A stretch of DNA of 59,087 nucleotides, the filler included, from Jimgerdemannia flammicorona (taxonomy: Eukaryota): NCBI GenBank assembly GCA_003990765.1. It is 3 parts of 3 records of this genome, joined end to end, with 100 filler letters (N's around TTAATTAATTAA, not from the genome) between each part and the next. Parts side by side here need not be neighbours in the genome. Positions count along the whole stretch, not along the records: positions 39,459 to 59,087 come from RBNJ01001893.1; 2 more parts are not named here. The stretch is one strand, 5' to 3'. Below are positions 1 through 59,087 of this stretch, one piece after another (position 1 is the first letter of the stretch; each line of letters starts with the position of its first letter). Under the pieces are notes generated by a model, which did no database searches, was not told the DNA's origin, and saw nothing but the letters and a program-made list of their open reading frames with translations. The translations under genes and the position numbers were made by a program.

Positions 1-283
1 ACCCCTCAGCGTGTCCGCAAAGCTCCTCCCCTGCTTCTCTCCAGCCCCCCCACCAGTGCCACTTCCACTGCCGGAGCCACCCTGCCCACTCGAGCCACCG
101 AAGGATCCCATCCCCAATCCATACCCTCTCCCGACAGTCTGCCAGTCGAAGGCCCCAGGTCCACCCGACCTAGTACGCGCGTCGGCTTGCTTGCTGGTTG
201 ACATTGCCTTAGTATCTTTTCTCCAATAAAAGCTTCGAAAGTGTGTTGAAAAGTGTGTGTAACGTGAATTGTAGTGGAGAGAG
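1..283 (-). mobile_element. 5' end of an L1/Tx1-like LINE (5' UTR + ORF1 N-terminus), inserted into the RT of Ty3 element A
   Basis: Near-identical to 41774-42040. Minus-strand ATG at 204 reads MSTSKQADARTRSGGPGAFDWQTVGRG...SFADTLRG. CpGs are retained, and the sequence switches abruptly to RT sequence at ~284. Confidence 0.85.
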
Positions 284-2770
284 TGACAGGAAAATAAATA
301 GTTAGTCTTTGAATATCTTGTTCATCAGAGTCTAGAATATGGTAGGTACATTGGTGAGACCAAATACTAAGACCAGGAATTTGTAGAGTTTAAAGAGAGT
401 TATGAATACAGTCTTGAGAATGTCTTTTGGCTTGATTTGAATCTAGTGGTATCCTGACATGAGGTCTAACTTGGTGAAGTACTTGGCATTCTTGAGAGCA
501 TCAAAGATTTGATCAATCAAGGGTAGTGGATAGTGGTTCTTGATAGTGAATTTGTTGAGTATATGATAGTCTATATACATTTGCAGGATACTATTCTTCT
601 TCTTGATGAATAAGACTGGTGAGCCATAAGGAGATTTGCTTGACTGGATGGCTTCTCATGCAAGTAGTTCTTCTAGTTCTTTTTTGACTACTTCAATTTC
701 AAGTGGTGATATGTAATACATGTATTTCTTAGATAGTACAGTTCCTGGGGTCAGTTCAATTTTATGACCAACTTCTCATATAAGTGGTAGACCAGATAGC
801 TTGTCTGGAAAGACATCTTTGAATTCTTCTAGCAGTAGCTTGATGCTTTCATTAACTGATAGTCTCTTGTCTTGTTTCTTGGAGTGGATCATTACAATAA
901 AGGTATGCATTGCCTTCTTGAGTGCTTTCTTGTACTGTATAGCTGACAGTATTGCAATCTGGGTCTTGCTCATAATCTTGTCTGTCTTAATTATAATATT
1001 GGCTCCATCTTGAAGTAGGGTGACTTCATTCTTATACTAATCAATATCTGGATTGTATTTCATAAGCCAGAGTTTTTCTAAGATCAGGTCATGATCTCCT
1101 AGTGGTACAATCTCAAAGTCTACTCATTCCCAATATTTCTAGATCTTGATGAGTAGTTTTGTGGTAATTGACTTGATGGGGTATAGAGTACTATCTGTAG
1201 TGACTATACTATTATTCTTAGATACAGGCTTGATGAGGATCTTGAGGCTTTTGATGAGATTCTGATTGATGAAGTTCCTTATAGCTCTGCTGTCTATGAG
1301 TACTTGAACTTCTTTTCCTTTGACTAGGCCTTTGAAAATGAGCATAGCTTGAGCTTGATTTTCACTAAGACTTACTGCTTGATCAGTGCTGTCAAAACCC
1401 TTTTGATCTCATTTGGTTTTAGAGAGTTCTTGGATTTCTGTAATCTTGAGTTAACTGGCTTTTTCCAGGATCATTTGCATGACTTAGTCTCCTTCTTTAA
1501 CTGTATAGTCTTGATCCTTCTGGTTGACAAGCAAGACTTGAACTTGTCCTTGAAAGTCTGGATCAATGACACTAGCACCTACATCCAAATGATGTTTGAC
1601 ACTGAGTTCTAATTGCAGTGCAATTCTAGCATAATGTCCTTTAGGATATTGAACTGCAATTTCAGTAGGTACCAGAGTATAGCTCTTGGCTGAAATAGTG
1701 ACTTGTTTGACTGAGTGTAGGTTAAGACTAATGGCTCCTTCTGTTTGATATTGAGAGATCTGGGCCTTTAGATAAAGCTTCTTAACCTTGAGCTCAAGTT
1801 GACTGGTAGTGGGATTAATAGGTGTGTTCTTGGACAACACAGTGACTGGTCTTGAGGGTTCACTAGTCTTCCTAAGATATTTGGTTACAATGTATTCTGT
1901 TTGGTGACAGAAGAAACAGGCTCTGGATTTTTTCAGACAGTCCTTTTCTTCAGGGGTGAGCTTGGTGTTCTTTTTATTTATAGTGTCTAAGTCTATTAGT
2001 GCTGGGTCAACTGTCTTTGGTTAGTTTCTGTGGTGGTTCTCAAAGTGGTTCTTCTTGTAGTATTCTGGTTCAAAGCAGTTACCAAAGGTAATAATATCAA
2101 ATCTATTAGTGATTCTTATGGCTTCATTAAGAGTTTTGGGCTCTTCTAGTTCAACCTTGACTTATGTGTTTTTCTTCAGACCTTAGATATAGTGGTCTAT
2201 CTTTTCATCCTCAGATACCACTGGTAGCTCAAGTAGGATTGATAAGAATTATATATTGTAGCTTTGTACAGACTTGAGTTGCTTGATGTTTGCTAGCTTG
2301 TCTCTGGCTAGCTTGGTGGTATTAGCAGGCTTGAACTGCTTGTGAAGGGCTCTCTTGAAAGCTTTCCAATCTCTGATTTGTATATATAAGTGTACAGATG
2401 TAACTATGATATAATTGTACTACCAGATAGCTACATTTCCTCAGAGAAGTGTGGCAGCAAATTGGACTTGCATATCATCTTCCATTCTTGTAAGTTTGAA
2501 GTATTGGTCCAACTGGAAGGTCCATGTATCTGTAGATAGTCCTCCTTAATGACTGTTAAAGATATCTGGCTTGAGTGGCTTGAAACTAACTGGCACTATA
2601 GCAGGATATGATGTACCTGCAGTTTGTGTTTTCTGCTGTTCTAGTTATGCTTAAAGTTCTTGAATTTGATGGGCCATAGTATTGATCATATTCTCTATGC
2701 CAAGTTACTGTTCTCCTACTTCTTCTATAACAGAGGGGTCTGGCTGATAGACTGACTCTTCATGGCTCAT
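284..2770 (-). pseudogene. gag-dUTPase-protease-RT polyprotein of element A, interrupted by stops
   Basis: Gag-like FKPLKPDIF...QFAATLL..N..IWW...FK..ANTTKLARDKL; degenerate CCHC knuckle near 1870-1920; protease ORF 1139-1345; RT motifs at 300-700. Confidence 0.85.
1385..1795 (-). pseudogene. dut: dUTPase domain of element A, between the zinc knuckle and the protease
   Basis: LKVKKL..AQI..YQTEGAISLNL..VPTEIAVQYPKGHYARIA...GASVIDPDFQGQVQVLLVN...VKEGD...KGFDST, matching the trimeric dUTPase motifs. Confidence 0.9.
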
Positions 2771-2828
2771 TCTTATGACTGGTTTCCAAATTCATATGAG
2801 GTTTCTTAATAAGGCAAGATATAACTAC

Positions 2829-2840
2829 CTGCTGCTACCA
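2829..2840 (-). promoter_or_regulatory. Primer-binding site of element A (probably tRNA-iMet)
   Basis: Minus strand TGGTAGCAGCAG lies 2 nt after the LTR end. The same motif follows the 5' LTR in D (9065-9073, mutated) and C (51396-51407). Confidence 0.7.
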
Positions 2841-2842
2841 AG

Positions 2843-3306
2843 TGTAATGGTTTTAGTTTCTTTAAGAGAAAGTGGCTAAATCTGGAAGTTCTAGTTGTTT
2901 TAAAGTAGCTTGAAGAGATACTTAAAGGTTCAAGTGTTCTTGAAGGATTTCTGTGAGAAAATATTCTGAGCTTTATTCAGGTAGAGAACAAGGATATTTA
3001 TACATGATCTAAAAGAAAGATCTAAAAGGATCTTAGTAAGAAAGAGAATTGCCAAGAAATAGGTTCTCAGCAAAGCTAACTAATACTATTCTACAATATT
3101 CCAAAAGGTTCTATGACTAGCTAAGACAAGATGCTTAGTGTCAAGAAAAGACAAGAATATTCTAGTAGTGTCTGGGTACTGAAAGAAGGTTTCTAAGCAA
3201 GTAGAAGGTGATGGAACATAGTAGAATGTTTAAAAAATGACAAGAAAAGACTAACTAAAAGATGCAAAAATATACTAAGACTAAATATGACTGTGAAATT
3301 ATTATA
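2843..3306 (-). repeat. 5' LTR of element A (~464 bp)
   Basis: Starts TGTAATGGTTT next to the PBS. The end AAATTATTATA is its inverted repeat with transitions, so the right boundary is approximate. Confidence 0.6.
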
Positions 3307-3441
3307 GATGAGATGATTTAGATAGAGTGATTCAGATTAATCTGAGTTGATTTGAATTGCTTTGGATTTGAGATTTGGATCAAACTATCATATGATGAAT
3401 TAAATTTAGATTTGATTTGAATTGACTTATTTGAAGCACTA
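3307..3441. mobile_element. Half copy of the hAT-type MITE family seen at 11433-11806
   Basis: The reverse complement reads TAGTGCTTCAAATAAGTCAATTCAAATCAAATC, matching the TIR and subterminal repeats of the 11433 element. It is cut by the element A LTR. Confidence 0.6.
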
Positions 3442-3994
3442 AGTATAGTAATGACTTTCTCTTAAGTTCTAGATAGCATGATAGTATATCTTAAGGAGAA
3501 ATATTATATTGAACTTTCAGTCAGGATATTTGATAGTAGGTAGGAGTTTTAAGTATGAGGACTGCTTTAATATAGAGTAAAAGAGAAAGATTATACAGAT
3601 ATTTGAACATTGACTAAAGGAGTATAAGATACTTAATGACTTCTGAAGAGAAGTTGGGAGCTATCTGAAGATGAGATAGTATATTGATAGAGAGAGTAGA
3701 TAGAGAGATTTGAAAAAGAGATTAGTAGGGTGTATTGATAATGAGTAGTTCACTATTAAGTAAGTATTAGCAATATTGATAGAGTTGGCTAAATACTAAC
3801 TATATATATTTGAGAGTTGGCCTTAAGTAAGATAGAAGAGACTAATGGTAGATGTTCTATCAGATTGATGAAAGAGGTGGGACCCTTATAAAGATCACTA
3901 TCAGTATCTAATAGAAAGAATTTACAAGAAGAGTTATAGTAGATTACTATAGTTAATGATATAGTTATATATATTTGAAAGAATAGGGGTTGGG

Positions 3995-5507
3995 TGTAAG
4001 AGAGTTTACTTTTTAGAGTAACTATTATGTAGTTCTGGAAGGGTTTTCTAGAAGTTCTGGATATTCTGGAAAATTGTTTTCTTAAGGTCAAGATCAATTT
4101 CATATAGAGTACATCCTCTATGCTTATTGATTTCAAGATCAGGTTGATATCTCAACCAAAGTCCTTTTTTAGACTAGTTCTAGATGTTCAGGATTTTTTA
4201 TATTTCAGGAAGTTCAAGAAACTAAGACCAGCTTAGTTGAATTAGCATATTGCTACAGACAATATCTAATTAGAAAATTTCATAATAGAGTTAGGAGTAG
4301 GACCTAATGGAGTGCAGATTTACTTAAGAGTAGTTTGTGGATTATTAAATAGGTTTATTCACTATTTATGATATTACTATACTAGGAGTAGTTGTGTAAA
4401 GGGATATTGTGGAAAAGTGCTCAGGAGTTGTGTTCAGATTGTTCAAGTGTATTTGAGTCTGTTTAAGTCTGAGATTCTGAGGTCTGAGAGAGGGGGTATT
4501 TATACTAGTGAGGGGTTATCTGGACTATGCTAGATATGGATATAGCACTTAGTACCTTGCTGAGTCAGAATGCAGTCATATAGTACAAGTGTAATCTGAC
4601 ATGTCAAGAGATTGTCTGACTGCTGAGTTAGTTCACAGTCATATCATATAAGACTAATCTAACTATACTATGACTGCTAAGCTATTTATAGGTTTAGATG
4701 CTATCTGGGTAGTTTTTGATGATATCACCATTGATGACATCATTGCTGACAAAGTCTGAACAGTTTTCTGACTTCTGATATCATCAGTTTCAAAGGTGTT
4801 GTCACTTCTATCTCTTGTAAGATTAAGGCTGTCCTTAGTAATAGTAGTTATACAAGAATAACAGGTCTTGGTTCTCTTTTTTTTTTGTCTGCTGGCACTT
4901 TGTGAGGACTGGCCATCCTTGTCTAGGGTGAGAGCTTCCAATGTTGCAGCTGGGAGTTCAAACCTCTTGGAAATGAAATTTTCTGTAATCCAAGGCAATT
5001 TTTAGTAGTAATATCTTCACATAGATGGCTTGAGATTGGTTTTGATGATGTTGGCTTTCTTGAGTTCAGATGAAGCATCTATTACTCTCTAACAGAGGTG
5101 ACATAGATAGAGTGAACAGAGTTGTTCAAATGTGTTTTGCTTCTGCTAAGTAATAAGGTCTTGTATAGTTACAGTGTATCCTGGTCTTAAGTTGATAAGT
5201 GCAGTTCATAAACCTTTTGATGAATGAGATAGAGTTTTTTTTATCTCAATTTGAGTTTAGTACTTCTGGTTTCCTTTTGTAATAGTACAGTATACCAAAC
5301 TAGTTATAGTGGTTCAGAGTTAGTTTTATGGTTGTAGTACTTCTTCTGATATTCTTATATCTTGGCAGTGGATTCTCATGCTTGCTGATGTATTTTATAT
5401 AACCAGATAATCTCTTCAGTAACTTGTTTTGTAGTCTCACATGTGGTTTCCAAATTAGTTCTGAGGATGATATGTAATTTTGGTGGCTTGGAGGTTGTAT
5501 GCTTACA
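3995..5507 (-). repeat. 3' LTR of element D
   Basis: Direct repeat of 9077-10848 with TG...CA termini; PPT (minus AAGAAGGGGAGAGT) is adjacent. Confidence 0.9.
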
Positions 5508-6464
5508 ACTCTCCCCTTCTTAGCTTTTGATGTCCTCGTCAGGGCCTTCTAATTTATTCTGGTGTTGTTGTACCATTTGGATGGTTCTTGTGGCTGTGTT
5601 TGTTGAGGATTTGTTTAACTTTATATTCTTCTTGATCATTAATAATGACAGATGCAGGTGGTTCTGTAGTTCAGTTCAGAAATATATCTTGGACTTTCTG
5701 GAGTAGGGGTCTAACATGGCTATCAACTTTGGAAAAGTCTTCTTCAGAGTTCTCAGATTCTCCTTTGGATGGGTGGATGGAGATGGCAAAGAGAGGGCAT
5801 TTCTTGGCCAATTTCTTGAGTTATAGCTTGTTGATATGAGTGATCTTTGGTCCAGAGTCACTAGAGTTGAGTGGGTCCTTTTCATCTTACAGTTTGAAGT
5901 TGTGGCGTCTTTTCTTAATGGTTAGAGAATGGTTTACCCAATCGATCATGAGGTTCTCTTGTTTTAACCATGGGGTTCTAAGGATGATTTCATTGTCAGA
6001 GAGTAGTATAATCTGGAGAATAATGTGTACTCAGTAGTTACCAATTTGGAAGGGTAGATTGTGGACTTCCTTACTAATGACATGTGAGGTTCCATCAGTC
6101 ATAGTAACTGCTTGAGTTTGTTGTACCAGAGAGGTAAAGACCTTGAGTCTGTTGGCTGTTTCTTTACTGATGAAGTTGTCTGAGGCACTGCTGTTTATCA
6201 TAATCTTGACAGGTGCTCAGTTGACAAAAGCTTGAATTATAAGCAGTTTGTCTAATTCAATGGTGGTGATTTCAGTTATAGGAGCTTTCCTTCTGTTGGT
6301 TCTTCTTTGAGCCAATTCATTGATATAAGAGAAGTAATCATTGATTATTTGGAAAGAGTACATTCTAATGCTATGGGGACATCAGCCACTTGGTACATAT
6401 CCATCTTCAATTTTCTTATAGAATTGTTCTTCTTTACTCATGGTAGGTTGGGCTGGGGCCTTGT

Positions 6465-7045
6465 TTGATGAACCAAATCCTTTAGATCCTCGGATGGTAA
6501 ATAGTAGTTCAGAGACTTCCTTGACTATCAGAGTTGACTTGATTTTTTCAAATAGGATCTGGGTGATACAGAAACTAATAGAGATCTTGAAGGGTATCCA
6601 ACTATAGTTTTGGATGAGAATAATAATTTTGCCTATGTAATCTTTGTCAATGACTCCTCCTTCTACTGAGAGTTCTTTTAAGGCCCCACAAGAGTAGTTT
6701 CCAGTCCTTGGGCGGTTTGGACCAGTGGGTTAATCCGGCCAGCACCTTAAGGATCAGGCCTCCCTTAAGCTAGAAAGCAAAGCTAACCATGAACCCAATG
6801 AGCCATGCATAACTCATTAGCCATGACTTCGTGTGTGCTGAGAGTTCTTTTAATGCTAAGCTGCTGTGATAGCATATTCTTCCAACATATTCTTCAGGGA
6901 TTTGGATGCTGATTTCTATATAGACTTGCTTGACTTCTTGGTTTAAAACTATAGCTTCTTCAGCTGCATACAGGTCATATCCAGCTACCTTTTGACTTTC
7001 TTTGGTTGGGGCCTTAGCAGTTTATCTTAACTTGACAAAGTTCAG
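6465..7045 (-). pseudogene. dut: dUTPase domain of element D, split by a 156-bp insertion
   Basis: AGYDLYAAEE...IPEEYVGRI..HSSLALKELSVEGGVIDKDYIGKI...RGSKGFGSS. Confidence 0.9.
6682..6837 (-). mobile_element. 156-bp SINE-like or 5'-truncated non-LTR insertion with a 16-bp target duplication
   Basis: CTGAGAGTTCTTTTAA is duplicated at 6666-6681 and 6838-6853 and contains an L1-endonuclease-type TTTT/AA site. The insert keeps CpGs and has several hairpins. Confidence 0.8.
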
Positions 7046-9076
7046 TATTCTGATAGTCAGATTATTAAGGTAGTATAGAGTAGTAATAGTTGCTTGTATT
7101 GCTGTTCAGGGTTTTCAGTTGGGATAGGCACTGGCCATATATCCTGTCTTTCAGCAATAGAAGTATGCTCTGTTTCTTTGAAGTTCATTCCTTTCTCCTT
7201 CAGTGAGTTTCTTAAAGGTACTTGGCTGGGTGAGTTTATGATTTCTGGGTATCTATAAAGTGGATGTTGAGGGAGCTCAGGATGCTTCATGCTTGGGTTC
7301 TTCTTTCTTGGTCCAAGTCTTTTCCTTATTGTTGAATTGTCTTTAAGGTAGAATTGGTCCAGCTGTTAGGATTCACTTGATCATAGTCTTGATTCTTACT
7401 AGGTACCATTGTTGGTGGTTACAACCAACTAGGCAGCCTTGTTCTCAGATTTTTCTGGTAAGCCATTCAGATAGTGCATTGAATAGATGGTCTGCTCTTA
7501 TACCATTTTGTGCTTCATCATTGGCAATGTATCCTAGGCCAATAGTGTTCAGAAGTGACTTGAGTTTTGTACAGAAGGTTTCGAATTCTTCCTTACCATA
7601 TATATCAAATTTGAGGTTGCAGAGTTTTACTTAAGATTCAGTAATCATGGTTTCACTGCAGTATTGAGTAATCATGAGTTGTTTGAGTCTAGGGGCTGTA
7701 GGATGGACTCCATATCCTAGGGCATTGTTTGCTGTATTCTGGGCAATTACTGCAGGTTGGGTGTCCCATGTGAGGGGTTTTTCAGGAAGGGTTTGCTATC
7801 ATTCTTCAGCAGGTCTTCAGAAGAATGTAACAACTTGGTGGACATAGGCTGTAGTTGTAGCAAAGAGTTGTTCTAGAGTGTGGTCTTGATTATTTGTCAG
7901 AAGGCAGTCAGCAACTCGCTCATTAGTCCATTGATTGGCCTCAAAGTTAATATTAACTATACTAATAAAGCTTTGGACTTCTTGTGCAGTACCATTGAAG
8001 GTAGGTAGGCTCAAATTTTTGGTAGATTGGATCTGTTCAGCTAAGGCAGTAATGGTTGCTGCCATTATGGCTACCTGGGCTATGAGGTCTAAAATTTGTT
8101 GGTTTGCTATGTTGTTTACTGGAGGTGGTTGGACTACTGGTAGTAGTATTACTAGTACTACTTGAGGTACTGGTGCAGAGTGTGAGGGTATTCTTTGAGT
8201 CTGTATAAGTTGCTAGAGTAGTAGTTGTAGATCTGGAGTGAGGGCTTGATAGATAGTTGTTTGTTGCTGTATAGGTATATTCTGTCCTGATAGAGGTATA
8301 TCTCCTTCAGTAGTGTATCCAGGATTGAATTCACTGAGATACTCCTCCTTCTCTTCGGTTTGGTCTCTGTGTAATTGGGTTTGCTCAGCATCAAAGTAGA
8401 CAGAATCAGTTATATATCTGATTTCAGATGGACTTAATTCAAAGTCAAGTTCTGGTTCAGTATTGGTTTCTGGTTCAGGTAGGGCTGTAGCTGGGTCTGC
8501 TTCTGGTTTAGGGTCAGATTGTTGATGAAGAGTTTCTCTTACTTCTTCCTTAAGAATATAGCAGGCCTTGCTGTTCTGGAATTGGTAGTATAATGCAGTC
8601 TTGGTCCTGGTATGGTGAAAGTCAGTAGAGTTGAGCCACTTGGCTATAGAGGCTTGAGCTTCATGAGGAACTAAGGCTAGAAAGACTACTAATGGTTATC
8701 TTAGATCACTTGGATTTGTAGAGCTAACAAAGCTCTTATTGAGAAGAGTAAAGAAGGCTTCTATAAGACCTTCTTCATCTTGACTTACTGGGTGTAGAGC
8801 AAGGAGTTTGGTGAATAAAGTTTCACCTATTTGCTGATTTAATTGAAGTACTTCTTTCTTTGAATGAAGTTTGTTCCACTTATTGCAGGTGTGGAGGTCA
8901 AATTATTCTTGTATATCAGATTCAATTCTCTTCAAGTTGTCAGATAGTTCAGGATAAATTCCAGTTCAGAGGTTGGGCTTTATACATATCAACTTGTAGG
9001 AATTCTCAGAAGGGTTTGTAGCAGAGTGAGGAAGCATCTTGAAGTGGAATTAGATTGTAAACTACTGCTATCAAGT

Positions 9077-10848
9077 TGTAAGAGAGTTTACTTTTTAGAG
9101 TAACCATTGTGTAGTTCTGGAAGGATTTTCTGGAAGTTCTGGATATTCTAGAAGACTGTTTTCTTAAGATCAAAATCAATTTCATATGGAGTACATTCTC
9201 TATACTTATTGATTTCAAGATTAGATTGACATCTCAACCAAAGTTCTTTTTTAGACTAGTTCTGGATGTTCAGAATTTTCTATATTTCAGAAAGTTCAAG
9301 AAACTAAGATCAGCTTAGTTGAATTGACATATTGCTGCAGACAATACCCAATTAGGAAATTTCATGATAGGGTTAGGAGTGGGACCTAATGGAGTGTAGA
9401 TTTACTTAAGAGTGATTTATAGATTATTAAATAGATTTATTCGCTATTCATAATATTGCTATACTAGGAGTATTGTGTAAAGGGATATTGTGGGGAAGTG
9501 CTCAGAAGTTGTGTTTAAGTCTGTTTAAGTCTGAGATTCTGAGGTCTGGGGGAGGGGATATTTATACTAGTGAGAGGCTATCTGGACTATACTAGATATA
9601 GATATAGTACTTAGTACCTTGCTGAGTCAGAATGCAGTTATATCCCTTTGACTGTTTTGCACCTATATTTAGAGACAAGATTTTAAAAGTTTATAACTTT
9701 TAAAATCATAATAGCTTTTAAAAAAAAATTTACCAATAATTTTTTATATAATAATTCTACCTTTAGTAAAAATTTTACAAAAAAAAAAAAATTTGTTTTT
9801 AAACAAATTGAGATATATTTTTAACAGAAAAACAATGTTTCAAAAAATCTTTTTTTTCAAACTTTAATTTGTCTGCTAAATGATTTTAAAAGATGATCTT
9901 ATCTATAGACAAAGGGATAATACATATAAGTATGATCTGACATATCAAGAGATCATCTGACTGCTGAATCAGTTCACAGTCACATCATATAAGGCTAATC
10001 TAACTATACTATGACTGCTAAGCTATTATAGGTTTAGATGCTATCTAGGTAGTCTTCAATAATATCACTATTGATGATATCATTACTGGCAAAGTCTGAG
10101 TAGTTTTCTGACTTCTGATATTATTAGTTTCAAAGATATTATCACTTCTATCTCTTGCAAGATTAAGACTGTTCTTGGTAGTAGTGGTTATATAAGAATA
10201 ATAGGTCTTGGTTCTCTTTTTTTTTGGTCTGCTAGTATATTTGCAAGGACTAACCATTCTTATCTGGGTGAGGGCTCCCAATGTTGTGACTGGGGGTTCA
10301 AACCTCTTAGAAATGATATTTTCTATAATCCAAGGCAATTTCTAGTAGTAATATCTGTCACATAGATGGCTTGAGATTGGTTTCAATGATGTTGGCTTTC
10401 TTGAGTTCAGATGAAGCATCTGTCACTCTCCAATAAAGGTGACATAGATAGAGCAAACAGAGTTATTCAAATGTGTTTTGCTTCTGCTAAGTAATGAGGT
10501 CTTGTATAGTTGTGGTATATTCTGGTCTTAAGTTGATAAGTGCAGTTCATGAACCTTTTGATGGATGAGATAGGGTTCTTCTTGTCTTGATTTGAGTTTG
10601 GTACTTCTGGTTTCCTTTTGTAATAGTACAGTATACTAAACTAGTTATAGTGGTTCAGAGTCAGTCTTATAGTTGTAGTACTTCTTCTGATATTCTTGTA
10701 TCTTGGTGGTGAGTTCTTATACTTGCTGGCATATTTTGTATAACCAGATGATCTCTTCAGTAACTTGTTTTATAGTCTTGCATGTAGTTTCTAAATTAGT
10801 TCTGAGAATGATACATAATTTTGGTGGCTTAGAGGTTATGTACTTATA
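9077..10848 (-). repeat. 5' LTR of element D, carrying a MITE
   Basis: Direct repeat of 3995-5507 with an extra ~277 bp at 9643-9919; PBS adjacent. Confidence 0.9.
9643..9917. mobile_element. Tc1/mariner-type MITE (TA target duplication)
   Basis: TA-TCCCTTTG ... CAAAGGGA-TA. It is AT-rich, non-coding and absent from the sister LTR at ~4580. Confidence 0.75.
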
Positions 10849-10979
10849 TTGAAAGAGGAGAGTATACTAGAGTGGAGTAGGGTAAGGTGGGTTGGATTAG
10901 AGCTACCAGTATAGTATGAAAACTATGTATTTGTTATAGACTAGTTAATAAAGTGAGTTTGAGTGACTATAAAAAAAAT

Positions 10980-11013
10980 GAAATAAAATAAAATAAAATA
11001 AAATAAAATAAAA
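10980..11013. repeat. (AAAAT)n microsatellite
   Basis: About 6 tandem AAAAT units. Confidence 0.85.
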
Positions 11014-11432
11014 GTATTAGAATAAAGCCACTCTTTGAATATTAGTAAAAAAGCTCTACAAAGTAACAAAATAAGTAACAGAATATATTAAAAAGTATAG
11101 CTAAGTGTGGTATTAGAATGAGTAATGAGGTAAGAAACAGTAAGGCAAGATATTAAAATAAGTGGCAAGACAAGATATATTAATAAGATAAGATATGTAT
11201 ATCAGAATGAGCAGTAAGACAAGATATCTGAAAAAGCAATGAGACAATACTCTCCTCTCTTAAAAAAGGCCAGGAAATACACAATGAGCTAATATAAAGA
11301 ACCAGCATAAACCAATGTGAAGAATCCCAAACCTTGGGATATTTTCTATTTTTTTTTTTTTTCTCTGAGCCCAAACATACTAACCAACTGAGATTGTATT
11401 GAAATAAGTAGCAAAGTGAGGTATGTTGAAAT

Positions 11433-11806
11433 TAGTGCTCCCAAATGAGTTGAATCAATTCAAATCAAATCGAATTGAGAGTTAAATGAGTCAAATCGAA
11501 TTGGGGATTTTTCAATTCGAATCAATTAGAATCAAATCAAAAGTTGAATCGAATTGAGGGTCTAATTTGAACCCTAAATTTCAAAATGTAATAACTCAAC
11601 GTAAACTCATCTAAATCTAACATACTTTAGCTTGTTAGAATCATATTAATACAGTGAATCTAACAAGTTAAAATATGTTAAATTTGGATGAGTTTTTGTT
11701 GAGTTATTACATTTTGAAAATTAAGGTTCGAATTGGACCCTTGATTCGATCGAATCGAATCGAGTTTGGGCCAAATTCGATTTGATTCGATTTGTTGGGA
11801 GCACTA
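11433..11806. mobile_element. hAT-type MITE
   Basis: 12-bp TIR TAGTGCTCCCAA/TTGGGAGCACTA, 8-bp TSD GTTGAAAT/GTTGGAAT (1 transition), and subterminal AATC(G/A) pentamer repeats. Confidence 0.85.
11557..11741. mobile_element. Fold-back MITE nested in the hAT MITE (PIF/Harbinger-like ends)
   Basis: ~85-bp inverted arms AGGGTCYAATTYGAACC...GGTTCGAATTGGACCCT around a ~10-nt loop. Confidence 0.7.
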
Positions 11807-12042
11807 GTTGGAATGAGCAGAGAGGCAAAGCAAGGTATCACAAAACTTGACTTGTAATAATCTTAATTTATTACAAATTATATATTTATGAAAATATTCA
11901 GTTAAAAAATCAATACCCCATTTCTGTGACAGCCCACGACCTGGGAATTTTGAACTGCATCTTTAATATAGTTTGTCAATGCATGCCTATATGGCGGTAT
12001 ACATCATTCAAAGTAAAACTCAGTTCATTTATTCGCAACATT

Positions 12043-13656
12043 TCAAGGCTGAGCAAGAAACTCCTTCACGTCGACAACCTTATTCTTCTGGCGAGCCTCT
12101 TCAGCTGCAAACACGTAAGCGTGCGACACTGCAATAGCAAGTCAGTTATGGACGGGAATCGGCAGATGTTAGCTAGCGAAGATAGCGATCCAATTTTCCA
12201 GGAGGGGTAGGGAAAGAAGAAAGAAATCAAGAAACGGAAAGCAGTTCCACTTACTCAGCGTTTCAGTCGGTGTTGGCAAACGCATAATCGACCCACTTAT
12301 GGGCGCTCCAGACTTAGCGGCAGCGACAGTATTAACGAAGGTGCCCATCAAGCCGGAGTCGCCGCCACCTGTAAAATTGCCAAGCACGGTGGAAATCAGG
12401 ACAGTTCGAAAAGCAACAAGGAAAGAAAATGAGGGTACACGAATACAAAGCTCCTACCATGTCCAGATAAATGAAAGTCCTCGCCGTTCTGTATCGCCTC
12501 GTTATACGGGTGTATCACCGTTCGGTTTTTCGACAGGAAATCAAACCAGGAGATCTCATTGGTCTCGTGGTCACAATCGAGCTGACCAAGGCTACCGTAA
12601 ATCCGTGTCTGCCATACGGGTCAGAGCCAGGAATAATGCGTCAACCAATGGCATTGTGTTAAGGCTTGGAAGAGCAGTCGTACATACCTTGCGTGCGCAT
12701 TGAGCCTCGGTGGTTGCAATCATGGTGAAGCTCGCGGTGGCGCCATTCGCAAATTGGAGATTGACCACCTAATCAAGTTTGGTAAGCAGGTAATAAACAA
12801 CAGATAACGATAAACAGGCATCATGATATAAAGATTTTCAGCATTTACCTGGTTATCCATAACGTTGTTATCACTTTCATAGACGCATTGACCATAGGGT
12901 CCGATTTTTAGTGCATCTGTAAGGTTCTCAATATCTACCAGTGAATAGAGCAGGAACAAAAAGGAAAAATTTCTTAAAATTGTGGATACCCAACAATTCA
13001 CTACTCGAACACGGAAGTAAAAATAAAATAAAAAATGACAGCAAGTTTCCCCTCCAGACTCACCGAGAACGTTAGTGACAACGTTAATCGGCCAACCTCT
13101 GTTACCGTTTTTGAAGTCGTCTATGTAAATCTTCTTGGCATCGTAAGGACATTGAGCCGCATGTGGGCAAGAAAGGCAGTTGCTATTGGCACATTGAATG
13201 GGCGATTTCGAGAATCATTTACAACGGACTCCAGGCAAATATGCAACCAAATAGACGGGCTCCTAAATATTCGCAAGAAAAGTTCACGCACATTGCATTG
13301 CCCGCCTCTTTGGGCTTATTGGCCTTGTTGAAGTGGTGGAGGGAGCCGAACGAGCTAACTTTCTGTAGAGGCGGTTAATCGCTAAGTGATAGTACGTCTG
13401 TATACATGGTTCTTGGTGAACTATGAATACATATATATATTCCGTACCTCAACGGGAATGCCCATAAACCATGCGATAATATCTATTTCACAATTTTAAG
13501 GTCATAATGAGTTTACATTAAGGTTATATTGGAATGTTGGACTCTTCTCCACAACTTCCGTCGATGCAACGTAGTGAATGTACGCGGAAGTCAAACATAC
13601 CAATGTCGTGGCAGCTCTGTTTATTCGCGGCCAAAAATATCATGTTAGTATTGGTC

Positions 13657-13708
<52 letters not shown>

Positions 13709-15067
13709 GGTAGGGAGCGTCTTGATCAGCTTCACCTTAGTCATCAATGAGAAACTTGACGTATTCTCATCTTTCCAATTTCCGCGTACGAACTGGAAAG
13801 CGAAAGCGACTAGTCATATTTTTTGTTTATGCTCTCAAAAAGACGTTCAACTAGCATTAGACGGACGGTCAACTCTCACTAGTAGTTATACCCACCGAAT
13901 GAGCAAAATGCCACCATCCCACCGGCTCCAGATGCTGAATATTGATAACATTGCCAAGCTTTCCGGAATCAAGAATAGATTTAATACGAAGGTTGAGAGG
14001 GTTATAGCGGAGAACATGACCTTGTTTATGAACCACAAAAAACAATCAACGAATCAGTTAATCAGTTGAGATGTGACTCTGCGGAAAGGAGCCATAGCAA
14101 CAACCAATGCTCATACCGATTCCGAAGAGTATCTGATACACAAAATGAATGTGTCAACACTTAATACAACGAACAATTTCGATGATTGAAACTTAGTGCC
14201 CCTCACAAACGTCATGCACAAACATTACCTCGTTCACTTTCACTGCCTCTATAATACGTTTGCATTCGTCAAGTTTTACGGCCATAGGTTTCTCTAAAAG
14301 TATGTGATACTTCAGATTTGCGAAAGCTACACAGGATGTTTCCCATAAATAAACAAAAAGTTAAAATAATTCTGAAATTCGGAAATCATTAAAGTTGAGA
14401 TATCATTGAGAAACACAAATTTTTGCTAACCAATAGCTGGCTCGACGTGAAACTGGTCCAGCGTGGTGATAACCACAGCGTCTGCGAATTTCGAACGGGA
14501 GGCAAACTTGGCACAGTGACGGAAATGAAAAAAAAAAAAAAAAAAAAAGGCTCTTCAGTTCGTGTGTTCTTTGACATAGCTGACAGCCCTTCACAGCGAG
14601 CAAACGGGTATACCTCCTTCCAATCGGTAACGTCATTTTCTTCTGGGATATTGTACATCTGCGAATGTGTATATAATTAAATACACGGTTTAGATCTATA
14701 ATTCTCATGCATCTGCCATCACGAAGACATCTAAACAGCCGACTAGGATTTCGCTGACCTTGGTGAAACTCTCCCTCCTGGTTTGAGAGCACAAATTCAC
14801 AGCCAATGTTAAAGCGCAATACAAGGCAAATCGAGTTTACAGCCTTAGAGTATCTTCATACCTGATCTGAACTGGCTCGGCCACGCCAATGACCTTCACT
14901 CGATCAGGGAACTTCAGAGCATAGCTGGCGTAAGCTGTGCCACTGATGACATTTTTCATTCAAATAAGCCAGAGAACGTGAAAGATATTTGATGTTAGCG
15001 AGTGCGAAATACCGTACCGTTGCCCGGCTCCGATAACAAGAATGGTGATGGGATTTGATTGAGACAT
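12043..15067 (-). CDS. Multi-exon Gfo/Idh/MocA-family NAD(P)-dependent oxidoreductase
   Basis: Exons with GT-AG introns read [65 protein letters not shown] (EKP motif), HVLRYNP...[55 protein letters not shown] and [14 protein letters not shown]. Some internal exon edges are not resolved. Confidence 0.9.
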
Positions 15068-15887
15068 AGCGAGAAAAGAAAGAGAGGTCCAGATGTGCAT
15101 GTGACAAAGATGCCTATTTATAATTACTTGTTCTTTGTGGCGCGGTAACGTCACGCAAGGACTTGGGCAATATAAACAGAGCCGTAAGGACCCAATGGTG
15201 TGAACATTAACGAATTTGTATCAGTATTGCCATAATCAAGTCATTTCTGATGAATTATCTCGAATACCGGCAGCGGTTAGCCGCCCGTCCACCTCATCAA
15301 TATGGACACGTTACGTGTATATCTCGGTGTATACCATATCATCGAGGAACAGTATCTGCATCAAAGTACGCCTCTCTCAAGATGAAAAGTGTACTCTACG
15401 AGCTCAGTGGGAACGACCTATACTCCCCGATTGCAATAATAAAAAGAACTTCCGTAAGGAGAAGAGCTTAAAGACGTTATACCACGCAGGTAAACTGCAG
15501 TACATGAGTCCGGCCGGGACAGAAACACAGCCTATATCCCCCTGATCGGGCCCCCCGTAGGCCATAGGGGGGAGTGCTTGAGACATCATGTCACAGCGAA
15601 CTGCAGTACATGTAGTGCTCCGAATTTGGACTTTGATTCGAAGCAGGTCTTGACTCGATTCGTTACAAAAGCCCGATTCTGTATGAGAGATGCTTGAGAT
15701 GTCATGTCACACGGCTAACTGCAATACATGATCCGGTTGCAAACTGGCGAGTGGCGAAAAGTACAAAGAGAGACAAGCTACAATGGATGTCGAAGAATGC
15801 CTAGGGAATATAGTTTTATAAAGCGAGCGGTCGCGAACATGTCACAGCTCGATGAACTGTGAGGAGTCACAGCCAATCAGCCCCTGC

Positions 15888-18800
15888 TCACACATTAAAC
15901 GTCATGACCATATCTTTAACTCGAAGCCTGACGCTCTTGTCGCCAGGCCACTCGAACTTGACGTCCCTCAGTATAATAGTCACCGGGAGTTCCGATTGCC
16001 TTTCTCCCCCGCCATCAATCCCGAATGGGTACGTTCGGTAAGCCTTCTGCGACGCGCTTAGTGCTCCCCTCCCACCTTTGTCCGTGCCGGAGGCGGCGGC
16101 GCCGGGGGGCACCCCAGCCGACAGTGACGACGCCAGGATGCCGAAGATGCCTGGGTTCGGGCGCCACATGCGGACAGTGCTATCTTGGACGGAGCACGAG
16201 ACGACAGCACGGCCGTCAGGAGAGAACGAAAGAGCCGTAACAGGCCCGGTGTGGCCCTAATGGATTTTGCACAAAAGCAATTTTCAGTTTGTGGCAATGC
16301 GAGAGAGATGCTGATCTCTTTGGTGCGACAAGCAGCGCTATATGATATCAACACTCTGACGACCTCCTTCATTCACTCACCTCAAGCACAACCCACCGTG
16401 TCGCCGTCCGCAGATCATACACGATCACCGCGCCCTCAAGCGTACCGACAGCCAGCTTTTGTGATGGACCATGGAAGTCGATGGAAGGATAGCTTCAGCG
16501 ATTAAGAATCAATAGGTCAGTAAATTTTGCATATTAATATACGGCACGGATTTCGACCGGAATTACGTCTATTTAATCCTCTTCAGTCACACCCTCATTT
16601 GGGTACACAAAAACTCACGTCTTCACCAGATCATGTAACATGGCAGTCGCAGTTTGCAAGGCAACTTCACGCATGTTCGGCACGTTTGGATCAAGTGTGC
16701 GCACGACGGCTTCGGCCACTCGGGGGACGGATGAGTACAGCAGAGCGGGTTTCTGTGAACCAATAGAGATATGAAGAGGAGTATTGGGAGAAAGGAGACT
16801 CGTTAGAACTTGCGCTACGTTGAATCAACATATTGGGCATTGCTGCTGACAAAACTTTATCCAGGCCAAAAAAAAAAAAAAAATGAACCATCCACTTCAC
16901 AAAGCTCTAGACACAAAAACAAAGCCCACTGACCTTCCTCACGACCAACGATATGACCCTCAATATAGCTGTTCGATCCGCGGGCTTCTTGGCGTTCATC
17001 AGGTCAAACGTCATCGTCGACACAAACAAGGGCGTGTTGGCTGTAGCAATTTGGAATATGGAGTTTCGGGCCTGCCGTGTGACCTGCGCCGACGTTGTCC
17101 CACTGGAGTTAGTATTAGAAGAAGAGAGCAGGCCCGAGGATGATCCCGACACCGGGAACTCTGCAGGTTCGCTGGTGGCATATGCAAAGAGGGTGCGGAG
17201 GAGCTCAGAAGTTTTGAGATGTGTTGGCAAGTGAAGAATGGTCAAGGATAAATAAAGGGAACTAATGTTGGTGCATATGGATTTGTGCTAAAAATGCGGT
17301 TGGACTAACGGAAGGCACACGCAAAATTATAATAAAAGGATATAAGGCTCCCATGTGGCAAATCCTCTTGCCAATAACTCCATAGCCGCAATCCGAGACG
17401 ACGCCTTGGAATCGTCATTGAGCAGCAACGTGAGAGACAAAGCTACGGCTTTGGTGATCCTGATCAGTTTGCGGTTAGCCAAGTCAACGAGATGAAGGTT
17501 TTTAGGTAGACGTCCACTGGCCCGAACTTTGGTAAAGCGCACTTACGCCGGCGAGAGCACCTCCGAATGATCCGAGCCCATGATTCCAAGGATGAACGTT
17601 GATCGTGTCATGAGCTGCGTACCAATCTCATGAGTCGTATTCACAGGAACTGTTGGATCGGACAATAAGGAGGGACAGAATCCCAAGCGGAACGCCATTA
17701 TTTATGATAACTCGTCATGCATACAAAAGAGAACGCTTCAGTTGAACTAAAACTCACGGAACGCCAGCCAATACTTCACCGTGGCGGACCTGACTTCGGG
17801 CCGCATGCACAACAGTGCGTTCGAGAAGAGGGTCCGCGCGGATTGTTGCACATCGACTACCAGACCCACGATGTACAGTAGGAAGGATGGATATTAGAGA
17901 ATTGAAGTCCATAACTTTGGATATCAATCCCACATATTATTGCTCGTCAATCCGGTCCAAACAACAGAACGAAAACGATAAGAAACTTTACTCGAAGTAT
18001 CTTGCCAATACTTGGACAATAGCGAGAAGCTCGGGTATGCGAACCGCTCCCCGATTATCTCGGGTAGGATGGAAGTGTAGTGCGTAATCAACTCCGTCGA
18101 CTGCGCCTCTAATCCTATTGTGGCATTATCCGGTAATTTGCTTTCAATTGAAGATTCTACGAATTCAAATGTTCGACATAAAAGAAATGAAATGTAACCT
18201 TTCACGGATAGAAGCGACCTAACAAGGGAGACAACGGCTAGCAAACGCGATGCGGAAACGACAGGAGAAACGGTCCAGAATTCGCGGGGGTCAACGGAGG
18301 GGGCAATCAATGAAAAGTTGCCGTTCGCGCTGTTTGTGAGGAACAAATAAACAGCTTATAAGTGGGGAGGGGGAGGGGAGGGATTGAAGCATGATGACAA
18401 ACTAAGCATTGGTCAGATATCATTATCGAACATGATCCAACGCCATCCATGCTTCGTCCCATCCTCCTCACCCCGAATCGTCATTAAACTCACCCCCTCA
18501 CCCCAAATGTCAGATTGGCCGCCGGCCTTCCCAACCCCAACGACCGCTCGCATGTCTGATCAATGGCCTGATCGATTCCCCACGACATCAACGCAGCCAC
18601 TACGGTCGACACAACCGATGTATCGGCCCTCTTCTCCTGGTCGCGCGGCGCGCCCTGCGAGGCCTTGAGAATCGTGAACGAAGTTGACGTAGAGGGTTCA
18701 GTACTGGTCGTGGGCGTCGGAGTCCCGATGACCTCCTCGCCTGCAGGTTCGGAAATGTCGACGGAGGGCCGTATGGAGGACAGGGTGGAATGGTAAACGT

Positions 18801-19629
18801 CGTTGACGAGGTGCTTGATGTTGATCATGAAGATCTGAAGTGCTGGAGTATCTGTTTTTTCGGGAGGTGAGCGGAAGAGAGGGAGGAGGAATTTTAACTG
18901 GGCAGGTATCGGTGGGTAATGTAGTTATGCAAGAAGGTCAATTTATGTCTAAATAACTCGTAGCCACAGTCTCGTACCATCTGCTCCAGAGTACACCGGG
19001 AACGACGTGACGGTCTGCCGGAAACTGTTGGTCTTGTAATCGTCCCCCTTGACACGACTGGTAAATTCAATGTAAGTCAGCCAATCCGGCAACGCATAGT
19101 CGCCTTCAGTGGTCTTTCACAACTTCTCTTGTGCCCGCTGCTGAACCGCTCTTGATGCAACCCTCGATCTCACTATCAATCCTCACAGTTTCATCCCAAT
19201 AACCCACAACTCCACAACCCCACGGCTTCGCAAAGAATCCGTCAACGACCCACCTACCTAACCTTCCATCTTGAATCGTCCATAACCTCCGCCGCGGTCC
19301 TACCTGACACGACACGATCGACGTGCGCGGTTTGGATCTGTTACCCGTTGTGCCCCCCCCCCCAAAAAAATAAATAAATAAATAAAACGTGACGTTACGC
19401 GAGATGCATGGACTTGTAAAGAACGACTCTGCAAGTTGTCTACCCGGCCAAATCAGCGACAACTCCAACTCCATCCATCGCGCACCTGCCATACGAACGC
19501 CGTCCCGTCTGAATACGCCATGATCAGGTAGTCCTCGGCGGGGCGCCACTGAATCTGGCAGAGCGGGTATGAGTGACCGGGAAATATGTACAGACTTCTC
19601 GCGACAGAATATTTCCCACGTAGAAAAAA
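15888..19629 (-). CDS. WDR7: 3' part of a multi-exon WDR7 (rabconnectin-3 beta)-like WD40 protein; the 5' end lies beyond the segment edge
   Basis: Exons read LYIFPGHSYPLCQIQWRPAEDYLIMAYSDGTAFVWQ, PSFSLLSKYWQD, RIAAMELLARGFATWEPYI, VAEAVVRTLDPN, YPSIDFHGPSQKLAVGTLEGAVIVYDLRT and GHTGPVTALSFSPDGRAVVSCS; stop at 15888. Confidence 0.82.
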
Positions 19630-19729
19630 NNNNNNNNNNNNNNNNNNNNNNNNNNNNNNNNNNNNNNNNNNNNTTAATTAATTAANNNNNNNNNNNNNNN
19701 NNNNNNNNNNNNNNNNNNNNNNNNNNNNN
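19630..19729. other. Artificial 100-bp spacer (N run with TTAATTAATTAA)
   Basis: All-frame stop linker embedded in Ns; the flanking segments are each 19,629 bp. Confidence 0.95.
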
Positions 19730-21174
19730 AAAATCAAGATCTTATAGTCCTCAAACTTCTTATCTTTAAACTGTCTTGTTATCTCTTAGATTACTTGTGT
19801 AGAACTAAGGGTAAGTGAACTGGAACTGACTTTATTTTGAAGGAAATAAGAGGGGTATTTATATAAAATATAATTCAATGATTACTAAGTTATAAAGCTA
19901 AATATAAATTCCAATAACTAAATAAAATACTGGAATACAGAAAACTACAGTTGTCAATACAGATTCCAGTATTGGTATAGATAGTTGTATAAGTTCAGAG
20001 TGCTGGTAGAATTCAGTAGTACAGGAAAAGGATGCTGGAAGAATTCTGAGTCACACAAGATCAGAATACTAGTGGAAGGATTAACTGTTATATAGGAAAA
20101 GAATGCTGGCAGAATTTGGTGTCACCAAGAACTTTAAAGCAGAATATTCAGGACCATGGGGGCTTCATTCTCATTATTGCTGAAAGAGATGAGATCTGTG
20201 AACATTTCATCTGTCTCATTATGTAGGTTGTGCAGAATGATGTCATCATTAATAACATTATCATGTTTAGTGATAGTGGCTCTCCAATCTATAACATTCT
20301 CTTCTACAAAATAAGGAACAAATATAGAGTCTTGGAAAGATCTAACCTAGATGCTGGGGTCTTGAAATGCTAATATCAATCCTTGTAGAAACTGATCTGG
20401 GTTGTTCTGAAGGATGGAATACCAGAACTCTTCTATCTTATCACTATTGAGGATAATAGTGGACTGGACCTCTGTAGCTACCATAGCTTCTAGTGCATTG
20501 ATACAATAGACTGACAGATCCCTGAAGTCTGAGACTCTGGTATACTCTAAGTTAGAGATCAACTATGGTACATATCTGAAGATATGATGAATCTTCTTAG
20601 CTGTCCTTATTTCATGTATATCCATAGGAGTGGTATCTTATAACTCTTGAGGGCTGGCTTGAGGGAATTCCTGGCAGAGAAGGTTTCCTATTTTGTATTC
20701 TTGTCACATCTGGAGGTATTCAGTAGCAATGGTGATTCTTGTTTCTATCTCATGGCAGTAGAGAATATAATGATAAGGGTTACTAGTACCCAGATTGATA
20801 CTAGGAGTCCTTATGGTGCAGGTCCTTATAGCTCTTCAGATATCTTAGAACATCCTTTCTTGGACTGAGAGACCTTGGTGGTTTCTTAATCTTGAGGTTT
20901 GGCGAGCAGCAGACATTTTGTTTGTAATAAGTCTTTTGAGCTATTTCAGGATTAGTGGGTCTTGTTGAGTTGCTGCTACTATGGTTTCTTGATCCTTCTT
21001 TTATATTCCTCAAGATGTTTGTATTGTGGTCTCAATGACTTATAGTTAGTCATCATTACTCATCTTGTAGTCTGGGTAAGTCATGCTATATGATCTTCTT
21101 GTGCTCTAATCTAGTGGCTTGCAAGGAAAGGCTGTCTCTTGTACTGATATCATCATTCTGAGGTCACCATTACA
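19730..21174 (-). repeat. 3' LTR of B copy 1 (truncated by the spacer)
   Basis: Minus strand CAGGAAGAAGA (PPT) then TGTAATGGTGACC; homologous to the other three B LTRs. Confidence 0.88.
20134..20916 (-). pseudogene. LTR-encoded accessory ORF3 (B family), unknown function
   Basis: 783-nt frame from ATG to ...PMVLNILL*, with transition-derived stops; homologous to 28766-29548 and to family C ORF3. Confidence 0.75.
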
Positions 21175-21538
21175 TCTTCTTCCTGAATAAGGATCTTCTT
21201 GAATATCCTTATTCATTGGTCCAGTCTTAAAAAATTTGTTAATCCCATAACCTCTGGCAGGGAGTCAAAAAGTAGTATTTATGGGCTAGCATCTTCTCTA
21301 TATATTTTGGCATAATGGTGAAGAGTCACTCCCTTCATATAGAGCAAGGGCCTGATTCTGATCTTGATCAATCAGTTGACAGTTTGAACTTCTCTGGCTT
21401 CAAAAGTCTCACAGATGAGTAGTTACTGATGCTGTATCTCTTAGAGAATGGTCCAGACAGATTGCCTGCTGGTTACAGGACATGCTGTTATGATTCCTGG
21501 ACTAGAACCTCATGAGTGATCATCACATTTTACTTCTC

Positions 21539-24500
21539 TTATATAGGTTCATAGTACTTCTTGAGTCTGTTCCTGTATACCATAGTAGGTAGTATGGTCC
21601 CTGAGAGTTTTCTAAGCCAGAAGGTAGTTTTTTTTGATATCTTACACATAGAAGGGTCTTTTCCATTTGGGCTTCAGTTTTCATGACCATGAGGCTTCTA
21701 CCATATTTCAATATAGTAGGACCTTTTCTCTGATTTGAATGAGTTCTAGAGTCTTGTGATTCTTTTCTGTATTCTTTCTTATCAGTACTTGTGACTTGAT
21801 GATGTAATTTTCAGTCTTCTTCCTGATTTGATGTAGTCTCCAGATTTCTGAGTCAATCAATCTCCAAGTTAGGTCAAGATTTTTAGCTGAGGTTCCATCA
21901 GAATCTTCTTCTCTAAAGAGCAGTTCTCTTAGAGTAAAGTATATACTCTATAACCATATGTCTTATAGGATAGAGTGAGCAGTTGGGAGGTAGTTATTCC
22001 AATTCTCATATGTGTCTGAGATCTTCACCAGGATGTTCTTGAGGGTCTTGTTGGTTCTCTCTATCTGTCTATTTCCTTGAGAGTGGTATATAGTGGTCTT
22101 GATATACTGAATCTTATATTTCTGATATATTATCTCATAGAATCCATTGACAAATTCTGTGCCATGGTCTGTAGTGATTTGCTTTGGTATCTTGTAGCAG
22201 CAGATAATTTCTCAATGTAGGAAGTCAGCTATAGAGAGGGCATTGGCTTCTTGTAATATTCCTGCTTCTATCTATTTAGTAAAGAGGTCTATAATAACTA
22301 TAATGTAGCAATTTCCTGATAGTGTTACTGGTAGTGGTCTAATGATATCTATTATGATGTAGTAGAAGGGAATAGGCTCAATACTTGATGACCCAGATGC
22401 CTGGTCTTACTGATCTTATTTCTGTTTTTGGCACTTGTCACACTTTTTGACAAATTGGTATAGGTCTTCTTCTATCTTGGACTACCATATAGTTCTTCTT
22501 GCCTTATCATATATATTGATTTCTTCTAGGTATCCTTATTTGTATACTTCCTTCATTACTTGATACTTCTTGTATTCAGGTATTATAAGCTTTTCTCTAT
22601 TTCTGAGTATGGTATTGTCTAGTTCAAACTATTTTCAAGTCTAGTTGATAATGGTGATTGTCCAGGGTTTGATGTGGTTGGACATTTTCCACTGTCCAAG
22701 ATAGCTGATTAATCTATAGTATAACTCCTTATTCATATTGAATAGTCTTGATGGGGGTGTTTTGGGGTATTCTTGAGAGTGTATCAGTATTGGCATTAGT
22801 TCTTTCTGGGCAGTACTTGACAGTATAGTTATACTATTGTAGTCTGTAGATTCATCTGATATATATTTCTTTGGAGTTCAGAGTGTGAAATAGCTAGATA
22901 AGAGCAGAATGATCTGTTTGAATAGTGAAGTATTTCTTAGCTAGATAGTAGTAGAACTTATCTACTGCCCAAACTACTGCTAAGCATTTGAGCTTATATG
23001 ACTTGTAGTTCTGTTTTGCTCTATGGGTACCTCAGCTTACATAGAAGATGACATATTTATATCTATCTTTCTTCTGAGCTAGGACTGCTCCAAGTCCTAT
23101 AGTACTTGCATCTGTCTGCAGGATGAACTCTAGATTCCAATCTGGTCTTCTGAGGATGGGTGCTTGGGTCAACTTAGTCTTGAGTTCATTGAAGATTTCT
23201 TGGCATTCTTTGGTCTATTAAAATTTGGTCTCCTTCTTCAGTAGCTCATAGATAGGTACTATAATATTGGAGTATCCTTTGATGAATCTTCTGTAGTAGG
23301 AGGTCAGTCCAAGGAAGATATGGACTTCTGTAGTTATTCTGAATCTTAGGTAGGCTGCAACAGTCTCAATCTTTATGGGGTCTGTGTAGATTCTGGTCTG
23401 GTTGATGAGATGTCCTAGGTAGGTGATTTTCTGAGCTGCAAACTTGTACTTCTGGGGCTTAATGTAGAAGCTATGCTCCTTGAGCTTCTTGAGAGCTAGC
23501 TATATATGGTTGATATATTTCTGTGCAGTATTGCTGAAGATGATTACATTATCAACATAGACAAAGAGCTATTTTCCAATCTCATTACTAAAGACTCTGT
23601 TCATTATTCACTGAAAACTTACTGAGGCATTGTATATTCCAAATGTCATTTGCAGATAGATATAGGTGACATCAGGTGTGATAAAGGCTGATTTCTCACT
23701 GGCATTTTGAGTGAGACCAATCTGATGGAAGTCTGAGAACAGATCCAAGGTAATATATATTTGGCTTTACTTCCAAGGGTAGTAAGGATTTTTTGAATAT
23801 TTGGTAAGAGCTGCCTATCCTTTTTAGTAATTGTATTGAGCTTTCTGTAGTCAATACAGAGTCTTGAGGCAAAATCTCCAGGCTTGCTTCCATTCTTTGG
23901 AGCAAGGACAATGGGTGAAGCCCAGGAACTGATAGCTTGCTTGATGATTCCAGCTTTTTCTATTTCCTTGAGTTCTGCTCACAGCCATTCTCTGTAGGCA
24001 GGTGGTATAGGTCTGGCTTTCTGGTAGATGGGCTTGGTATTATCAGTATCAACTTCATAATAGTACTTGGGTTCTTAATTGTGGATATCCCTGAAGTCTG
24101 TAGCAAGTACTCCTTCATTCTGATGCAGGATCTTGAGAAGTTGTTCTTCTAGGGAAAAGTTTTCTCCAATGGTATATGTGTGCTTGTTCTGGTCCTTGTC
24201 TTTCTTATGCTTAAGTTTGGTAATCTTGGTAGTAGTATAGGCTTCTCTTCCAGTAGATCCAAAGCCTTGTTCTCCTCTCTTGGTCTTGATGAGTTCAATG
24301 GCTTTAGTGATCTTGAAGTTCTTGATTTCATGGATCAGTATCTAGCCAATCCTGTCATATTTCTTGACTTCAAATGGGGTAGTGGAGTTGTGATTTCTGA
24401 CTATGAGGAAGATTTTGCCAGTGTAATAAGGGTCAATTACTCCTCCTTCAACTGAGATTTCACTTTTGGTCAGACTGCTCCTGGCCTTGATAATTCCAGT

Positions 24501-26853
24501 ATAGTTCTCTGGCAACTTGAATCCAATTCCAGTACCAAGTAGAGTGGTGGTCTATGGTTTGAGGGTAGCATCTTAAATGCTGGTAAGGTCCATTCCTATA
24601 GCTCCTTCAGTCTTATATTCTGGGATCTTGGCTACAGGATGAAACTTCTTGATCTTGAGAGTGATGTCTGGTTCTTATTCCTTCTCATCATCACTGTCAG
24701 CTTGAAGCTCTGGAGGCTGGCCATCTTCTTTGGCTTTTCTTTTTGCTTCAGTAGCTTCTTGCACATACTTCTGTTGGTGGATTTTCCTGACTTTACTGAT
24801 ACAGAACCAGTAGTCATTCAGGTATTCAGAGCAGTACATCCTAGTACTATGGGGGTATCTTTCTTGAAGAGCATAGCCATTGATGATCTTGTTGTACTAC
24901 TGCTCATCTGTGAGCTTGAGTATCTTGTTCTTATTCTTGTTTTTGTTTACTAAGTGCATGAAGACTTCAGTGTCCTCTTCATCTCTTTTCTCTATGTCTG
25001 GTAGAACTTCTTTGTGGACATTGATAGAGACTCATACCTTTCTTCCTCTATAGTTGATCTATATCTTCTGGGCATTGAGGTCAATGATGGCCTTGGCCTT
25101 GTGAAGCCATTGATTGCCAATGAGGGTATCATAGTTGGTGGTGCATATAACAATCACATCTACTGGAATGGTAGCTCCTCCTATCTTGATGGGGACTTCT
25201 CAGATTTTACCAAAGGGGGTAGCTTATGTATTATCTGCTGTAATATAGACCATCTTAGTGGACTCTTCAATGTCCCAGCCTAGGCAATCAATTGTCTTCT
25301 TACTTATAAGACATCCTCCAGCACCAGTATCAATGATGGCATCAAAGATACAATCTTTGATCTGACATGGGATATAGGCTGATATTTTGTGCTGGTCTTC
25401 AGATTCTTCACCTGAGTCTTCTTGATTATCTTCTTGTACATTGTGAGCTTCTATGATCTTATATTCTTAGTTCTTAATAGTAGTTGTAAGTCCTACTCTC
25501 AACTACTGTCTGAAGGCAGGGACTTTGGCTAGTTGTCCAAAAGTAGTATTGACCTTCTATTCCTTGAGGTCCTTATAGATATCATACTGATGGATCTTGG
25601 TCTTGTGTAGCTTCTGTTCTTTCTTGCTTTCACTTTCTTCTAAGACTGGAGTAGTGCCTTCAACGATTTGGTAGACAGCTTCATCTAACTCCATATCTTA
25701 ATCAATCTCCTTGAGTTGGGTCTTACTTTGAATAGTGATAGCTGAGGTCTTCTTCAGTCTTCCAACTGGCTTGCTGTTGCTCTTCTTGTTATAGGGCTTG
25801 GACCAGGTTCTGGTACCTTCAGTAATAGGGTTGAATTTGAACTCCTTATAGTATTCTTTATCATCAGCATCACTAATCTCCTTGATGACTACTGCATTGA
25901 TTTGTTCTCTAGTTCTGATAGCATTACTTAGTTGGACTTTGTGTCTTGTTTCAGTCATGCAACTCTTTGTATAGTGGCCTTCTTCTCTACATCTAAAGTA
26001 TATGATATTACATTCTACTATAGCAGCTATAAATCTCTGTACTGGTCTCCTGTTGGTGCTTCAGACTTCTCTAACAACATTACCAAGGTATGTAGTTATC
26101 TCAGCAAACTGCTTGGCGAGTTCCTTCACTGGGTCAGCTTTGGCTGCCTTAGGGGTAGGTGGGGATAGTTGTCTGTTTACAACTGTGGTGGATATGATAC
26201 TAGTTGGCTTTGATGGCTCTATCTTGATGCCAGTTATTTTCTCCATTGAGTGTTTGGCAGAGTGTCTGGCAGTCCAATATCTCTATACAAAGACTAATTT
26301 CTGATCAAGGGTCAGTGCAGCTAGGGTAGACCAGATTGCTAGAGCAATTTCAGAGTGATCTCCTTTGAGGAAGGTTGAATCTACTATTTGTTCCTTGAGG
26401 CAGTCATTATAGTTAGCCAAGACAATCTGGTGGCAGATTTAGATATAGAATGAGTTGGGATCTTCACTGAGTCCCTGGCAGATAGTATTGAGTTGATCCT
26501 TGAGAGCTTGCTTGATCTCTTCAGTATAGTATATAGTTCTGAGGAAGGTCTTCATATTGGTAAGTCTGGCTGCACCAGCATTAGCAATGGTGGCTGCATT
26601 GAACTTGTCTCTGATAGGTCCTCTGAGACTGACTGATAGAAGGGCCAATTGTGCATCCACATTGAGGGCTCATACAGTGGTAAATTATTCAATGTCTTTA
26701 ATGAAGATCAGGATTGACTCTTTGGTAGTATATCTATAGAATGTGGGGAGATGTATTTCCATCTTATCTTGAATTCTTACAGGGATGACTCTTGTAGTTG
26801 GGGTAGTTACTGTGTTGGTTGTTTGTTTTTCAACTTGAAAGTGAGAGATTCAT
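21539..26853 (-). pseudogene. gag-protease-CHCC module-dUTPase-RT-RNase H-integrase of B copy 1
   Basis: IIDTGAGG protease; GVIDPYYTG and RGEQGFGSTG dUTPase at ~24250-24650; YVDN RT; LQTDAS RNase H; integrase. Confidence 0.88.
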
Positions 26854-26882
26854 CTTGAATCACCAGTCAATGGACACCAAGT

Positions 26883-28447
26883 TGTCACATAGTAGTCACT
26901 AAGTCCTTCAAATATATCTGATTCTCTTCAAAGTATATCTCTTAGACTAACTCAAGTTTGTTATAAGTAAGTTCTTATTAGAGTTCCTTCCCAAGGTCTT
27001 ATAGTTCTCAAACTTCTTATCTTTAAACTGTCTTGTTATCTCTTAGATTGCTTGTGTATAATTGAGAGTAAGTGAACTGAAACTAACTTTATTTTGAAGG
27101 AAATAAGAGGGGTATTTATATAAAATATAATTCAATAGTTGCTAAGTTATAAAGATAAATATAAATTCCAAAAACCAAATAAAATACTAGAACACAGAAA
27201 ACTACAGTTGTCAGTACAGATTTCAGTATTGGTACAGATAGTTGCACAAGTTCAGAGTGCTGGTAGAATTCAGTAGTATAGGAAAAGGATGCTGGAAGAA
27301 TTCTGAGTTATACAAGATTAGAATGCTAGTAGAAGAATTAACTGTTACACAGAAAAAGGATACTGGCATAATTCAGTGTTACCAAGAACTTTAAAGCAGA
27401 ATTTTCAAGAATATGGGGGCTTCATCCTCATCATTGCTGAAGGAGATGAGATCTGTGAATATTTTGTCTATCTCATTGCATAGGTTACACATTTTGCATA
27501 TGTTACATGGAATGACATCATTGTCAATGATATCATCACATTCAGTAGCAGGGGCTCTCCAATCTATAACATTCTCTTCCACAAAATAAGGAACAAATGT
27601 GGGGTCTTGGGGAGGTCTAACCTGGATGCTGGGGCCTTAGAATACTGAGATCAATCCTTGCAGGAACTGATCTGGGTTGTCCTGGAGGATGAGATACCAG
27701 AACTCTTCTATTTCATCACTATTGAGAGTGATAGTAGACTGGATCTCTGTAGCTATCATGGCTTCTAGTGCATTTATAAGACAGACTGACAGATCCCTGA
27801 AGTCTGAGACTCTAGTATACTCTAAGTTGGAGATCAATCATGGTATATGCCTGAAGATCTGATGAATCTTCTTAGCTGTCCTTATTTTATATATATTTAT
27901 GGGAGTGGCATCTTGTAGCTCTTGAGGGCTGGCTTGAGGAAATTCCCATAGAGGAGGTTTCCTATTTTGTATTCTTGCTACATATTGAAACATTTGGTAG
28001 CAATGGTGATTTTTGTTTCCATTTCACAATAGTAGAGGATATAATAATAAGGATCACCAGTACCCAGGTTGACACTAGGAGTCCTTATGATGTGGGTCCT
28101 TATGGCTCTTCAGATGTCTTGGAACATCCTTTTCTAGACTGAGAGACCTTAGTGGTTCCTTGATCTTGAGATTTGATAGGCAGCAGGTATTTCATTTGTA
28201 ATAAGTCTTTGAGCTATTTCAGAATTAGTGGGTCTTGTTAAGTTGCTGCTACTGTGGTTTCTTGATTCTTTTTTTATATTTCTCAAGATGTTTGTATTGT
28301 GGTCCCAATGACTCACAGTTGGTCATCATTACTCATCTTGTAGCCTGGGTGAGTTATACTATATGATCTTCTTGTACTTCAATCTGGTGGTTTATAAGGA
28401 AAGGCTGTCTCTTATGCTAATATTATCATTCTGGGGTCACTATTACA
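26883..28447 (-). repeat. 5' LTR of B copy 1 (~1565 bp), containing an ORF3 copy at 27391-28190
   Basis: TGTCAC...TATTACA termini; PBS-like sequence adjacent. Confidence 0.9.
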
Positions 28448-28507
28448 ATATATTAATATAACTATTCTAAGTTATATTATCATTATTATAGTTTTGATCC
28501 TTACTAG

Positions 28508-30056
28508 TATAATAGTGATCTCAGAAGGATGATATCAGCACAAGAGACAGCCTTTCCTTACAAGCCACCAGATCAGAGTACAAGAAGATCATATAGTATG
28601 ACTCACCCAAGCTATAAGATGAGCAATGATGACTAACTGTGAGTCATTGGGACTACAATACAAATATCTTGAGGAATATAAAAGAAGGATCAAGGAACCA
28701 CAGTAGCAGCAACTCAACAAGACCCACTAATCCTGAAATAGCTCAAAAGACTTATTATAAACAAAATGCCTGCTGCTTGCCAAACCTCAAGATCAAGGAA
28801 CCACCAAGGCCCCTCAGTTGAGAAAAGGATGTTCCAAGACATCCAAAGAGTCATAAGGACCTGCACCATAAGGACTCCTAGTATCAACCTGGATACTGGT
28901 GACTCTTATCATTATATCCTCTACTATTATGAGATGGAAACAAGAATCACCATTGCTACTGAATGCCTTCAGATGTGGTAAGAATATGAAATAGGAAACC
29001 TCCTCTGCTGGGAATTCCCTCAAGCCAGTCCTCAAGAGTTACAAGATGCCACTTCTATAAATATATGTGAAATAAGGACAGCTAAGAAGATACATCAGAT
29101 CTTTAGGTATGTACTATGGTTGATCTCCAACTTGAAGTATACCAGAGTCTCAGACTTTAGGAATCTGTCAGCCTATCATATCAATATACTAGAAGCTATA
29201 GTAGCTACAGAGGTCCAGTCCACTATCACCCTCAATAGTGATGAGATAGAAGAGTTCTAGTATCCCATCCTCCAGGACAACCCAGATCAGTTTCTGCAAG
29301 GATTGATCTCAGTATTTCAAGGCTCTAGCATTCAGGTTAGACCTCCCCAAGACCCCACATTTGTTTCTTATTTTGTGGAAGAGAATGTCATAGATTGGAG
29401 AGCCCCCACTACTGAATATGATGATATTATCAGTGATGATATCATCTTACATGACCTATACAATGAGATAGATGAAATGTTCATAGATCTTATCTCTTTC
29501 AGCAATGACAAGGATGAAGCTCCCATGGTTCTGAATATTCTGCTTTAAAGTTCTTAGTGATACCAAATTCTGCCAGCATCCTTTTCCTGTGTAACAGTTA
29601 ATCCTTTTACTGGTATTCTGATCTTGTGTGACTCAGAATTCTTCCAGCATCCTTTTTCTATACTACCAAATTCTACCAGTACCCTGAACTTATACAACCA
29701 TCTATACTAATACTGGAATCTATACCAACAACTGTAGTTTTCTGTATTCCAGTATTTTATTTAATTATTGGAATTTATATTTAGCTTTATAACTTAGCAA
29801 TTATTGAATTATATTTTATATAAATACCTCTCTTATTTCCTTCAAAATAAAGTCAGTTCCAGTTTACTTATCCTCAGTTCCACACAAGCAATCTAAGAGA
29901 TAACAAGACAGTTTAAAGATAAGAAGTTTGAGGACTATAAGATCTTGGAAAGGCACTCCAATAAGAGCTTACTTATAACAAAATTGAGTTAGTCTAAGAG
30001 ATATACTTTGAAGAGAATCTGATATATTTGAAGGACTCAGTGACCATTACATGACA
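28508..30056 (+). repeat. 5' LTR of B copy 2 (~1550 bp)
   Basis: T(A)TAATAGTGA...CATGACA; direct repeat of 35735-37266. Confidence 0.9.
28766..29548 (+). pseudogene. LTR-encoded accessory ORF3 (~260 aa), unknown function
   Basis: A single frame MPAACQ...ATECLQMW*EYEIG...TAKKIHQI..ISNL.Y..DF..LQDNPDQFLQGL...VIDWRAP...FIDLISFS..EAPMVLNILL*. The internal stops are transition-type. Confidence 0.8.
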
Positions 30057-30085
30057 ACTTAGTGCCCATTGGCTGGTGATTTAAG

Positions 30086-33000
30086 ATGAATCCCTCACTT
30101 TTAAGCTGAAAAACAAATCACTACCACAATAACTACTCTGGCTACAAGAGTTATCTCTGTAAGAATTCAAGACAAGATAGAAATGTATCCCCCCACATTC
30201 TATAGATATACTACTGAAGAGTCAATCCTGACCTTCATTGAAGACTTTGAACAATTCGCTGCTATGTGAGTCCTCAATGTGGATGCACAATTGGCCCTTC
30301 TACCAGTCAGCCTCAGAGGACCTGCCAGAGATAAGTTCAATATAGCCACTATTGCTGATGCTGGTGTAGCCAGACTTGTCAACATGAAGACCTTTCTCAG
30401 AACTACATACTATACTGAAGAGATCAAGTAAGCTCTCAAGGATTAACTCAATACTATCTGCCAGAGACTCAGTAAAGATCCCAACTCATTTTATATCTGA
30501 ATCTGCCATCAGATTGTCTTGGCTGGCTGTGATGACTACCTCAAGAAATAAATAGCAGATTCAACCTTTCTCAAAGGAGTCCACTCTGAAATTGTCCTAG
30601 CAATCTGGTCTACCCCAGCTATACTGATCCTTGATCAAAAAGTGGTCTTTGCATAGAGATATTAGACTGCCAGACACCCTGCCAAACACTCAATAGAGAA
30701 AATAACTAGCATCAAAATGGAGCCATCAAAGCCAACTAGTATCATACCTATCACAGTTATAAACAGACAATCATCCCCACCTACCCCCAAGGCAGCCAAA
30801 GCTGACCCAGTAGAGGAACTTGCCAAGCAGTTTACTGAGATGACTGCACACCTTAGTGATATTGTTAGAGAAGTCTAAAGCACTAACAGGAGACCAGTAT
30901 AGAGATTTGTAGCTACTATAGAAGAATACAATATTACATACTTCAGATATAGAGAAGAAGGCTACTATGTAAAGAGTTGCATGATAAAAATAAGATATAG
31001 AGCCCAACTAAGTAATACTATCAGAATCAGAGAACAAATCAATATAGTAGTCATCAAGGAGATTGGTGACACTGATGATGAAGAATACTATAAGGAGCCC
31101 AAATTCTACCCTATTACTAAAGGTACCAGAACCCAGTCTAAGCCCTATGATAAGAAGAGCAACAGCAAGCCAGTTGGAAGACTGAAGAAGACTCCAGCTA
31201 TCACTATTCAAAGTAAGACCCAATCTGAGGAGATTGATCAAGATATGGAGTTAGATGAAGCTGCTCACCAAATCATTGAAGGTACTACTCCAGTCTCAGG
31301 CAAAAGTAATAGTAAGAAGGAACAGAAGCTGTGCAAGACCAAGATCTACTAGTATAATATCTACAAGGATCTTAAGGAACAGAAGATCAATGCTACTTTT
31401 GGACAGCTAGCTGAAGTCCCTGCCTTCAGATAGCAGTTGAGAGTAGGACTTGCAACCACTATCAAGAACCAAGAATACAAGATCATAGAAGCTCACAATA
31501 CATAAGAAGATGATCAAGAAGACTCAGGCAAAGAATCTGAAGACCAGTGCAGAACATCAGCCTATACCCCATATTAGATCAAAGATTGTATCTTTAATGC
31601 CATCATTGATACTGGTGCTGGAGGATGCCTTATGAGTAAGAAGACAATTGACCACTTAGGCTGGGACATTGAAGAGTCCACCAAGATGGTCTATGTTATA
31701 GCAGATAGTATATGAGCTACCCCCCTTGGCAAAATCCAAGAAGTCCCATCAAGATAAGAGGAGCTATCATCCCAGTAGATGTGATTGTTATAAGTGCCAC
31801 CAACTATGACACCCTCATTGGCAACTAATGACTTCATAAGGCCAAGGCCATCATTGACCTCAATGTCCAGAAGATATAGATCAACTATAGAGGAAGAAAG
31901 ATACAAGTCTCTATCAATGTCCACAAAGGAGTTCTACTAGATATGGAGGAAGGAGATGAAGAGGACACAGAAGTCTTCATATACTCAGTGAACAAGAATA
32001 AGAATAAGACACCCAAGCTCACAGATGAGCAGTGGTACAACAAGATTATCAATAGCTATGCTCCTCAAGAAAGATACCCCCATGATACTAGGATGTACTA
32101 CTCTGAACACCAGAATGACTGCTGGTTCTGTATCAGTGATGTCAGGAAAATCCACCAATAGAAGCATAAACAAGAAGCTGCTGAAGCAAAAAGGAAAGCT
32201 GAAGAAGATGACTAGTTCCCAGAGCTTCAAGCTGACAGTGATGATGAGGAGAAATAAGAACCAGACATCATCCTCAAGGTCAAGAAGTTTTACCCCAAAG
32301 CTAAGATCCTAGAATATAAGACTGAAAGAGTCATAAGAATGGACCTTACCAGTATTCAAGATACTACCCTTGAACCATAGACCACCACCCTACTTGGCAC
32401 TGGAATTGAAGTCAAGTTGCCAGAAAACTATACTAGATTTATCAAGATCAGGAGCAGTCTGGCCAAAAGCAAAATCTCAGTTGAAAGAGGAGTAATTAAT
32501 CCTGATTACACTGATGAGATCTTCCTCATAGTCAGGAATTACAACCCCACTACCCCATTTGAAGTCAAGAAGTATGACAGAATTGGCCAGATGCTGATCC
32601 ATGAAATCAAGAAGCCCAAGATCACCAAAGCCATCAAACTCATCAAGACTAAGAGAGGAGAACAAGGCTTTAGATCTACTGGAAGAGAAGCCTATACTAC
32701 CACTAAGATTACTGAACTTGAGCACAAAAAAGACAAGGACCAGAACAAATATATATATACCATTGGAGAAAACTTTCCTCTAGAAGAACAGCTTCTCAAG
32801 ATCCAGCATCAGAATGAAGGAGTACTTACTATAGACTTCAGAAATATCCACAATCAAGAACTCAAGTACTATTATGAAGTTGACACTGATGATACCAAGC
32901 CCATCTACCAGAAAGCCAGACCTATACCACCTGCCTACAGAGAATGGCTGTGAGCAGAACTCAAGGAAATAGAATAAGCTGAAATCATCAAGCAAGCTAT

Positions 33001-35370
33001 CAGTCCCAGGGCTTTATCCATTGTTCTTGTCCCAAAGAAAGGAAGTGAGTCTGGAGAGTTTATCTCAAGACTTTGCATTAACTATAGAAAGCTCAATACA
33101 ATCACTAAGAAGGATAGGTAGCTCTTCTCAAATATTCAAGAAATCCTTACCACCCTTGAAAGTGAAGCCAAATACTATACTACCTTGGATCTGTTTTCAG
33201 GCTTCTATCAGATTGGTCTCACTCAAGATACCAGTGAGAAATCAGCCTTCATCATATCTGATACCACCTATATCTACCTGCAAATACTATTTGGAATGTG
33301 CAATGCCTCAGTAAGTTTTCAGCAAATGATGAACAGAGTCTTCAGCAATGAGATTGGAAAATGACTCTTTGTCTATATTGATGATATAATCATCTTTAGC
33401 AATAATATATCAACCATATACAGCTAGTCCTCAAGAAGCTCAAGGAGTATGACCTCTACATCAAGCCTAAGAAGTGCAAGTTTGTAGCTCAGGAAATCAC
33501 CTACCTAGGACACCTCATCAATCAGACTGGAATCCATACAGACTCCATGAAGATTGAGGCTGTTGTAGTCTATCTAAGATCCAGAACAACTACAGAAGTC
33601 CATGCCTTCCTTGGACAGGCCTCCTACTACAGAAGATTCATCAAAGAATACTCCAACATTACAGCACCTATCTATGAGCTACTGAAGAAGGAGACCTAAT
33701 TCAAATAGACCAAGAAATACCAAGAAATCTTCAATAAACTCAAGACCAGATTGACCCAAGAACCCATCCTCAGAAGACTAGATTGGAACCTAGAGTTTAT
33801 TCTGCAAGTACTATAGAACTTGGAGCAGTCCTAGCTCAGAAGAAAGATGGACATAAATATGTCATCTCCTATGCAAGCCAAGATACCTACAGAGCAGAAC
33901 AGAACTATAAGTCATGTAAGCTCAAATGCTTAGTAGTAGTTTGGGCAGTAGACAAGTTCCACTACTATCTAGCCAGAAAATACTTCACTATTCAAATAGA
34001 CTATTCCACTCTTGTCTGGCTATTCCACACTCTGAACCCCAAAGAAATATATATCAGATAGATCTACAGACTACAAGATTATGACTGTACTATCAAGCAC
34101 CACCCAGGAAGAACCAATGCCAATGCTGATGTACTCTCAAGGATACCCCAAAACACTCTCATCAAGACTATTTAATATGAATAAGAAGTTATACTATGGA
34201 TTAATCAGCTATCTTGAGTAGCAGAAGATGCCCAATCACCTCAAACCCTGGACAATCACCATCATCAACTGAACTTGGAAACAGTTTGAACTAGATAACA
34301 CCACACTCAGAAAAGGAGAAAAGCTTGTAATATCTGAATACAAGAAGTATCAAGTAATGAAGGAAGTACACAAACAAGGATACCTAGGAGGAATCAATAC
34401 ATACAATAAGATAAAAAGAACCATGTGATGGCCCAAGATAGAAGAAGACCTGCACCAATTTGTCAAAGAATGTGACAAGTGCCAAAAACAGAAACAAGAT
34501 CAGCAAGACCAGGTACCTGAATCATCAAGAATTGAGTCTATCTCCTTCCACCACATCACAATAGATATTATTGGGCCACTATCAGTAATACTATTAGAAA
34601 ACCACTATGTTATAATTATTATAGACCTCTTTACCAAATAGATAGAAGTAGGAGCATTACAAGAAGTCAATGCCCTCTCTGTAGCTGACTTCCTGCACTG
34701 AGAAATCATCTGTCACTACAAAATACCAAAGCAAATCACTACAGACTGCAGTATAGAATTTGTCAATGGATTCCATGAGATAATATATCAGAAATATAGG
34801 ATTCAGCACATCAAGACCACTACATACCACCCTCAAGGAAATAGATAGACAGAGAGAACCAACAAGACCCTCAAGAACATCCTGATGAAGATCTCAGACA
34901 CATATGAGAATTGGGATAACTATCTCTCAACTGCCCTCTCTGTCCTATGAGATATACAGTTACAGAATACACACTTTATCCCAAGAGAACTGCTCTTTGG
35001 AGATGATTCTGATAGAATCTCAGTCACAAATCTAGACCTAACTTAGAGATAGGTTGACTCAGAAATCTAGAGACTATATAAAATCAGGAAGAAGGCTGAA
35101 GATTATATCATCAAGTTATAAGTACTGACAAAAAAGAATGCAGAAAAGAATCACAAGACTCTAGAACCCATCCAAATTAGAAAAAAGGTCCTACTGTATT
35201 GAAATATAGTAGAAGCCTTATGGTCGCAAAAACTGGACTCCAAATGAGAAGGACCCTGTTATGTACAAGATATCAAGAGAACTACCTTCTGGCTTAGAAA
35301 ACTCTCAGGGACTATACTGCCTACCACAGTACATAGGAACAGACTCAAGAAGTACTATGAACCTATATAA
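30086..35370 (+). pseudogene. gag-protease-CHCC module-dUTPase-RT-RNase H-integrase of B copy 2
   Basis: Protease IIDTGAGG ~31600; RT VYIDD ~33370; RNase H LGAVLAQ ~33820; integrase DIIGPL and TTYHPQGN..ERTNKTLK at 34560-34875; no chromodomain. Confidence 0.9.
32270..32685 (+). pseudogene. dut: dUTPase domain of B copy 2, between the protease and RT
   Basis: LKVKKF.PKAK..GTGIEVKLPENY...RSSLAKSKISVERGVINPDYTDEI...YDRIGQMLI...RGEQGFRSTG. Confidence 0.92.
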
Positions 35371-35734
35371 GAGAAGCAAAATGTGATAACTGCCCATGAG
35401 GTTCTAGTCCACAAATTGTAACAGCATGTCCCATAACTAGCAGGCAATCTGTCTGGACCATTCTCTAAGGGATATAGTACCAGCAACTACTCATTCATAA
35501 GACTTTCAAAGCCAGAGGAGTTTGAACCATCAACTGATTGATCAAGATCAGAATCAGGCCCTTGCTTTACATGAAGAGAGTGACTCTTCACCATTATGCC
35601 AAAATATATAGGTAAGACACCAGCCCATAAATACCACTTTTTGACCCCCTGCTAGAGGTTATAGGATCAGCAAATTTTTCAGGACTGGACCAATAAATAA
35701 GAATGTTCAAGAAGATCCTTATTCAGGAGGAAGA

Positions 35735-37266
35735 TATAACAGTGACCTCAGAATAATGATATCAGCACAAGAGACAGCCTTTCCTTATAAGCCACCAGAT
35801 CAGAGCACAAGAAGATCATATAGCATGACTCACTCAGACTACAAAATGAGCAATGATGACCAACTGTGAGTCATTGGGACCACAATATAAATATCTTAAG
35901 GAATATAAAAGAAGGATCAAGGAACTGCAGTAGCAGCAACTCAACAAGACTCACTAATCCTGAAATAGCTCAAAGACTTATTATAAACAAAATGCCTGCT
36001 GTCTGCCAAACCTTAAGATCAAGAAATCACCAAAGCCTCTCAGTCCAGAAAAGAATGTTCTAAGATATCTAAAGAGCCATAAGGACCTATACCACAAGGA
36101 CTCCTAGTGTCAACCTAGGTACTGATGAACCTTATCATTATATCCTCTACTGCTATAAAATGGAAACAAGAATCACCATTGCTATCAAATACCTCCAGAT
36201 ATGGTAAGAATACAAAATAAGAAACCTCCTCTGCTGAGAATTCCTTCAAGCCAGCCCTCAAGAGCTACAAGATACCACTTCTATGAATATATGTGAAATA
36301 AGGACAGCCAAGAAGATTTATCAGATTTTCAGATATATACTATGTCGATCTCCAACTTAGAGTATACCAGAGTCTCAGACTTCAGAGATCTGTCAGCCTA
36401 TTATATCAATGCACTAGAAGCCATGGTAGCTACAGAGGTCCAGTCTACTATCACCCTCAATAGTGATGAGGTAGAAGAGTTCTGGTATCCCATCTTCCAG
36501 GACAACTCAGATCAGTTCTTATAAGAATTGATCTCAGCATTCCAAGGCCCCAGCATCCAGGTTAGACCTCCCCAAGACCTCACATTTGTTCCTTATTTTG
36601 TAGAAGAGAATATCATAGATTAGAGAGTCTCCACTACCAAATGTAATGACATTATCAGTAATAATATCATCCTATGTGACATATGTGAAATGTATGACCT
36701 ACACAATGAGATGGATAAAATATTCATAAATCTCATCTCTTTCAGTGATGATGAGGATGAAGTCCCCATGGTCTTGAACATTCTGCTTTAAAGTTCTTAG
36801 TGATACCAAATTCTGCCAGCATTCTTTCTAATCTTATATGACTCAGAATTCTTCCAGCATCCTTTTTCTGTACCACTAAATTCTACCAGTACTCTGAACT
36901 TGTGCAACCATCTGTACCAATACTGAAATCTATACTGATAACTATAGTTTTCTGAATTTAAGTATTTTATTTGGTTATTAGAATTTATATTTAGCTTTAT
37001 AACTTAGCAACTATTGAATTATATTTTGTATAAATACCCCTCTTATTTCCTTTGAAATAAAGTCAGTTCTAGTTCACTTACTCTCAATTCCATATAAGCA
37101 ATCTAAGAGATAACAAGACAGTTTAAAGATAAGAAGTTTGAGGACTATAAGACTTTGAGAAAGTATTCTAATAAGAACTTACTTATAATAAACTTGAGTT
37201 AGTCTAAGAGATACACTTTGAAGAGAATCTGACATATTTGAAGGACTCAGCAACCACTATGTGATA
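35735..37266 (+). repeat. 3' LTR of B copy 2, containing an ORF3 copy at 35992-36791
   Basis: Follows the PPT and ends GTGA(T)A; direct repeat of 28508-30056. Confidence 0.9.
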
Positions 37267-39358
37267 ATATATAATTATATAAAAAAATAAATTAATTATT
37301 ACTTTTTTTTTAATAATTTAAATAATATACTACTATAAAAACTTAAATACTATACAATAAGTAGTTTTTATCTTCTTAAGTCTTTAAGAATTAATAAGAG
37401 CTATATTTATTATCCCTTAGGTTGTAAAGTAGACAAATATACCTGCAAAAATTATGATACTTATATATTTTAGCTAATATTTATTTTATTAAATTTTAAA
37501 TTATCGTTTTACTTATTATAACAATTATATTTTTTTTATTTATAATTAGAATATACCAAATTTGAAAATTATTTTTTTATATTTGTTATAATTTTTTTAT
37601 ATATAAATTATTTAGTAAAACTTTATTTTACCTTTTTTAGAAATTATAAAAATAATATATATTATTATAGATATTATGGTTGATTATATTTTAGCAGACA
37701 AATTTGCCTACATCTTTAAATTTGACTTCGTTTTTCTTACAGATCATGGGATAATAAACTATATAAGAACTAATAATAATATAATATTATTAATATAGAA
37801 AATCTAGCTATAAGCTATCTATTATATTGATAAAATTAAAATATTAACTCAATATAAACTATTAAGAAGTAAGTGAGAATTTAAATATTTTTTATATCTA
37901 AATCTATTATTATTTAGTTTTTATTAATTATATAGATATTATTTGGGATTAAGTAACTAAAGTAATCTTATAAAAAAAATTTATCTAAAAATAGTTCTTG
38001 TTATTTACTTTATATACATATATCAATAGTTTTAAATTTATCATAAAAGATAATCTATGCTCAGTAATATTAAATAGTTAAAAACTCTCAAAACTATAAT
38101 AAAAAGAGTTATAAGAATTAAAGCTCTTAATAATTCTGAGTTTGATCAACTTGAGATATAAATATGATATTTTTCTTATACTCTATTAGAAATAATACTT
38201 AGATAAGACCTATATTATAGGTACTTTGAAACTCAGTGCTTTCTCAAAAACTCAGAACTTAGGGCCAATAGTTACTATTAACTATCTATAAGATATTAAT
38301 TCTATTAGTATATTATTTTATTATATTTTGATAATAGTAAGTAGTTACTTTTTACCCATAAGCAATCTTTTTTTAAGAAACTATTATAGATAATTAGAAC
38401 TAGTCAATATTACCAACATTGTCAGTAATGGTTAAAAAATATCTTTACTCTAAATACTCCTCAGACTTAAGCTAATGAATCTAACAAAATTATTACTAAG
38501 TAGACCAAACCTCATACTAGCTAAGAGGAGTTTGATAAACTTAACAATAAAACTATCTAAAAAGTATTCAACATCTTCCTTATACTCAACAAAGAAGTCC
38601 TCTATACTACTGAACTTAAGGAGAAATTCAATAAGTTAATTAATAGCTACTTTTATAAGAAATATATATGAGAATCCATTGAGACTATAAGTAAATATTT
38701 TCTGAACCTCTTTCTTAATTATAAGTATATAACCTCCAAGGTATCAGAATTATAGCAAGATCATGAAGCTAAGTTAAACTGAAGTAACAGATCATGAAGC
38801 TAAGTTAACTTGAAGTTACAGAACACAAGACTTATAAAAATAGAATCTTACTAATTAAGATTGATAGCATATATATTAGATATATAGTATACCAAAATAG
38901 AGAACTATAAATAATAACTATAAATTCTCAAACATATATCTAGTTATAACTACTGAAGTTTATAACTATATCTATATATGAGAGAGTTGGAGGATGAGTA
39001 ACTGATATTGCAATGGGTGCTGGTAATTTGAGTTAGACTGGTGAGACATTGGCTCTTTATATTTGAGAAGAGTTAATAGTTGATATTAAGGGTGAGGGTG
39101 GCTAGATGGGAGTAGCTGATGATGGATATATTGAATGGGTGATAGAGGAGTAGGAGTACTGGTAGGGGGTATCAGTAATAATTGGTAGAGACAATCTATA
39201 AGAAGAGTGAAGAGAGGATTATGGTAGCAGAGAGGTTGGCAGTGTTTTAGAGAAATGGTGAGAGTGAGAGAGGTTTTCTGAGTGGGATTGGGTGAGGAGT
39301 ATATTTTAGTAGTATATTATAGACAGTTTGGTAATAAAGTGGAAGTCTATATAATTAT
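37267..39358. other. Very AT-rich, CpG-depleted relic sequence, not classifiable
   Basis: No long ORF. A 31-bp tandem duplication lies at 38758-38819, and the composition resembles heavily mutated repeats. Confidence 0.4.
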
Positions 39359-39458
39359 NNNNNNNNNNNNNNNNNNNNNNNNNNNNNNNNNNNNNNNNNN
39401 NNTTAATTAATTAANNNNNNNNNNNNNNNNNNNNNNNNNNNNNNNNNNNNNNNNNNNN
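39359..39458. other. Artificial 100-bp spacer (N run with TTAATTAATTAA)
   Basis: Same linker as at 19630-19729. Confidence 0.95.
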
Positions 39459-39911
39459 ATCAGTTCTGTCCAGACTCTGATCCCGAACCATATTAAAGTC
39501 CCCACCGAGAACATCTACCCCTTCCTCCAAGAGAGTACCCTCCTCCAGCAATCCCCTAATCCAAGCAATCCGCTCACCCCTAGCCGCAGGGCAGTAGCAA
39601 GAGCCCACCTTTACCGATTCCCAACCTGGCCGATGCCAATCTCCCCAGACCAAGCTATCACCCCAGCTCCTGATTCCCCCCAAGTCTCCTCTGCCTTTCC
39701 TCACCAGAATTGCTACCTTTCCAAACCACGCAGCAACCCCTCCCCACTCCTTAGTCCACTCCGCCCGATCATCTTCATCCTCACATCGAACATCCTGCAA
39801 TAAAAAGAGATCAGCCTCCAATCCCTTGAGCCAAGTAAAAATGTTCCAACACCGCCCAGATCCCCTTAGCCCATTCACATTCAAGGAAAAAATGTTGGTT
39901 GTACTGTTCAT
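39459..39911 (-). CDS. LINE ORF2 N-terminus, APE-type endonuclease (partial)
   Basis: IFSLNVNGL, DLFLLQDVR, VAILV, CYCP and GGDFN motifs. Confidence 0.9.
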
Positions 39912-39943
39912 AGAGAATAATGATATATAACAAAGCCCATCCT

Positions 39944-41961
39944 CTAAAAGTCGGCATCCAGCCTCTCCTGCGCCAAGTCCAAGTTACGTTCAGCAGCCAG
40001 ATCCCTCTTCCCAGCTTCCCGTGCCTCCAACTCCCCCAGAAGTTCAACCATCGCCCCATCCTCACGCTCCTCAAAATTCTCGCGATACTCCAGACATGCC
40101 GCCTGCCAGAGCTGTAGACCCCGACGTTCCGCCCAACAGTAAGCTGCCCTCTCAGCAGCGACCACCCCCAGGTCTGCCTTCCTCACCTCATCCACCTCAT
40201 ATCCCTCCTCCTCCAGCAATATCGTCAGAATCTCCACCTTCAGCGCCTCCACCATTCCATCCCCATGCAGGATCCTAGCCCAATGCTCCTCAGGCATCGC
40301 CCGCAGGTCCACCTCCCCCAATGCTTCTGCCGCGAGGTCATCCATCACCTTGCGTACCCACAGCAAGTTCCCCTCCTCTTTCCCTCCCGGAGTCCCCGGC
40401 CGCCCTGCATCCAACATTGTAGTATCAGCTCCTACACTAGCAGCCTCATCCCACTCCTCCTCAGGGACATCCCCCAGCTCATCCTCTCCAACCGCCACCA
40501 CTTGACCCCCTTGAGCCACATCAGGGACCCCAAAGCGCACCTGCTGGGCCCCCTGCATCCGTGTATCCTCCGGCCTTCCTCACATCCCCACTGGGCCCCT
40601 CCTGATAAGTGGGGGGGGGGTGGCCTCCAACTCCGGCTCCCACACTTCAAAGGTACCCTCAGCAAACGGGTCCTTGACCAGCCCCTTCCCAGCACCTGCC
40701 TCCTTCACCTCCACCTCCTCTCCTCCTTTACCAGCCCAGACACTGGCCTCAGCACCCCCAGACTCCTTGGCTTCACCCGACGGCTTCTTCCCCCCACCCG
40801 ATATATCCTCCAACAGCTCCTTCTGCCTCTTGCGACCCTGGATCCACTCCCACTTCTTCTTATCCATACGGATACGCCTCCCGCCCACAACCTCCAGATG
40901 TGTCGATTCCTCGAACAGTTTCCAAGCCTTCGCCCTCCTCTCTACAGCACCACCCAACTCCTCCAGCGCCTCCAACAAGTCCTCCTCCTCCTCTTCGCTC
41001 CCCTTCACCCTCGACACCTTGCAGATGACAGCCCCCCACATCAGCACCGAGGGCCAGTCACTCGGCTTCCCTGTGGCCTCTTTCCCTGCCAACCGAATCC
41101 TGACATCGACGTCGCCCGTCCTGATAGTCGTCCCCTCCCACAGTTGAAATCCAATGTCCACCACATCGCCATACTCAACCATCACCTCCTCCACCCTCCT
41201 CCTAGTCTCCTCCTTAGTCACCATGGGCACCCCCCTCACCAGAAGCTGCACGACCCTGGGATCCCACCTCAAGCACCTAACCATGGAGACCACTACCTCC
41301 CCAACCATCACTCCTGACTTCATGGCCTTGTCCAGTAGGCCCGCCTCCTCAAAGCCCACCTCCACCCCCTCCATGCCCTTCAAGAACTTCACCGAGGCTG
41401 CACCAGCCACCTGCTTCGAGATAAGCCCCAAGACCATCCTCGCCGTCACCGCCAAGCCCCGGAAGCACAAGGTAGCCACGAACTCCGAGATCGACTTTTT
41501 GAGCAACGGGGCTACCGCCAGTCCTGTTACACCATCAGCCAGGTCCCCCTTCCGCATCGGGAGCCCCTGCCCCCCCTGGCCATCAACTGTCACATCTCTT
41601 TTTTTTTCCAGATTCGCCGTCACGCCACCATCAGCAGTCCCACCACTACCTCCAGCCATCCCTCCACTTCCCCCACCTCCACCCAGCGAAGGTCCAGCTC
41701 CCCCAGTAGTTCCATCCTTCTGCTTCTCCTTCCCTCCTGCCAGTCCACCACGAGTGCCCAATGGCCAGCCCCCACCCCTCAACGTGTCCGCAAAGCTCCT
41801 CCCCTGCTTCCCTCCAGCCCCCCCACCAGTGCCACCTCCACTACCCGAGCCGCCCTGCCCACTCGAGCTACCGAAAGACCCCCCCTCTCGACAGTCTGCC
41901 AGTCGAAGGCCCCAGGTCCACCCGACCTAGTACGTGCGTCGGCTTGCTTGCTGGTTGACAT
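39944..41961 (-). pseudogene. LINE ORF1 (Gly-rich N-terminus, RRM-like core, acidic C-terminus), frameshifted
   Basis: ATG at 41961. Frameshifting deletion near 41885 relative to the copy at 1-204, and a second shift between ORFs 40580-41782 and 39944-40558. Confidence 0.75.
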
Positions 41962-42040
41962 TGCCTTAGTATCTTTTGCCAATAAATGCTTCGAAAGTAT
42001 GTTGAAAAGTGTGTGTAATGTGAATTGTAGCGGAGAAAGA

Positions 42041-43096
42041 TGCTGTATACTGCCTATATCCCTCAAGGAGCTCAACTTCTCCACCTCCTCCCATGCATCC
42101 AGACCTCCACTTCTCCCCCCTGCACTCCTCCCTCCATCAGTTCTGTCCAGATGCTGATCCCAAACCATATTAAAGTCCCTACCGAGAACATCGACCCCTT
42201 CCTCCAAGAGAATATCCTCCTCCAGCAGCTCCCTAATCCATGCAGTCCTCTCACCCCTACCTGTGGGGCAGTAGCAAGAGCCCACCTTCACCGATTCCCA
42301 CCCTGGCTGATGCCAATCTCCCCAGACCAAGTGATCACCCTAGCTCCTGATTCCCCCCAAGTCTCCCCTACCCTTCCTCACCAGAATCACCACTTTTCCA
42401 AACCAAGCAGTAGCCCCACCCCATTCCCTAGTCCACTCTACCCGATTGTCCTCATCCTCATACCGAACATCCTGTAGTAAAAAGAGATCAGCCTCCAATC
42501 CCTTGAGCCAAGTAAAAATGTTCTTATGCTGCCCAGAGCCCCTTAACCCATTCACATTCAAAGAGAAAATGTTGGTTGTACTATTCATAGAGAATAATGA
42601 TATATTGTGATTCCATCCTCTACAAGTCCACATTCGGCTCCTCCTGCACCAAGTCCAAGTCATGTTCAGTAGCTAGTTCCCTTTCCCCAGCTTCCTGTGC
42701 CTCCAACCCTCCCAGAAGTTCTACTATTGCCCCATCTTCTTGCTCCTCAAAGTCCTCATGTTACTCTAGACAGGCCTTCTGTCAGAGCTGCAAACCATGA
42801 CACTCTGCCCAACAGTAGGCTGCCCACTTATCAGTGACCACCACCAGCTCTGCCTTCCTCACCTCATCAACCTCATATTCCTCCTCCCCTAGGAAGATTA
42901 TAAGAATCTCCACCTTCAGTGCCTCTACCACTCCATCGCCATGCAGAATCCGCGCCCAATGCTCCTCAGGCATTACCTGCAGGTCCACTTCTCCCAATGC
43001 CTCTGCTGTGAGGTTATCCATCACCTTGCTCATCCACAACAAGTTCCCCACCTCCTTCCCTCCTGGAGTCCCCGGCTGCCCTGCATCCAACATCAT
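42041..43096 (-). mobile_element. Older, CpG-depleted fragment of the same LINE (ORF1 end + endonuclease)
   Basis: Colinear with 39459-40420. It is cut at 42040 by the younger LINE 5' end and at 43097 by the C1 LTR. Confidence 0.88.
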
Positions 43097-43881
43097 TGTA
43101 ATAACTCTCACTTCTACCCCTCTCTTATTCTTTGGATAATTAGGGAAGTGGACTATTACTTAGGGACTTAGTATACAATGTATACCAAGAAGCCTTCAGT
43201 TTGAGAAAGTGCTTGCTTATAAATAGTTGTAGTGGCAGTGCCTTCTGTTTCAAAGGTCTTTCTCTTGTGCCCTATTTCAAGGGTCTTATTCCTTGCTGTG
43301 CACAGACTGAATTCGCCTTGGAATTCAGGTTCAATGGGTTTACTTAAGTCTTTAGGGATTTATATACCAGTCTCAGTTCTGGCAGAAGTTAGCTAGGCTT
43401 CTGGAGTTTAGTCAGAAACACTAGAGTCACTTAGGTGTCATTATTAAGACTCAGGGGAATATGTGTGTGTGGGGGGGACTTGATTCTTGTATCAAGAACT
43501 GAACTAAAACTGCTTTATTTCAGATGGAAACTGGGGAGTATTTATACAAGTTGGTCTGTGATTTCTGACTAAGTATGAGTGACTAATTTGGTAACTATAA
43601 TGAGGTTTGTGATCATGACCTTTGTCAGGTGGTTTTTTGCAAAAAACATCTTTGTGATCAGGACCTCAATTACTAGGCAATGATCAGCTACTGTGGCAAC
43701 TGTTGCTGCAGTGCTGATTGTTGGAGATAAGCTGGATATCATTTTTCACGTCATTTTTGCATCGTTTGTCCATTTGTCATTTGTTATTCATATGTTGTGC
43801 TCGATCATTGATGACATCATTGCCAGTCATATGATCGCTTGTCACATCTTGTCTGTTTGCTCATTCATTCATTGTATTACA
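43097..43881 (-). repeat. 3' LTR of C copy 1 (785 bp)
   Basis: TGTAATA...TATTACA termini; PPT (minus AAGGAGGGAAGGA) adjacent. Confidence 0.92.
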
Positions 43882-43892
43882 TCCTTCCCTCC

Positions 43893-44726
43893 TTAGAAAT
43901 CAATGTCCTTGTTGATTCAGAAATTGAGAACCAGAGGAGAATCCTCCTCAGGGTTGTTGTCATCTTCTTCAATAGTAGGGGAGATAGTGATTGCTGATGG
44001 CTTGCTGTCCAGGGTAGAGAAGTCAATGAGATCTGCAAATGGTTCTTACATGGGGATGGATGCTGGTGTAGGGGTTCTCCATCTGATACAGTTGGGGCCA
44101 TCCAAGTAGGGTTCTTGATCTTCATGTCTAGGAATATCCATTCGGATGGGCTGTCCTTCAAAGAGGTCAGATAGGCCTTAGAACCATTGGTCAGGGTTGT
44201 CATTCAGGAGGGGGCTCCAGTAGGGTTCACAGTCAGTAGACTTGAGGGTGATCCATGAGTTGGCTTCTTGGGCTATCTTGATCTCTAGTTCATCAACCTT
44301 GAAGAAAGAGAGGTTCTGGAAGTCCTTCAGTTGGACATAATTGAGGTTTGGGATTGTGAAGAGTGCATGGCACATGATTCGATGGACCTTCTTGGCAAGT
44401 CTTTGCTTGCTTCCATCCAGGTGGGTCCAATCAGAGACTTGATCCATGGGCAGGTCCTTTGCCCATTGGAGGAGTTGGTGGCCAATCTCGTATTCATGCC
44501 AGATCTCTAGGCAGCTGGTAGCAAGGTAGGCTCTTTCAATGACATTATGGCTGTTGAGGACATAGTGTCCTAGGTCCTGGCTGGAGAGGTTAAGGGCCTC
44601 TGAGTAGCAGTTCCTTCTTTGGATAGCAACCTGGATGTGTCCAAAGAGGCAGTCAACCTGGCTTGGGAGGGGCTGACTATGGCGGGCAGTTTGGCGGTGG
44701 GTAGCTTGGCTGTGGGTAGCGGGCAT
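43893..44726 (-). pseudogene. Accessory ORF3 of C copy 1 (~280 aa), unknown function
   Basis: ORF 44178-44726 plus its in-frame continuation (GLSDLFEG..NCIRWRTP..FADLIDFS..SPLVLNF); ends at the PPT. Confidence 0.82.
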
Positions 44727-45369
44727 TCTTGTCTTGTCTTTTCTTTGTGAGGAGAGGGAGATGAAGGTTACGGGGTATTCTTGCTTTGGGTATTTATACT
44801 TATTTCCCCCTCTGGTGTGATCTTCCTTTGGTCATGCTTTCTAGTGAAATGTGTGACCTATTGCTGTAAGTGGGACATGTACTGGTCATATGAGAAAATC
44901 CTGATTTTAACGATATCGTCACTCATAGTTGTGGTTACACAGGGTTAACAGGTCTTGGTCCACTTTTTTTTTGTCTGGTTGGCACATTTGTGAGGACTGG
45001 CCATCCTTGTCTAGGGCAAGGGCTCCTATTGTCATGGCTGGGGGTTTGAACCTCTCGGAAATAGACATTTCTTGTAATCCGAGGCAATTTCTAGTAATAA
45101 TATCTGTCACATGAATGGACTTAGACTGGTTTTGACATTGTCAGCTTTCCTAAGTTCCACATGAAGCATCCATAATCATCCAGCGGAGATGATACAGATG
45201 GTGTGAAATGGAGTTGTTCAAATGTATTTTGCTGTACTGTGCTAGACTGTTCTTTACTCGAGCATCTTCTTGTTGATTATCCATAGTATTCCTTTTTCTG
45301 CAATGTTCAGTATTATATGTTTCCAGATAAAATATATGATATCCTTCTGCTCACTATGTGCTCTAATTC

Positions 45370-48300
45370 TCAGAGCTGCAGGTCCTTCCTTTGTGGGGGA
45401 GTAAGTGTTTCCATATAGTCCTGGAGGGCTTCGCGTGCATTCTTCAGAGCTTCTTCTTTTTCCCAAGTGGCGTCATGGGTGGGGTAACCCTTCCACTTGA
45501 TCAGGAAAAACTGCTTGACTGTTTTGGGATATTTGCAGACCTTGTGGTCAAGTACTTCCTCAATTTCGAATTCCTCATGATTATTGATCCTAATTGGGGG
45601 CGGTGGTAGAACTGTATGCTTGGGGAATGGGTTCTCATAGTAGTCCACCAATTGGCTGATGTGGAATACTGGGTGTACTCGGATATTGTGAGGGAGTTGC
45701 AACTTGTAGTTGACTTTGCTGATCTTTTCCACAATCTTATATGGTCCAATTCTTCTAGCATGGAATTTTTTAGCTAATTGTTGTACTAGGGTGTCTGGAT
45801 AGAGGTGGTCTGTTCTAAGCATGACCATATCACCAATGTTATAGGAGACTTCTCTTCACTTCAAGTTTGCATAATTGGTTTGGTAGTCTTGTGCTTCTAT
45901 GATGGCATCTCTTGTTATTCACATAAGGTCAGAAATGGTCTCGGCCAGATCTTGGGCTGCTGGGACTGTTGATTTCGCAGTAGTGCTTGGAGTTCTTGAG
46001 TGTTGATCATGGTTCAGGAAGAATGGAGTCTTCTTTTTGGAGGTTTACTGACTGTTATTGTAGGCAAACTCGGCATGGACTATATACTTGTCCCAATCAT
46101 TTTGCTTGTAACAGCAGAAGATGCTAAGCATCTGTTTGAGAGTCCTGTTGGTTTGCTTGGTTTGACTGTCAGTCTGAGGATGGTAGGCAGTAGAGAACTT
46201 CAGCTTGGTTCCATTGAGAGAGAAAAATGCCTTCCAGAAGTTGCTTGTGACCTTGGCATCTCGGTCAGATACAATAGTGCTAGGCATGCCATGTAGCCTG
46301 AATACTTGGTTGAGGAAAATCTCAGCAATCTCTGGTGCTATAGCGGTGGTCTTAGTGGGTGCAAAATGAGCTTGTTTACTTAGGCAATCTACGAATACCA
46401 CAATGGCATCCCATTCTGCCTTGGTCTTGGGGAGTTGGACAATGAAGTCTATTGCAATCTGATCCCAGTTGTGGCTCAGGATAGGCAAGGGTTACAGGAG
46501 TCCTGCTGGTAGTTTGTTACCACTTTTGAACCTTTGGCATATCTCACATGAGGCCACAAAGTCTTTGATATCCTTGGTCATCTTTGGCCAGTAGAACTCT
46601 CTTGAGAGGAGGCTGTAAGTCTTTTCAAAACCAAAGTGTCCTGCTGCAGGAGTATCATGGAGTTCCTGCATGATCTTGAGTTGCAGAGAATCATTGTTGG
46701 ATACAACCACTCTGTTATGGTCCCGGTAGATAAGTCCATCATGGTAAGTGAATCTCTTGGCCATTTGCCTCATGGGTTCTGGGACCTTGGCCTCTGGGTC
46801 TTGGCAGAATTGAAGGATGTTTGTCAGGGGGCTGTCCTGCTGATAGCCATCCTTGATCATCTGGATAAGGTCTCCAATTACCTCAATCATGAAGACAAGT
46901 TCATCTTCCATGTACCTAGAGAAACCATCAGCCACACAGTTGGTTTTGCCTGGGATATACTTGATTTCCATATCAAAGTTGGCAATGATTTCCATCCAGC
47001 AGGCTTGTCTGTGGGTCAGCATGGGCTTTGTGTGAATATACCACAGGGCATGGTGATCAGTATAGGCTACAAATGGTTGTCCTAAGAGGAAATAGCACCA
47101 TTCCTGGAGTGCAGTAACAATGGCCAGGAGTTCCTTCTCGTGGGTGGTATACTGGGTCTCAGCTGGCTTGAGCTTTTGGGAAAGATAGGCCACTGGGCAG
47201 TCTTCTTGGCTGAGCACTGCCCCAATAGCAATGTCAGAGGCATCTGTGGTCAGGGTGAATAACCTGGTAGAGTCAGGTGCAATTAGCACTGAGGCCTCAG
47301 TAAGGAGTCTCTTGAGATGGTCCATAGCCAGAGTGCATTCGGAGGTCCATTCAGTCTTAATGTTTACTCCTTTGTGTGCCAGATTGGTTAATGGGGCTGC
47401 AATGGCAGAGTATCCTTGGATAAACCTTCGGTAGTAACCGGCAATACTCAGAAAGCACTAGAGTAGCTTGAGGGTAGTGGGGATGGGAATATCCTTAAGG
47501 GCTGATACCTTTCGGGGGTCTACATTGATACCTTCAGCAGATATGATATGTCCTAGGTACTCAATCTGGTCCTGAAAGAACTTGCATTTGCTCATCTTGG
47601 CATAGAGCTGGTGTTCTCACAGAAGGGTCAGTACTTGTCTGAGGTGGGTGTAGTGTAGCTCTACTGTCTCACTGTAGATTAGTATATCATCAATATACAC
47701 AAGGACACAGATGTTGAGGAGTGGTCCAAAGATGTCATTCATCAGATACTGGAATGTTGCTGGTATATTGATCAAACCAAAAGGCATGACTCAGAACTGG
47801 TAGTGTCCAAACAATGTTCGAAAAGCTGTCTTCTCAATATCCTTCTCATCAATGAGAATCTGGTGATAGCCATTTTGCAAGTCTAGTAGGGAAAAGGTCT
47901 GGGCCTTGAAGATTTGGTGTAGCAACTCATCAATCCTAGGCAAGGCATACCAGTTCTTGATGGTGATCTTGTTGAGAGCTCTGTAGTCAATACACATTCG
48001 CAGAGAGCCATCCTTCTTCTTGACAAATAGAATGGGGGCTCCAAATGGAGAGCGGCTGGGTTCAATATATCCTTGGGCCAGTAATTTGGTCAATTGATCC
48101 TTGAGGGTCTAGAGCTCAGATTGGGCCAGTTGATAGATACTCTTATATGGGGGTTCAGATGCTGGGATAAGATCAATTCTATGTTGGATTTGGTGCTTGG
48201 GTGGAAGTTCTTGGGGGTTTTGGAATACATCTTGGAATTCTTCAAATAGTTCTTGAGCTTCTGTTGGAATTGGGCTACTTGTAGCTTCAGTGACTTCTTG

Positions 48301-51300
48301 TACTGTATAGATGAAGTTGGTGTTTCCCTTTTTTCGAGAGAGTCTCTTCATTTGAATGGCAGAGAGGATTTCGATTCTCTGGTGGTTGGTACCTTCCTGG
48401 GGTGTCAGAGTGATCTTTCTGCCTTCATGGGTCAGGTTAACCTCATTGGTTCTCCAGTTGATGTCTGGGTTGTGCTGGGTCAACCAGGCTTTTCCTAGGA
48501 TAATGTCCTGTCCTGGGAGGTCTACAATGCTGAAGTCCAACTTCTCTTGATATTTGTCAATCTTGAGCAAGAGATCTTCGCAGATCTTGGTCAATGGTGC
48601 AGTCTTTCCATCACCAAAGGTAACACTTCTTTTCTCAGTGGTGGGTCTGCTTCGGGCTCCAATACTCTTGGCAGTCTTGGTGCTGATATAGTTTCCAGTA
48701 GCACTACTATCCAGCAAGACATTGACATTCTGTCTATGGACTTGGCCTATGAACTTGATGCAGCTGTCCTCTTTCTTGATGGTATTGAGCTCTTCATCTT
48801 CATTGTTGTCCCAATTGTCAGTCTTCTCGAAGTCAGTTTCTCCCCATCCTTCACAAGGAGGGTTGTCTTGTTTGGGTTCCTCAGTCTGTTGGGCTTGGCG
48901 TATCTCAGATTGAATTTTGAAGACTTTGGAGAGGCATGCATGGCATTCACCAACATGTTCCATGTAGTACATTCGAATGGAATGAGGGTATCATCCACAT
49001 GGTGCATAACTATCTGCAATTCTCTTATACCAGTTTTCATCATCTTCCTTCATGGTAGTGATCTTCTGACTGGGAGGTTTGTTGGTTAATCCAAACCCTT
49101 TCTTGCCACGATCTGTCTAGGAGAGCTCGGGGACTTCTTCAATGATTGCTTGGACAATCCTTTGGCCTATTTTGACTTCAAATGATGTGTCTCCAAAATT
49201 TCGCAAGATGACACAGATTTTGCCAGTAAATCCTTGATCAACTACTCCTCCTCCTAGCCCAATGTTGAACTCTTTGGCTAGGCTGCTTCGCTCAGCAAGG
49301 CAGATGTATGTTCCTTTGGGAGCTTGTATTGCAATTCCTGTTCACACTGTAGCATTGGTACTTGGTGGGATGGTGAGGTCTTGGCTGCTGTAGAGGTCAT
49401 AACTAGCATCAATTGGGTGGGCCTTAGTAGGGATGGTAGCCTTATACCATATCTTCTGTACTTTGATGATATTCTCAGGGTTCTTCTTTCCTGGATCTTC
49501 TCCAATAACGGTAATGTTCTGGTTACTGGGTTCACCTGATCTGTTCTTCTTCTCAGGGCATCTGAATGAGATGTGTCCTGCCTTCTTACAGATGAAGCAT
49601 AATCCCTTTTCGCGAAGCTGCTTCTTTTCATCCTCAGTGGGAGGTCTGGGTCCTCTGGGATTTTGCTGGTTCCTTTGATCATTCCTTTGATCATATATTT
49701 GATCATTCCTTTGGTCATTACTTCTGGTAGGATTTCTCCTATCTTAGTTATCCTTCTTGTATTTTTAGTTTCATGGAGCTTATGTAGCAAGGATTTCATG
49801 GGCTCTTCTTTGTACTTGAGCAAAACACCGACAATCTTGGGGAAGACCTTGTTCCTTGATCTTCTGGGTGAGCCAGTCTGGTAGGGCTGCAAAAAGATGG
49901 TTGGCTCTGGTACCATTGATGGCCAAATTGTTCTCCTGATAGGTGAGTCCAACAGTTTTGAGATAGGCATCCATTCTAGTTGCAAAGGTCTCTAGATCTT
50001 CTTCGCCATTCTTGTGGAACTTCATCTGGGACAGTTTGTTCCAAATTTCTTGTATGTAGGCCGCATTTCAGAATTTGGTCAGTAGAAAGGCCTTGAGTCC
50101 TGGACCTGCTTCATAGTCATCCCAACCTGGTCTATTGTTGGCAGGTACTTGTCCATTGACTTGAGAGCAGTTTTCCCAGGTTACTGAGTATTGTTCCAAG
50201 GTTTGCCAGAATTCGGCTACTGTTCCAGTGAAAAATGTGACTACTGTTTTCACTTGTACTGCTGATATAGCAAACAGCTGTTGAAGGGTGCTGTTCTGGT
50301 TGTTGGTGAGCATTCCTATAGGCACTCAGTTGTCATTCCATTGGTTTACTCAGTAGCCTGTGTCAAATGCATTGATGAAGTTTTCAATGTCACTATTTTT
50401 TCCACTGAATGGTGGGATTCACAGAGTCTTGGTTGGTTTGTTCTATTCAGCAATCTGTCCTACTATCCCTGCTAGTGCTGCTAGCTGGATAGTCAGTGCT
50501 GCAATGTTGATATCTACCATTGTGTTGACTATTGGTGGTGGGTCTGTTGGGGTAGATTCTCCTGAAGATTGTTCTTTTTGGTGGGGTTGTGGTGCTGTAT
50601 GACTTGGGGTTACTTGATTCCCAGATATCAAGTCAAAGAGTCCTGTAAGAGAGGGTAAACCAAACCTCTATATAGGTGGCTGAGTTGGTTCTGGGGTCTG
50701 ATCTTCTTGACCTGTGGTTTCCTGATAACCTCCTAGGCCTACTGTTCCTTGTTGGCTATTGTCAGACTAGTAACCTATAGAGTCTTTGTCTGACTCCCTT
50801 CCCTGATGAGATAGTGCATCCTTGTACTAACTAGGTCCTTCAGAGAGGATATCAGTCTCTGGCTAGGTAGATGGGCCTGCTTCTTGTTCAGCAGTAGGGG
50901 ATGGTTGGCCTGCTTGCTCGTTCTCGTACCTGGTTATGGCAGAGGCATAGTATACAACTAACCTGTAGTAGAGGGAGGTCTTGGTAGGGGTATGATGATA
51001 TCTGTCAGAGACAATCCACTCAGCAGCTGCTTCTCTTGCAGTAGGGGGTGTGATATAGTATAAAAAATCCTAGGTAGCTGCAGCAGTAGATTCAGGGGTC
51101 CTAGTGGTTCCAATATGTCCTTGGAGGAGTTTTTAGAACCTACAGCAGCTGACAATATTCCTAAGTCCTGGGTGGTATGTCCTAAAGACCTGGTATAGAT
51201 CCTTGTAAGCCTGGTCAATTACAAGCTGGCGGGTCCCTGTATCTGTGGTTTCCTGGTACCACCTGGTCCTAATGGCAAGGGCTTCTCTGGCTCTGGTTTG

Positions 51301-51390
51301 AGGATCCACAGTTGGTTCTGGGGGTTACTCCTGTCCAAGGTTGGTCTTGTTCCAACTTCAGGAGTGTGTTCTTTGGTGCCTTCTCGGCTG
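45370..51390 (-). pseudogene. gag-NC-dUTPase-CHCC module-protease-RT-RNase H-integrase-chromodomain of C copy 1
   Basis: CFICKKAGHISFRC knuckle; LLDSSATGNY protease; [15 protein letters not shown] and YIDD RT; TDASDIAIGAVL RNase H; HH-CC, SDRD and STAYHPQTD integrase; GPY; EEFEIEEVLDH..FLIKWKGY..TWE chromodomain. The gag start is approximate. Confidence 0.92.
49085..49475 (-). pseudogene. dut: dUTPase domain of C copy 1, in frame after the zinc knuckle
   Basis: ASYDLYSS..TGIAIQAPKGTY...ERSSLAK...GGGVVDQGFTG...DRGKKGFG. Confidence 0.9.
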
Positions 51391-51410
51391 GTAATCTGCT
51401 GCTACCAAGT

Positions 51411-51792
51411 TGTAATAACTTTCACTTCTACCCCTCTCTTATCCTTTGGATAATTAGGGAAGTGGACTATTACTTAGGAACTTAGTATACAATGTGTACC
51501 AAGAATCCTTCAGTTTGAGGAAGTACTTGCTTATAAGTAGTTATAGCAGCAGTGTCTTCTATTTCAAAGGTCTTTCTCTTGTGCCCTATTTCAAGAGTCT
51601 TGTTCCTTGTTGTGCACAGACTGAATTCACCTTGGAATTCAGGTTTAATGGGTTTACTTAAGTCTTTGGGGATTTATATACTGGTCTCAGTTCTGGCAGA
51701 AGTTAGCTAGGCTTCTGGAGTTTAGTCAGAAACACTAGAGTCACTTAGGTATCATTACTAAGACTCAGGGGAATATGTGTGTGTGGGGGGGA
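51411..51792 (-). repeat. Partial 5' LTR of C copy 1, interrupted by C copy 2
   Basis: Matches 43097-43478, then restarts as a new LTR at 51793. Confidence 0.88.
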
Positions 51793-52590
51793 TATAATAA
51801 CTCTCACTTCTACCCCTCTCTTATCCTTTGGATAATTAGGGAAGTAGACTATTACTTAGAGACTTAGTACACAATGTGTACCAAGAAGCCTTCAGTTTGA
51901 GGAAGCATTCGCTTATAAGTAGTTGTAGCAGCAGTGTCTTATCTTTCAAAGGTCTTTCTCTTGTGCCCTATTTTGAAGGTCTTATTCCTTGCTGTACACA
52001 GTCTGAATTCGCCTTGGAATTCAGGTTCAATGGGGTTACTTAAGTCTTTGGGGATTTATATACCAGTCTTAGTTCTGGCAGTAGTTAGCTAGGCTTCTGA
52101 AGTTTAGTCAGAAACACTAGAGTTACTTAGGTGTCATTACTAAGACTCAGGGGAATGTGTGTGTGTGGGGGAGACTTGATTCTTGTATCAAGGACTGAAC
52201 TAAAACTGCTTTATTTCGGATGGAAACTGGGGGGTATTTATACAAGTTGGTCCACGATTTCTGACTAAGTATGAGTGACTAATTTGGTAACTATAATGAG
52301 GTTTGTGATCGCAACCTTTGTCAGGTGGTTTTTTTGCAAAAAACTCTTTGTGATCAGGACCTCAATTACTAGGCAATGATCAGCAGCTATGGAAACTGTT
52401 GCTGTGGTGCCGATTGTCAGGGATAAGCTAAATATCGTTTTTCGCATTGTTCGTTTGCATTGTTCATCACTCGTTATTCATATGTCGCGCTCAATCATAT
52501 GATGACATCATCGCTGGGTCACGTGATCATTCTTGATCACTCGTCGCATCCAATCTGTTCACTTGTTTGTTCTATTACATCCTTCCCCCC

Positions 52591-53422
52591 TTAGAAATCA
52601 ATGTCCTCATTAATTGAGAAATTGAGAACCAGGGGAGAGAAAGGTGGGGAATCCTGCTCAGGGTTGTTGGCATCTTCTTCAGTAGTAGGGGGGGTGGTGG
52701 TTGCTGATGGCTCGCCATCCAGAATGGAGAAGTCAATGAGGTCTGCAAATGGTTCTTGCATTGGGATAGGTGCTGGTGTAGGGGTTCTCCATCTGATGCA
52801 GTTGGGGCCATCCAAGTAGGGTTCTTGGTCCTCATGCCTGGGAATATCCATTCAAATGGGTGGGCCTTCAAAGAGGTCAGAGAGGCCTTGGAGCCATTGG
52901 TCTGGGTTGTCATTCAGGAAGGGGCTCCAGTGGGGTTCACAGTCAGTAGACTTGAGGGTGATCCAGGAGTTGGCTTCTTGGGCTATCTTGATCTCTAGTT
53001 TATCAACCTCGAAGAAGGAGAGGTTCTGGAAGTCCTTCAGTTGGACATAGTTGAGGTTGGGGATTGCAAAGGGTACATGGCGCATGATTTGATGGACCTT
53101 CTTGGCAAGTCTTTACTCATTCCTGTCCAGGTGGGTCCAATCAGAGACTTGGTCCATGAGCAGGTCCTTTGCCCATTGGAGGAGTTGGTGGCCAAATCTC
53201 GTATTCATACCAGATCTCTAGGCGGCTGGTGGCAAGGTAGGCTCTTTCAATGACTTCACAGTGGTTGAGGACATAATGTCCTAGGTCCTGGCTAGAGAGG
53301 TCAAGGGCTTCTGAGCGGTGGTTCCTTCCTTGGATAGCAACCTGGATGTGTCCAAAGAGGCGGTCAACCTAGCTTGGAAGGGGCCAGCTACGGTGAGCAG
53401 TTTGGTGGTGGGTGGCAGGCAT
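52591..53422 (-). pseudogene. Accessory ORF3 of C copy 2
   Basis: ATG at 53422 (MPATHH...). ORFs 52852-53085 and 52591-52851 continue in one frame to ...NEDIDF* at the PPT. Confidence 0.82.
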
Positions 53423-54066
53423 TCTTGACTTGTCTTTTCTTTGTGAGGAGAGGGGGATGAGAGTTGTGGGGTATTCTTGCCTAGGGTATTTATACTTATT
53501 CCCCTCTCTGGTGTGACCTTCCTTTGGTCACGCTTTCTGGCAAAATGTGTGACCTGTTGCTGTAAGCAGGGCATGTGCTGGTCATATGAGAAAATTCTGA
53601 TTTCAAAGATCTCGTCACTCATAGTTGTGGTTACACAGGGTTAACAGATCTTGGTCCACTTTTTTTTTGTCTGGTTGGTGCATTTGCGAGGACTGGCCAT
53701 CCTTGTCTAGGGTGAGGGCTCCCATTGTCATAGCTGGGGGTTCGAACCTCTTGGAAATAGACTTTTCTTGTAATCCAAGACAATTCCTAGTAACAATATC
53801 TGTCACATGGATGGACTTAGACTGGTTTCGACATTATCAGCTTTCCTAAGTTCCATATGAAGTATCCACCATCATCCAGCAGAGATGATACAGATGGCAT
53901 AAAATGGAGTTGTTTAAATGTGTTTTGCTATACTATGCTAGATTGTTCTTTTGCTCAGGTATCTTCTTGTTGGTTATCCATAGTGTTCCTTTTTCTGCAA
54001 TATTCAGTATTATATGTTGTCAGATAAAATATGTGGTATCCTTCTGCTCACTATGTGCTCTAATAC

Positions 54067-57000
54067 TTAGAGCTGTAGTTCCTCCCTTTGCTGGGGGGTG
54101 AGTGTTTCCATATAGTCCTGGAGGGCTTTGTATGCATTCTTCAGGGCTTCTTCTTTTTTCCAGATGGCATCATAGGTGGGGTATCCCTTCCACTTGATCA
54201 GGAAAAAGCGCTTGACTTTTTTGGGATATTTGCAGACCTTGTGGTCAAGTACTTCCTCAATTTCGAATTCCTCATGATCATTGATCCTAATTGAGGGTAG
54301 TGGTGGAACTGTATGCTCGGGGAATGGGTTCTCATGGTAGTCCACCATTTGGCTGATATGGAATACTGGATGTACTTGGATATTGTGAGAAAGTTGCAAC
54401 TTGTGGTTGACTTCGCTGATTTTTTCCATGATCTTATATTGTCCAATTCTTCTAGCATGGAGTTTCTTGGCTAGTTGTTGTGTCAGGGTGTCTGGGTGGA
54501 GGTGGTCTGTTCTAAGCATGACCATGTCACCAATATTGTAGGAGGCTTCTCTTTGCTTCAAGTTTGCATACTTGGTCTGGTAGTCTTGTGCTTCTATGAG
54601 AGCATCTCTTGTCATTCGGGTAAGGTCAGAAATGGTTTCGGCCAGATCTTGGGCTGCTGGGACTGCTGATTTCACGGTTGTACTCAGGGTCCTTAGGAGT
54701 TGACCATGGTTCAGGAAGAATGGAGTCTTCTTTGTGGAGGTTTACTGACTGTTGTTGTAGGCAAACTCAGTATGGGCTAGGTACTTGTCCCAATCATTTA
54801 GCTTGTAACAGCAGAAGATGCTAAGCATCTGTTTGAGAGTCCTGTTGGTTTGCTCAGTTTGACAATCAGTCTGAGGGTAGTAGGCAGTAGAGAACTTCAG
54901 CTTGGTTCCATGGAGGGAGTAAAATGCCTTCCAGAAGTTGCTTGTGAACTTGGCATCTCGGTCAGATACAATAGTGCTAGGCATGCCATATAGCCTGAAT
55001 ACTTGATTGAGGAAAATCTTAGCAATCTCTGGTACTATAGCAGTGGTCTTAGTGGATGCAAAGTGGGCTTGTTTACTTAGGTGGTCCACAAATACCACTA
55101 TGGCATCTCATCCTGTCTTGGTCTTGAGGAGTTGGACAATGAAGTCCATTGCAATCTGATCCCAGTTGTGACTTGGGATAGGCAAGGGTTGCAGGAGTCC
55201 TGCTAGTAGCTTGTTACCACTTTTGAACCTTTGGTACCTCTCGCATGAGGCCACAAAGTCTTTGATATCCTTGGTCATCTTTGGCCAGTAGAACTCTCTT
55301 GAGAGGAGGTTGTAGGTCTTTTCGAAACCAAAGTGTCCTACTGCAGGGGTATCATGGAGTTTCTGCATGATCTTGAGTCGCAGAGTATCATTGTTGGATA
55401 CAACCACTCTGTCATGGTCCCTGTAGATAAGTCCATCATGGTAAGTGAATCTCATGGCCATTTGCCTCATGGGTTCTGGGACCTTGGCCTCTGGGTCTTG
55501 GCAGAATTGAAGGATGTTTGTCAGGGGGCTGTCCTGCTGATAGCCATCCTTGATCATCTGGATAAGGTCTCCAATTACCTCAATCATGAAGACAAGTTCA
55601 TCTTCCATGTACCTAGAGAAATTATCAGCCACATGGTTGGTTTTGCCTGGGATATACTTGATTTCCATATCAAAGTTAGCAATGATTTCCATCCAGCAGG
55701 CTTGTCTGTGAGTCAACATAGGCTGTGTGTGAATATACCGCAATGCATGGTGATCAGTGTAGGCTACAAACGGTTGTCCTAGGAGGAAATAGCGCCATTC
55801 CTGGAGTACAGTAACAATAGCCAAGAGTTCCTTCTCATGAGTAGTATACCGGGTCTCAGCTGGCTTGAGCTTTTGGGAAAGGTAGGCCACTGGGTGGTCT
55901 TCTTGACTGAGCACTGCCCCAAGGGCAATGTCAGAGGCATCTGTGGTCAGGGTGAATGGCCTGGTAGGGTCAGGTGCAATTAGTACTGGGGCCTCAGTAA
56001 GGAGTCTCTTGAGATGGTCCATAGCCAGGGTGCATTCAGGGGTCTATTCAGCTTTGATGTTTACTCCTTTGTAGGCCAGGCTGGTCAGTGGGGCTGCAAT
56101 AGCAGAGTATTCTTGGATAAACCTTTGGTAATAACCGGCAATACCCAGAAAGTGCTGGAGTAGCTTGAGGGGAGTAGGGATAGGGATATCCTTAAGGGCT
56201 GATACTTTTCGGGGGTCCACATTGATTCTTTCAGCAGAGATGATATGTCCTAGGTACTTGATCTGGTCTTGATAGAACTTGCACTTGCTCATCTTGGCAT
56301 AGAGTTGGTGTTCTTGCAGAAGAGTCAGTACTTGTCTGAGGTGGGTGTAGTATAGCTCTACTGTTTCGCTGTAGATTAGTATATCATCAATATACACAAG
56401 GACACAGATGTTGAGGAGTGGTCCAAAGATGTCATTCATCAGATACTGGAATGTTGCTGGTGCATAGGTCAATCCAAAAGGCATGACTCAGAACTGGTAG
56501 TATCCAAACTGTGTTCGGAAAGCTGTCTTCTCAATGTCCTTCTCATCAATGAGAATCTGGTGGTAGCCATTTAGCAAGTCTAGTAGGGAAAAGGTCTTGG
56601 CCTTGAAGATTTGGTATAGCAACTCATCAATCCTAGATAAGGCATACCAGTTCTTGATGGTGATCTTATTGAGGGCTCTGTAGTCAATACATATTTGCAG
56701 AGAGCCATCCTTCTTCTTGACAAATAGAATAGGGGCTCCAAATGGAGAGCAGCTGGGTTCAATGTATCCTTGGGCCAGTAGTTTGGTCAATTTATCCTTG
56801 AGGGTCTTGAGCTCAGATTGGGCCAGTTGGTAGATGCTCTTATATGGGGGTTCAGATCCTGGAATAAGATCAATTCCATGTTGGATTTGGCGCTTGGGTG
56901 GAAGTCCTTGGGGGTCTTGGAATATATCTTGGAATTCTTCGAACAGTTCTTGAGCTTCTGTTGAGATTGTACTACTTGTAGCTTCAGTGACTTCTTGTAC

Positions 57001-59074
57001 TGTACAGATGAAGTAGGTGTTTCCCTTTTTTCGAGAGAGTCTCTTCATTTGAATGGCAGAGATAATTTCGATTCCTTGGTAGTTGGTACCTTCCTGGGGT
57101 GTCAGGGTGATCTTTCTGCCTTCATGAATCAGGTTAACCTCATTGGTTCTCCAGTTGATGTCTGGGTTGTGCTGGGTCAACCAGGCTTTTCCTAAGATAA
57201 TATCTTATCCTGGGAGGTCTACAATGCTGAAGTCCAACTTCTCTTGATATTTGCCAATTTTGAGTAAAAGATCTTTGCAAATCTTGGTCAATGGTGCAGT
57301 CTTTCCATCACTGAAGATAACACTTCTTTTCTCAGTGGTGGGTCTACTTCGGGCTCCAATCCTCTTGGCAGTCTTGGTGCTGATGTAGTTTCCAGTAGCA
57401 CTACTATCAAGCAAGACATTGACATTCTGTCTGTGGACTTGACCTGTGAACTTGATGCAACTGTCCTCCTTCTTGATGGTATTGAGCTCTTCATCTTCAT
57501 TGTTGTTGTCCCAATTGCTGTCAGTCTCCTCGAAGTCAGTTTCTCCCCATCCTTCACAAGGAGGGTTGTCTTGTTTGGGATCCTCAGTCTGTTGAGCTTG
57601 ATGTTTCTCAGATTGAATTTTGAAAACTTTAGAGAGGCATGCATGGCATTCACCAACATGTTCCATGTAGTACATTCGAATGGAATCAGGGCATCATCCA
57701 CATGGTGCATAACCATCTGCAATTCTCTTATACTAGTTTTCATCATCTTCCTTCATAGTAGTGACCTTTTGACTGGGAGGTTTGTTGGTAGATCCAAACC
57801 CTTTCTTGCCATGGTCTGTCTGGGAGAGCTCGGGGACTTCTTCAATAGTGAGATCTTGATGGATTTCTTCAATAATTGCTTTAGCAATTTTTTGGCCTGT
57901 TTTGACTTCAAATGATGTGACTCCAAAAATTTCGCAAAATGACACATATTTCACTAGTAAATCCTTGGTCAACTACTCCTCCTCCTAGCCCAATGTTGAA
58001 CTCTTTGGCTAGGCTACTTCATTCAGCAAGGTGAATGTATGTACCTTTGGGAGCTTGCATTGCAATTCCTGTTTATACTGTAGCATTGATACTTGGTGGA
58101 ATAGTGAGATCTTGGCTACTGTAGAGGTCATATCTAGCATTGGTTGGGTGGGCCTTAGTGGGGATGGTAGCCTTGTACCATATCTTCTGTACTTTGATGA
58201 CATTCTTGGGGTTCTTCTTCCCTGGGCCTTCTCCAATGACAGTAATGTTCTGATTACTGGGGTTGCCTGTTCTGTTTCTCTTCTCAGGGCATCTGACTGA
58301 GATGTGTCCTGCTTTCTTGCAGATGAAGCACAATCCCTTTTTGTGGAGCTGTTTCTTTTCATCCTCAGTGAGAGGTCTGGGTCCTCTGGGGTTTCGTTGG
58401 TTCCTTTAATCATTCCTTTGATCATATCTTTGGTCATTTCTTTGGTCATTTCTCCTGGTAGGATTCCTCCTATCTTGGTTATCCTTCTTGTGTTCTTGAT
58501 TTCATGGAGCTTGTGCAGCAAGGATTTTGCGGGCTCTTCTTTGTACTTGGGCAAAGCACCATGAGTAGTGGGGGCATCCTTGGGGAAGACCTTGTTCCTT
58601 GATCTTCTGGGTGAGCCAGTCTTGTAGGGCTGCAAAAAGGTGGTTGGCTCTGGTACCATTGATGGCCAAATTGTTTTCCTGATAGGTAAGTCCAACAGTT
58701 TTGAGATAGGTATCCATTCTGATGGCAAAGGTCTCTAGATCCTCCTCGCCATTCTTATGGAACTTCATTTGGGATAGTTTGTTCCGAGTTTTTTGTATGT
58801 AGGCTTCATTCTGGAATTTGGTCAGTAGCAAGGCCTTGAGTTCTGGGCCTGCTTCATGGTCATTCCAACCTGGTCTATTGTTGGTAGAAGCTTGTCCAAT
58901 GATTTGAGGGCGGGCTTCCCAAGTTACTGGGTGTTGTTCCAAGGTTCGCCAGAATTCGGCTACTGTTCCAGTGAAGAATGTGGCTACTGTTTCTACTTGT
59001 GCTGCTAATGTGGCAAACAGCTGTTGGAGGGTGCTATGGTTGTTGGTGAGCATTCCTATAGGCACTCAGTTGTC
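54067..59074 (-). pseudogene. gag(part)-dUTPase-CHCC module-protease-RT-RNase H-integrase-chromodomain of C copy 2
   Basis: The ORF-track fragments 54067-59065 carry all the Ty3 pol motifs, separated by transition-derived stops. Confidence 0.92.
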
Positions 59075-59087
59075 TTTTTTTTTTTTT

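Follow-up and report, generated by a model that had tools for sequence, protein, structure and literature searches.

ORF3, an accessory gene inside the long terminal repeats of Ty3/Gypsy retrotransposons in Jimgerdemannia flammicorona

Results

Family B elements and their surroundings

The window, that is, the whole 59,087-nt stretch of J. flammicorona DNA analysed here, consists of three contigs of a 231-Mb genome (35,354 contigs), separated from one another by N-linkers (19630-19729 and 39359-39458), so that the retrotransposon families B and C found in it are not genuine neighbours. CpG is nearly absent from the window repeats and normal in the gene-bearing region at 12-19 kb. Host genes with normal CpG lie at about 12700-19500 (-) and include a WD40-repeat gene and, within the same interval, what we take from its motifs to be an oxidoreductase-like gene, for which the piece tested gave no Pfam match. 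GC-rich LINE-like fragments, with an endonuclease (PF03372) and a partly duplicated 960-bp segment, occupy 39459-43096; positions 41774-42039 also match positions 1-283, on another contig.

The middle contig carries two family B elements, B1 and B2, arranged head to head with only 60 bp between them (28448-28507). The 5' LTR of B2 (28508-30056, +, 1549 bp), which starts with TA and ends with GACA, aligns over its full length and at 85-89% identity to three further window copies: the B2 3' LTR (35735-37266, +), the B1 5' LTR (28447-26883, -) and the B1 3' LTR (21174-19735, -), which the contig end truncates. Among the B LTRs, similarity in the 3' copies sets in directly behind a purine tract; in the 5' copies it stops directly before a common PBS-like sequence. 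In B2 the polypurine tract (PPT) AGGAGGAAGA (35725-35734, +) directly precedes the 3' LTR and the PBS-like site (30057-30076, +) directly follows the 5' LTR, which confirms the LTR borders given in the initial annotation. The TG..CA ends named there apply to most other B copies, which begin with TG, but not to the copy at 28508, with its initial TA. A 14-nt part of the PBS-like site has 1064 exact matches in the genome (control: 0), and a genome search for its primer tRNA matched only element copies among the matches listed.

Between its LTRs, B2 contains a decayed gag-PR-dUTPase-RT-RNaseH-IN region (approximately 30180-35370, +). The family B gene order, gag followed by PR-RT-RNaseH-IN with a dUTPase between PR and RT, is that of Ty3/Gypsy elements, and the direct LTRs with TG..CA ends, PPT, PBS-like site and short target duplication are those of an LTR retrotransposon. 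B2 itself has no target duplication (flanks CTAG and ATAT), and its ends therefore rest on the PPT, the PBS and other copies. Lacking this duplication and standing head to head with B1, B2 may be a recombinant.

ORF3 occupies 28766-29548 (+) in the 5' LTR of B2, corresponding to LTR positions 259-1041, and spans 260 codons with internal stops at codons 72 and 165. Each of the other window LTRs has its own copy, frameshifted in the B2 3' LTR (35992-36791) and in the B1 5' LTR (28190-27394), and interrupted by several stops in the B1 3' LTR (20916-20137). All four window copies are broken, two of them by stops only and the remaining two by a frameshift plus stops. Together with the full-length LTR alignment, these copies bear out the proposal that each B element holds ORF3 twice.

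ORF3 lies within the family B LTR across the genome

A protein search of the genome returned 6,945 candidates, from which 147 B-type matches were scored, 49 of them stop-free. We examined 70 B loci, the 30 best-scoring and 40 chosen as stop-free, a sample that leans to well-preserved copies. The LTR start was found 238-261 nt upstream of the ORF3 start codon in 65 of the 70; three of the other five are truncated by a contig end and two have no resolved start. We also looked for copies in which a shorter LTR, defined by target duplications, would exclude ORF3, and the LTR start preceded ORF3 in those same 65 loci. ORF3 is therefore placed wholly inside the B LTR, as initially annotated.

Both LTR ends could be located in 46 loci, and the LTR measured 1425-1636 bp in 44 of them. 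Eighteen were followed by the PBS-like site, 15 came after a PPT, and 13 had neither and were considered solo candidates. Eleven of these 13 are flanked by an exact 4-bp duplication (five ATAT, two ATAC, and one each of GTAT, GTAG, ATAA and TTGA); of the other two, one has a duplication that differs at one position, and the second probably represents a 3' LTR. The ATAT duplications carry little weight, as words of this type are preferred at insertion sites; the six other duplications do not share this weakness. We noted in families B and D a strong insertion preference for 4-bp (A/C/G)TA(T/G/C/A) sites, mostly ATAT. ORF3 is stop-free in nine of the 11 solo LTRs with exact duplications, seven of which also retain the ATG; the expectation that solo LTRs carry the gene thus holds. 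Among six B LTR pairs, three are flanked by 4-bp duplications, one is tandem, one has a mismatch and the window pair has none.

Genome-wide, an LTR-start pattern was matched exactly 1354 times, in 412 cases following the PPT hexamer (controls: 0). As this pattern catches 35 of the 65 sampled B starts, we estimate roughly 2,500 B LTRs in the genome and put the solo share, likewise only roughly, at a quarter to a third. Considering these results, we conclude with high confidence that ORF3 (~260-280 codons) is a genuine accessory gene lying wholly in the U3 of the ~1.5-kb family B LTR, U3 being assigned from the TATA and AATAAA motif positions described below. Like the sag gene of mouse mammary tumour virus (MMTV), it is a coding sequence in U3 that is present in both LTRs and in solo LTRs.

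Predicted promoters around ORF3

A TATA-like box, TATAAAAG, lies at 28677-28684 (+), 89 nt upstream of the ORF3 start in B2, and is the predicted ORF3 promoter; TATAAAAR is found 84-92 nt upstream of the start codon in 65 of 70 B copies. A second TATA-like box, TATATAAATA, at 29817-29826 (+), agrees with the one initially annotated near 29818, downstream of ORF3. It is the predicted promoter of the genomic RNA, and the same motif is found in the LTRs of families C, D and E. Across B copies the second TATA lies ~200-300 nt downstream of the ORF3 stop and is followed after 28 nt by AATAAA in 43 of 48; the sole AATAAA of the B2 5' LTR (29846-29851, +) is a predicted poly(A) signal at the U3/R border. 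The positions of TATA and AATAAA predict a very short R and an ORF3 mRNA that starts and ends within one LTR. Transcription from the upstream TATA would yield this ORF3 mRNA, unspliced and terminated at the AATAAA within that LTR; the genomic RNA would come from the downstream TATA. Judging from these motifs, each B LTR is probably a two-promoter unit in which ORF3 has its own predicted transcription unit.

In family C, TATAAA(T/C)A occurs at a fixed place about 65-72 nt before the ORF3 start, and in family E TATAAAAG lies upstream of ORF3 in three copies. Family D has only a weak TATA-like TATTTAA upstream of ORF3. Tandem arrays were found between ORF3 and the second TATA in seven of 10 B LTRs (35 bp) and in two of three D and one of three E LTRs tested, and none was detected at the corresponding place in C (LTR or promoter) or in A.

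ORF3 in families C, D, E and A

In family C, the ORF3 stop directly abuts a purine tract that is followed by the LTR start in 50 of 50 copies, in agreement with the earlier observation that this homologue ends at the PPT and outside the LTR. In the window it lies at 43893-44726 (-), with the PPT at 43892-43882, the LTR from 43881 and the TATA at 44798-44791; a second, frameshifted copy lies at 52591-53422 (-). The B and C ORF3 proteins are 35% identical in the window (E 1e-36) and 40% identical between intact copies. Family C is a chromovirus, with a chromodomain (PF00385, E 1e-13) at the integrase C-terminus, and the C pol query stops matching B before the chromodomain position. A metagenome scan returned one ORF3 locus, L211, with the C layout, its stop lying directly before the PPT. 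The window part of family C (43096-59077, -) consists of tandem elements with a common LTR; one LTR (51413-52174) contains an internal ~380-bp duplication.

Family D, for which 150 matches were scored, has ORF3 in an LTR of 2.4-3.0 kb that starts 206-216 nt upstream of the ATG; exact duplications flank three solo copies. Its 5' LTRs (L216, L221) are followed by TTTTGGGGGCTC, which differs from the PBS-like site of B and resembles a tRNA-Pro primer site. In family E, a PPT-like tract and an LTR start precede ORF3 in two copies and a flank-bounded LTR start precedes it in a third, so the in-LTR placement rests on the left LTR end. Diverged B subfamilies (L224:5530-9900; L002:1-927), with 61% identity to B in gag, 77% in pol and 73% in an LTR piece, also have ORF3 in the LTR. 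For family A, the window comparison gave no ORF3 match. ORF3 is therefore found in the LTR in B, D and E, just outside it in C, and is absent in A.

The family A element in the window (3995-10846, -) combines a C-like gag piece, a dUTPase, a protease, a D/E-like integrase end and an E-like LTR start; no RT was found in it, and its make-up suggests a non-autonomous mosaic. Pfam recognises a dUTPase in families B and C (32339-32725 in B; 49342-49743 in C, where the piece is weak), and A shows dUTPase-like motifs at about 6382-7021. In B the dUTPase separates PR from RT; in C and A it precedes PR.

The ORF3 protein and its selection

An open frame of 260-330 codons starting with MP(A/P) has been kept in B, C and D at 28-40% identity. 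The N-terminus is basic and arginine-rich (9 K/R in residues 1-45) and the tail, by composition, is acidic (18 D/E in the last 55 residues), like the acidic C-terminus of foamy-virus Tas. There is no hydrophobic segment (maximum 19-residue hydropathy 0.31). Two AlphaFold2 models (pLDDT 65 and 76) predict a helical core (in the model at 76) containing a helix of 37 residues, along with a short beta hairpin and an acidic, disordered tail.

Pfam gave no match above threshold for four ORF3 proteins and 11 alignment members, and fold searches with both models gave none that reached E 0.001 (best Z 5.4 and 4.3), an absence that does not make the fold new. Helix-turn-helix-like rows (Z 3.5-4.2) were absent with the better model and were dropped, as were RNase III rows (E 0.5 or more, not significant). 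Searches of a 5.8-billion-sequence set returned 5, 8 and 6 matches, all unnamed metagenome proteins, and a profile search of 1.84 billion representatives returned 7; P0014, a candidate relative, was discarded as an ankyrin-repeat protein. The whole protein had no match in the Atlas (best 0.83); its core matched unnamed clusters at 0.91, one of them mostly Basidiomycota, which we treat as a lead only. A short motif resembling one in ORF3, which we presumed to exist in other fungal hypothetical proteins, was recovered by no search. Two public homologues used as queries led to further ORF3 families in the genome. Searches with P0013 (15 loci, weak matches only, E 6e-7 or worse) and with P0011 (matches at about 50%) fell many times on family C contigs and gave no clearly new family.

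Because decay consists mostly of transitions, the neutral baseline was measured from the two LTRs of single elements and gave dN/dS of 0.28-0.78 (eight within-element pairs). For ORF3 we obtained 0.09-0.11 between B and E, 0.14-0.15 between C and L211, and 0.11-0.21 in five B pairs; the between-family values are well under the baseline, with dS near saturation in those pairs, and most copies behind these three sets of values had been chosen as stop-free or high-scoring. Twenty-eight between-element B pairs gave 0.16-0.74, many overlapping the baseline. A codon-position test of transversions gave a weak result. We conclude that ORF3 was under selection while the elements replicated. Inserted copies decay at near-neutral rates and contain many stops; since they decay freely, there is no sign of host selection or domestication.

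Discussion

We found that a selected protein gene lies wholly within the LTR of a Ty3/Gypsy family in J. flammicorona. The closest precedent is MMTV sag, together with related betaretroviral sag genes: a selected U3 gene that is copied with the LTR and preserved in solo LTRs, which made up 490 of 527 contigs in one survey (PMC4667437). The same source supports the parallel with sag that had been drawn for this locus, and states that 'the majority' of sag is in U3 and that it acts on host T cells. Sag is retroviral, whereas ORF3 is soluble, lies wholly inside U3 and belongs to env-less Ty3/Gypsy elements. Our Pfam and fold searches gave no homology to Sag, and by hydropathy ORF3 has no membrane anchor.

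Other LTR retrotransposons carry extra genes, among them the plant aORFs (Grande gene23, RIRE2, Retand) and the fungal Boty (PMC7264820), Retrosat2 ORF0 (PMC3485330) and the sunflower aORFs (PMC11728184). These are conserved genes without known function, like ORF3, and the layout of family C is of this kind; Grande gene23 has its own promoter and is nuclear (PMC7264820). They differ in being internal, located upstream of gag or in the stretch from pol to the 3' LTR, and the accessible parts of these sources describe none in an LTR. In bdelloid rotifers, ORF3 types are common to unrelated dUTPase-bearing LTR lineages (PMC5408684), a similar modular gain and loss, although those genes encode known enzymes or env-like proteins (GDSL, DEDDy, TM) and, in the part of the paper at hand, are not described in an LTR. 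Our literature search, which covered mostly non-subscription texts, found no protein gene wholly inside a retrotransposon LTR.

The distribution of ORF3 suggests that it has moved. The pol or integrase sequences of B, C and D are only 30-37% identical, and ORF3 (40% for B against C) is at least as well conserved as pol. In the ORF3 core, identities are 40% for B-C, 28% for B-D, 56% for B-E and 25% for D-E. The E integrase is 58% identical to that of D (73% at the DNA level), and the B integrase query gave no match; this comparison uses one decayed E copy (L226), the integrase end being found also in L223. Family E thus combines a D-like integrase with a B-like ORF3, pointing to ORF3 as a module that moves between lineages. 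From these comparisons, it is quite probable that distant Gypsy lineages have exchanged an ORF3 cassette; a possible route would be template switching involving co-packaged RNAs. The initial annotation had instead suggested that the PPT/LTR boundary moved, and a simple shift between B and C is made less likely by the distance between these lineages and by the incongruent position of E.

A more detailed version of that idea would start from one ancestral element with ORF3 before the PPT, where a new PPT arose upstream, the old one decayed, and ORF3 was drawn into the LTR by descent and with no exchange. The spacing from the pol stop to ORF3 is indeed alike in B and C (about 630-640 nt), and an LTR-start-like TGT(T/A)ACAC repeat beginning 7-9 nt after the B stop is a weak hint in the same direction. 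However, no purine tract follows the B ORF3 stop, the relationships of ORF3 and integrase conflict for E, and D, the most distant well-sampled ORF3, is likewise inside the LTR. In addition, A and E share the integrase end, a post-pol block and the LTR 5' end at 72-77% DNA identity, yet only E has ORF3 behind that LTR 5' end, a contrast that looks like gain or loss of ORF3 inside U3. Already weakened by these conflicts, derivation by descent appears unlikely to us. In the ORF3 tree, rooted at the midpoint only and with P0013 as a long, half-empty row, B and E group together (99/99), C groups with its relatives (94/90), and D falls outside (93/91). Since D, with ORF3 in the LTR, lies outside B+E and the C group, the in-LTR placement may be older than the C layout. 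A single exit from the LTR in C would be the shortest reading, a weak one given the exchange, and the LTR-start-like repeat behind the B stop, though lacking a purine tract, speaks against it.

Regarding function, we tentatively favour a role for ORF3 as a nuclear transactivator or anti-silencing factor, a proposal by analogy to which we give somewhat less than an even chance. ORF3 would be a nuclear regulator made early from its own promoter and acting on the LTR of the element, much as foamy-virus Tas does and possibly via the tandem repeats between ORF3 and the second TATA. Plant VANC anti-silencers offer a further analogy. Tas/Bel1 is a nuclear accessory protein expressed from a second promoter, with a C-terminal acidic activation domain, and binds the internal and LTR promoters (PMC517496). 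An acidic C-terminus is common to both, and a second promoter is predicted for ORF3; sequence and fold searches gave no link between them, and DNA binding and activation by ORF3 are hypothetical. We favour a regulator on account of the predicted separate promoter, the Tas-like basic and acidic build, the family-specific repeats next to the promoter and the CpG-stripping host. Differences accumulated after insertion are ~88-96% transitions and the repeats have lost their CpG, consistent with a methylating host that an element would gain from counteracting. Against a regulator count the presence of ORF3 in C with no detected tandem array, the weak TATA of D, and the lack of a Pfam or fold match or of a homologue of known function. 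Family A spreads without ORF3 and may borrow it in trans.

The main rival is a Rev- or CERV-like factor that would export or stabilise the element RNA, with a post-pol block of ~300 nt as its response element; we consider this unlikely. CERV, the accessory protein of the Gypsy element Cer1 of C. elegans, exports genomic RNA (PMC10309623); it is a novel accessory protein of an LTR retrotransposon with a nuclear role, to which ORF3 can be likened by description, and is made from a spliced mRNA, unlike the predicted unspliced mRNA of ORF3. The arginine-rich N-terminus of ORF3 would suit such a role. The block itself (~250-300 nt; 44931-45233 (-), 53627-53929, 4844-5141 and 10179-10482 in the window, and L188:2602-2851 and L223:174-463) keeps 74-82% DNA identity across A, C, D and E despite widely differing pol. 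Nevertheless, B has ORF3 and no block was found in the B elements searched, while A has the block and no ORF3. Its predicted folding does not surpass that of shuffled sequences (z -1.14), Rfam gave no match for the block, and its two-sided changes are mostly CG-to-UA or GC-to-AU, which transition decay also produces. None of these results supports the block as a structured RNA; with frameshifts between copies, it stands as a cis element without explanation.

An action on the host, as an RNA-silencing suppressor or a selfish toxin-antidote or drive factor spreading with solo LTRs, would agree with the thousands of LTR copies and their many stop-free frames (a third of the scored B matches), and the MMTV gene is itself host-directed (PMC4667437). 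The near-neutral, stop-ridden decay of inserted copies speaks against this, as does the lack of a second gene or known motif, the RNase III rows not being significant, and we regard it as quite improbable. The position of ORF3 after pol in C matches that of env-like ORFs (PMC7264820), but the protein has no transmembrane or signal-like segment, as the hydropathy maximum indicates, and matches nothing among predicted viral structures, so that an env-like or movement protein is largely refuted and hardly credible.

Taking the preferred reading as a whole, with a U3 gene, a two-promoter LTR, cassette exchange and a regulator, we assign it a probability of roughly 0.45. Reverse transcription copies U3 to both ends of an element, and LTR-LTR recombination leaves a solo LTR. 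ORF3 is consequently doubled with each insertion and survives in solo LTRs. In its boldest form, which we find rather doubtful, each solo LTR would be a complete unit for a new-fold regulator that activates or de-silences its own family in trans; the cassette would be traded among distant Gypsy lineages, and hundreds of solo LTRs would act as a distributed helper supply against host methylation.

What is new here is the presence of ORF3 in the LTR of families D and E as well, its position just outside the LTR in the chromovirus C, and its absence from A. Retrotransposon LTRs are taken to be non-coding, and solo LTRs to be regulatory remnants. As three families have a selected protein gene in the LTR, solo LTRs can be genes, which gene annotation or repeat masking will misfile. 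ORF3 in the LTR provides a retrotransposon parallel to MMTV sag, and the series of families with the gene inside, outside or absent offers natural material on how accessory genes cross the PPT and move between lineages. Should ORF3 prove to be a transactivator or anti-silencer, it would represent a new protein family and a compact, testable system for asking how retroelements attain copy numbers in the thousands where the genome is heavily depleted of CpG.

Follow-up and report, generated by a model that had tools for sequence, protein, structure and literature searches.

The stretch of DNA analyzed here (hereafter the window, 59,087 nt) consists of three 19,629-nt segments joined by linkers of the form N44-TTAATTAATTAA-N44 at 19630-19729 and 39359-39458, and no feature crosses the segment joints. 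Segment 2 contains two elements of a Ty3 retrotransposon family, designated family B (elements B1 and B2), and segment 3 contains a second one, family C (Table 1). A WD40-repeat exon, with 100% identity to a protein of Jimgerdemannia flammicorona (Mucoromycota, Endogonales), was found in segment 1 at 15888-16253 (-). Positions 1-280 match 41774-42036 within a LINE-like, GC-rich (0.6) region at 39459-43093. An ORF of endonuclease-like type and a direct repeat of 960 nt (39459-40417 and 42136-43093) are located in this region, which adjoins the end of a family-C LTR at 43099.

The elements B1 (-) and B2 (28508-37266, +) are in head-to-head orientation, and 60 nt separate the two 5' LTRs (28447/28508). 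Self-alignment of family B gave the repeat pairs 19735-21174/26992-28447 and 28508-29947/35735-37250, with gag-pol between the members of each pair. The repeats start with T[G/A]TAATGGTGAC (T[G/A]TAAT) and end with ...ATGACA, and the 5' LTR is followed by a PBS-like site (ACTTGGTG/ACTTAGTG) and, ~130 nt further on, by gag. Together with the polypurine tract, these termini and the PBS-like site identify the repeats as the LTRs, ~1.54 kb in length, of two elements. Family C is arranged in tandem as LTR-internal-LTR-internal, with a period of 8.7 kb, and this array continues past the end of the window (59087). Its repeat ends in ...TTACA at both 43099 and 51410, followed at 51410 by ACTTGGTAGCAG, and the pol stop at 45370 is followed within ~100 nt by the start of its LTR; this start is only approximate because of the tandem array and the end of the window at 59087. 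In the middle family-C LTR, the last 380 nt, from ~45 nt past AATAAA to the LTR end, are tandemly duplicated (51413-51789 and 51795-52171; also 43096-43478).

Both carriers show the features of Ty3/Metaviridae elements, namely paired LTRs with TG..CA-type termini, a PBS following the 5' LTR, and a polypurine tract preceding the 3' LTR, and the pol order PR-RT-RNaseH-IN identified with Pfam in families B and C fits the same assignment. The TG terminus reads TA in some LTR copies, consistent with G-to-A hypermutation. Family C has the order gag-dUTPase-PR-RT-RH-IN-chromodomain, and its chromodomain (PF00385, E 4.4e-12 in Pfam) places it among the chromoviruses, whereas family B has the order gag-PR-dUTPase-RT-RH-IN and its internal region gave no chromodomain match in Pfam, so that it is not placed there. 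The dUTPase genes, at 49278-50313 (-) in C and ~32300-32680 (+) in B, lie on opposite sides of the protease. This difference agrees with the variable position of dUTPase among fungal Ty3 families described in a passage of PMC2864245. In a protein search, the best match of a pol piece from segment 3 was an 89%-identical environmental protein, with no named record, and an ESM Atlas search with the RNase H-IN piece returned uninformative taxa.

Table 1. Positions of the retrotransposon features in the window, with the match spans of the LTR-ORF profile HMM
Feature	Position	Strand	Remarks
Family-A LTRs	3995-5496 and 9077-10837	(-)	Short relative of family C
Family-A internal region	5497-9076	(-)	
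3' LTR of B1	19730..21174	(-)	Truncated by segment joint at 19729
LTR-ORF copy B1-3'	20134..20916	(-)	In 3' LTR of element B1; 6 stops; HMM match 20137-20916(-)
5' LTR of B1	26883..28447	(-)	26992-28447 in self-alignment
LTR-ORF copy B1-5'	27391..28190	(-)	In 5' LTR of element B1; ATG start lost; frameshift ~27945; HMM match 27427-28187(-), split over two frames
5' LTR of B2	28508..30056	(+)	T[G/A]TAAT...ATGACA; then PBS-like ACTTAGTGCCC, gag ~130 nt downstream
TATA1 (TATAAAA)	28677..28683	(+)	89 nt before ATG of B2-5'
LTR-ORF copy B2-5'	28766..29548	(+)	In 5' LTR of element B2; 260 codons, 2 stops; HMM match 28766-29545(+)
Family-B internal region	30057..35734	(+)	gag, PR, dUTPase, RT, RNase H, IN
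3' LTR of B2	35735..37266	(+)	Polypurine tract AGGAGGAAGA just before, 35725-35734
LTR-ORF copy B2-3'	35992..36791	(+)	In 3' LTR of element B2; frameshift ~36345 and stops; HMM match 35992-36785(+), split over two frames
Family-C LTR	43099..45280	(-)	~2.2 kb; end ...GTTATTACA exact at 43099; start approximate, 45233-45290
LTR-ORF copy C1	43893..44726	(-)	In 3' LTR of family-C element; 277 codons, 3 in-frame stops; HMM match 43914-44714(-)
TATA1 (TATAAAT)	44792..44798	(-)	72 nt before ATG of C1, no ATG between
Family-C internal region	45370..50510	(-)	gag (CCHC), dUTPase, PR, RT, RNase H, IN, chromodomain
Middle family-C LTR	51410..53980	(-)	Common to both tandem elements; PBS-like ACTTGGTAGCAGCAG below 51410
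LTR-ORF copy C2	52591..53422	(-)	In shared middle LTR of tandem C array; frameshift ~53195 and stops; HMM match 52612-53422(-), split over two frames
TATA2-AATAAA core, copy C1	43513..43546	(-)	TATAAATAC..TTTCC..GAAATAAAG; 346 nt past C1 stop
TATA2-AATAAA core, other minus-strand copies	52209-52242, 19830-19863, 27087-27120	(-)	
TATA2-AATAAA core, plus-strand copies	37029-37062, ~29819-29852	(+)	

A long ORF, hereafter LTR-ORF, was identified in families B and C. A six-frame scan of the whole window with its profile HMM (alignment A2) recovered exactly six copies and no further ones, at the positions given in a preliminary description of this DNA, and all six run in the sense direction relative to gag-pol, the copies of family C and of element B1 being on the minus strand. 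They correspond to six LTRs, two from each of the two family-B elements and two from the tandem family-C array, rather than to six elements that each have an ORF3 region of their own. Within the LTR, the ORF occupies positions 259-1041 in family B and ~560-1400 in family C. The preliminary description had placed an ORF3 in sense orientation outside gag-pol; the sense ORF was found, but the separate region between pol and LTR was not, as 6/6 copies lie inside LTRs. Consequently, there are two copies per element, since LTRs are duplicated at integration and each element thereby carries the ORF twice. No copy in the window is intact (0/6): the single-frame copies C1, B2-5', and B1-3' contain stops, and the other three have frameshifts, as shown by their split HMM matches.

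The LTR-ORF proteins of families B and C align end to end with 32-35% identity, in agreement with what had been proposed, and the MPA start and the matching sequence blocks cited earlier were also recovered. Between C1 and B2, tblastn gave 34% identity over 266 aa (E 1e-36) and blastp gave 84/265 identical residues (E 3e-42). In a 6x6 frame control (36 frame pairs), the pair +1/+1 scored 132 bits and the runner-up pair 44 bits, indicating that the B-C similarity greatly exceeds chance and is confined to a single frame.

The deduced product does not resemble an envelope protein. The maximum Kyte-Doolittle 19-residue mean was 0.43-0.92 in 5/5 proteins, revealing no hydrophobic segment, and neither a signal peptide nor a transmembrane anchor, by which an Env would be recognized, was found in these five proteins, as the preliminary description had held. 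The net charge is -19 to -27, with a mildly basic N-terminus and an acidic tail. The product is predicted to be soluble and strongly acidic, with a disordered acidic tail and a conserved ~215-aa domain for which a mostly helical structure is predicted at low confidence. The DLIxF motif previously pointed out in the acidic tail recurs as [DN]LIxF in 8/9 of the family sequences reaching that region, and P-x-[VI]LN[FI] occurs near the C-terminal end in 8/9 of the sequences reaching the tail. With Pfam, three of three copies matched no family above the cut-off, giving sub-threshold noise only, and a PDB sequence profile search gave 0 matches at E up to 10. AlphaFold2 models built from 10-row alignments were poor (mean pLDDT 48.2 and 54.6), and a Foldseek search of PDB with the better of these low-confidence models, which gave 0 matches at E <=0.001 (best E 1.2), is not interpretable. 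The earlier statement that the family is not a recognized one is thus in line with Pfam, the PDB profile search, Foldseek with the low-confidence model, and the ESM Atlas, all without a described match. A gag/capsid paralogue was considered and rejected (hhalign of A2 against the family-B gag, probability 0.04). Clathrin-box and SUMO-interaction motifs, as readings of DLIxF/VLNF, do not fit all sequences and are speculative.

Acidic tails with bulky hydrophobic residues are typical of acidic activation domains and of many docking motifs. From the composition and motifs of the tail, our best guess, a tentative one, is that LTR-ORF may encode a trans-acting regulator or an adaptor that recruits host machinery via its acidic-hydrophobic tail; such a regulator, again a guess, might for example transactivate the LTR of its own element.

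The copies in the window are dead, and their stops and frameshifts come from RIP-like C-to-T/G-to-A hypermutation. The members of LTR pairs diverge by 11.5-13.8%, with transition to transversion ratios of 169:7, 183:16, and 217:42 (up to 24:1), mostly C-to-T before A. B has an observed/expected CpG ratio of 0.01 and C one of 0.15, versus 1.06 in the genic stretch 12000-19600. The RIP-like pattern was observed in all repeats (e.g., 28508-37266 and 43099-59074), and in a Mucoromycotina fungus, should this be the host, it would be noteworthy.

Homologues of LTR-ORF were found outside the window. A HMMER search with a four-sequence LTR-ORF profile over 1,835,955,588 representative proteins returned five proteins at E <=0.001, four of these at E <=1e-30. 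The five homologue clusters hold seven sequences in total, among ~15 billion proteins, all from ENA or JGI metagenomes and either named 'hypothetical protein' or without a name, and the homologues listed have open frames of 138-342 aa. In addition, a word-index protein search with LTR-ORF gave one match, an ESM Atlas search returned unnamed clusters only, and 0 relatives were found in viral contigs and prokaryote genome contigs. One metagenome locus (L001) carries an intact 291-codon ORF that extends from MPALRT to MDIDF-stop.

Considering that 6/6 copies in the window are broken, that the Pfam, PDB, and fold searches gave no match, and that the AlphaFold confidence is low, LTR-ORF might only resemble a gene and be an open frame without function or a regulatory part of the LTR. 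We consider this highly improbable in light of the comparison with L001. Over 270 codons, C1 and L001 differ with pN 0.273 and pS 0.65, giving a dN/dS of ~0.22, a rough value since dS is near saturation and the nucleotide sequence of one intact homologue was compared; the decay of C1 after its inactivation can only have raised it. Differences per codon position 1/2/3 were 0.33/0.24/0.49, so that position 3 exceeds 1 and 1 exceeds 2, and the low ratio is confined to the reading frame (uncorrected pN/pS of 0.415 versus 0.55-1.45 in the five other frames). Moreover, five independent metagenome clusters contain intact ORFs of 247-342 aa, and the disruptions of the window copies agree with the transition bias seen in all repeats here (169:7). 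These results indicate that LTR-ORF is a genuine, once-selected protein-coding gene under purifying selection, with the direction of the dN/dS clear, which bears out the earlier suggestion of a selected gene. Very probably, therefore, LTR-ORF is a real gene located inside the LTR.

The ORF is flanked by a conserved TATA box on one side and the poly(A) hexamer of the LTR on the other. The upstream motif (TATA1) precedes the ATG by 72 nt in 2/2 C copies, by 88 or 89 nt in 4/4 B copies, and by 80 nt in L001. Where the start codon survives, the ATG of the ORF is the first AUG after TATA1 and has A at -3. The TATA1 motif occurs seven times in 5,349 nt (three LTR sequences), and by a hand calculation the chance of finding it in a 40-nt window in three lineages is ~1e-4. 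The nucleotide alignment of L001 with the family-C LTR starts at L001 position 287, just upstream of TATA1. Downstream of the ORF, a core of ~55 nt is common to the B and C LTRs (TTGTATAAATACYCC..TTTCC..GAAATAAAG(T)CAGTTYYAGTTCA); it is located 346 nt (C) or 268 nt (B) past the stop, and the LTR extends a further 420 or 200 nt. In both families, a second TATA motif (TATA2, TATAAATA) precedes AATAAA by exactly 27-29 nt, with ~20 further nt conserved, and this AATAAA is the sole AATAAA or ATTAAA of the LTR in most copies. The 34-nt core pattern gave five matches, compared with none in 100 shuffled sequences; a variant of this pattern is present in the sixth LTR. A blastn self-comparison (default scoring, word 11) revealed no nucleotide similarity between the B and C LTRs downstream beyond the ~55-nt core, and relaxed word-7 blastn of B versus C aligned ~410 nt within the ORF at 58%.

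The spacing of TATA2 and AATAAA looks like that of a short-R promoter, with a putative cap site at or just past the hexamer. In retroviruses with a short R, the cap site is located at or after the poly(A) hexamer. On this basis, the LTR-ORF gene would sit in U3, where a dedicated TATA1 72-89 nt upstream would drive a monocistronic mRNA that would be polyadenylated at the LTR's own AATAAA, ~300-370 nt past the stop. Genomic RNA would begin at TATA2, 27-29 nt before AATAAA, so that a single copy of the ORF, 3' of pol, would be included in it. An ORF in U3 with its own promoter, rather than in a long R, is in our judgment an evenly balanced call, with the transcription start that decides between U3 and R predicted from the TATA and AATAAA motifs.

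The same signals could also be arranged in another way. TATA2 may be read as an upstream poly(A) efficiency element of the kind known from yeast 3'-end signals; in that case, TATA1 would be the only promoter of the LTR, R would extend over ~1.2 kb, and the ORF would be the 5'-proximal cistron of a long-R leader. Use of the poly(A) site in the 5' LTR would then yield a short ORF-only mRNA and read-through would yield genomic RNA, with gag requiring splicing, reinitiation, or an IRES. The conservation of TATA1 in three lineages, the position of the ORF AUG as the first after TATA1 with A at -3, and the single AATAAA past the stop are all compatible with such a leader. However, an upstream ORF of 260-290 codons would strongly lower gag-pol translation, the TATA2-AATAAA spacing of 27-29 nt in both families suits a promoter, and an R of ~1.2 kb is far longer than any known to us. 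We therefore regard a long-R leader gene as unlikely. The reading that we prefer, to which we assign a probability of about 60%, is that of an accessory gene that a clade of dUTPase-bearing Ty3 retrotransposons carries within its LTRs, most likely in a U3 layout.

The two families that share this gene are deeply divergent Ty3 lineages, as stated before: B and C have 34.6% identity in RT-RH (over 341 aa), 24-27% in IN, and 24% in PR, and a comparison of their gag regions showed no detectable similarity except in the dUTPase stretch. The preliminary description had suggested that the gene was possibly exchanged horizontally, and a recent horizontal or recombinational transfer of the module between unrelated Ty3 families would account for an ORF that aligns end to end between elements with undetectable gag similarity and with differences in dUTPase position and chromodomain presence. 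Nevertheless, LTR-ORF is as conserved as RT between B and C, not more (32-35% versus 34.6%), IN identity is 24-27%, and the two families have their LTR termini, ACTTGGT PBS, and 55-nt core in common, which makes a recent exchange improbable. Vertical descent from an ancestor with an LTR gene would be sufficient to explain this equal identity and the shared termini, PBS, and core, and horizontal exchange is not needed. The sharing of these parts along with the ORF points to an LTR architecture that is homologous as a whole and old.

A third family, family A, has the same PBS as family C (ACTTGATAGCAG), a C-like gag, dUTPase, and a U3 stretch ~77% identical to that of C. The HMM scan and a check of its LTRs showed that LTR-ORF is absent from the family-A LTRs, and RT/IN are likewise absent. 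Family A is probably non-autonomous, and the presence of the homologous U3 stretch and PBS without the ORF suggests that the gene is dispensable for copying in trans.

Retrotransposon LTRs are usually treated as non-coding promoter and terminator modules. If the preferred reading of an accessory gene inside the LTR is true, the gene would be duplicated with every integration and kept in solo LTRs, and the annotation and masking of long fungal LTRs would change. As the LTR-ORF family is invisible in annotated proteomes, a targeted survey could reveal a sizeable hidden family. A more far-reaching idea, which we hold to be doubtful, is that each LTR might be an autonomous gene cassette (promoter, ORF, and terminator) from which a trans-acting factor would be expressed in 5' and 3' LTRs and even in solo LTRs. 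If so, this factor could act as a transactivator or against silencing on behalf of the whole family, as a retrotransposon 'public good' with a longer life than the element itself, and LTRs would gain a protein-coding role.

Additional ORFs of retrotransposons include the env-like ORF3 of Athila/Tat, ORF1 of Ogre, and the extra ORFs of bdelloid rotifer elements. Extra ORFs without assigned function can be common to divergent retroelement types, according to a passage of PMC5408684, and a figure legend on fungal chromoviruses lists an 'add. ORF ... unknown function' (PMC2864245). The Athila/Tat, Ogre, rotifer, and chromovirus ORFs are drawn in the internal region in the parts of the sources at hand, whereas LTR-ORF is located inside the LTR with its own TATA. 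The literature covered, which for PMC2864245 comprised passages of its text, described no conserved ORF that an LTR retrotransposon carries within its LTR. Among retrotransposon genes, a location in the LTR is highly unusual. LTR-ORF would represent a new protein family in Ty3 elements, extra ORFs of retroelements being already known as such.

Among the LTR retroelements, 3'-proximal accessory or regulatory genes such as HIV nef and HTLV pX overlap U3, and the foamy-virus gene tas/bel1 has its own internal promoter, in env, and encodes an acidic activation domain. The combination of an own promoter and an acidic domain in tas is reminiscent of TATA1 and the acidic-hydrophobic tail of LTR-ORF, for which a role in transactivation is putative. 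However, the tas promoter is internal, in env, and not in the LTR, and no homology to LTR-ORF was found. By position, the closest analogue would be MMTV sag, a sense ORF of ~300 codons that lies wholly in U3, enlarges the LTR to >1 kb, and is present in both proviral LTRs and once in genomic RNA, 3' of pol. The likeness consists in a sense ORF wholly within a long LTR, with the U3 assignment being motif-based here, and it does not extend to sequence (no Pfam family above the cut-off and no PDB sequence match). MMTV Sag is a type II membrane glycoprotein, in contrast to the LTR-ORF protein, which is without a hydrophobic segment, and the carrier here is a Ty3 retrotransposon without env in a fungal host. 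If our reading is true, U3-encoded genes such as MMTV sag would thus have in LTR-ORF a counterpart outside the retroviruses.

Follow-up and report, generated by a model that had tools for sequence, protein, structure and literature searches.

dUTPase domains in the Ty3/gypsy families of the window

The window, which is the whole stretch of 59,087 nucleotides of Jimgerdemannia flammicorona DNA that was analysed, carries copies of four Ty3/gypsy families, termed A, B (copies B1 and B2), C (C1 and C2) and D. A Pfam-A scan was performed over the whole window on the 295 stop-to-stop ORFs of at least 60 aa without N. The dUTPase family PF00692 matched nine of these ORFs, all of them located at six places, one in each of A, D, B1, B2, C1 and C2, and the scan found no dUTPase in the window outside those six places. 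C2 scored 29 bits and the other five copies 43-61 bits, all above the gathering score of PF00692 (curated cut-off 22). The limits of the six domains were set by peptide look-up and agree to within ~12 nt with the dUTPase coordinates that the initial annotation had assigned to A, D, B and C. The dUTPase-related features are as follows.

1373..1792, minus strand: A dUTPase domain; three in-frame stops; a decayed knuckle before it and the protease (PR, 695-1348) directly after it
1487-2020, minus strand: A dUTPase ORF; PF00692, E 1.6e-16
6454..7033, minus strand: D dUTPase domain; one stop; interrupted by a 170-bp insertion
6667-6836: the 170-bp insertion in the D dUTPase, one of two 14-bp copies counted in
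6385-6729 and 6773-7021, minus strand: D dUTPase ORFs; PF00692, E 1.5e-12 and 3.7e-11
19735..21174, minus strand: B1 3' LTR; partner at 26992-28447
24237..24650, minus strand: B1 dUTPase domain; three stops; between PR (25035-25466) and RT (23242-23975)
24345-24551, minus strand: B1 dUTPase ORF; PF00692, E 1.4e-11
28508-30057 and 35735-37267: B2 LTRs
32282..32695, plus strand: B2 dUTPase domain; one stop; upstream Cys/His motif and downstream RT start in the same frame
32381-32950, plus strand: B2 dUTPase ORF; PF00692, E 2.5e-15
43096..43478, minus strand: C1 3' LTR; partner at 51410-51792, 94% identical
45373..50667, minus strand: C1 gag-pol polyprotein; single frame, 20 in-frame stops, chromodomain at the end
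48424..48777, minus strand: C1 aspartic protease; RVP_2, E 1.1e-8, residues 72-189 of ORF 48112-48990
48901..49047, minus strand: C1 Cys/His motif of ~45 aa between dUTPase and PR, from alignment
49072..49464, minus strand: C1 dUTPase domain; two in-frame stops; 9-codon deletion relative to C2 and to the database protein P0011
49120-49341 and 49345-49743, minus strand: C1 dUTPase ORFs; PF00692, E 4.2e-12 and 8e-4
49552..49602, minus strand: C1 nucleocapsid (NC) CCHC zinc knuckle; zf-CCHC, E 1e-3, residues 48-64 of ORF 49345-49743
51795-52174: C2 3' LTR
57775..58195, minus strand: C2 dUTPase domain; two stops, one frameshift near 57925
57736-57972 and 58076-58405, minus strand: C2 dUTPase ORFs; PF00692, E 8e-7 and 1.8e-3

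For A, C and D the proposed domain order was NC-dUTPase-PR, and for B it was PR-dUTPase-RT. Both were borne out by Pfam, by frame reading and by colinear alignment, which places the dUTPase either at the N-terminus of Pol (A, C, D) or between PR and RT (B); within a lineage the order does not vary. C1 has the order gag, CCHC, dUTPase, Cys/His motif, PR, RT, RNase H, IN and chromodomain, and its ORF 49345-49743 contains both the CCHC knuckle and the start of the dUTPase. The same holds for C2, in which NC and the dUTPase start do share one ORF, as initially annotated (58076-58405, matching PF00692 and, with E 1.3e-3, zf-CCHC). Both C copies have the full chromovirus set of LTRs around gag-PR-RT-RNase H-IN with a C-terminal chromodomain. 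B1 and B2 carry LTRs, PR, RT, RNase H and IN, and Pfam gave no chromodomain match in them at E <=0.01; within the window the chromodomain was detected in family C only. Family A is truncated by the window edge; a single HSP aligns it colinearly with protein P0003 across NC-dUTPase-PR-RT (residues 1-566 against 1960 to 305). In D the order is decayed knuckle, dUTPase, PR; the window copy has no RT or IN.

The reading of these elements as four families corresponds to four clearly diverged lineages in RT and PR identity. RT is 53-54% identical between A and C and 33-37% between B and A or C; for D, which is not placeable by RT, PR is 26-28% identical to that of C. These results confirm that the six window dUTPases are real domains embedded in Ty3/gypsy polyproteins at two positions. 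For annotation, such dUTPase matches are to be treated as parts of retrotransposons and not as host genes.

Several further features were recorded. In B, C and D the dUTPase is bordered by a zinc-ribbon-like Cys/His motif of ~45 aa, which is so far undescribed and matches no Pfam family. The 1.45-kb LTRs of family B contain a homologue of the ORF3 of family C; an ESM Atlas search with the C1 ORF3 gave no credible match. An intron was ruled out as the source of the interruption in the D dUTPase, as the insertion is bordered by a 14-bp duplication and is missing from the D-like contig L001. A tRNA scan found no tRNA.

Type, decay and relatives of the dUTPase domains

To characterize the domains, a profile was built from the six window dUTPases and scored against known dUTPases, with 60 matches listed. 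Among the matches listed, eukaryotic cellular dUTPases (shrimp, human, Arabidopsis, yeast) scored 119-136 bits, compared with 79 for FIV, 75 for EIAV, 64 for Mycobacterium tuberculosis and 60 for Escherichia coli. The retroviral comparison is that with FIV and EIAV, the M-PMV chain being absent among the 60 matches listed. By these scores, the window domains are placed much closer to eukaryotic cellular dUTPases than to the retroviral FIV/EIAV enzymes.

Homotrimeric dUTPases have five conserved motifs, with the catalytic Asp in motif 3. The corresponding blocks AGYDL, RSS/GLA, GVIDxDY/FxG, GDRIAQ and RGxxGFGST are recognisable in every family, and the motif 3 Asp is present in five of the six copies, B2 having Asn. 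None of the copies is free of lesions in the conserved blocks: for example, A is without motif 2, D, like L001, reads GFC in place of GDR, and motif 5 of C2 has His for Arg. In family C, motif 3 reads GVVDQGFTG instead of the usual GVIDxDYRG, a variant that is presumably tolerated, as in mycobacterial and retroviral enzymes. The stop-free relatives P0011, P0052, P0051 and P0121 keep the motifs, except for the motif 5 Arg of P0011, which is His as in C2. An AlphaFold model of P0052 has a pLDDT of 84-95 over the dUTPase (residues 60-170); in Foldseek its best match was the Entamoeba dUTPase 3lqw (E 5.3e-15, TM 0.90), and its TM against human dUTPase was 0.84-0.92. The jelly-roll dUTPase fold is thus present in the predicted model of this one relative. 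As no window copy is intact, the dUTPase activity of these families is predicted from homology.

All six window copies are pseudogenes. Besides stops, their lesions include a single frameshift, a single deletion and the 170-bp insertion; copies of one family do not have the same lesions. The observed/expected ratio of CpG is 0.01-0.18 in the elements versus 1.05 in the interval 11000-19600, and transitions exceed transversions 6 to 50 fold in the elements. C1 and C2 share six in-frame stops, which are explained by parallel CGA-to-TGA decay, since three of the six are Arg in P0011 and CpG is nearly lost. The use of TGA as a sense codon was rejected for these shared stops, because private stops of all three kinds occur in both copies.

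Stop-free relatives were identified for each family. P0011 (gag-NC-dUTPase-motif; 114 bits with PF00692) is 84-92% identical to family C, and 84% to the C1 dUTPase; C pairs with P0011 and P0155. In the 45-row tree described below, P0121 (dUTPase-PR) is sister to A with support 96/72 and P0051 (dUTPase-RT) is sister to B with support 97/84. P0052 (NC-dUTPase-motif-PR) and contig L001 resemble D; the D dUTPase itself stands in that tree beside the stand-alone P0092 and a fungal dUTPase (97/81, on a very long branch of 2.31), not beside P0052. A further database protein, P0044, has its dUTPase at the Pol C-terminus. Stop-free relatives share each architecture, so the architectures predate the window copies. 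In the word-based protein search, the C1 domain returned two matches among 206 candidates and P0011 returned five; a search with P0040 returned plant, ichthyosporean, cercozoan and adenoviral dUTPases and one fungal dUTPase, which served as labelled outgroups. A metagenome scan with the Cys/His motif gave 161 pattern matches and one confirmed locus, the decayed D-like piece L001. In the ESM Atlas, the N-terminal part of P0011 yielded Gag-like leads, all under 0.9, without a taxon. Among sequencing runs, a root metatranscriptome and a soil metatranscriptome contained small shares, which are no evidence of habitat.

Origin of the two placements

The dUTPase alignment for the trees comprised 137 columns, too few to decide between one and several captures. 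A quick tree was built from 72 rows, for which every second of 76 short single-domain matches was taken, and a careful tree from 45 rows, with 18 of its rows picked after inspection of the best-match lists and the long-branched P0157 dropped. The four window families form a polytomy in both dUTPase trees, and AU tests of the four families as one clade (p 0.688, 72 rows) and of the four together with their relatives (p 0.268) reject neither grouping. Deep branches are not settled in the quick and careful trees, and therefore no donor can be named. The comparison of RT and dUTPase trees over the same rows, which the initial annotation had proposed as a check, gave no supported conflict between them. 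Given the polytomy and the AU values, the 'repeated capture or exchange' suggested at the outset is indistinguishable from one ancient capture with rearrangement. Its location 'in this host' was not upheld, as for each family there is a stop-free database protein, identical in architecture, with which its dUTPase groups or to which it is closely similar. Because the dUTPases of A, B and D are only 42-45% identical to their paired database relatives, the placements appear to be old and inherited, not recent local events, and were probably passed on vertically within each lineage. We infer from the two orders that there were at least two placement events.

The possibility that the two architectures, and perhaps each family, separately took up a cellular dUTPase mRNA has, in our judgement, somewhat less than an even chance; the same proposal is made in PMC2864245. 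It accommodates the two distinct positions, and also the identities of the window dUTPases, which are about as high to stand-alone enzymes (42-51%) as between families (24-41%), although the decay of the window copies depresses the latter values. Among Ty3-linked dUTPases from outside the window, P0033, P0072, P0044 and P0105 reach 60-66% identity with short stand-alone enzymes but only 45-56% with those of other retroelements; the stand-alone proteins could be fragments or viral. P0033 combines the order PR-dUTPase-RT with RT and PR of the A/C/P0003 kind (RT 43-55%, versus 34-35% to B), and a tree in which all 18 Ty3-linked dUTPases are forced together is worse by 36.9 log-likelihood units, though short of rejection (p-AU 0.081). 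Against separate captures, none of the branches between the four families has support, and the AU tests do not reject a single clade. Another possible course of events is a single old capture by an ancestral chromovirus, with vertical descent thereafter and a swap of the PR/dUTPase order in the B lineage. We hold it to be rather unlikely. It is in line with the AU results, with the absence of supported conflict between the RT and dUTPase trees and with a constrained 72-row tree that lies 18.4 log-likelihood units above the quick free tree, but a common decay bias together with long branches may draw the window rows together. Motif 2 reads RSS and D(Y/F)TG has its Thr in B, C, D and P0003 alike (for D, Ile in the window copy and Thr in L001), residues that are also found in many sampled stand-alone dUTPases. 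The Cys/His motif next to the dUTPase is the same in B, C and D, yet it follows the domain in C and D, precedes it in B and is missing from A; an intermediate architecture was not seen.

It appears doubtful that the dUTPase moved together with the Cys/His motif, as one block, from one Ty3 lineage to another, unrelated one when co-packaged RNAs underwent template switching. The motif is 47-48% identical between B and the C-type P0011, against 34-37% for RT and 23% for the PR match between B and C, but constraint alone can conserve short motifs. Around motif 3, B and D agree over a long stretch (SVEGGVID..Y.GKI); the dUTPase tree contains no supported B+D or B+C branch. The elements do share other parts, as seen in the C ORF3 homologues of the B LTRs and in the 300 bp that D repeats have in common with C (75-78% nucleotide identity); the differing order of motif and dUTPase does not fit a simple cassette transfer. 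It is similarly improbable that the dUTPase and the Cys/His motif form a module, captured once and then swapped with PR or recombined between unrelated Ty3 lineages (B versus C/D), and kept by every Ty3 lineage of the genome as the host leaves dUTP high at element replication; if true, this would be a rare documented domain reshuffling inside pol. That fragments of a host dUTPase gene or pseudogene lie by chance inside the retrotransposons has a negligible probability. Only the eukaryotic cellular type of the domain favours such an artefact, which is refuted by frame continuity and by the colinearity, seen in each of the families, with NC, PR and RT; the domain also sits at the same place in C1 as in C2 and in B1 as in B2, and the architecture recurs in independent database proteins.

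Predicted role and comparison with known elements

The favoured reading is that these domains are integral element parts: very probably, they are homotrimeric-type dUTPases resembling eukaryotic cellular enzymes, built into the Gag-Pol of four diverged Ty3/gypsy lineages, with a predicted uracil-excluding role and old inherited placements. By analogy with the known role of retroviral and cellular dUTPases, live elements would make the dUTPase as part of the polyprotein, and its trimer would assemble inside the virus-like particle and hydrolyse dUTP to dUMP and pyrophosphate. Reverse transcriptase would then put less uracil into the cDNA, leaving less target for host uracil-DNA glycosylase, an effect expected to be largest in cells with a high dUTP/dTTP ratio. 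The two orders may have arisen by separate cellular captures, by one capture with rearrangement, or by exchange between elements. A dUTPase encoded by an element is a sign that the lineage meets uracil during reverse transcription. Retention of the domain by every gypsy lineage of one genome, if it holds, would suggest a pressure at the level of the host, for instance a high dUTP content of the cells concerned or restriction directed at uracil.

Similar arrangements are known in other elements. dUTPase-bearing Metaviridae of Phanerochaete chrysosporium were reportedly described by Novikova and Blinov in 2008. The initial statement that some fungal Ty3 elements carry a dUTPase is correct, as PMC2864245 (Novikova et al., 2010) indicates. 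According to that paper, the dUTPase of Postia placenta retroelements occupies three Pol positions in one genome, for which independent acquisition was proposed, and the PosPlaTy3 families are thus like those of the window in placing it differently within one genome. The Pol N-terminus corresponds to A, C and D and the PR-RT gap to B, a likeness of position, whereas the third position, the Pol C-terminus, has no counterpart in the window; like family C, the PosPlaTy3 elements carry a chromodomain. Tmt1 of Tuber (Riccioni et al., 2008, as cited in PMC6431247 and PMC5408684) is a fungal Ty3/gypsy element that reportedly has the order PR-dUTPase-RT like family B; the latter also has its 1.45-kb LTRs with the ORF3 homologue.

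The order PR-dUTPase-RT is shared by Juno, Vesta and TelKA of bdelloid rotifers (PMC5408684) and by giant planarian gypsy elements (PMC6431247), and the extra zinc knuckle after the dUTPase of Juno recalls the Cys/His motif of the window (PMC5408684). The likeness is one of order; the rotifer and planarian elements live in animals, lack a chromodomain and have an ORF3 of the env-like or an enzymatic kind (PMC5408684, PMC6431247). The order in A, C and D parallels, as had been noted, the NC-dUTPase-PR order of betaretroviruses, among them M-PMV and MMTV, in which the dUTPase is presumed to keep uracil out of cDNA (PMC4531489). Only the order is alike, since the pol of the window elements is of the Ty3/gypsy type, with a chromodomain in C, and not of the Retroviridae; together with the profile scores on cellular dUTPases and on FIV/EIAV among the matches listed, this sets them apart from betaretroviruses. 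The phenomenon is already published for fungi, rotifers and planarians, and the window adds new examples of it, not a new principle.

Elements and placement of the dUTPase domain

Six decayed LTR elements belonging to four Ty3/gypsy lineages (A to D) were found in the window by self-BLAST, repeat search and tblastn.

LTR elements (coordinates, strand, element)
1 to ~3994, -, A, truncated inside the reverse transcriptase (RT) by the window edge
between 1.5-kb repeats 3995-5505 and 9077-10846, -, D
LTRs 19735-21174 and 26992-28447, -, B1
LTRs 28508-30057 and 35735-37267, +, B2
LTRs 43096-43478 and 51410-51792, -, C1
3' LTR 51795-52174, -, C2, extending beyond the window

A Pfam scan covering all 295 stop-to-stop ORFs of at least 60 aa detected the dUTPase family PF00692 in nine (E 1.6e-16 to 1.8e-3). 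All nine fall in the six places where the initial annotation had located dUTPase motifs, with no match elsewhere among the ORFs scanned, and domain limits from peptide look-ups agree with its coordinates within ~12 nt. The domain order it proposed was likewise upheld: dUTPase follows the nucleocapsid (NC) knuckle and precedes the protease (PR) in A, C and D, and lies between PR and RT in B. The C1 gag-pol (50667 to 45373) is a single reading frame with 20 in-frame stops, encoding gag, CCHC knuckle, dUTPase, a Cys/His motif, PR, RT, RNase H, integrase (IN) and chromodomain; zf-CCHC and the beginning of the dUTPase lie in one ORF in both C copies. Residues 1-566 of P0003, a database polyprotein (P-numbered entries are database proteins) with the order NC-dUTPase-PR-RT, align with A in a single HSP. 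The order is decayed knuckle, dUTPase, PR in D, whose internal part contains gag, dUTPase and PR and lacks RT and IN. It is decayed knuckle, PR, Cys/His motif, dUTPase, RT in B, with one frame running from the Cys/His motif through to the RT start in B2.

The internal part of A begins right after the lower D repeat (3995), and A and D may therefore share that repeat as an LTR. Stretches of ~300 bp in the D flanking repeats (4844-5141, 10179-10482) share 75-78% nucleotide identity with 44931-45233 and 53627-53929, directly downstream of C pol, although D and C proteins are only 26-50% identical. The C1 5' LTR and the C2 3' LTR are 2 bp apart (51792-51795), and the 5' LTRs of B1 and B2 face each other across 60 bp (28447/28508). 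Downstream of the C chromodomain, ORF3 (44181-44831, -; 217 aa stop-free, extending beyond a stop) has homologues (33-41% aa identity) within each of the four 1.45-kb B LTRs (20386-20925, 27661-28127, 28763-29296, 35968-36518), so that the same gene is internal in C and LTR-borne in B; ORF3 matched no Pfam family and had no credible hit in the Atlas. The region 39459-43093 is a repeat of 56-60% G+C with 959-bp direct terminal repeats, long ORFs on both strands and a weak Exo_endo_phos match (42343-42672, -). Positions 1-283 are 88% identical to 41774-42039, and two pairs of 44-base N runs (19630-19729, 39359-39458; filler) lie just before the B1 LTR and this repeat.

Relatives of the dUTPase and the adjoining Cys/His motif

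A profile built from the six window domains was scored against solved structures. The top structures were eukaryotic cellular enzymes (shrimp 136 bits, human 134, Arabidopsis 127, yeast 119); the scores were lower for the enzymes of FIV (79), EIAV (75), M. tuberculosis (64) and E. coli (60). The profile had 40309 matches at E ≤0.001 among 1.84 billion representative proteins. One of these, P0011 (485 aa, stop-free), with the layout gag-NC-dUTPase-Cys/His motif, is 84-92% identical to family C. Pfam annotation of 34 longer matches and direct reading of six more revealed retroelement contexts of several kinds.

Contexts of dUTPase in database proteins
before PR: P0003, P0072, P0105, P0121, P0052
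after PR or before RT: P0033, P0100, P0051
after a chromodomain: P0044
in Copia-type polyproteins: P0002, P0118 (one of the two labelled as a diatom protein)
in a caulimovirus-like polyprotein, on the upstream side of its coat domain: P0110
beside a Pol_BBD domain: P0129

The AlphaFold model of P0052 has pLDDT 84-95 over the dUTPase domain and matches dUTPase structures at TM ~0.9.

A conserved Cys/His motif adjoins the dUTPase, reading WYxxIxxGYxPxGRCPHxxRMYCxEHxxxCxxC in P0011.

Cys/His motifs, each ~45 aa (coordinates, strand, copy)
6301-6435, -, D
24771-24899, -, B1
32021-32158, +, B2
48901-49047, -, C1
57604-57750, -, C2

It follows the dUTPase in C, D, P0011 and P0052, lies between PR and dUTPase in B, and is missing in A, P0003, P0121 and P0033. 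No Pfam family was assigned to it (best, the zinc-ribbon family DUF1451, E 0.05), and AlphaFold confidence over the motif was only 55-76.

Decay of the copies

None of the six copies is intact, and none in the window retains an unmutated dUTPase. In-domain stops number three in A and B1, two in C1 and C2, and one in B2 and D; C1 additionally has a 9-codon deletion and C2 a frameshift. The ratio of observed to expected CpG lies at 0.01-0.18 within the elements, compared with 1.05 in the unique stretch 11000-19600, and the copies differ by transitions 6 to 50 times as often as by transversions. The CpG loss and the transitions resemble decay that is restricted to repeats and driven by methylation or by a RIP-like process. 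Many of the transitions sit in CpA/TpG context. C1 and C2 have six in-frame stops in common, five of them TGA in C1; since P0011 has Arg at three of these positions, parallel CGA-to-TGA decay explains them and an odd genetic code is unneeded. Lesions in the conserved dUTPase blocks are not the same between copies of one family, a sequence pattern that points to families with once complete dUTPase motifs.

The D dUTPase is split by a 170-bp insertion (6667-6850) flanked by a 14-bp direct duplication (aaaagaactctcag); L001, a D-like metagenome contig, is without it. The insertion occurs once in the window, is higher in G+C than its surroundings and gave no match in a tRNA scan.

Origins, proposed role and known systems

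The initial annotation had proposed repeated capture or exchange of dUTPase. In a careful tree of 45 domains (137 columns), whose signal is limited by the shortness of the domain, A pairs with P0121 (96/72), B with P0051 (97/84) and C with P0011 (100/99), each sharing its partner's architecture; D sits on a very long branch beside one stand-alone and one fungal dUTPase (97/81), and the deeper branching order was not settled. AU tests rejected neither the four families held together (p 0.688; 72-row quick tree, where this constrained tree was better than the free one), nor these with their relatives (p 0.268), nor all 18 Ty3-linked domains (p 0.081), and the decayed window rows, with one mutational bias in common, may draw together in such trees. 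For the comparison with RT that the annotation had suggested, seven rows with RT were used. Their RT tree splits at 100/100 into B on one side and A, C, P0003 and P0033 on the other; their dUTPase tree gave no resolution, and hence no supported agreement or conflict.

For retroelements in general, some findings speak for repeated capture. Several Ty3-linked dUTPases outside the window share 60-66% identity with short stand-alone dUTPases but only 45-56% with each other, and in P0033 a B-type order is combined with RT and PR of the A/C type. Common descent of the dUTPases, or exchange between elements, is favoured by others: in B, C, D and P0003 motif 2 reads RSS and D(Y/F)TG contains Thr, although stand-alone proteins in the sample also have these residues, and the same Cys/His motif adjoins the dUTPase in B, C and D. 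In our reading, each placement is old and was passed down within its lineage, from one origin or from several; the link to this host that the annotation had supposed is backed by no result.

By analogy with retroviruses, the domain would be translated as part of Gag-Pol and form a trimer in the particle. The trimer would hydrolyse dUTP, and RT, not telling dUTP from dTTP, would then incorporate less uracil into cDNA, which would escape degradation by uracil-DNA glycosylase. The benefit would be greatest where cellular dUTPase is low (PMC4531489).

The NC-dUTPase-PR order of betaretroviruses is matched by A, C and D, and the PR-dUTPase-RT order described for Tmt1, rotifer and planarian elements (PMC5408684, PMC6431247) by B. 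In Postia placenta, Novikova et al. (2010; PMC2864245) report dUTPase at three sites in Pol, depending on the PosPlaTy3 family: the N-terminus, the C-terminus and the interval from PR to RT. They cite previous examples from Phanerochaete and Tuber and suggest independent acquisition from different sources. Because such elements already show dUTPase at several Pol positions, the copies described here add new examples of a known phenomenon.

Follow-up and report, generated by a model that had tools for sequence, protein, structure and literature searches.

What is the short Cys/His-bearing stretch that adjoins the dUTPase of several retroelements in Jimgerdemannia flammicorona, and what might it do there? 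The question arises from a window of 59,087 nucleotides (the whole stretch of DNA analysed, composed of three joined parts), in which the initial annotation described a zinc-finger-like module shared by three families of elements and regarded it as a mobile Zn-binding domain functionally coupled to the dUTPase or the protease (PR). That interpretation is partly supported by the analysis presented here. Retroelement dUTPases are known from fungi, rotifers and retroviruses.

Position of the module in the window

The module comprises about 45 residues and is found in five copies across three chromovirus families of the window (C, B and D). The minus strand at 48920-49060 reads ...KEDDENWYKRIADSYAPCG*YPHSIRMYYMEHVGECHAC... 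(asterisk, stop codon), in agreement with the initial quotation. The copies, their neighbours and an element from a fourth family, A, are the following.

48922..49041, minus strand: C1 module core, 40 codons, DENWYKRIADSYAPCG*YPHSIRMYYMEHVGECHACLSKV
49096..49488, minus strand: C1 dUTPase domain, upstream of the module (Pfam PF00692, E 2.3e-22; tblastn)
48421..48798, minus strand: C1 aspartic protease, downstream of the module (Pfam RVP_2, E 3.5e-7)
48700-48717, minus strand: C1 protease active-site motif, LLDSSA
45373..50520, minus strand: C1 polyprotein frame, 1716 codons with 20 stops and 0 frameshifts
57625..57744, minus strand: C2 module, DEN*YKRIADGYAPCG*CPDSIRMYYMEHVGECHAC
57799-58219: C2 dUTPase
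57118-57495: C2 PR
32024..32143, plus strand: B1 module, DEQWYNKIINSYAPQERYPHDTRMYYSEHQNDCWFC, with PR on one side and dUTPase on the other
31575..31749, plus strand: N-terminal part of the B1 protease, upstream of the module in a different frame, with IIDTGAGG at 31602-31619
32261..32668, plus strand: B1 dUTPase, downstream of the module (Pfam PF00692, E 4.5e-20)
24789..24908, minus strand: B2 module, DEQ*YNKIINGYALQERYPHSTRMYCSEYLNDYWFC
25320-25337: B2 PR motif
24264-24671: B2 dUTPase
6313..6432, minus strand: D module, EEQFYKKIEDGYVPSG*CPHSIRMYSFQIINDYFSY
6478-6702: D dUTPase, upstream of the module
5938-6210: D PR, downstream of the module
1004..1792, minus strand: element of family A, for comparison; the dUTPase (1397-1792) immediately precedes PR (1004-1348), module absent

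A relaxed regular expression applied to the six frames of the window returns exactly these five copies. The initial observation holds. The same five are recovered by tblastn with the C1 module (E 1e-32, 5e-27, 1e-13, 6e-8 and 4e-8), which gives no match in family A. The pattern [CY]P[HYD]-x12-[CY]-x2-[CY] matches only those five sites of the window, and on 100 mononucleotide shuffles it occurs on average 0.17 times, with a maximum of one.

The host element of C1 is a Ty3/gypsy chromovirus: a single frame contains RVP_2, RVT_1, RT_RNaseH, Integrase_H2C2, rve, SH3_Tf2-1 and Chromo (Pfam), and the order is Gag(CCHC at 49558-49599)-dUTPase-module-PR-RT-RNaseH-integrase(H2C2)-SH3-chromodomain. The domain orders first proposed are confirmed, the module being C-terminal to the dUTPase in C and D (dUTPase-module-PR), N-terminal to it in B (PR-module-dUTPase) and missing from A. 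The B1 protease matches Asp_protease_2 and gag-asp_proteas at E about 5e-4, under the curated cut-off. Family A is organised as Gag-dUTPase-PR; in the translation of 900-1930 Pfam places the dUTPase at residues 56-182 and RVP_2 at 190-307, leaving seven residues between the two envelopes. Since the dUTPase of family A directly precedes PR without a module, the enzyme does not require it.

Decay of the window copies

All window copies are damaged by C>T/G>A changes and are dead relics. None of the five retains the complete set of four invariant residues, the putative ligands: three are kept in C1, C2 and B1, and two in B2 and D. C>T/G>A decay, which is most pronounced at CpG, accounts for the stops and the Cys>Tyr changes. 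Across 7219 aligned sites C1 and C2 show 688 differences, among them 584 transitions, and CpG is depleted. The C1 module has a TGA stop at codon 17 and TAC at codons 18 and 26, where relatives have Cys; soil-metagenome contigs carry TGC at both of the latter positions. A TGA occupies codon 17 in C1, C2, D and the metagenome locus L002, whereas B has AGA. The Arg that had been proposed for the stop following Gly is borne out by this AGA and by an R in the intact proteins P0001 and P0002. Locus L002 is a less decayed copy of the D family; at codon 28 of this family the window has CAA and L002 has TGA, each one CpG transition away from CGA. An in-frame TGA serving as selenocysteine or for programmed readthrough was rejected, because R, K, V, P or H occupies this position in other members, B has AGA, and CGA>TGA is a CpG transition. 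The changes listed for the metagenome reads include none at 48993.

The motif first given as CPH-x11-C-x2-C needs correction. Its Cys/His set stands, but 12 residues, not 11, separate the His from the next Cys, and the motif overlooked an extra Cys at codon 26 of the 40-codon core (TAC in C1, C2 and B1; TGC in B2, intact relatives and soil-metagenome contigs). Sequencing runs with matching reads, at shares of 0.15 or less, are mostly soil metagenomes, and the matches listed include no RNA runs.

Intact relatives and conservation

A profile search of 1,835,955,588 representative proteins finds 13 at E<=1e-3 (eight reaching E<=1e-10), and a word-based protein search adds three more relatives; counted from both searches together, the relatives number 17 proteins. 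The invariant C-P-H-x12-C-x2-C is present in 14 of the 17, and the other three deviate only by H>Y or C>Y. Unmutated relatives thus keep the Cys/His set, which was the first point on which the initial annotation had staked its reading. The conserved core is [WF]-Y-x-[KR]-[IL]-x2-G-Y-x-P-x-G-R-C-P-H-G-I-x-M-Y-x6-C-x2-C.

The expected co-occurrence with dUTPase is found in 14 of the 17 proteins, the enzyme lying before the module in some and after it in others; the remaining three, which lack a dUTPase, are fragments of 63-157 residues. The alternative positions are also apparent from BLASTP of P0001 against P0002, in which the matching segments occur in swapped order. P0009, P0010 and the metagenome locus L001 carry the module with no dUTPase within the 55-108 upstream residues present, and, being fragments, they are weak evidence for a module without dUTPase. 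In 11 C-type proteins the module lies 15-45 residues from dUTPase motif V, and in three B-type proteins it is upstream of the dUTPase. PR comes after it in C1, C2, D, P0006, P0007, P0011 and P0017, and before it in B1, B2 and P0013; in all resolved cases the module is located between dUTPase and PR.

The module is conserved to the same degree as the dUTPase. Over 28 pairs from 8 proteins, the module averages 39.6% pairwise identity and the dUTPase 37.7%, with r = 0.50 between the two, and BLASTP of intact C and B relatives gives 55% identity over 56 residues of the module (E 4e-19) and 39% for the dUTPase. An alignment of 11 C-type proteins contains five invariant and four nearly invariant columns in the module, while the linkers on either side are indel-rich. 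The same four residues are kept by elements that share only 25-58% identity.

The dUTPase tree supports only a clade of P0002, P0008, B1 and B2 (99/99) and the pair P0001/C1; the module tree has no supported branch and does not group the three B-type modules. The metagenome scan gives six loci, of which L001 and L002 alone are real relatives; the others, L003-L006, are chance matches of 13-27 residues. Viral contigs give five pattern matches, none of them confirmed, and a comparison of the whole C1 polyprotein (region 470-560) with proteins of 943-3003 residues gives five candidates, none of which scored.

Predicted fold and database comparisons

AlphaFold2, run with 13 sequences, predicts the module with a pLDDT of 85.7 (four of five models at 82 or above). 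The predicted elements are a helix (12-20), a hairpin (27-28/34-35) and two further helices (38-43 and 45-60), with Cys-Pro-His occupying the turn of the hairpin and C-x2-C opening the last helix. In a 320-residue model of P0006 the module blocks have a pLDDT of 82-87 and both linkers 34-59; the secondary structure is unchanged, though P0006 lacks the variable Cys and His.

The description of the module as unassigned agrees with Pfam, which places no family over it in C1, none in P0001 or P0002 at E<=10, and none above threshold in 15 further proteins and L001. When 13 isolated modules are compared with Pfam at E<=10, eight families appear, each in at most two members; the best match, VMAP-M14 (E 9.6e-5), is to one member, whose full protein falls below the 27-bit cut-off. 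Against PDB sequences, profiles A2 and A3 give chance matches only (E 0.66 and E 7.5). Similarly, none of the 36 listed Foldseek matches in the PDB reaches E<=0.001, VIA-align over 48,161 chains has a best Z of 3.4 and none at Z>=5, and the best Foldseek match among the viral folds of BFVD has E 1.5. In the ESM Atlas the best value for the P0002 module, 0.81, is under the useful range, and the L001 ORF has no usable match. As no catalogued protein family matches, the module counts as a new, if modest, feature of retroelement anatomy.

The module was also said to be neither the Gag CCHC knuckle nor the integrase HHCC, and this is upheld, both motifs occurring separately in C1. Pfam finds no zf-CCHC (PF00098) on the module and places it on the Gag knuckle of P0001 only (residues 242-258). 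The Integrase_H2C2 match is at residues 1436-1493 of the C1 translation, distant from the module, and hhalign of A3 against the element's own integrase zinc region gives a probability of 0.2% with one aligned column. In families C and D, Gag has a C-P-H-x3-C motif of its own, following a W-L-x2-K-I-x-E-Q-G stretch, but an origin of the module from this segment is unsupported, because the module HMM scores about 0 bits there.

Possible functions

The reading that we favour, with somewhat better than even confidence, is that the module represents a genuine domain that folds independently, in the Gag-Pol of a narrow set of dUTPase-carrying Ty3/gypsy chromoviruses: a lineage-restricted accessory domain with a single predicted zinc, probably a tether. 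The analysis establishes the conservation of the module, its invariant residues, boundaries and positions, and its lack of a match to any known family or fold; metal binding, the identity of the ligands and tethering are what we infer. The module probably binds zinc; it would fold around one ion held by the Cys and His of the C-P-H turn and by both Cys of C-x2-C, in a knuckle-plus-helix arrangement. Flexible charged linkers connect it with dUTPase and with protease, in either order. It may serve as a tether without catalytic activity, holding the dUTPase and perhaps also the protease at the nucleic acid or protein core of the reverse-transcription particle, the part played by the nucleocapsid (NC) zinc knuckles in the betaretroviral NC-dUTPase fusion.

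Several observations count against this reading: the unusual nature of Cys-x-His as the first ligand pair among zinc knuckles, the only mildly basic character of the module compared with NC knuckles, as judged by eye from the sequences, the family A dUTPase without a module, the fragments P0009, P0010 and L001 with a module lacking an adjacent dUTPase, the lack of a solved relative of the fold to suggest a function, and a module tree that leaves the three B-type modules ungrouped.

A broader version, possible although on balance rather doubtful, is that a zinc-finger fold without a solved relative was born in the chromovirus lineage, moves as an autonomous cassette and serves as a device that brings dUTPase to the reverse-transcription complex. 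The module occurs both before and after the dUTPase, and L001, P0009 and P0010 may have it with no dUTPase at all.

Less probably, the module would dock onto the trimer of the dUTPase and serve to regulate or stabilise the enzyme, for example via the mobile C-terminal arm (motif V), as an accessory lid and not a nucleic-acid tether. The short distance to motif V in the C-type proteins, the upstream position in the B-type proteins and the covariation of module and dUTPase identities would suit such docking, and in Mason-Pfizer monkey virus (M-PMV) the fused NC is described as changing the conformation of the dUTPase C-terminus (PMC1802613). However, the family A dUTPase lacks a module, the linkers are highly variable in length and predicted to be disordered, and three fragments have the module with no nearby dUTPase. 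A predicted complex of three dUTPase chains, one module and zinc, made without alignments and with an uncertain partner fold, scores 0.00 and weighs neither for nor against docking.

Because the module lies between dUTPase and PR in all resolved cases, coupling to PR is equally compatible with its position. It could be a folded spacer that governs when or where the polyprotein is cleaved, or assist protease dimerisation, as with the transframe and flanking regions of retroviral proteases. This is likewise unlikely: the module adjoins PR on one side or the other, but a spacer needs neither invariant Cys/His nor conservation at the level of an enzyme, and family A and most Ty3/gypsy elements process without one.

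A degenerate RING or SP-RING-like half finger that recruits the host ubiquitin/SUMO machinery is very improbable. The second zinc site of the RING consensus, C-x-H ... C-x2-C, has a similar ligand pattern and spacing, and sub-threshold matches link P0010 to zf_RING_Vps8_fungal (E 0.0023; 18.7 bits, cut-off 27.4) and one of 13 members to zf-C3HC4_3 (E 0.059). However, these matches, in 1 of 16 and 1 of 13 sequences, fall short of the curated cut-offs, the Foldseek and VIA-align matches listed include no RING chain, and the first RING zinc site is missing. Finally, a non-functional module, either a conserved linker or a chance Cys/His pattern spread by copying of related elements, would suit a tiny family (13 representatives in 1.84 billion proteins) with five of five window copies dead, but is already disfavoured and has very little probability given that the four residues are the same in such divergent elements, that the flanks are unalignable and indel-rich where the module is not, that 13 sequences yield a confident fold prediction and that the pattern is practically absent from shuffled sequence.

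Implications

The uncatalogued module is a modest addition to the anatomy of retroelements, and its scope is narrow, with only 13 representatives in the profile search. It would add a small domain to annotation libraries, in which this stretch is now blank or called linker. It also illustrates that hypermutation (Cys>Tyr changes and stop codons) can mask a domain which intact metagenomic relatives can recover. To our knowledge, the betaretroviral NC-dUTPase fusion is the one case in which the retention of dUTPase at the site of cDNA synthesis is understood; a separate and strongly conserved Cys/His domain accompanying the dUTPase of fungal-type chromoviruses would offer a second tractable system.

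Comparison with known systems

The chemistry proposed for the C-P-H turn has a counterpart in MutL, where residues of a C-P-H-G-R-P motif are described as coordinating zinc (PMC10366529), so that a Cys-x-His pair can chelate the metal. Aquifex MutL (CPHGTPIYY) and the module profile (CPHGIRMYC) share a local likeness of ten residues. Homology was rejected (PDB profile E 7.5; Foldseek E 3.9, TM 0.20; only C-P-H-G in common), and the DQHAx2Ex4E and ACR motifs of MutL are absent from module alignment A3; the likeness is a lead on chemistry only.

Gag CCHC (PF00098) and integrase HHCC/H2C2 (PF17921, PF09337) are likewise small Cys/His zinc modules of retroelements, and the integrase domain also ends with C-x2-C on a helix. 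However, the patterns differ: C-x2-C-x4-H-x4-C in Gag, H-x(n)-H-x(n)-C-x2-C in integrase and C-x-H-x12-C-x2-C in the module.

Window families A-D fit the description of dUTPase-bearing chromoviruses of fungi, such as PosPlaTy3 (Postia placenta), the Phanerochaete chrysosporium elements and Tmt1 (Tuber), as far as that account is drawn on here (PMC2864245). In these chromodomain Ty3/gypsy elements the dUTPase is reported at the Pol N-terminus, between PR and RT, or at the Pol C-terminus; the portions of the account used here name only the CCHC and HHCC zinc motifs and no dUTPase-adjacent module (PMC2864245).

The C-type order Gag(CCHC)-dUTPase-module-PR resembles the betaretroviral NC-dUTPase-PR. 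In the p30 fusion protein of M-PMV, which is encoded just upstream of the protease, a flexible linker is described as connecting a module that binds zinc and nucleic acid with a trimeric dUTPase, and oligonucleotides are bound through NC (PMC1802613). In the betaretroviral fusion, however, it is the CCHC nucleocapsid that provides the zinc module, invariably at the N-terminal side, whereas the window elements have an extra module, C-P-H-x12-C-x2-C, on either side of the dUTPase. No relation in sequence or fold between this module and betaretroviral NC was found.

Rotifer Juno elements, compared by description only, offer another likeness: they are LTR retrotransposons whose dUTPase, between PR and RT, is 'followed by an extra Zn knuckle' that directly adjoins it (PMC5408684). 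They differ in host kingdom and, in the part of the source used here, in having the dUTPase solely in the order PR-dUT-RT (PMC5408684). If the broader version set out above held, the chromoviruses would provide a third independent invention of the pairing of zinc knuckle and dUTPase, after betaretroviruses and the Juno elements of rotifers.

Copies of the module in the window

The Cys/His mini-domain considered here (about 45 residues, beside the retrotransposon dUTPase; codons are numbered within its 40-codon core) had been placed by the initial annotation at 48920-49060, and the minus-strand translation of this segment, KEDDENWYKRIADSYAPCG*YPHSIRMYYMEHVGECHAC, reproduces the module as it was quoted. 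Two routes, a relaxed pattern search and tblastn with the module of C1 (one of two family C copies) as query, led to an identical set of five copies in Ty3/gypsy families B, C and D.

Module copies (relaxed pattern search and tblastn)
48922-49041, minus strand, C1 module
57625-57744, minus strand, C2 module
32024-32143, plus strand, B1 module
24789-24908, minus strand, B2 module
6313-6432, minus strand, D module

Across six frames of the window, [CY]P[HYD]-x12-[CY]-x2-[CY] matches only at these five copies, and over 100 shuffles the same pattern has a mean of 0.17 hits per shuffle. The spacing is x12 rather than the x11 first proposed, and an additional Cys at codon 26 had been overlooked.

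Decay of the copies

All four key residues are retained together in none of the five copies (0/5). Aligned over 7219 sites, C1 and C2 show 688 differences, 584 of them transitions; CpG is strongly depleted, and seven of the eight differences separating the module of C1 or C2 from that of P0001, an intact C-family protein, are C>T or G>A. The codon after the Gly is AGA in the B copies and TGA in C1, C2, D and the D-family metagenome locus L002.

Recurrent TGA codon in the module
48991-48993, C1
57694-57696, C2
6382-6384, D
457-459 of L002

Repeated CpG decay of CGA explains this recurrence. Codon 28 of the D family reads CAA in the window copy and TGA in the L002 copy, each one CpG transition from CGA. 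Soil-metagenome contigs aligned to C1 carry TGC (Cys) at codons 18 and 26, where C1 has TAC, and GGT at codon 11, where C1 has AGT; the earlier reversal of G->A and C->T changes was therefore sound. The table of contig differences from C1 lists no change at 48993 for these otherwise less decayed contigs.

The minus strand of 39411-42339 has 60% G+C, strong GC skew and long open frames, among them one containing an Exo_endo_phos domain (AP-endonuclease type, E 8.5e-7), and a second, similar endonuclease-like piece lies at 41779-42339; this is probably a non-LTR retrotransposon that was spared the C>T decay of the LTR elements. An exon-like open frame at 15888-16256 (minus strand), in which Pfam detects a WD40 repeat (E 1.4e-8), inside a higher-GC block (12000-19000), is probably a host gene amid transposons. 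Runs of N at ~19630-19680 and ~39411-39455, taken as assembly gaps, appear as X in translations.

Host elements and domain order

The C1 module lies in a frame of 1716 codons (45373-50520; 20 stops, no frameshift) that Pfam identifies as a Ty3/gypsy chromovirus, ordered Gag (CCHC knuckle), dUTPase, a gap without Pfam domain, aspartic protease, RT, RNase H, integrase (H2C2 zinc domain), SH3 and chromodomain. The module partly occupies the gap between dUTPase and protease, and it is neither the Gag CCHC knuckle nor the integrase HHCC, as originally stated, both being present separately. Families C and D share the order dUTPase-module-protease, and family B has protease-module-dUTPase-RT. In family A (311-1792; Gag(CCHC)-dUTPase-protease-RT) the module is absent, the dUTPase and protease Pfam envelopes lying seven residues apart. 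These domain orders agree with the initial placement, C-terminal to the dUTPase in C and D, N-terminal in B and absent in A. C1 and C2 together make up a tandem repeat (43099-50334 and 51795-59074; unit ~8.7 kb, 89.5% identity), which looks like two elements with a common LTR or a product of unequal recombination; a 380-bp piece occurs three times (43096-43478, 51410-51792 and 51795-52171).

Relatives in databases

An initial search restricted to long proteins gave no hits. With a profile built from the five copies in the window, the search retrieved P0001 and P0002, which are intact and related to families C and B, respectively, and P0003, a D-family protein terminating at the TGA. Profile searching of all 1,835,955,588 representatives yielded 13 proteins (E<=1e-3), and a word-based search with 13 intact modules yielded 13, three of them new; the combined set holds 17 proteins carrying the Cys/His part. 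Complete C-P-H-x12-C-x2-C is kept in 14, so unmutated copies do not generally lack the Cys/His set, and the substitutions in the others, P0007 (H>Y), P0008 (C>Y) and P0012 (H>Y and C>Y), are each reachable by a single transition. The codon 26 Cys (C/S/F/A) and codon 29 His (H/M/Q) vary among relatives, so neither is essential. Related copies also occur in soil and root metagenome runs, which together with the element type and the published fungal chromoviruses point to a probable fungal host.

Co-occurrence with dUTPase is supported: 14/17 proteins have a Pfam dUTPase, upstream of the module in 11 and downstream in three (P0002, P0008, P0013). A protease lies downstream of the module in four proteins, identified by Pfam in P0007 and P0011 and by the D-S-G motif in P0006 and P0017; in P0013 Pfam places it upstream. 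The sequences without dUTPase, P0009 (157 aa), P0010 (82 aa), P0012 (63 aa) and the metagenome locus L001 (204-codon ORF), are pieces so short that they cannot establish a context free of dUTPase. L001 and P0009 share a W-C-x-C-x2-C motif C-terminal to the module. Within 2-616 and 818-1120, L001 also contains two copies of a G-W-x-x-D-x-x-G-x-W motif (Pfam SCNM1_acidic, E 3.5e-7) and, in another frame, a C-x2-C-x6-C stretch similar to how a fungal Zn2Cys6 domain begins.

Conservation and predicted fold

P0001 and P0002 share 55% identity over the module (E 4e-19) and 39% over the dUTPase, the aligned segments standing in opposite order; averaged over 28 pairs of eight proteins, identity is 39.6% for the module and 37.7% for the dUTPase. 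Alignment of 11 C-type proteins shows the module as an ungapped block that has five invariant and four nearly invariant columns and is flanked by Lys/Glu-rich linkers of variable length. AlphaFold2, run on a 13-sequence alignment (module mean pLDDT 85.7), predicts a helix, a two-stranded hairpin with C-P-H-G at its turn, a short helix and a long helix starting at C-x2-C. A 320-residue model of P0006 has matching secondary structure and scores 77-93 in the dUTPase blocks, 39-53 in the linker, 82-87 in the module and 34-59 in the next linker. Judging from DSSP strings, the predicted knuckle and first helix turn would adopt the arrangement of many structural zinc sites. The module is best read as a conserved, separately folding domain, probably binding a single zinc.

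Comparison with known domains

No Pfam family spans the module in C1, the relatives or isolated modules, and PDB sequences give no match. The module model resembled nothing among solved structures (Foldseek, best E 3.9), 48,161 chains (VIA-align, best Z 3.4) or predicted viral structures (BFVD, best E 1.5); given a model of 60 residues, these negatives speak only weakly for a novel fold. Kinship with integrase HHCC was rejected (hhalign against the integrase region, probability 0.2%), and a RING-like reading drew two single matches (one sequence each), both sub-threshold. The only recurring lead was a non-significant ten-residue likeness to the MutL motif C-P-H-G-R-P, whose residues are described as coordinating zinc (PMC10366529); it shows only that a C-P-H-type turn can hold metal.

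The Gag proteins of families C and D contain a conserved stretch of their own, W-L-x2-K-I-x-E-Q-G-x4-C-P-H-x3-C, which by eye is like a truncated module; its score against the module HMM is ~0 bits, and kinship is not supported.

Gag C-P-H-x3-C stretch
C2, upstream of 58330
P0001, residues 148-175
P0017, residues 150-168
D, near 7400-7500

Possible role and known systems

The initial observation is confirmed and its interpretation, a mobile zinc-binding domain coupled to dUTPase or protease, is supported in part. The best-supported reading is that the module is confined to a limited set of chromoviruses that carry a dUTPase, with the dUTPase on one side of it and the protease on the other, whichever comes first. 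It would tether dUTPase to nucleic acid or the particle core, by analogy with two other known pairings of zinc knuckle and retroelement dUTPase; alternatively, it may dock on the dUTPase or act in protease processing. The full-text literature on retrotransposon and retroviral dUTPase and zinc motifs yielded no description of the module. For fungal chromoviruses, excerpts of one survey report dUTPase at varying positions and mention, of zinc motifs, CCHC and HHCC alone (Novikova et al. 2010, PMC2864245). In rotifer Juno elements the dUTPase, described as 'followed by an extra Zn knuckle', sits between PR and RT (Rodriguez et al. 2017, PMC5408684), and an NC-dUTPase fusion is described for M-PMV (Nemeth-Pongracz et al. 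2006, PMC1802613). The module would belong among the accessory zinc modules of retroelement polyproteins.
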